A stretch of 39,245 nucleotides of DNA. Source: Nemertoderma westbladi. Its lineage: Eukaryota > Animalia > Xenacoelomorpha. The translations under genes and the position numbers were made by a program. Of the stretch, positions 1-39,245 are shown piece by piece; positions within the stretch are counted from its first letter, which is position 1; each line of letters opens with the position of its first letter. Location of the stretch: positions 1 through 39,245 of the forward strand of contig JAUCBJ010003183.1 of assembly GCA_032718475.1 (NCBI GenBank), given 5' to 3'. The notes under the pieces were generated by a model. It searched no databases, was not told the origin of the DNA, and worked only from the letters and a program-made list of their open reading frames with translations.

Positions 1-43
1 ACTATTTTCTACTTTATCACTATTTTTGCCTGTCTACTCACCC

Positions 44-232
44 CGCCAGGATTCTGCTATCCGGTAGGTTCGCCCCTAAACCCCCAGGTTTCTCGGGCCA
101 GGGCCGACCTGGGGCCCTTCCGGGAGGGTTGTTCTGGCTCTGGTGCCGTTCTCTGGGGGCCGTCAGCACACCTGTCTCACCACGGGGGGAGACCCCGGTT
201 ATACTGTCTGAAGAACCCAACGGAGAAGGCTA
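44..232 (+). mobile_element. GC-rich fragment resembling a non-LTR (RTE-type) 5' UTR
   Basis: Sharp GC island in an AT-rich background. The resemblance to RTE leaders is from recall only and was not searched. Confidence 0.3.
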
Positions 233-803
233 CAAAGTAAAAATATTAATCAGTAATCAGATATTCATAAAATACATGTGGGTCAAACTCACTAAAAGTG
301 GCCAAACTTAAGATCTGATTTTCGTCAAAATTTTTTCTTTCAAAACCTATAAACATATATATCACTCGAAAACCTCTTTTTAAGGAGAATTCGATGAGCA
401 CGGTGGTCAGCTATTAAAATTTACTTCACTAATTCTACTTGGGTTTTAATTAAGTCCCCCCCCCCCCCTGTAATGCCATTTTCGTATAGTAATAGTATAG
501 AGCATTACAGGGGGGACGCATTCCGGGGAGGGGGGGGGGGGGGGGGGCTACATATTTTATAAGGTGAGTAAAAGCATCCCTCCCAGGGGGGGGGGGGGGG
601 GGGACGCATTACAGGGGGGACATTTCCTGCTTGTCTTTTGTCTCTTATTTCAATAAACTTCATATATTTTATCCCTGATATCCCTGACATCCATCGGTAA
701 AAGTGATACAGCCAAAAAAGGTGTCTCGCCGGATCTCTGCTCCGTCAAGAATACAACCAGTTACACTGCAGTTATTCTTCAACCTTATCTGCTTACTGCT
801 TAC

Positions 804-854
804 AGTGTTTTGTTGGTACTGCGCTGTTGTAGTGTTGCCTGGTTGCTGTACTAC
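804..854 (-). CDS. Candidate CK1gamma C-terminal tail exon (VVQQPGNTTTAQYQQNT)
   Basis: Good acceptor ttgtttgttcag| and donor ACT|gtaagc; 51 nt, phase 0/0, compatible with the exon ending GKPM. The Q/T-rich sequence has no diagnostic motif. It could instead read on to the stop at 669. Confidence 0.4.
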
Positions 855-1538
855 CTGAACAAACAATCTGAATTTCATTGATAAATTAACTGAAATAACT
901 GGTTGGGCAGTCGGGGAGAGTTCTATTATCGACTGAATTGAAATTTCAATTTTATTTTTTAAAATTAAACTTTTTATTAAAATTCAACTTTTGGAGTAGG
1001 CTACTGCTGTACCTGGTACCGGTCAGCCGGTAGGATTTAAAATTCAACTTTTTTATAAATGAAAATTAAATTGGAGTACCGGTACCGTTGAGTGTTGACC
1101 GTAGGTTTGGAAATAGGCCTACTGAAATATGGAGATGAATCCATTACTGGCAGACTGGTACCGGTATGCAATTGTATAATACAGTAATAATTGCGACATT
1201 CAGATAATCAGACATAGGCCTACAGGTACAGCGGTAATTTAAGAGGCAGATGAGATACCTAGGTCAAATAAATACCAGCAGTACCGGTACCTTACCTAAT
1301 TCAGTATTTACCGGTACTGATTTAAGCTAATTTCAAATTTCCAAATATCAGAATAGGCCTAGCCTATACCTGTATACTGCTATAGGCTGATAGGCTGATA
1401 GGCCCAATCTCTGTCTCTTAAAATGTTAAAAAAAAGTTGGTCTAACTGCCTAATCCACACAGCAACGACTGTGGTGGATGACTGGTAGGCCTACAAGAAA
1501 TTTTATAAACCTAGTCTGCTACCGGTAGTTAAGCTGTT

Positions 1539-1783
1539 GGTTATCGTTCATACTGTCATATGAGTACCGACCTGACCGATGGTGTTACAGTGGTGGTGTT
1601 TTCTAACCAAAACAATAAACTAATCTCCATTACTTAATTAACGGAAAGGAGCACTGGAGCAGGTTACAGTGGTGGGCTTTTCTAACCAAAACAATAAACA
1701 TTATCTCAATAACATAGGGTATTTCATACTTATATCTATATCATATCATATCGGTCAGGTCGGTACGGATATGAACTATAACT
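1539..1783. mobile_element. MITE with 8-9-bp TSD upstream of Scm
   Basis: Inverted ends GGTTATCGTTCATA..GTACCGACCTGACCGAT / ATCGGTCAGGTCGGTACGGATATGAACTATAACT; TSD (T)AAGCTGTT at 1531-1538 and 1784-1791; an internal direct duplication of about 50 bp. Confidence 0.75.
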
Positions 1784-2165
1784 AAGCTGTTAGATAGGCC
1801 TGTAGGCATACACAGCTGCACAGATTCACATACTCTTGTCCCTAGAGAGCTGCATACATCAGTACGGTCAACAGTCAACGGTACATATTTGTATTTATAC
1901 GTTATTTACGTTATTTAAATTCATATAGGGAGGGCCTATGCATGCATGCATGCATGCAGATCTGCAGATAGACGTAAACATTTCATCAGATGTATGGAAA
2001 TAAGACGAGGATGAATTTCGAATCATAGCAGCATAGTCAATAAATACTGAACAATTTACTTCATACTTAATTGATGATACCGGTAGCAGTGAGCTAATGT
2101 TCTGGGTATTAACTGACTGAACTTGAACTGGTACTCGATTGTCCGAGGAGTGGGTTCCTGATTAG

Positions 2166-4337
<2,172 letters not shown>

Positions 4338-4463
4338 TATGGTTACAGGTTAGAACGTACACTGGTTGAAACTTACCCCGATATTGGGTACGTTTTTGTT
4401 CGGGTAAGTTTCAACCGGGGTATGTTTTCACTTGTTCTCCAGTGAAATGTTATTATTTATGCT

Positions 4464-4938
4464 GCAGTGGTACTTGGTGCTGCGACACTATCCTGTAATG
4501 CGTGGCACTGGTGCTGCCACACTATCCTGTAATGCTGTGGCACCTGGTGCTGCCACACTATCCTGTAATGCAGTGGCACCTGGTGCTGCCACACTATCCT
4601 GTAATGCTGTGGCACCTGGTGCTGCCACACTATCCTGTAATGCTGTGGCACCTGGTGCTGCCACACTATCCTGTAATGCAGTGGCACCTGGTGCTGCCAC
4701 ACTATCCTGTAATGCTGTGGCACCTGGTGCTGCCACACTATCCTGTAATGCTGTGGCACCTGGTGCTGCCACACTATCCTGTAATGCTGTGGCACCTGGT
4801 GCTGCCACACTATCCTGTAATGCTGTGGCACCTGGTCTGCCACAATATCCTGTAATGCTGTGGCACCTTGTCTGCCACACTATCCTGCGATGCTGTGGCA
4901 CCTGGTGCTGCCACACTAGCCTGTAATGCAGTGGCATC
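4464..4938. repeat. 36-bp minisatellite (about 13 units) downstream of the Scm stop codon
   Basis: Unit GTGGCACCTGGTGCTGCCACACTATCCTGTAATGC(T/A), with internal dyads GCACC-T-GGTGC and GTGGCA...TGCCAC; end units are degenerate. Confidence 0.92.
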
Positions 4939-5310
4939 TTGAAATTAAACTCTAATGACATTCTATTCAATGTTTTAAATGTTAAATTTTTATTTATTCC
5001 TGTTGGGGCAAATTGCAGTTCGGTTATATTTTAGAGATTTAGTGAATATTTTAGTGAATTTATTTATAATTATTCGGAGGGATATAATGTATTGTCGTTC
5101 ACAATAGGCTACTTATATATTTCACTGTGCTATAATAATTGTTTTCCTAGACATTCTAGCTAGTCCCCGTAGTTTTAGGTCCATATATATTTATTTATTG
5201 TACCAGATATTTTTGGGGTATTTAATGTTACCATTTTCCATTGCTTACCTTTCCCGCAGAATAGTGGCTTTGTATATTTATATATTACGTATATACGGAT
5301 TTAACACGAA

Positions 5311-5809
5311 GTGGGGACTTCGCGCAGCACGAAGTTGGCAGAGCCTTAGCGAATTGACACTGTTAGGGGGTAGGTCAATTTATGCAAATAGTCACGTTGG
5401 CCCTCTAGCGGCAGACTGGAGAACTGCAGATGGATTCGCCTCCCTTGAAAGTCACAGCTAATGGTCTAATACATATCTGCCAAGTTTCAGCTTAAACGGA
5501 TTAAAAGCAAAGAAATGGGAGGGCATTTAATGTTTAGACATGTGGCCCTCTAGCGGGAGACCATTGCACTGATGGTGTCTGAAAGTCTCTCAAAAATCTC
5601 AACTTTTGCTCATATTGATACCTACAAATTTTCAACTTGGCAGCTTTAAATCCGACAAAGTTATTAGCATGTCAAAATCGTAACGACGACGACAACGACG
5701 ACGACGACAACGACGACGACGACGACGACGACAACTATTTGCATAAATTGACCCACCCCCTAACAGTGTCAATTCGCTAAGGCTCCGCCAACTTCGTGGC
5801 TCGCCCCAC
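5311..5809. mobile_element. Inverted-repeat element with an internal (GAC/AAC)n microsatellite
   Basis: Inverted repeats of about 60 bp at 5328-5392 and 5734-5798; microsatellite at 5682-5733. Similar start and end motifs recur at about 25460-25742. Confidence 0.7.
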
Positions 5810-6467
5810 AATGGTATATAATATAACTATGTGTTGTATATATATATATATATATCGTTGCTTTATTGTTTATATATCATGTTAAAATTGCTAATTTATG
5901 TTACACACGAGATATTTGGATTATTATTATTTTCCGACGTTATTATAAAATACAGTTATGACAATAATAATGACTGATTAACTATTATATTTGGAAGACA
6001 TCTGTTATAAATATAAACTTATTTATTATACAAGATTATTTACAGGGATCGCGTTTATTATAATCACACCGTCAGTTCCTTTACATTTCTGTGGGTCTAA
6101 CTTTCTCTTTACTCCTAAATGCTGACGGTATCCCCACCCAGTCACCCCCACACCATAATACTGTACTTAATATATGCCCGGGATATTTTATCTATCGAGC
6201 GTAGCGAGGTCAATAAGAATCGATAGCAGTTAAATACCATATCCACGTTTTTTAGCATGAAATCTTTATAATTTATAAATAGAACATTATTTCTACGACA
6301 TTATTATCTTAGTAATATTAACAAAGTGCGAAAGGCATTTAGAATATTTCAAAATAATATCTGGTAAAAACAGACTGGGACATTTAAATGATATGTTGCG
6401 TATTCTCTAATAATAAACTTAATATTGATTCAACCATACTTGGTATGATACAGTAGAAAGCACCCAC

Positions 6468-6594
6468 CATTGGTTTCCCTGTCCAATCGAACTGGGAGTC
6501 GTCTCTATAGGCTCGTCTCTCGTAGAGATCCTGAAACAGTTTCCGTATGTAGTCGTAATCCGGTGTCTCAAAGAAATCTAACCTTCTGACATAT
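6468..6594 (-). CDS. CSNK1G: Casein kinase 1 gamma, exon ending the kinase domain
   Basis: Bounded by taccacag| and |gtgggt, 127 nt. Encodes (R)[42 protein letters not shown] and completes the AG|A Arg codon begun in the previous exon across a roughly 19.2-kb intron. Confidence 0.94.
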
Positions 6595-6599
6595 CTGTG

Positions 6600-9500
6600 G
6601 TAAACAAGTGAGGGTGGAGATAGATGTAAACAAGTAGAGGGTGGTGATAGATAAAAAGGTAGAGGGTGGAGTTGGAGTTAGATGTAAACAAGTAGAGGGT
6701 GGAGATAGATGTAAACAAGTAGAGAGAGGAGTTAGATGTAAACAAGTTGAGAGTGTAGTTAGATGCAAACAAGTAGAGGGTGGAGTTGGATGTAAACAAG
6801 TAGAGAGTGGAGATAGATGTAAACAAGTAGAGGGTGGAGTTAGATGTAAACAAGTAGAGGGTGGAGTTAGATGTAAACAAGTAGAGGGTGGAGTTAAATG
6901 TAAACAAGTAGAGGGTGGAGATAGATGTAAACAAGTAGAGAGAGGAGTTAGATGTAAACAAGTTGAGAGTGTAGTTAGATGCAAACAAGTAGAGGGTGGA
7001 GTTAGATGTAAACAAGTAGAGGGTGGAGATAGATGTAAACAAGTAGAGAGAGGAGTTAGATGTAAACAAGTTGAGAGTGTAGTTAGATGCAAACAAGTAG
7101 AGGGTGGAGTTGGATGTAAACAAGTAGAGGGTGGAGTTAGATGTAAACAAGTAGAGGGTGGAGTTAGATGTAAACAAGTAGAGGGTGGAGTTAGATGTAA
7201 ACAAGTAGAGGGTGGAGTTAGATGTAAACAAGTAGAGAGAGGAGTTAGATGTAAACAAGTTGAGAGTGTAGTTAGATGCAAACAAGTAGAGGGTGGAGTT
7301 GGATGTAAACAAGTAGAGGGTGGAGTTAGATGTAAACAAGTAGAGGGTGGAGTTAGATGTAAACAAGTAGAGGGTGGAGTTAGATGTAAACAAGTAGAGG
7401 GTGGAGTTAGATGTAAACAAGTAGAGGGTGGAGATAGATGTAAACAAGTAGAGGGTGGAGTTAGATGTAAACAAGTAGAGAGAGGAGTTAGATGTAAACA
7501 AGTTGAGAGTGTAGTTAGATGCAAACAAGTAGAGGGTGGAGTTGGATGTAAACAAGTAGAGGGTGGAGTTAGATGTAAACAAGTAGAGGGTGGAGTTAGA
7601 TGTAAACAAGTAGAAGGTGGAGTTGGATGTAAACAAGTAGAGAGAGGAGTTAGATGTAAACAAGTTGAGAGTGTAGTTAGATGCAAACAAGTAGAGGGTG
7701 GAGTTGGATGTAAAAAAGTAGAGGGTGGAGTTAGATGTAAACAAGTAGAGGGTGGAGATAGATGTAAACAAGTAGAGGGTGGAGATAGATGTAAACAAGT
7801 AGATGGTGGAGTTAGATGTAAACAAGTAGAGGGTGGAGATAGATGTAAACAAGTAGAGGGTGGAGTTAGATGTAAACAAGTAGAGGGTGGAGATAGATGT
7901 AAACAAGTAGAGGGTGGAGATAGATGTAAACAAGTAGAGGGTGGAGATAGATGTAAACAAGTAGAGGGTGGAGATAGATGTAAACAAGTAGAGGGTGGAG
8001 TTAGATGTAAACAAGTAGAGGGTGGAGATAGATGTAAACAAGTAGAGGGTGGAGATAGATGTAAACAAGTAGAGGGTGGAGATAGATGTAAACAAGTAGA
8101 GGGTGGAGTTAGATGTAAACAAGTAGAGGGTGGAGATAGATGTAAACAAGTAGAGGGTGGAGTTAGATGTAAACAAGTAGAGGGTGGAGATAGATGTAAA
8201 CAAGTAGAGGGTGGAGATAGATGTAAACAAGTAGAGGGTGGAGATAGATGTAAACAAGTAGAGAGTGGAGTTAGATGTAAACAAGTAGAGGGTGGAGATA
8301 GATGTAAACAAGTAGAGGGTGGAGATAGATGTAAACAAGTAGAGGGTGGAGATAGATGTAAACAAGTAGAGGGTGGAGTTAGATGTAAACAAGTGGAGGG
8401 AGGGTGGAGTTAGATGTAAACAAGTGGAGGGTGGAGTTGGATGTAAACAAGTAGAGGGTGGAGATAGATGTAAACAAGTAGAGGGTGGAGTTAGATGTAA
8501 ACAAGTAGAGGGTGGAGTTAGATGTAAACAAGTAGAGGGTGGAGATAGATGTAAACAAGTAGAGGGTGGAGATAGATGTAAACAAGTAGAGGGTGGAGAT
8601 AGATGTAAACAAGTAGAGGGTGGAGATAGATGTAAACAAGTAGAGGGTGGAGATAGATGTAAACAAGTAGAGGGTGGAGTTAGATGTAAACAAGTAGAGG
8701 GTGGAGATAGATGTAAACAAGTAGAGGGTGGAGATAGATGTAAACAAGTAGAGGGTGGAGTTAGATGTAAACAAGTAGAGGGTGGAGATAGATGTAAACA
8801 AGTAGAGGGTGGAGTTGGATGTAAACAAGTAGAGGGTGGAGATAGATGTAAACAAGTAGAGGGTGGAGTTGGATGTAAACAAGTAGAGGGTGGAGATAGA
8901 TGTAAACAAGTAGAGGGTGGAGATAGATGTAAACAAGTAGAGGGTGGAGATAGATGTAAACAAGTAGAGGGTGGAGTTAGATGTAAACAAGTGGAGGGAG
9001 GGTGGAGTTAGATGTAAACAAGTGGAGGGTGGAGTTAGATGTAAACAAGTAGAGGGTGGAGATAGATGTAAACAAGTAGAGGGTGGAGATAGATGTAAAC
9101 AAGTAGAGGGTGGAGATAGATGTAAACAAGTAGAGGGTGGAGATAGATGTAAACAAGTAGAGGGTGGAGTTAGATGTAAACAAGTGGAGGGAGGGTGGAG
9201 TTAGATGTAAACAAGTGGAGGGTGGAGTTGGATGTAAACAAGTAGAGGGTGGAGATAGATGTAAACAAGTAGATGGTGGAGTTAGATGTAAACAAGTAGA
9301 GGGTGGAGTTAAATGTAAACAAGTAGAGGGTGGAGATAGATGTAAACAAGTAGAGAGTGGAGTTAATGGAAACAAGTACAGGGTGGAGTTAGATGTAAAC
9401 AAGTAGAGGGTGGAGTTAGATGTAAACAAATAGAGAGTGGAGTTAGATGTAAACAAGTAGAGGGTGGAGTTAGATGTAAACAAATAGAGAGTGGAGTTAG

Positions 9501-10900
9501 ATGTAAACAAGTAGAGGGTGGAGTTAATGGAAACAAGTACAGGGTGGAGTTAGATGTAAACAAGTAGAGGGTGGAGTTAGATGTAAACAAATAGAGAGTG
9601 GAGTTAGATGTAAACAAGTGGAGGGTGGAGTTAGATGTAAACAAATAGAGAGTGGAGTTAGATGTAAACAAGTAGAGGGTGGAGTTAAATGTAAACAAGT
9701 AGAGAGTGGAGTTAAATGTAAACAAGTAGAGGGTTGAGTTAGATGTAAACAAGTAGAGAGTGGAGTTACATGTAAACAAGTAGAGGGTGGAGTTAAATGT
9801 AAACAAGTAGAGAGTGGAGTTAAATGGAAACAAGTAGAGCGTGGAGTTAGATGTAAACAAGTAGAGAGAGGAGTTAAATGTAAACAAGTAGAGGGTGGAG
9901 TTAGATGGAAACAAGTAGAGGGTGGAGTTAGATGGAAACAAGTAGAGCGTGGAGTTAGATGGAAACAAGTAGAGGGTGGAGTTAAATGTAAACAAGTAGA
10001 GGATGGAGTTAGATGTAAACAAGTAGAGGGTGGAGTTACATGTAAACAAGTAGAGGGTGGAGTTAGATGTAAACAAGTAGAGGGTGGAGATAGATGGAAA
10101 CAAGTAGAGGGTGGAGTTAGATGGAAACAAGTAGAGCGTGGAGTTACATGTAAACAAGTAGAGGGTGGAGTTAGATGTAAACAAGTAGAGGGTGGAGATA
10201 GATGTAAACAAGTAGAGGGTGGAGTTACATGTAAACAAGTAGAGGGTGGAGTTAGATGTAAACAAGTAGAGGGTGGAGATAGATGTAAACAAGTAGAGGG
10301 TGGAGTTAGATGGAAACAAGTAGAGGGTGGAGTTAGATGGAAACAAGTAGAGCGTGGAGTTACATGTAAACAAGTAGAGGGTGGAGTTAGATGTAAACAA
10401 GTAGAGGGTGGAGATAGATGTAAACAAGTAGAGGGTGGAGTTACATGTAAACAAGTAGAGGGTGGAGTTAGATGTAAACAAGTAGAGGGTGGAGATAGAT
10501 GTAAACAAGTAGAGGGTGGAGTTAGATGTAAACAAGTAGAGGGTGGAGATAGATGTAAACAAGTAGAGGGTGGAGTTACATGTAAACAAGTAGAGGGTGG
10601 AGTTACATGTAAACAAGTAGAGGGTGGAGTTAGATGTAAACAAGTAGAGGGTAGAGATAGATGTAAACAAGTAGAGGGTGGAGTTACATATAAACAAGTA
10701 GAGGGTGGAGTTAGATGTAAACAAGTACAGCGTGGAGTTAGATGTAAACAAGTACAGCGTGGAGATAGATGTAAACAAGTAGAGGGTGGAGTTAGATGTA
10801 AACAAGTAGAGGGTGGAGTTAGATGTAAACAAGTAGAGGGTGGAGTTGGATGTAAACAAGTAGAGGGTTGAGTTAGATGTAAACAAGTAGAGAGTGGAGG
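6600..10900. repeat. 27-bp minisatellite (about 160 units) abutting a CK1gamma 3' splice site
   Basis: Plus-strand unit AAGTAGAGGGTGGAG(T/A)TAGATGTAAAC. On the minus strand it ends ...ctccaccctcacttgtttaccacag|exon. Confidence 0.95.
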
Positions 10901-11830
10901 GAGTTCAACAGACTTTTTTATCCAAGGCCTAGCTTTTTTGCGAAATGTTTACGAGCTGTACAAATATTTCCTCAAAATGATAATGTTAATGGAATTAGGC
11001 GTGACAACAGCGCCTTTAAATTTATTTTATGCTAAAGCTAATATAATAATTAATTACATGATTAATTTTAATTAAATTTAGGAAATCACCCACCCCCTCT
11101 CGTGAACCTTTTTTTAATGGCTATTAAGTAGGGTTCAGGTTAATCGACTGTAGGTCAAATAGCCTTACAAAAATTGAAAATTTATTGCTCCCCCCTAGCG
11201 GCTGGCGGGGAATTAAAGATTTCACTAAAAATTATATTCAATTTGGCTCGAAATTTCTTGAAACCAAGTTTTTTGGCCACCGATTCTATAAAAATTATTT
11301 AATATAATTTTTAATTAATTAAGTATAACTTTTTAATTAAAACACCTAATTACACACAATGTAAATATTTATCAAAATTACACAAAATTACTTTAAAAAA
11401 CTGCAGAAACCGTTTCGAATGAAGAAACATAAAAGGAATTGGTTGAAAAATGAGATGATCAGTAATTTGAAAATTAATTTTGACATATTTGCCTTTAAAG
11501 TTAAAATCTTTCCGCGCAAAACTGTCTTTTTTGGGTGTTTGTCTGGCACGAAGGATGCACTACTACCGTGGTAAAATTTTCATTAAGGGTTTTTTGCGGG
11601 GTCTGTGATATCATTTCTGATATCAGTTTAAATATTTGGTGGAATCTAGTCTGTCTGTCTGTCTGTCTTACAACTAGACTGACAGAACAGAGAACTAAAA
11701 TAAATCTCGCTAGGTGGTTTTCATATTGAAATCCTCTATAAATTCTGCTCTATGTGAAAAAGGAGGTAGAATCCCCACCCCCACCATCCCACCCCCCATC
11801 CCATTCATCTTAATCAGAATCCAATTATTA

Positions 11831-13999
11831 CTACTACTAGGTCGAGCGAACTCGGACAATGGAAATGAGATCCTTCCAGGCTTCCCGATTCTCCATAGTT
11901 GTCGGAATTTCGTTTCTCCCAAGTTCAGTACCCCTTTCAAGTTGATCTATATATGTTATGGCCGGTCGTCCACGACTACGCTTTCCATGAGTTGGTTGCC
12001 AGAGAAGTAGATCTGGTATGACCTCGTCTTTACTTCGCCAGCAGTGCCCACTGAATCTTAATCTGCGTTCACGGAGGGTGGTTGATACAGGTGGTATTGT
12101 ACCATAAAGCTCGGCGTTTGTCATGTGTTGTCTCCAGCTGATGTTTAGGGCTGCCCTTAGTAGTCTTGTGTAGCAACCATCAATTCGTTGTTCAAGTGAT
12201 TTAGTCAGTGTCCAGGTCTCACCCCCATATAAAAATACACTTTCCACTGTGGCTCGAAAGAACTTAGTCTTCAGGTGCCTGGAGAGATCTGATTTCCAGA
12301 TGGTATCCATTTTTGATAGAGCTACCCAAGCCTTTGCTTTCCTAACTTCTATGTCCTTTTTGCTACTCTCTATCCATGATCCAAGGTACTGGAAGTCATC
12401 GACCTTCCTTAGGTGATTATTATCAATGGTTGTCAAGATTCCATCAACATTAAAGGTGATGAATTCGGTCTTTGTAGCATTTATATGCAATCCAACCTCC
12501 TTAGCAGCCCTCTCCACTTTATTTAGTAGAAGCTGTGCATCTGCTAGCGTATTAGAGAGCAGGGCGATGTCATCCGCAAAGTCGGTGTCTGTGACTGTAG
12601 TTGCCGGATATCTACTACTTCTGCGTTCTTGAAGTGTGAATCCCAGATCTTCACCCTTTGTGGCCGTCCTCATTGCGTAATCCAGCACAATTACAAATAG
12701 TAATGGTGCTAATGTGTCACCTTGCAGTACGCCAGCCAGGATTGAGAAAAACTCAGTTTCACCATCTGGTGAGAGTACCTGCGCTTCTGTGTCACAATAT
12801 AGCAATCCAATGCCAGCAACAATTACTTCTGGTATTCCATAAGCTCTTAGGATTTCAAGCATTTTACCTCTATGGATGGAGTCGAATGCCTTCTTGAAGT
12901 CCACAAAAGTCATGACTGCGGGGAGATTCTTTGACTTGATTCCTTCAATCAGTCTCCGTAGTGCAAGTATCTGAGCTATTGTTGATCTACTTGGTCGAAA
13001 TCCGTTTTGGCTCTTACGCAGTAGTTTCTCTATGTGAGGCCTAATCCTATATAGAATCAATTTATTGTATATTTTGGCAGCTACCACAAGCAGACAGATC
13101 CCACGATAGTTTGTTGGTATGCCGAGGTCTCCTTTCTTGGGGAGAGGCTTTAGTTGACCTTTAGTCCAAATTGGTGGTGGCTTTTCCCCTTTTAACATCC
13201 GGTTGCAAACATTCAATAATGGTCTATTTAGCACTCCGGTTTTCCATACCTCCGCTGGGATTTCATCTAATCCTCTCGCTTTATTATTGGACATGCTTTT
13301 AATGCTTCTTTGGAGTTCGGCAGGTGTGAAGTCCCCTGTTTCTATAGGTAGTGTCTTGTCATATATTTTCCTTGTAGGGCTGACCTGGATGTTTGGTGGC
13401 TGCCCAAGCAAGTTGCTGAAGTGATTTTTCCACTTCCCAACACGTTCTTCAGGACTATCGGCTTTGAGGCGCCCCTTTGCACAACTTTTCCGACCAGATA
13501 CCTCATTTACAGTTTGCCAGGTAAGTCTTGATTGTTGCTGTATGTGAGCAGTTGTAATTGCTTCAGTTTTATCCTGTATGTACTTTTCCTGGCTGATGTT
13601 GTAGGCCAATTTAAGATCGTCCTTAGCTTTCTCAACCTTGTTAATGTTTTCGGTTGTTGGTTGTTCGGTTTTAACTTTGTAGGCTATCTTAAGATCTTCT
13701 CTCTTACAAGTAACCTCAGAGTTTTGCCATGGCACATACTGTTTTCGTTTAGGTTTCTGGGGGATATGCCTCTTAGCTGATTCCTTGTGGGCTGTTATTA
13801 TATTCTGGTATATTGAATCGGTGGATTGGTCTTCATCCATTGACTGAAGTGCTTCAAAGCGGTTTTGAACTTCTACTGTATAAGCATCCTTTACAGCATT
13901 GTCAGTTCTGAGTTTCTCCCAGTCATAGTTGATTTGCTTGCTTGTCCTGGGTTTGCTGGCTCTCAAACTGAGTCTGATCTCTGCAGTCACAATTCAATT
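11831..13999 (-). mobile_element. 5'-truncated RTE-type non-LTR retrotransposon with an uninterrupted RT ORF (11837-13990)
   Basis: RT motifs QNGFR, FVDFKKAFDSI, GVLQGDTLAP, FADD and YLGS. The stop runs directly into a (TAG/TAA)n tail. A 12-bp TSD ATCCAATTATTA lies at 11819-11830 and 14000-14011. The APE domain is lost to the truncation. Confidence 0.9.
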
Positions 14000-14479
14000 A
14001 TCCAATTATTAGTCATAAACTATTATTTATTTATTACAATTAGTTTTAATTTCTCGGAATATTTTTAGTAAATATTAAAATTTAAATTTTCGGATAATTT
14101 TTCCAAATTTCCAAAACCCAGAGCAATCCTAGGAGGAGGCAGGCCCGTTTTCCTTCACCGACCGCTAAAATAGTAGAACATCATGATGTTGTTACATTAA
14201 CAACAACTGCCTTATGAGAGGGAACGCTGAGGTCCGTAATAGATAACACTGAAACAACGACTGTCATGACATACATTCATATAAGTAAAAGGTGCTGGGA
14301 GTTATTTGTTCTTTTTTGCACGAATCGTAGATTATGAACACTTTCTTAACAAACTAAGAGCCCAAAGAGTTGACTTAGGTTATGATGTTACGTGGCTACA
14401 CTTTTAATTTTTAATTGGGGTTTGGGCCGCCACTCTGATATTTGAATTGTAGGTACGACAAACTCGATATTTTATTATG

Positions 14480-14844
14480 GCGCGAATTTGGTAATGCAGG
14501 CGCGCAGCGCCAGCAGTGTACAGCGTGAATTATTGAAAACCTGCCTGTATGCGCGAATTTGGTAATGCAGGCGCGCAGCGCCAGCAGTGTACAGCGTTAA
14601 TTATTGAAAACCTGCCTGTATGCGCGAATTTGGTAATGCAGGCGCGCAGCGCCAGCAGTGTACAGCGTGAATTATTGAAAACCTGCCTGTATGCGCGAAT
14701 TTGGTAATGCAGGCGCGCAGCGCCAGCAGTGTACAGCGTGAATTATTGAAAACCTGCCTGTATGCGCGAATTTGGTAATGCAGGCGCGCAGCGCCAGCAG
14801 TGTACAGCGTGAATTATTGAAAACCTGCCTGTATGCGCGAATTT
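14480..14844. repeat. 71-bp tandem repeat, 5 near-identical copies
   Basis: CGCGAATTT recurs at 14481, 14552, 14623, 14694, 14765 and 14836. Confidence 0.92.
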
Positions 14845-15481
14845 TCAAAAAACTAACACATGTACAAACGGCATAGCGAGTTCGAGATCGCTTTTAGTTT
14901 TCGAATTATCACTGTCTCTTTCCCTGATAGGTAATTTCATACGATTCGATAAATTTCGGCAGTTTATTTTATTTCATAATATTTCCCCATTCCCTAGTTT
15001 TGATTTTTATGCAACCGCCGCCAGTGGGGTTGCCCCCCCCCCCCCCCCCCCACCCCCCCTTATTAATGCATTTAATTACCACTTGCAAAAACACCGTAAC
15101 TGACAAACTTATGATGTTTTAATAATTCTAATGTTTTATTTATTCAATTCTAGAATTTGGAAAGTTTTAAAGGTTCAACTAAAATATTCTAGTTCATCTC
15201 CAACGGCTTCCATCACAATCTGTGCACCTCAGCGTGCTGTTGGAGACACTCACCATCCTGTAGGTTCCGGTTATGTTCCGGTTCTGCCACTGACTCCGCC
15301 CACGCATTGTGCTGCCCGGCTATTACCACTCATCACCCCAGCCGCTCCAACTGGCCTTCTACCTACAGAATTCATTATGATTTTATCGCCTTCCAGGCTG
15401 CCATTAATTTGAACTCATTTAACCTGTCCTTATTATTATTTCTCATGTTACACATATTAAGTTTCACGTTTTAATAACTAT

Positions 15482-16083
15482 TTACATACTTGTGTGTAAA
15501 GTAGCACTTTACAGTGTGATGATCTGAGTGCTTTGTTACACGAACGAACGTTAGTGAGTGAGTGAAAATAAAGCCACGAGGATCAGAACACTGTAAAGTA
15601 CTTTGCAACAAGTATGTATGTAGTTTTATTCCAAAATTTTGACATTAGAAAATGATTGTACATATACATTATAAGTGATAGAAACTGCACAAATTAAATT
15701 AGTTGCTGTATAAATAAATATAAAAATAACATAAATTATGTTTAAATAAGTTAGCTTATATTTATGGTGGCGTTTGGAGCCATATGCTATAATAATATAG
15801 GTAGGCCCTACTGGTTATTAATAGATATACCCCGCCTACCGGTAGGTAATGCAGTAGGCCTATCTGGCTGTAAGGCACATACCACCTATTGTTTACGTGG
15901 TAACCAATGACGGCATGTTGTAATGTCCACTAATGGGACATTACTTAACTACGAACACCAAATACAATACTAAATGTACAGGCCAATACAATGCTGTAAT
16001 GTCCTCTAAAGTTGTAAAGTGCTAAATAACAACTCGCTGTTAATACTAACGGCGTTGAGTAATGTTACAATTTTGGAATAAAA
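15482..16083. mobile_element. Hairpin-headed non-autonomous element
   Basis: Imperfect palindrome of about 140 nt at 15482-15619 centred on CACGAACGAACGTTAGTGAGTGAGTG, followed by a second inverted pair TTTTATTCCAAAATT / AATTTTGGAATAAAA. Confidence 0.55.
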
Positions 16084-16639
16084 GTTTTACATTACGTATC
16101 CGTTGAATAATAAACAGGCTCATATTATTAAATAAAATATTCTAGAATATTCTAGAATAGAGATAAAAACTATTAGAATTATATCGATTTACGTCTCAAA
16201 ATTGACACCTTAGTATTTCGATAATTTCATTGGCATTTTTTGATGAAATTTTAAACGGTTTTCAGATTGAGAATCTACAGATGAAGGCTGTTCTGATAAT
16301 ATCTAGATTAGATTCAAAAGATGAAAAATAAAGTCAACAGAGATGGTTGAATGTTGCTAAAAAGGCGTTTTTAACGGCTTGTTATATCGAAATAGTTCAT
16401 AAATTTAAAAATCCGAAGCAGGCCAGCAGTAAGAAATATTATTTAAATTTGAAAAAAACTTGGGGGGGGGGGGGGGGGATGGGTGGGGCTCCGTCCGACC
16501 CCCTTAATAACTATTTATTTTACAAAAACAAAGTACTATTTTTTTGTCCGATTATTTTATCAGATTTTATATCATAAATACACATTCTACTATTTCATGC
16601 GGATTAAAAAGGGATTAAAAAGCGACTCCTATTAGAATC

Positions 16640-19600
16640 ATTGACGTTGATAATCTTGGAGATACATTGAACTGGGATAGATTCCAGGCAGCCATGGACA
16701 CTGGTGTGGATGCTGCATGTAACTATATAACGGAAGCTATTGCTGCATGTGGAACCACCAGACCCAAACGAAAGTCAAAACAATGGTGTGACAGCAGTTG
16801 CTACAATGCAAAACGAAAACTGCGGAATGCCCTCGAGAGTATGAAACAAAACCCATCATAACCTTCCCGTGAGCAATACCGGGCTCAACAAAAGGACTAC
16901 AAGATTATCTTAACAAATAAGAAAAAAGTTTTCCTTACACAACGTGAACACAGTCTGATTAAGAGATGTGAATCCGAAGACTCAATGTTCTGGAACATAA
17001 CTACCGGACGCCGTAAGCCAACTTGTGGCGCTCAACAGGTCACTGCAGAAGCATGGTCTGACCATTTCTCTGCATTACTAACAGCTGATGAACCACCTAC
17101 TCTCCCCGACCTTCCGGAACAACCAAACGCCGATCTGGATGCACCAATAAAGGACTCTGAAGTAACTGCTTCTGTATACTCTCAAAAGAATAACAAATCC
17201 ACTGGGCCAGACGGTATTTCAAACGAATCCTTGAAATCTGGATTTGGTCACCTATTTCCATGGGTCAATAAGCTTAAAAGTGGCCAAAAAGGGGTACAAA
17301 TTGACCAAAAAATTTTTGTCGGAAATTAGTGCCATACCATACACCATTGGAAAGATAATTTCATGGCGAATCTTGTGATGGTAGAGGGAGAGCATGACGC
17401 GCTGCTCAAAGGGAGATATATGGCAAAAACTAATGTCATATCTGTAACGTTTTTGTCTACCACTGTAACGCATTACAGTGATGACATTTTTGGGACAAAC
17501 GTCTGTAACGGCCATCTGTAACGGTAATTATGTTATGGATTTTGCAGTATTTATAACTTATTGCTTCGACAATAAGGTAATTTATTGGACAAACATCTGT
17601 AACAAACATAGATATCTGCCCATAACCATCGCATCCACTAAATTATATGTACTTAATACACATGATTTCAATAAATATAAAAAGTTTTTCATTAACATTT
17701 TTCTGTGTAACCGATAATCTTGTTTTACACAATTTTTTTTTATCCCGTGTTAAATTTTCTCTATAACGTCGCTTTTTATATGCTTGTTTAAAATACTCTG
17801 GATGACAACCGCGGTCCATTTTTCCTCTGTACTTATTTAACCGCTCCCTGGCGTTTCTCTGCAACTGATTCAGAGACGTCTATTACCACATCCAATAAAC
17901 GGATCTGACTAAACTTATCACAATAATATAAGTAGTGCACAAGTCCGTCATGTAAGTAAGTAAGTGATGTTAAGCCAATGATTTAGAAATTGATAGTAAA
18001 ATATAGGCCTTTTATACGCATTAGAGTATTTAATCATTAGAGTAAATTATAATCTTACATTGAAGTTACACAAGACTCACTGATATCAGTCACTGGATAC
18101 TTTATTTTTGTTTATTTATTGATTCATGTCAGATGAAATTAGACATACAAATTTATTGAAGTCTATCTATACGTCTGTACTGTATAAACAATCTGTTATG
18201 TTTATGAAATGCCAGGTTGAGTAGCACTACGACCACTTATTGAGTGTGATAGTGTCGTATAAAAAAAAAAGTAGTAGTTACAAGCTTGCCAGTAATAAAT
18301 TGTAATAATGTAAATGTAATAAATTACGCGCCTATGCAGGGAAGCCTAGTAACGAAAAACGCAAAACGAAACAGGGCAAAGTACCGTCTGTACAATATAT
18401 TGTATGTTAAAAAAAACACTGTTTGTAGGAAATGTATCGTCTACAATTCTAAACGAAATAAAGCGAAATTCTGCAGAAAGCATATTTTATTAATAGGCCT
18501 ACTTTTAAACTTTATAAGATGGAGATTGTATATATTTGCAATTAATTCCTAAATTATTTACCACGGACCTAGAAGCTCTGGATTCATACAATTTCATATG
18601 TGAAGTGAATCTGCGCTTTACTCCCTAGAATCCACAATCACTTCTTCCCGGATAGAGATAAACATGAATCCGTGTTTTACTCCCCTTACGGGATCCAGTA
18701 ACACTTGAGAATTCAAATTAGATTGAATTCGCATTTTGCACTCATTTCCGGATTTCATGAAAACCCGGATCCGCGTTTTAACCTCAAAATTCGAGAACCG
18801 ATCTGGATCCTGCATCCGGTTCCGGGTTTTACACTTACCCATCTTACACTACCACATTACCATGAGCAGTTAGGATGTCAGTAGGAAGACGAAGAACATA
18901 TCAAACGTGTAAGCATTCAAATATAGACAGTGATGCCTTATTGTATTTCAGGGTGACCCTCCGTTACAGATAGGACTGTCATATATATATGACTGAAAAC
19001 CTACAGTCTGTAACGCATCGATAACTGGTTATATAATGCGTTACAGATGAGACATCCCTTATCTGTAACGCTAACGCACTGCACTGTAACGGTGACGCGT
19101 TACAGATGGTTGACAAAAACGCTTACCACCGCCATACATCAGGTGTTTATTTATCACATTAACTCTTGGGGTTAATGCGGCATAAATTCAAATTGCCTTT
19201 CCACACATACCATTATACTTGTATGAGATTAATATTATCAAAATCTATGGCCACATTTGTAGCGTTACAGATATGGACGTTTATGCTTTCTATATTAAAT
19301 GCTTCCCAAATGAGATGACCTTACCATTTGTATGTGATATTTGGCCTATATATGTTAGAAACCCTGTAGATTCTAAATATATCAAAACTGTAAACCTACA
19401 GTTAATACTTCAGATTCTAGACGTAAAGGTTACAGATGTGACACAAAAATTTAAAAATCCATGCCCATTTTATGTATCGATCTCAAATGGTTCAACATGA
19501 ATATTATGGCCTGAAATATATTGGAAAAGATAGCAAAACATCTAAGCTTCCCAACAATATATAGGTTTCCTATATATTTGCCACTTGGAGTGATAAAATT

Positions 19601-21060
19601 TACAGTTGTTTGTGGTCGTGTCATTTAAGGGACAAGTGATTTTCACGATATTTCAGTCTTAGATGGGGCATATCTTTTGACTGCCTTTACAGATTTTGAT
19701 AATTTTTAGTGCGTAAGCTGCGCAAATAAATTAGCTACAAAATAATATATAACTTTATTAAATACGAATAAATTAAAGCATTTAAAATTATATCGTAACT
19801 TCCGGACAAACCATTGGCCACTTTTAAGCTTATTGACCCCCATACATTTTAACTTTCTTCCTCCTTTGTTTCTCCACTGCATCATGCCCCGCAAGGTGGC
19901 TTATGTCATACCTAATCCCACTCTACAAAGGAAAAGGTTCCAAATCAGCACAGGGTAACTACCGGGGAATAGCATTATTATGATGTTTCTTGAAGACCTA
20001 TTCCACCATATTATATAACAGACTGTACCTTTGGACCGAGTTAACCAACGTAATTCCAGCCTGTCAATATGGATTTCGCCGAGGTCGTTCAACACTAATG
20101 GCGGTCAATCTACTCTATAAACGAATTAAATCTGCCCTTGCACCATCCGGAGGCCACATCTACTGCGTTTTTATGGATTTCACGAAGGTGTTCGACTCGA
20201 TTGACCGTCCCAAATTAGCTCACAAACTATCAACAATCGGGGTCAGCAAACACTTCATATCAGTTATCTGGGCGATTATAGCCACCAATTACATATGTAT
20301 TTGCTTTGGCATCTTTATCTCAGAACCAATCACCCAAACTATAGGCCTCGCCCAAGGTGATAAATTATCACCGTTACTGTTCAGCTTATTCATCTACGAC
20401 TTGCCGCCTATCCTGGTAGCGATTGGTTGCTGGGTTATAATGTACGCAGATGATGTTGCTATCACCGCAAACACAATCGAAGATATGCAGGTTGCTCTCG
20501 ATGCTCTATCAGTATACTGTGATTCCAATAACCTAAATGTAAATACATCCAAAACAAAGGCGATGAAGTTCCGTCGCGGTGGTCATCTGGCGAGATCTGA
20601 CCAGTTGCATTATAAGGGATCCAAAATAGAGTTTGTCAACACATTTAATTACCTTGGTGTCACGCTCACTACAAAAAACCTATCAAGTGGCCATTTCAAA
20701 GCAAAATACAAAAAAGGTATAGCCTGCTGCATGATGCTATCGACAAAAGTGAAACTAACCTGCACCAACGCTATCAGCCGCTAGGAAGCTCTGGGCTGCT
20801 ATAATTATCCCTGCTATTACATATGGGTGCAGCGTGTTTACATCAGACCCCTTGGAAGAACTCGACCACGTCGCTAAAGTAAGGGCGTTCTATACTGGAA
20901 ACTGTGGTGTGGGGTGTCGAAATTTTCCTCCTCTACAGCCATTCTAAGCGCAGTTGACCGCGCAACGACCTCTGGTTGTAATGAGATCAACATTAACAAC
21001 CTAACGGGTCACCGCCGTCGCGCCGCTGCACTCTTTCTATCTAATGGTTTCCATCACAAT
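16640..21060 (+). mobile_element. Decayed LINE (APE-class RT, L2/RTEX-like; clade unresolved) split by a DNA transposon at 17262-19839
   Basis: KSTGPDGISNE lies before the insertion; IPLYKGKG..NYRGIAL, QYGFRRGRST, FMDFTKVFDSI, QGDKLSPLLF, YADD and YLGV lie after it. Stops and frameshifts are present; outer boundaries are approximate. Confidence 0.85.
17262..19839. mobile_element. Non-autonomous TIR DNA transposon, copy 1 (Sola2-like by termini and TSD)
   Basis: TIR GGGTCAATAAGCTTAAAAGTGGCCAA ... TTGGCCACTTTTAAGCTTATTGACCC; 4-bp TSD CCAT; many internal TCTGTAAC/GTTACAGA motifs; no transposase ORF. Confidence 0.88.
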
Positions 21061-21419
21061 TAATTTTTAATTAAATATAAATCCTTTTATCCGGTTATGT
21101 GCCTTTTTTTCTTTTTTTATCTAATACTAATACAATACATCGTTCTCTACTTTTACTGTAAGTGCAACTAAAATTATATTCTTTAATTCTTCGTAATTTT
21201 TCCTTGTGGAAAATATACGCCCCATTTGATTCACATTCTACTATTTCATGCGGATTAAAAAGGACAAAAAAAGGATTTTTTTTGTAAAAGATGTTGTTTT
21301 CTTTTAAAAAATCCCTTTTTCTCCGCAAAAATAAGGACAAAAACAACTTTTTGCCCAAAATCAACCCACATTGAGAATATACTAATAGTAATTATTAATT
21401 ATGAATATAATAATATAAT

Positions 21420-22020
21420 AATATCCCGAGTCGCCTCACGAACGTAGTCGTGGTTGGCAAGAAGCCGCCAAACGCCGAGAATATGAGCGGCGTAAATGTC
21501 GCCAACTCAACTTCACGAATCCGCACGTCGTAAAGATAACGCTTGCGGGCCTCGTGATGGAGGTGGGCGTCGGCGAGAGGCATTGCAGCATTCGTGGGGG
21601 CTAGGGGGTTAAAGATGGAGACATCCAGGAATATCTTCTGATACCTTGAACCCCAGAAACCGCAGACGGACACATCGAGGCGGGCTTGGTCGTTGGTTGA
21701 AGTGGAACGTCGGATGGACTGCTCACCGGTGACTGGCTGCAAATGAGGTTCGACCCCGACGTTATGCGCTACTTCGGCTAGTGTGGTGGCGAAGAAATCG
21801 CGGACTTCATTGTGGCGAATAGACGGATAGCCGCCTGTAGGACACGAAATAGCGTGATTTACTGAAAATCGTGTCCCACAGACGCATCGGGCCGGAAGAA
21901 CTCTTGGTCGACAAGAAGTCTCGGTGTTGTGGATCGTCACCGGGCGAGAGTTTAGCCAGGACGAAGCGCCCTTCTCGGATGTCAGCTCCCGTAGGTGTTG
22001 TTGGTCCCGATTGAGTCCTG
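21420..22020 (-). mobile_element. Fragment of an RLE-type (CRE-like) non-LTR retrotransposon C-terminus
   Basis: EKGASSWL, a zinc knuckle CVCG...HAISC, RHNEVRD and restriction-like endonuclease motifs ARLDV...LDVSI. It is a GC-rich island with an apparent internal deletion. Confidence 0.72.
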
Positions 22021-23587
22021 AATAAACTTATACGTGGAACTGAACTGAACTGAACCTTAAACTTATAAGGTTAGTAGCCTCTTTTTGCAGTTCCGCTGTT
22101 TCTTTTACGATACCCCCCTTATTAAATGGCGCACATAGAATTGCTATATTGCTCCTCTAGGTCGGTCGGATGGACATTAGTCAATTGTGCTAATTTTATT
22201 ATTATTTATATTATATTGCAAATTATAAGAAATTCTAAGATTGTAAGAAAAAAATAGCTAATAATGTTATATTTATTAAGTAGAATAAAATAACCTCGCG
22301 CAGATGCAAAACCATGCAACTTTTGAACACTCATATCTCAGCTATTTTTCAACGAAAACCAGATTATATTACATATTTGGAATCCATACATGGCCAGCTT
22401 TCCCAGCTATCACAACAACAAGGTTGACGAATAAATGCAGTGTAACTGATGAAATACCGACGAAGCCACCTATTTCAAACGCTTGTAGCTAAAGAATGAA
22501 AGCGAAAATAAAAATTATGGCTCACCCAGTCAGTGGTCGGGAGGTGAAACTATCTCTGTTTCAAATGTCATGCAATCTCATTAAGATTTGTAGAAAAATT
22601 TGGGGGGTGGGGGGTAATATACCTGAATAACGACGACACTATATTCCAAGACGTGGTGTATGTAGTATTAGTTTAGTTCTTATAGAGGTATTCAAGGAAC
22701 AAATTTAGGTTTAAGTTTCCCGCCAATTTTAATTAAATTTGTAAGATTTTCAGTCTAAATGCTAACCTCCGTAATTAAAAAAAACTTGTATTTTTATTCT
22801 CAGTCAATGGTTTAGGGGGCATCCATAAAGGACCACTCCATTAGAATTTCAATCAGTTTTGTTAAAGAAATAACTGATCAGTAGCATTTTGAGTGGCACA
22901 TTTTTTCATTTCTATATTTAAACCTTTCCGCGCAAAAATTATCGGTCTCCCTCTTACTGTCCGAAGTAATAATTATAATAGTAAATTATTCGTTATAAAG
23001 GAAGCGCACAGCTGCAATTTTTGCTACGGGAGATCCATTACCTGCGGTCGGTAAATTCATTTCTGATATTAGTTTTCAAAATCAGTTTGGCCAAATCTAG
23101 TATGACTAATCTGGGTGTCCGTTTGTCTGTTGGTTGTCCGTCAAAATATAATAAAACGTCATTGCTAAAATTGTCGCTATGAGGTTTTTCCTGGTCGGTG
23201 ATTTCATTTCCGATGTCAGTTTTGATGTTTGGTGATAGGAATGTCCCGGAATTCCGTTCCGGCCGGAATTCCGGCGGTTTTTGCCCGATTCCGGTTCCGG
23301 CCGGAATTGCCGGAATGGGGTCAATTCCGGCCGGAATTTTACCGGAATTACCAGGTTCAAATCTAGTTTGATAGTTGCAATTAGTTTGTTAAATTATTAT
23401 CAACATTTATATATTTTTTAAACATTATTACCAATTAGTTTAAGATAATTTTCAACACTTGTAAAAAAGTATAGAAATGAAGTTTTCTTCGACCGTTAGA
23501 GCTAACATTTACGGATGCAAGGCATAGATGCCCCATGGGTAGCCCCTTCAAGCTTCAAACCATTCGTGCTAAATCGAAAACGGCATT

Positions 23588-23665
23588 GGCCCACATGGTG
23601 GGATCGAACCCACGACCACCAGATAGATTGGAAATCAATGCAACCACTATACGTATACACCAAGG
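23588..23665 (-). other. tRNA-derived (SINE-head-like) fragment
   Basis: The minus strand has an A-box-like TATAGTGGTT and a T-arm/B-box GTGGGTTCGATCCCAC, but no complete cloverleaf is evident. Confidence 0.4.
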
Positions 23666-23890
23666 TGGAATCTAACTAACCTATGTAACGAGGGAAAATT
23701 CACAGCCACAGGGTTTAGTTTATTAAAGTGAATGCAGTCTTGATGGGTATATGTAACACATTTCCAAAAAAAATTCACCTGGTCATCAAACTAAAATGGT
23801 CCCACCATATGTTACACCGCCTACTGTAGTATTCATATACAATTCACAAAAACCATCGTAATTTACATTAACTAATGAAATGCATCAATA

Positions 23891-24239
23891 GGCCCGTGTC
23901 CCACTGGTCAGAATGTCAAAATGAATGCCTCCTTGCTCCATAGGTAACACGAGTCTTAAGTCATTTGATAAAAAAAATATAAGATGCATCTCACATTGAC
24001 TGCATATTTATACCCAAAGTAACCAATCACAGGTCTCTTGCGGGATATAACACGAGTCATGTGTCAAAAGATGGAACATGGAACATAATCACTTACGACT
24101 AATAGTCGACTAATAGTCGACTAACGATGAATAGGTCGTAACTTACGATTTACCAGTGGAGACGCTCCCATTGAAACCAACGTGTTCCATAATTTATTCT
24201 GACTAAGACTACATAGACTTACCAGTAGAGCACGGGACT
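23891..24239. mobile_element. Degenerate MITE (PIF/Harbinger-like ends) nested in the hAT element
   Basis: Imperfect inverted ends GGCCCGTGTCCCACTGGTCAG ... CTTACCAGTAGAGCACGGGACT; internal GACTAATAGTC repeats. Confidence 0.4.
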
Positions 24240-25789
24240 TAGCGGGTGGTTTTTCCAATTTAATTATTACAATTTGCTTATAAAATGACGTTATTAGATT
24301 GATTTTACATTGAATTTAAATTATTTTACATTGATTTTATATTATTTTACTTTGAATTGAATATTAAATAATATGATATTATTATGATTGGTATTGTCAT
24401 TGTCCAACGTATCATATAGGATGACCCCTAAAGATTTACAGCTTATTTCAATGGGGGTCCTTTATGTTACTTGGTTACAAATACAATATTACACAATTAC
24501 AATTACTACTCTAACTTAACTAATATAAAACGTTATTACAATACGTACAGGTCCTGCGAGTTGTCGTTAGTTCAGTTCTGCGTCGTAGGTGCTGCATAAT
24601 ATAGTAGTTTTATTTCTATTTACAGCAAAGCCTTTTCTTATCATAAATCGATTTATTCCCAGCAATAATTAAACTGTAACATGTACTATTTATTGGCCTC
24701 GTTTATTGTTTTGGTTTGAATAACATGTCACAGTAACATGCATCTTTCCATTAAAGACACCAGGATATTGCACCAAAGGACCTATAATGACGCGAAACCC
24801 GAGGTTTTTGGTTAACGTAGGTTTTTCGGTATGAGTCTAAAGGCTAAAAACCTAACTTTTGGCCAAAGATATAGATTTTAGAATAAAATTATATTGAATT
24901 CCCGGTCGTTCAATGCCGAAGTACCATCCCGTCCCCATAAACGGCCATAACGGCCCAGGCCATTCTCCACTCCACCCACCTTAATTCCCCCCAAGGTTCT
25001 GATTCCTCTCATTATCAAACTTAGCTGTAGAAATTAAAAAAAAAACATCTGTTTCACAAAAAATTATAAAGTTTCATGGGTCATTTAGTGTATTTCACTA
25101 ATTATAGAAAATTCCGGTTCCGGCCGGAATTCCGGCCGGAATATTCCGGCATGTTGAATTCCGGTTCCGGTTCCGGCCGGAATCAAAATATCGATTCCGG
25201 GACATCCCTATTTGGTGATGTCTTGTCTGTCTATCTGTCAGTCTGTCTGTCTGTCGGTCGGCCAAACGGAAATACTTCACGAAATACTGTTATTTGAGTC
25301 CTACAGAAACGTAAAATTTTGTTTCAGTTCGCAGCACTAGTTGTTTACGTTTATTCCTGTACCGTGTATTGCACCTGCTAGCATAACAGAACTGAGCTGC
25401 TATACACCTGCACTTCATACTCAGTCAGCAACAGTCAGCAACAGTCAGCAACTAACACATTCGTGGGGCGTCGCACAGCACGCGAACTTGAGCAAATTCG
25501 AAAGCAGTTCGATTTGTTCTGGAGTCAAAAGTTCGAGAGGTATTTTCCCGTAACTTAAAAAATAATGGAACTTTATCTCTAATATGCCCATACAAAATTT
25601 GGTTGAAAATGGTTAAATCTTAAAAAGTTATTTACGAATGAATATTTCATTACAGACGGACAGACGGACATGAAATTTTGCCCTATTTACTAATTATAAT
25701 TGTGCACTAAGGCTCGCCCTGACTGCCTGGCTCGCCGCACAGGGTTTATAATAAATAGATCTTGAATTTTTGCGGTATAAAATACGCAC

Positions 25790-25896
25790 CTTAGATACAT
25801 TGCGAACTCCTCTGGTTGGGTCTCGCACAATGACTCAATGGGTGTGGCTCGCTTCGTATCCCCTATTTTCTGGTATCGTTCTTTTAATGTGTCGGC
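25790..25896 (-). CDS. CSNK1G: Casein kinase 1 gamma, internal exon
   Basis: Bounded by cattatag| and |gtgcgt, 107 nt. Encodes [35 protein letters not shown](R) and ends in phase 2. Confidence 0.95.
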
Positions 25897-26069
25897 CTAT
25901 AATGAATAATAATATAGAATAGACGCTGTGAATAATATTTGTGTAGAGTGTTGCGCCGTGTAGTAAAGTAGGCTGTATGTCCAACACCAACCCACTAACA
26001 AGGAAAACTGTTTGAACCATATTTATAAATAAATTACATTTAAACGTAACAAATATAATAATAGTGTAA

Positions 26070-28849
26070 ATAAACACTTACCGTTATACCTTGCCATGAT
26101 ATACACTTACCGTTATACATTGCCATGATAAACACTTACCGTTATACCTTGCCATGATAAACACTTACCGTTATACCTTGCCATGATAAACACTTACCGT
26201 TATACCTTGCCATGATATACACTTACCGTTATACCTTGCCATGATAAACACTTACCGTTATACCTTGCCATGATAAACACTTACCGTTATACCTTGTCAT
26301 GATAAACACTTACCGTTATACATTGCCATGATAAACACTTACCGTTATGCATTGCCATGATAAACACTTACCGTTATGCATTGCCATGATATACACTTAC
26401 CGTTATACCTTGCCATGATATACACTTACCGTTATGCATTGCCATGATAAACACTTACCGTTATACCTTGCCATGATATACACTTACCGTTATGCATTGC
26501 CATGATAAACACTTAATGTTATGCATTGCCATGATATACACTTACCGTTATACCTTGCCATGATATACACTTACCGTTATGCATTGCTATGACATACACT
26601 TACCGTTATACCTTGCCATGATATACACTTACCGTTATGCATTGCCATGATATACACTTACCGTTATGCATTGCCATGATATACACTTACCGTTATACCT
26701 TGCCATGATATACACTTACCGTTATACCTTGCCATGATATACACTTACCGTTATACCTTGCCATGATAAACACTTACCGTTATACCTTGCCATGATAAAC
26801 ACTTACCGTTATACCTTGTCATGATAAACACTTACCGTTATACATTGCCATGATAAACACTTACCGTTATGCATTGCCATGATAAACACTTACCGTTATG
26901 CATTGCCATGATATACACTTACCGTTATACCTTGCCATGATATACACTTACCGTTATGCATTGCCATGATAAACACTTACCGTTATACCTTGCCATGATA
27001 TACACTTACCGTTATGCATTGCCATGATAAACACTTAATGTTATGCATTGCCATGATATACACTTACCGTTATACCTTGCCATGATATACACTTACCGTT
27101 ATGCATTGCTATGACATACACTTACCGTTATACCTTGCCATGATATACACTTACCGTTATGCATTGCTATGACATACACTTACCGTTATGCATTGCCATG
27201 ATATACACTTACCGTTATACCTTGCTATACCATGATATACACTAACCGTTATGCATTGCCATGATATACACTTACCGTTATACCTTGCCATGATAAACAC
27301 TTACCGTTATGCATTGCCATGATAAACACTTACCGTTATGCATTGCCATGATATACACTTACCGTTATACCTTGCCATGATATACACTTACCGTTATGCA
27401 TTGCCATGATAAACACTTACCGTTATACCTTGCCATGATATACACTTACCGTTATACCTTGCCATGATATACACTTACCGTTATACCTTGCCATGATATA
27501 CACTTACCGTTATGCATTGCCATGATATACACTTACCGTTATACCTTGCCATGATATACACTTACCGTTATGCATTGCCATGATATACACTTACCGTTAT
27601 GCATTGCCATGATATACACTTACCGTTATACCTTGCTATGCCATGATAAACACTAACCGTTATGCATTGCCATGATATACACTTACCGTTATACCTTGCC
27701 ATGATATACACTTACCGTTATGAATTGCCATGATAAACACTTACCGTTATACCTTGCCATGATATACACTTACCGTTATACCTTGCCATGATATACACTT
27801 ACCGTTATACCTTGCCATGATATACACTTACCGTTATACCTTGCCATGATATACACTTACCGTTATGCATTGCCATGATATACACTTACCGTTATACCTT
27901 GCCATGATATACACTTACCGTTATGCATTGCCATGATATACACTTACCGTTATGCATTGCCATGATATACACTTACCGTTATACCTTGCCATGATATACA
28001 CTTACCGTTATACCTTGCCATGATATACACTTACCGTTATGCATTGCCATGATATACACTTACCGTTATACCTTGCCATGATATACACTTACCGTTATAC
28101 CTTGCCATGATATACACTTACCGTTATGCATTGCCATGATATACACTTACCGTTATACCTTGCCATGCCATGATATACACTAACCGTTATGCATTGCCAT
28201 GATATACACTTACCGTTATACCTTGCCATGATAAACACTTAGCGTTATACCTTGCCATGATATACACTTACCGTTATGCATTGCCATGATATACACTTAC
28301 CGTTATACCTTGCCATGATAAACACTTACCGTTATGCATTGCCATGATATACACTTACCGTTATACCTTGCCATGATATACACTTACCGTTATGCATTGC
28401 CATGATAAACACTTACCGTTATACCTTGCCATGATATACACTTACCGTTATGCATTGCCATGATATACACTTACCGTTATACCTTGCCATGATATACACT
28501 TACCGTTATGCATTGCCATGATATACACTTACCGTTATACCTTGCCATGATAAACACTTACCGTTATACCTTGCCATGATATACACTTACCGTTATACCT
28601 TGCCATGATATACACTTACCGTTATGCATTGCCATGATATACACTTACCGTTATACCTTGCCATGATATACACTTACCGTTATACCTTGCCATGATATAC
28701 ACTTACCGTTATGCATTGCCATGATATACACTTACCGTTATACCTTGCCATGATATACACTTACCGTTATGCATTGCCATGATATACACTTACCGTTATA
28801 CCTTGCCATGATATACACTTACCGTTATACCTTGCCATGATATACACTT
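26070..28849. repeat. 29-bp minisatellite, distal sub-array (about 96 units), derived from the exon/5' splice-site junction
   Basis: Minus-strand unit GT(T/A)TATCATGGCAA(GGT/TGC)ATAACGGTAAGT; the GTT/GGT form differs from the proximal unit at only 3 positions. Confidence 0.95.
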
Positions 28850-31413
28850 GGGTCAATAAGCTTAAAAGTGACCAAAAAGGGGTACAAATTGACCGAAAAT
28901 TTTTTGTCGGAAATTAGTGCCATACCATACACCATTCGAAAGATAATTTCATGGCGAATCTTGTGATGGTAGAGGGAGAGCATGACGCGCTGCTCAAAGG
29001 GAGATATATGGCAAAAACTAATGTCATATCTGTAACGTTTTTGTCTACCACTGTAACGCATTACAGTGATGACATTTATGGGACAAACGTCTGTAACGGC
29101 CATCTGTAACGGTAATTATGTTATATGGATTTTGCAGTATTTATAACTTATTGCTTCGACAATAAGGTAATTTATTGGACAAACATCTGTAACAAACATA
29201 GATATCTGCCCATAACCATGGCATCCACTAAATTATATGTACTTAATACACATGATTTCAATAAATATTTAAAAAGTTTTTCATTAACATTTTTCTGTGT
29301 AACCGATAATCTTGTTTTACACGATTTTTTTTATCCCGTGTTAAATTTTCTCTATCGCGCCGCTTTTTATTAGCTTGTTTAAAATACTCTGTATAACAAC
29401 CGCGGTCTTTTTTCTCTGTACTTATTCAACCGCTCCCTGGCGTTTCTCTGCAACTGATTCAGAGACGTCCATTACCTCATCCAATAAACGGATCTGACTA
29501 AACTTATTACAATAATATAAGTAGTGCACAAGTCCGTTAAGTGATGTTAAGCCAATGATTTAGAAATTGATAGTAAAATATAGGCCTTTTACGCATTAGA
29601 GTATTTAATCATTAGAGTAAATTATAATCTTACATTGAAGTTACACAAGACTCACTGATATCAGTCACTGGATACTTTATTTTTGTTTATTTATTGATTC
29701 ATGTCAGATGAAATTAGACATACAAATTTATTGAAGTCTATCTATACGTCTGTACTGTATAAACAATCTGTTATGTTTATGAAATGCCAGGTTGAGTAGC
29801 ACTACGACCACTTATTGAGTGTGATAGTGTCGTATAAAAAAAAAAGTAGTAGTTACAAGCTTGCCAGTAATAAATTGTAATAATGTAAATGTAATAAATT
29901 ACGCGCCTATGCAGGGAAGCCTAGTAACGAAAAACGCAAAACGAAACAGGGCAAAGTACCGTCTGTACAATATATTGTATGTTAAAAAAAACACTGTTTG
30001 TAAGAAATGTATCTTCTACAATTCTAAACGAAATAAAGCGAAATTTTGCAGAAACCACATTTTATTAATACTTTTAAAATTTATAGGATGGAGATTGTAT
30101 ATATTTGCAATTAATTCCTAAATTATTTACCACGGACCCAGAAGCTCTGGATTCATACAATTTCATGTGAAGTGAATCTGCGCTTTACTCCCCAGAATCC
30201 ACAATCACCTCTTCCCGGATAGAGATAAACATGAATCCGTGTTTTACTCCCCTTACGGGATGCAGTAACACTTGACAATAAAAATTAGCTAGAATTCTCA
30301 TTTTGCACTCATTTCCGGATTTCATGAAAACCCGGATCCGCGTTTTAACCTCAAAATTCGAGAACCGATCCGGATCCTGCATCCGGTTCCGGGTTTTACA
30401 CTTACCCATCTTACACTACCACATTGCCATGAGCAGTTAGGATGTCAGTAGGAAAACGAAGAACGTATCAAACGCGTAGGCATTCAAATATTGTCAGTGA
30501 TGCCTTATTGTATTTCAGGATGACACTCCGTTACAGATAGGACTATCATATAGATATGACTGAAAACCTACAGTCTGTAACGCATCGATAACTGGTTATA
30601 TATTGCGTTACAGATGAGACATGCCCTATCTGTAACGCACTGCACTGTAACGGTGACGCGTTACAGATGGTTGACAAAAACGCTTACCACCGCCATACAT
30701 CATAGGTGTTTATTTATCACATTAACTCTTGGGGTTAATGCGGCATAAATTAAAATTGCCTTTACACACGTACCGTTATACTTGTATGAGATTAATATTA
30801 TCAAAATATATGGCCACATTTGTAGCGTTACAGATATGGACGTTTATGCTTTCTATATTGACTTTGTTAAACATAAATGCTTCCCAAATGAGATTGCCTT
30901 GTCCTTTGTATGTGATATTTGGCCTATATATGTTAGAAACCCTGTAGATTCTAAATATATCAAAACTGAAAACCTACAGTTACTACTTCAGATTCTATAC
31001 GTAAATGTTACAGATGTGACACAAAAATTGAAAAATCCAGGCCCAATTTATGTATCGATCTCAAATGGTTCAACATGAATATTATGGCCTGAAATATATT
31101 GGAAAAGATAGCAAAACATCTAAGCTCCCCAACAATAGGTTTTCTATATATTTGCCACTTGGAGTGATACAATTTACAGTTGTTTGTGGTCGTGTCATAT
31201 AAGGGACAACTGATTTTCACGATATTTCAGTCTTTGATGGGGCATATCTTTTGACTGCCTTAACAGATTTTCATAATTTTTAGTGCGTAAGCTGCGCAAA
31301 TAAATTAGCTACAAAATAATATATAACTTTATTAAATACGAATAAATTAAAGCATTGAAAATTATATCGTAACTTCCGGACAAACCATTGGCCACTTTTA
31401 AGCTTATTGACCC
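28850..31413. mobile_element. Non-autonomous TIR DNA transposon, copy 2 (same family and orientation)
   Basis: Same TIRs; 4-bp TSD ACTT; colinear with copy 1 with scattered substitutions and small indels; inserted in the 29-bp satellite. Confidence 0.88.
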
Positions 31414-32626
31414 ACTTACCGTTATACCTTGCCATGATAAACACTAACTTTAGACGTTGCCATGGTAAACACTTAACTTTAGACCTTGCCATGGTAAACA
31501 CTTACCTTTAGACCTTGCCATGGTAAACATTTAACTTTAGACCTTGCCATGGTAAACACTTAACTTTAGACCATGCCATGGTAAACACTTACCTTTAGAC
31601 CTTGCCATGGTAAACTCTTATCTTAAGACCTTGCCATGGTAAACATTTAACTTTAGACCTTGCCATGGTAAACTCTTATCTTAAGACCTTGCCATGGTAA
31701 ACATTTAATTTTAGACCTTGCCATGGTAAACTCTTATCTAAAGACCTTTGCCATGGTAAACACTTAACTTTAGACCTTGCCATGGTAAACTCTTATCTTA
31801 GACCTTGCCATGGTAAACTCTTATCTTAAGACCTTGCCATGGTAAACAAAACACTTACCTTTAGACCTTGCCATGGTAAACATTTAACTTTAGACCTTGC
31901 CATGGTAAACACTTAACTTTAGACCTTGCCATGGTAAGCACTTACCTTTAGACCTTGCCATGGTAAACTCTTATCTTAAGACCTTGCCATGGTAAACATT
32001 TAACTTTAGACCTTGCCATGGTAAACTCTTATCTTAAGACCTTGCCATGGTAAACATTTAACTTTAGACCTTGCCATGGTAAACTCTTATCTTAAGACCT
32101 TGCCATGGTAAACACTTAACTTTAGACCTTGCCATGGTAAACTCTTATCTTAAGACCTTGCCATGGTAAACTCTTATCATAAGACCTTGCCATGGTATAC
32201 AAAACACCTACCTTTAGACCTTGCCATGGTAAACACTGACCTTTATTGCTATGGTAAACAAACACTTACCTTTAGACCTTGCCATGGTAAACTCTTATCT
32301 TAAGACCTTGCCATGGTAAACTCTTATCTTAAGACCTTGCCATGGTAAACAAAACACTTACCTTTAGACCTTGCCATGGTAAACAAAACACTTACCTTTA
32401 GACCTTGCCATGGTAAACAAAACACTTACCTTTAGAGCTTGCCATGGTAAACACTTAAGTTTAGACCTTGCCATGGTAAACTCTTATCTTAAGACCTTGC
32501 CATGGTAAACACTTACCTTTAGACCTTGCCATGGTAAACATATACCTTTAAACCTTGTCATGGTAAACACTTACCTTTATTGCCATGGTAAACAAACACT
32601 TACCTTTAGACCTTGCCAGGGTAAAC
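31414..32626. repeat. 29-bp minisatellite, proximal sub-array (about 40 units), continuous with the CK1gamma exon end
   Basis: Minus-strand unit GTTTACCATGGCAAGGTCTAAAG-GTAAGT versus the real junction GTTTACCCTGGCAAGGTCTAAAG|gtaagt. Confidence 0.95.
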
Positions 32627-32689
32627 TTCCCCGAAGGAAATACAGCAGCATGTGTCCCAAGGCTTCTAAGTCGTCCCTCCGACTTTGTT
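32604..32689 (-). CDS. CSNK1G: Casein kinase 1 gamma, internal exon
   Basis: Bounded by ccttttag| and |gtaagt, 86 nt. Encodes (E)[28 protein letters not shown] and is phase-compatible with the exons on both sides. Confidence 0.96.
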
Positions 32690-33360
32690 CTAAAAGGAAA
32701 AAAAGCCAGTCGCGATAAACAGCAGTTTGGCAACATTGAACTGCACGAAAGGGTCAAAAGGTCATGGTGGTCGATTGCGTTAACTTCGAAAAAATGCTGT
32801 TCAAATAACTAACATCATAACTATTAATATACTCATATTACCAACAATTAGAATTAGGATAGTGTGTTAGGTTGATTTTATAATCAATATAGTGGGGTTG
32901 GGGGGTTGGGGGGTTGGGGGGGGGGGGGGGACACCTTGAAAACAAGTTTAAACTATACACTAGCTGGCGGTGCTTGCGCACCGTGAAAGAAGCTCTCTAG
33001 CTTCAGACGACTGGTCATGTACAGTACAGCAGTACAATTTTAATACTGAAACTTGTTATAGTGGTTAGACCTGTCTCATCCTCAGATCCTCCAGAATGGC
33101 TGTTAGCAGTACCGGACCTGGTGGTAGATATTGACGATCCGTACCGGCTCGAAGATGCCGCGATGTTTTCGGAGCTACTGACGCAGAAATCTTAGGATAT
33201 CTATCTGAAAGCGTGGGCAGCATTAATAGCCTTTAGCCTCATTAATAGCATTAATCGTCGTAAACAATGATAACGCTGGTGGTATTATTTTCAAATAAAA
33301 CAATATATTCGATATAAAAACGTAACGGAAATCACTATTTTGCACTCATTTTCTTAAGCA

Positions 33361-33487
33361 AAATTCAGTTATTCTGTCCTCGTGTGTTGAGTTTTTCACT
33401 CGATGGCATTTTAACACTCGCTTCGCTCGTGCTAAAAACCTACCAAATCGTGTAAAACTCAACCACTCGGACAGAATAGTTGAATTT
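33361..33487. repeat. Long imperfect palindrome with CTCGCTTCGCTCG core
   Basis: Arms AAATTCAGTTATTCTGTCC ... GGACAGAATAGTTGAATTT. A related core CGAGCGTAGCGAGG lies at about 6196. Confidence 0.6.
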
Positions 33488-36328
33488 CGCTACATTGAAA
33501 ATGAGAGAAAAAAAGCGGTGTTTTCCGCCCCCCCCCCCCCCCCCCCCCCCGTCTCTAGGTTTGATATAAAGCATTTAAATGAATGTACATCTCTATAAAT
33601 GTGGAATCGGAATATTGTACTATGGGGAATGTGTTTTATAACAACTTGCTGGTATATAATACATACACAAGCAGCCATTCGCTAATTATTTTACCTGAGG
33701 CTGTGAATACAATAGTATGCAACATTACTCCAACAATAATACTAATCACGTAATTTCTAAGAAAATTCATTAAACCCATCCACCACCGACGGCATACTGC
33801 ACTGTCAGTAAGCCGTAGGTGGTTCTTGGAAGAATTTTGGCCAGCGATATATTTGTGAAGAAAAAGCACATGAAATTTCTCACAATAAAGGATGAACCCA
33901 ATGGAACTTTCCTCAGACGTTATATTATGCGGATAAAACGACATTATATGACCCTCTTGCTGTATAATCATGGAGGAATATAATCTAAGATTATCCTAAA
34001 TTAAATTATTTTTCTATAGATAATGATTTTTTATACTCATTACACATAATAATCCTATTTGATTAGAAAAATCCCTCCATCCCTGGATACAAGTTCAAAT
34101 TCATATGCCCAAATAAAAAATCAATAATGAGTGTTTATTACGTGGTGTATCCAACCCATAATTCAGCTGTATCAATATTGTTGGCATAGGCATATCCCCT
34201 AAAAAGGGTTGTTTGTTCCGCGAAAATTCAAAATTTCATGTCGTACCACGTACCGCGGTAATTATCGACATGTGATTTCGAGAGGGATTTTTAAATTACA
34301 GAACTGAATTGATCTGCCACTTTCCTTTTCTATATCAAGATATCAATTCATATATATTGGCATATGTCCTGTATAGCTATTGTACTATGGTTGCTTGTAG
34401 ACTATGATGAAACATAATATCTATCAGCGAACAGTCACATAAACTATTCAAAGCATATTTATGTATAGTTTTAGTTTATGTAGATTTAATTCACCTTCTT
34501 CGATTTTGCAAATAATATGATTATGATATGTAATTAATATAGGCTGGGCGATCCGAAATATTCGCTCACTACTACTACTACTATCAAGAATTTGAAATTA
34601 TCTCCAAATAAGAACTGTTAGTTCTCATTCTCAATAGGTGAATTTTGATGAAAGTTGCTGGTTTTGTTAATCATTAATTATATTTTGGAACTGCGGTTTT
34701 ATTTGAAAATATTTCTGCATTTCTACTGAATTAAATTTTATGAAATTAAATGTTACAGGTACTATTTATACAGGTAGAGATTCTCACAAGGAATCTGGTA
34801 AACCATGTTTGCTCAACCCCACTGTAAATGTAGATCAATTACTACTACTACAATCGGCATGCTGCATTGCAGCTGCATTACATATATATATATATATGTA
34901 CGTTCGGCCTAAAGGGCCATAGATATGTATCTTTGAAATGAAGGGTATTATGTACCTATATAACACAGATTGGAAGTAAAAAGGGCCATTAGTATATCTA
35001 CATATCTTGTGTATATGTTCCGTTCCTACATATACCATTGTAATATACATACATAAAGATGAAAAAACGATCGAAAGGGCCAACTTGTATATCTATATAG
35101 TGAGATATGTAGGTATAGTGTACCTATATATACCTCAATGGCCCTATCTTATTTCTCTTCATTCTTATAATTATTAAACTCATTGTATTTCATTTTGGCT
35201 CTTTTTCTGCTCAGTTTATTGGTAAGATCAATTTGGATGCAAATGGGCCATTGTAAAAGATGTATATTTATGGCCCTAATGTAAATCATCTCATTCTTTA
35301 TGATAGTAAAGGTGGCCCTTTTCCCGTTCATTTAATTTAATAAATCAATTTTGAAACAAATGGGCCAGTCAATCTTTCTTAAAAATTGACATGAATAGTA
35401 ACATGAATTGTAAGACTTGCAATGTAATTACCACAGTTAAGTAAACTAAAATAATAAAAGTTATAATAAGCATTATTTTTGTTTGAGCATATTTTATGTA
35501 TGGTTGATATATCTTCTTGAAATTTGGTGAGAGGGACCTACACCAACAAGCATTGCTTATTTGGAAATTCTAAATTCAGACAGACTTTAAAGTTCCGCTG
35601 ACTGCCGCTAGGGGGGCGAATTGACAGAAACGTAGAAGTAGCTATGTAATTATAGAACCAACCATCAGATTCCATCTGAAATTTGGTAGGAGTGCACAAG
35701 GAGAATTGCATAATTATAAATTCTATGCCTAGACGGACTTTTATAGTTCTTATGTTCGTTATTCGTTACTATGTTCTAGCTCTAAAGAGCCTTGTCCATA
35801 AATATATCCATGGTGCTACAGCATGGCCCTAATGCTGAAGCAAAATTTACGTGTTTTTCAACTTCAAACAGTCATTATTCTTCAACGGTTTGTCATATTA
35901 CGTGATTCTTTGAGTTCATGCATCACGAGAAAATTCTTATTAAATGGTATATAGTTTTGTAATATTTACGGCTTCGTAAACTCAAGAAAATTTTATGTGA
36001 AATCTTGGTCACAATTTGGGCACTTTTTAGGAGAATCAGCCAGATGGGTTTCTGTGTCTTTTGTGTTTATTGGGTTTTTACAAAAAATGATTCTAGTTTG
36101 GTAACTTTTCTTTCAGTATATCGCCCCTTCTGTATATAAAATGGTATCACCCAAAACAATCAGCGTTTCCAAATAAAAACCAAGTATTGGTTGGGGTTTT
36201 TCTTTTCGTACAACACCATCTGAAATCATGAAATACTGAATACTCACAGGGCGTTATTGTTGTATAACGTCACGGTTGTTTTTTTTTTGTGATATATATT
36301 AGTATTTTTATCAATCTGACTTACTAAC

Positions 36329-36563
36329 CTTTTCCTAAGTGTGTGTTAATACTCATATATCTTGCAGTTCCTGTTAAGCTTTTGTGTTCTCTGTAAGGTA
36401 TGTGTTTCCCCGTCTCACTGTCAATATACTCTTTCGCCAAACCAAAATCGATTATATGTATTAGGTTTTCAGTTTTCGTTGTTTGTCTGCCAATTAGGAA
36501 ATTTTCAGGTTTAATATCCCGGTATATAAGGTGTTTAGAGTGGACACATTCTAGTCGAGAAAT
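36329..36563 (-). CDS. CSNK1G: Casein kinase 1 gamma, catalytic-loop/activation-segment exon
   Basis: Bounded by ttttag| and |gttagt, 235 nt. Encodes [25 protein letters not shown]...[12 protein letters not shown]...[25 protein letters not shown]. Starts in phase 0 and ends in phase 1. Confidence 0.96.
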
Positions 36564-37613
36564 CTAAAATGAAAACAAAATTATTATTTATTATATAACC
36601 AGATAACGGATGAGGGGGGGGGGGGGGGGGCCCTCATCCTCTCAACGCGTAATTTTTTTGACAAATTTTATAAAACTATAAAAATCATTCGATGCAAAAG
36701 TAAATTGATTCAATATCGTTATTTTTTTCAGATGTTGAACCCTCGACCATGATATAGAATGTTCTGACACTCAAACAAAGTTGAATCACCTCAACTCAAC
36801 TCAACTCAGACTCAGCAGCTCAGGGGAAACAGACAGAAAAAAACAGCTGATTAAAGACAAAAATAAAAAGTAAGCTGTTCGATTGTCTCTCGTTTATTGC
36901 TTTAGTTGGAATAACATATCACAAAAACCTGCTCCTTTCACTTAATTTATATTTATTTAACATTTTTTCATTTGCCGAGACGAGTTATTAATTCGTAGAG
37001 ATTAAATTTCCGTCAATAATAATCAAACCTGTAAGAGATTTTCTTATATTTATATATATCGTTTGTTGACATTGTATATTTTGCATGACCTCTTGTCTCT
37101 AAGAATTCAATTATTTCGATCTCTTATCTTAGTATTATTTACGAGTTTCTTTGTGGAACTAACAACTGAACGATTTCTGCTGTTTTGTTACTAGGTGCCC
37201 GTGCCGGTAGTGGGGAGCAGGTGGCCGACCCTATGTGGATTCCAGTTAAAGGGGAAATGGGAGGACGATATTAAACGAACTGGAGGGGAATTCAGTAGGA
37301 GAGGGGAAGGGTGTGGTTATTCTGTACAGCGCAGTTACAGTATCAGTAACTATAAAGTAAAGTAAGTACAGTTCATATTATACAGTATAATCGCGTTATG
37401 TAATAAGTTAACTCACATAGTATAACTATAATATATATAGCAATAATGGTAGCATAGCCACTGATTAACAAAGCTTACTATTTCAATTCACCATTTTTAT
37501 AGTTTCAGATGAGCGAGCCCGATAATGACGATTTAATGTTAAATCTGTTTTGTACTGCACTACATTATTAACCGGGAAATAAAATAATAAAATAATACTA
37601 ATTTGATACTAAC

Positions 37614-37762
37614 TAGCTGAACTGCTAGCATTAGCACCGTCTTTAAAGTGAATTGCCGATCGCAGAGATCGAATAAATCTTCGAGACTTGGTCCCAACAG
37701 TTCCAGCACCATCGCGTTGTATTTACCACAAGGTCCAAAGTAATACACCTGGGGTATACCCT
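37614..37762 (-). CDS. CSNK1G: Casein kinase 1 gamma, internal exon (first visible)
   Basis: Bounded by tacag| and |gttagt. Encodes (E)[49 protein letters not shown], with the CK1 LGPSLEDLF motif and the gamma-type [12 protein letters not shown]. Ends in phase 0. Confidence 0.95.
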
Positions 37763-38580
37763 CTGTAATTCAAGTGGAATAAGTTAACTGATAATTATTT
37801 TTCTATGGTTGAATTACAATAAATAAAATATACGCACATAAGTTTGGGGGACTTTCCCCATCACATTCAACCGCTCCCTAATGGAACAAAATAAGCGCAC
37901 GTAGCCTCCATCCCTATTGCTATTACCATATCGTATAGGCAGGAATTATTCTTAATTAGAAAAAATAACTGTTCTCTGGTTAAAATAGAGTAAAAAAAGC
38001 GCCCATGTGAAGAATACCAGGATTTCACTTTTCGGTCGACTTTTTATTGGAATTTTATATATGAAGATTTTTATTTTTTTTAATTTATCTTCTTTAAGTG
38101 TTTTATAGCGCTTATTTCTGTCTTATAACCTGTACATATACTAATTCGTTTATTGTTTTGGTTAGATTCAGACCTTCTGTAACATGTGTTTTTGGTGAAA
38201 ACCTGGTATTCTTCACATGGGGGTAACTGCAAAGTGAAATATAACGGCAGAAAGTCAGGTATTCTTCACATGGGCCAAAAAAAGATTTAATCAGGGACCA
38301 TAAAACTGCCCGGAGAATCCAGATATCTGTGACAAGTCTCAGTTTCAACTCTTGTGATTTACAAATTTCCATACCTGGGACAATGGCACAGATTCACGAC
38401 AGTTAAAATAACGATTTTATTTAAAATTGAATTGAAATACTTCAACAACGTCAGGCTAAGGATGTGGTGGCCCCCAAATCCATTATAGAATGCCTCAATC
38501 TTTAGGGAATAACAGCTTCGCCGTATTTTCTTAAAACTGTCATGTTAACATAACTTTTTATGTCGGGTTTGTCAGAACTA

Positions 38581-39245
38581 CACTGAAAAAACGAAGTTGT
38601 ACTTTTTTCATAAAAAAGTGCCGATTTTCCAAAAAAGTGCATCTGGTTTTGAGTACTCAAACGAGATACGCTTTTTTGAAAAACCGGCACTTTTTCAAGT
38701 AGCAAAAAGAGTCACTTTTTATTACAATATAAAAATGGCACTTTTTCAAGGAGCAGAAAAGAGCACTTTTAATTACTCTAAAAAGTGGTACTTTTTTGAT
38801 AATGTTAGTACTGATTTTCTGTTTAGAAAACGACACTTTTCTGAATATTATTTACGTTTTTATATTCATTAGTAGGAAAAAAGCTCATCTTTTTTTTATG
38901 TAATATGTACTTTACTTGTGGGATAATCATTTAAAACATGCACTTTTTAGATTAAGCAGCACTTATTAAAATATAAAGTGGTACTTTATTTCCAATTAAA
39001 GTGCTACTACTTTCTATTTAAAAATGCCACTCCCCGTATATTTAAGACGCATTTATATTTCTTAGTATGTGAAAAAGAGGTACTTTTATTTGTAATAGGT
39101 ACTTTATTTGTACGATTAATCATTTAAAACATGCACTTTTTAGATTAAGCAGCACTTATTAAAATATAAAGTGCTACTTGATTTCCAATTAAAGTGCTAC
39201 TTTCTATTTAAAAATACCACTCCCCGCTATATTTAAGATCAATTT
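38581..39245. repeat. AT-rich repeat element running off the window, with a tandem duplication of about 193 bp
   Basis: Begins CACTGAAAAAA (CMC/EnSpm-like terminus, unconfirmed). AATCATTTAAAACATGCACTTTTTAGATTAAGCAGCAC occurs at 38925 and 39118; AAGTG/CACTT motifs are frequent. Confidence 0.5.

What the first reader, a model, noticed from the sequence alone, without database searches (positions are those of the whole stretch)
26070..32626. An intron filled by tandem amplification of its own exon end plus 5' splice site
Seen: the 29-bp unit is the last 23 nt of the CK1gamma exon (coding ..LPWQGLK) plus GTAAGT, and the real junction is the first unit of the array. About 135 units plus one transposon make up nearly the whole 6.7-kb intron (25897-32603). 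Almost all of the roughly 96 distal units keep ACG|GTAAGT, a strong U1-type donor. Inference: the pre-mRNA carries on the order of 100 decoy donors, which could act as a U1 sink, a source of alternative or recursive splicing, or a neutral product of a splice-junction-focused repeat-generating process. I cannot verify whether this class of repeat is already described in this lineage.
Basis: partly seen in the sequence, partly recalled or inferred. Interest (0 to 1): 0.85.

Follow-up and report, generated by a model that had tools for sequence, protein, structure and literature searches.

The report
Splice-donor "mirage" repeat in kinase intron
In an animal's casein kinase 1 gamma gene, the end of one exon and its splice signal are repeated about 135 more times in the next intron, yet the one assembled transcript uses only the first signal, so this is likely a harmless, large example of a repeat type already known from lancelets, chickens and a few human genes.

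Summary
The 6,707-nt intron (32603-25897, minus strand) of a CK1-gamma gene holds 136 units of about 29 bp (23 nt of exon end plus GTAAGT), split by a 2,564-bp DNA transposon. Only 173 nt are unique. There are 100 extra perfect GTAAGT donors in the units. One public run that behaves as RNA joins the first donor to the next exon and gives no contig on the array units laid. Short-read depth (23-25x against 37x predicted) argues against an assembly artefact or a high-copy dispersed satellite. The class is published: lancelet "mirages", the human F7 intron-7 repeat, chicken "exon stuttering". No support for recursive splicing, and none for selection to keep the decoys (distal mutations fall at random). 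One lead: 25 of 40 exon-side copies have lost their GT against 3 of 95 distal copies, but conservative tests are equivocal (p 0.008 to 0.13). A second array abuts the next acceptor without spanning it. The scan noted many such arrays on other pieces of this genome (not checked here), so the interest lies in the genome-wide pattern, not this locus. New member of a known kind.

The parts
32604..32689 (-). CK1-gamma coding exon ([29 protein letters not shown]); its last 23 nt are the source of the repeat and it carries the donor in use (+1 at 32603, AAG|GTAAGT)
   Evidence: spliced contig of run X1; exon-specific 30-mer unique in window
31414..32626 (-). Exon-side array block, 41 units (25-34 bp) including the real junction; 10 extra AAG|GTAAGT, 1 ACG|GTAAGT, 4 weak GT, 25 without GT
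28850..31413 (.). Non-autonomous DNA transposon, terminal inverted repeats of about 26 bp (GGG...CCC), 4-bp target duplication ACTT (28846-28849 and 31414-31417), longest stop-free frame 109 aa, 94.9% identical to a second copy at 17262-19839
26070..28849 (-). Distal array block, 95 units of a diverged type; 89 keep ACG|GTAAGT; contains a repeated block of 14 unit types 522 bp apart
25897..26069 (-). Unique AT-rich intron tail (173 nt) with the acceptor; likely the remnant of the short ancestral intron
   Evidence: origin inferred
25790..25896 (-). Next CK1-gamma exon ([35 protein letters not shown])
36329..36563 (-). Upstream CK1-gamma exon (catalytic loop, DFG)
37614..37762 (-). Upstream CK1-gamma exon
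6600..10899 (-). Second array, 27-bp unit x about 159, made of branch-point-like and pyrimidine-rich intron end; stops 5 nt before the exon, no AG in 4,316 nt upstream of the acceptor; does not span the junction
6468..6594 (-). CK1-gamma exon after the 19.2-kb intron ([15 protein letters not shown]...DWTGKPM)

Best explanation
This is a minisatellite made of the gene's own exon end and splice donor; the one assembled transcript splices at the first copy, and the other copies are likely tolerated passengers with no function. Inferred history: a short intron (about 185 nt) began GTAAGT-GTTT, and the exon has GTTT 29 nt upstream; slippage between these two 4-nt matches made the first duplicate (the 33-34-bp units use a second GTTT). 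Slippage and unequal exchange then expanded it, a variant type (ACG|GTAAGT) spread through the distal part, and a transposon inserted next to the border of the two types. Only the 5'-most copy is attached to a full exon and its acceptor, so exon definition or 5'-to-3' first-site selection picks it (inferred from human F7, not tested here). Any use of a later donor would include a stop codon at 32579 and would probably be destroyed by nonsense-mediated decay.
For: Spliced contig of run X1 (1,664 nt, depth 166) joins 37614-37763, 36329-36563, the 32604 exon, 25790-25898 and the 6594 exon; its loose end carries the exon-specific CCAGGG, unique in the window. Only 1 X1 record lay on 25735-26145 and none on the array units there; X1 depth in bin 32545-32768 (64.6) equals exon-only cover (64.59). 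Exon-side consensus 22/23 identical to exon end. GTTT match at both ends of the unit is read directly from the sequence. Distal mutations fall at random with respect to the donor (4 of 12, p 0.54) and a 14-unit block is repeated (shuffles: mean 4.7, max 9 of 300). Stop at 32579 lies before the first extra donor at 32574. Same behaviour published for F7 and lancelet genes.
Against: The exon-side block has lost GT in 25 of 40 copies through two separate +1 changes that both spread (13 and 12 copies), and 11 of 18 distinct changes hit the 9-nt donor (p 0.008), which strict neutrality does not predict. RNA evidence is one run of assembled contigs, labelled 'DNA?' by the tool, and only about 2.5 units at each end of the array were laid; rare or decayed isoforms would be missed. 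A second array at a splice site of the same gene hints at a bias (P about 0.11 after leaving out the selected array).
Confidence: 0.72

Rival explanations
1. Same origin, but weak selection shapes the array: decoy donors close to the exon steal some splicing, so donor-dead variants spread in the exon-side block while distal copies, too far from the acceptor to compete, drift. Compatible with the best explanation on origin.
For: GT lost in 25 of 40 exon-side against 3 of 95 distal copies; 11 of 18 distinct exon-side changes in the donor (p 0.008; 0.009 and 0.019 when the commonest three-change variant is merged or dropped). In F7, perfect-consensus pseudo-sites did compete (PMC1557585 passage), and the copies here are near-perfect.
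Against: The pattern was noticed before it was tested; units are not independent, so the unit-level Fisher p is meaningless. Several donor changes arose on copies already dead; counting only changes on live donors gives 6 of 11-12 (p 0.09-0.13); exon-side against distal distinct changes p 0.26. Perfect donors persist at 29, 87, 174, 208 and 242 nt from the real one.
Confidence: 0.25
2. A mutational process targeted at splice junctions (for example transcription- or spliceosome-coupled breaks and repair) seeds these arrays in this lineage, as opposed to arrays arising anywhere and surviving only when they grow into introns.
For: 2 of 4 minisatellites in the window end at a verified splice site (P 0.009 for 2 or more of 8 ends). 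Earlier notes report many such arrays in this genome (unchecked).
Against: The window was selected for one of them; without it P is about 0.11. Two arrays (4463-4936, 14480-14844) are not at a verified junction. The notes are selected by readers and are no unbiased sample. No genome was available.
Confidence: 0.2
3. The decoys are functional: they bind U1 snRNP to shield the long intron from premature cleavage at the transposon's poly(A) signals, or act as a U1 sink or a tunable route to decay.
For: 100 extra perfect donors with predicted U1 pairing (-11.2 to -12.5 kcal/mol) stronger than the gene's four other donors (-3.6 to -9.5); 8 sense AATAAA in the transposon.
Against: No purifying selection on distal donors. 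Most intact donors lie downstream of the transposon, while the block upstream of it is the one that lost them. About 100 sites on a few nascent transcripts are negligible against the cellular U1 pool (general knowledge, not measured here).
Confidence: 0.06
4. The intron is removed stepwise by recursive splicing through AG|GT sites in the units.
For: Most units contain AAG|GT.
Against: These AGs are AAG in purine-rich context with no pyrimidine tract; YAG|GT occurs only 3 times in the intron, none with a tract.
Confidence: 0.02
5. Assembly artefact, or a dispersed satellite that landed at the junction.
For: No short-read contig covers 26053-26069, so the distal edge is not bridged; the DNA runs may be the source of the assembly.
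Against: An exact 43-mer expected at 36.8 copies has 23x (X3) and 25x (X4) local single-copy depth, and a 57-mer expected at 2.0 has 1.5x. One X4 contig runs from exon into the first units with 0 differences. The units carry a nested mutation history, a transposon with target duplication and 22/23 identity to this exon.
Confidence: 0.02

Closest known systems
Lancelet 'mirage' minisatellites (Adh3, globins BflGb6/BflGb9, troponin C, PGBD5). PMC3087553 and PMC3902484: passages seen. The original Adh3 paper (Canestro et al. 2002, PMC117041) was seen only as a citation.
   Same: Tandem unit spans the exon-intron boundary, many but not all copies keep the splice signal, unit size within the reported 10-160 bp, normal splicing persists, homogenisation within the cluster.
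   Different: 136 units against 2-7 in the globin and PGBD5 cases seen; split by a transposon into two repeat types; host is not a lancelet (neighbouring Scm protein only 43% identical to Branchiostoma).
Human F7 intron 7 37-bp VNTR, with IFI6 (6-16), CBS intron 13, LMNB2 and PDGF minisatellites. PMC1557585: abstract, introduction and passages seen.
   Same: First monomer spans the donor; identical pseudo-donors follow; the most upstream site is used.
   Different: 5-25 copies there. Here the unit is mostly exon (23 of 29 nt) and the donor is near-perfect, the condition under which F7 pseudo-sites began to compete. IFI6 and CBS use the next two copies; no such use seen here.
Exon stuttering on chicken dot chromosomes. 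PMC12954441: abstract, results section on repeat expansion and discussion read.
   Same: Local expansion of an exon edge with its splice site into the neighbouring intron, alongside purely intronic expansions in the same genes (like the 27-bp array here).
   Different: 1-44 copies (median 4) and tied to GC-rich sequence there; here 136 copies at 37-38% GC in an invertebrate-type genome.
Microhomology-mediated tandem duplication. PMC13167724: abstract and opening paragraphs seen.
   Same: Single-copy segment flanked by a short match (GTTT here) duplicates and then expands; mostly neutral.
   Different: General mechanism, not specific to splice sites; a 4-nt match is weak evidence alone.

Membership tests
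Mirage / F7-type splice-junction minisatellite | Tandem unit spans an exon-intron boundary | tested here: met
   23 nt exon end + GTAAGT; junction verified by spliced contig
Mirage / F7-type splice-junction minisatellite | Local origin from the adjacent exon, not a dispersed family | tested here: met
   22/23 identity to the exon; no 16-mer elsewhere in the window; read depth no higher than this locus predicts. A genome-wide search was not possible.
Mirage / F7-type splice-junction minisatellite | Copies reiterate the splice signal, many but not all intact | tested here: met
   100 of 135 extra copies keep GTAAGT; 28 lack GT
Mirage / F7-type splice-junction minisatellite | Main mRNA is spliced at the authentic site | tested here: met
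   One spliced contig in one run uses the first donor; rare forms not visible
Mirage / F7-type splice-junction minisatellite | Length polymorphism or somatic instability | tested here: inconclusive
   Depth 23-25x against 36.8 predicted could be a shorter allele or depth bias
Chicken exon stuttering | GC-rich, dot-chromosome setting | tested here: not met
   Array 37.5-37.8% GC; not a bird
Recursive splice sites | Pyrimidine tract + YAG immediately followed by a donor (definition recalled) | tested here: not met
Mirage (second array, 6600-10899) | Unit spans the intron-exon boundary | tested here: not met
   Unit has no AG and stops 5 nt before the exon; it is an intron-end expansion
Sola2-type DNA transposon (insert) | Transposase homology, beyond GRG ends and 4-bp target duplication (traits recalled) | not tested
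   Ends and duplication seen; no long reading frame

The most novel reading that the evidence does not exclude
This lineage has a genome-wide process that amplifies splice junctions far beyond any published case, and the arrays carry a readable selection footprint: decoy donors are purged within about 1 kb of the exon and ignored beyond, giving a natural ruler for how far 5' splice-site competition reaches in vivo.
Probability: 0.15. Interest if true: 0.65.

Novelty: new member of a known kind. Interest (0 to 1): 0.3.

Why it matters
As a single locus it is a large example of a known oddity. It does show that a conserved kinase gene tolerates 100 near-perfect downstream donors, three times the largest copy number in the papers I read (44). 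That makes it a natural test of first-site selection against strength-based or downstream-preferring models of 5' splice-site choice. If the scan's other notes on this genome hold, the genome as a whole is the finding: an AT-rich invertebrate in which such arrays drive intron growth, which would separate the process from the GC-rich setting proposed for chickens. Practically, such arrays mislead gene predictors and break short-read assemblies.

Tried and rejected
No whole genome is held, so the genome-wide enrichment test could not be run. The run search listed no holder on record as RNA; X1 was taken as RNA only because it shows exon-to-exon joints with intron ends and no cover of unique intron stretches. 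X8 laid 0 records. No contig covers 26053-26069, which proves nothing. AG avoidance in the 27-bp array: 0 of 21 distinct changes create an AG, where 7 of 81 possible changes would (about 1.8 expected), not significant; the unit simply lacks AG. Summed array depth (about 100-170x) was not used as copy number because overlapping contigs over-count; exact-match contigs were used instead. The lineage was not established: the Scm protein is 40-50% identical to all animals and sits on a long, unsupported branch (quick tree, 43 rows: the window protein and 42 of 120 hits). A guess at Xenacoelomorpha was searched in the literature (listing only) and showed nothing on such arrays. Paper searches found no report of an invertebrate with arrays of 100 or more splice donors; the library lacks most subscription papers and no supplements were read. 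A look-alike search of earlier findings with this unit found nothing, nor did the search near this window.
Full report
Observation. Tandem Repeats Finder gives two 29-bp arrays, 26070-28849 (95.3 copies) and 31413-32626 (41.0 copies). Read on the minus strand they follow an exon at 32689-32604 whose 28 translated residues match CK1-gamma and Gilgamesh best among solved structures (E 6e-13); two other exons agree (E 6e-40 and 1.5e-17). Five exons (149, 235, 86, 107, 127 nt) give 234 codons with no stop. The intron 32603-25897 is 6,707 nt: 3,970 nt of repeat, 2,564 nt of transposon and 173 nt of unique tail.

Unit anatomy. Parsing gives 41 exon-side units, counting the real junction, and 95 distal units. 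In register the unit is 23 exon-like bases plus GTAAGT. The exon-side consensus matches the exon end at 22 of 23 positions (a synonymous CCC/CCA difference that marks the real exon); the two main distal types match at 18 and 16. Donors: of 40 extra exon-side copies, 10 keep AAG|GTAAGT, 1 has ACG|GTAAGT, 4 have a weak GT and 25 have no GT. Of 95 distal copies, 89 have ACG|GTAAGT, 3 GTTAGT and 3 no GT. That is 100 extra perfect hexamers, plus one in the transposon (101 in all). Predicted pairing with the recalled U1 5' end is -12.5 kcal/mol for the real donor and -11.2 for the distal type, stronger than the gene's four other donors.

Transposon. 28850-31413 has terminal inverted repeats (27 nt at 96% as extended by the tool), a 4-bp target duplication ACTT and no frame longer than 109 codons. 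A second copy lies at 17262-19839 (94.9% identical, duplication CCAT). It inserted directly after a GTAAGT, one unit inside the distal type, so that type existed before the insertion.

Is it real DNA? No genome is held. Four public runs hold the neighbouring gene almost fully; the tool flags all four as possible sources of the window, so they are not fully independent. One X4 contig spans 32545-32893 with no differences, bridging exon and first units. An exact 43-nt array contig has 23x (X3) and 25x (X4) the local single-copy depth where the assembly predicts 36.8; a 57-nt contig has 1.5x where 2.0 is predicted. This fits one locus of about this size, and neither a collapsed artefact nor a satellite with thousands of copies. 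X3 differs from the window by one exonic base and 21 deleted intron bases, so it probably shows another haplotype. The distal edge (26053-26069) is not covered by any contig.

Which donor is used? Run X1 is labelled 'DNA?' but behaves as RNA: one 1,664-nt contig (depth 166) skips 36328-32690 and 37613-36564 at intron ends. On 25735-26145 it is the only X1 record; it covers the exon at 25790-25898 and its loose ends are 32606-32635 and 6565-6594, each unique in the window. So the first donor is joined to 25896. X1 depth in the bin that includes units 2-3 equals exon-only cover (64.6 against 64.59). Limits: one run, contigs only, and only the ends of the array were laid. Any extension to a later donor passes a TAA at 32579, before the first extra donor at 32574, so such forms would probably be degraded and under-seen.

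How it likely arose. The exon has GTTT 23 nt before the junction and the intron has GTTT right after GTAAGT, 29 nt apart; the 33-34-bp units carry an extra GTTT(T). The last unit runs GTAAGTGTTT into the unique tail. This reads as microhomology-mediated duplication of the junction of a roughly 185-nt intron (inferred; general mechanism in PMC13167724, abstract seen). A run of 14 unit types is repeated 522 bp apart in the distal block (shuffles: mean 4.7, maximum 9 of 300), as expected from block duplication.

Is there selection? In the distal block 4 of 12 distinct substitutions fall in the 9-nt donor (31% expected, p 0.54): the decoys are not protected. In the exon-side block (38 units tested; the real unit and the two next to the transposon left out) 11 of 18 do (p 0.008), and two separate +1 changes spread to 13 and 12 copies. 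But the pattern was seen before it was tested, several changes sit on copies already dead, changes on live donors alone give p 0.09-0.13, the two blocks do not differ significantly by distinct changes (p 0.26), and perfect donors survive at 29-242 nt from the real one. It is a lead, not a result.

Functional readings. Recursive splicing lacks its motif: the units' AG|GT are AAG in purine-rich context, and YAG|GT occurs 3 times in the intron with no pyrimidine tract. A U1 sink is implausible for one gene by general knowledge of U1 abundance and has no conservation signal. Shielding of the transposon's 8 sense AATAAA is poorly placed, since most intact donors lie downstream of it.

Second array. 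The next intron (25789-6595, 19,195 nt) ends in about 159 copies of a 27-bp unit with CTAAC and a pyrimidine run; it stops 5 nt before the exon and there is no AG for 4,316 nt upstream of the acceptor. It does not span the junction, so it is an intron-end expansion, not a mirage. AG avoidance among its variants is not significant (0 of 21, about 1.8 expected). Two of four minisatellites in the window end at a verified splice site (P 0.009; about 0.11 without the selected one).

Known kinds. [quoted passage not shown] Human F7 intron 7 and four other genes have donor-spanning repeats of 5-25 copies, with first-site selection shown by mutagenesis for F7 (PMC1557585). Chicken exon stuttering covers 236 introns with 1-44 copies in GC-rich regions (PMC12954441). 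This array meets four of five mirage features tested; length instability is inconclusive. It differs in size, low GC and the transposon split. Eight paper searches found no invertebrate case of this size, within an open-access library. The lineage is unresolved.

Context from the scan. Of 79 notes on this genome, 62 matched the words 'splice tandem'; those shown describe donor or acceptor arrays of up to about 2,100 copies with the authentic site in use. They are unchecked AI notes on selected windows and I did not test them. They suggest this locus is a modest example of a genome-wide habit.

Verdict. Observation confirmed; interpretation partly supported; new member of a known kind; interest 0.3. 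The open questions worth money are genome-wide: enrichment at junctions and a distance gradient of donor loss.

Noticed in passing
window 6600-10899: 27-bp array (about 159 copies) built from the branch-point-like and pyrimidine-rich end of a CK1-gamma intron; 77 CTAAC motifs and a 4,316-nt AG-free zone before the acceptor.
   Followed up: partly
window 2184-4337 (+): Intronless Scm/SCMH1-like Polycomb gene (zf-FCS, 2 MBT, SLED, SAM). It may be nested antisense in a CK1-gamma intron if the candidate exon near 854-804 (VVQQPGNTTTAQYQQNT) is real; not checked in RNA.
   Followed up: partly
window 5249-5267 (-): Candidate 19-nt micro-exon (AAG|CCACTATTCTGCGGGAAAG|GTAAGC) downstream of the 6468 donor; unverified.
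   Followed up: no
window 4463-4936: 36-bp minisatellite (13 copies) 126 nt after the Scm stop codon; contains TTACAG|G on the minus strand; no exon linked to it.
   Followed up: partly
window 14480-14844: 71-bp tandem repeat, 5 copies at 99%, in mid-intron, not at a known junction.
   Followed up: no
window 11840-13993 (-) and 16619-20784 (+): Two LINE-type reverse transcriptase fragments (RVT_1); the second is interrupted by the other copy of the DNA transposon (17262-19839). A further retroelement-like frame at 21398-22027 had no Pfam match.
   Followed up: partly
window 28990 (-): Candidate acceptor inside the transposon end, about 170 nt upstream of the first distal donors; could form a cryptic exon. 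No RNA evidence.
   Followed up: no
window 30395-30432: The transposon carries a stretch resembling the distal unit (CATGGCAATG ... GGTAAGTGT with a longer spacer); probably chance.
   Followed up: no
window 25758-25804: Run X3 shows 21 deleted intron bases and one exonic change (reads as synonymous TTC to TTT) against the window: allelic variation next to the exon.
   Followed up: no
window 38892-39238: 193-bp near-tandem duplication and shorter AT-rich repeats at the window end.
   Followed up: no
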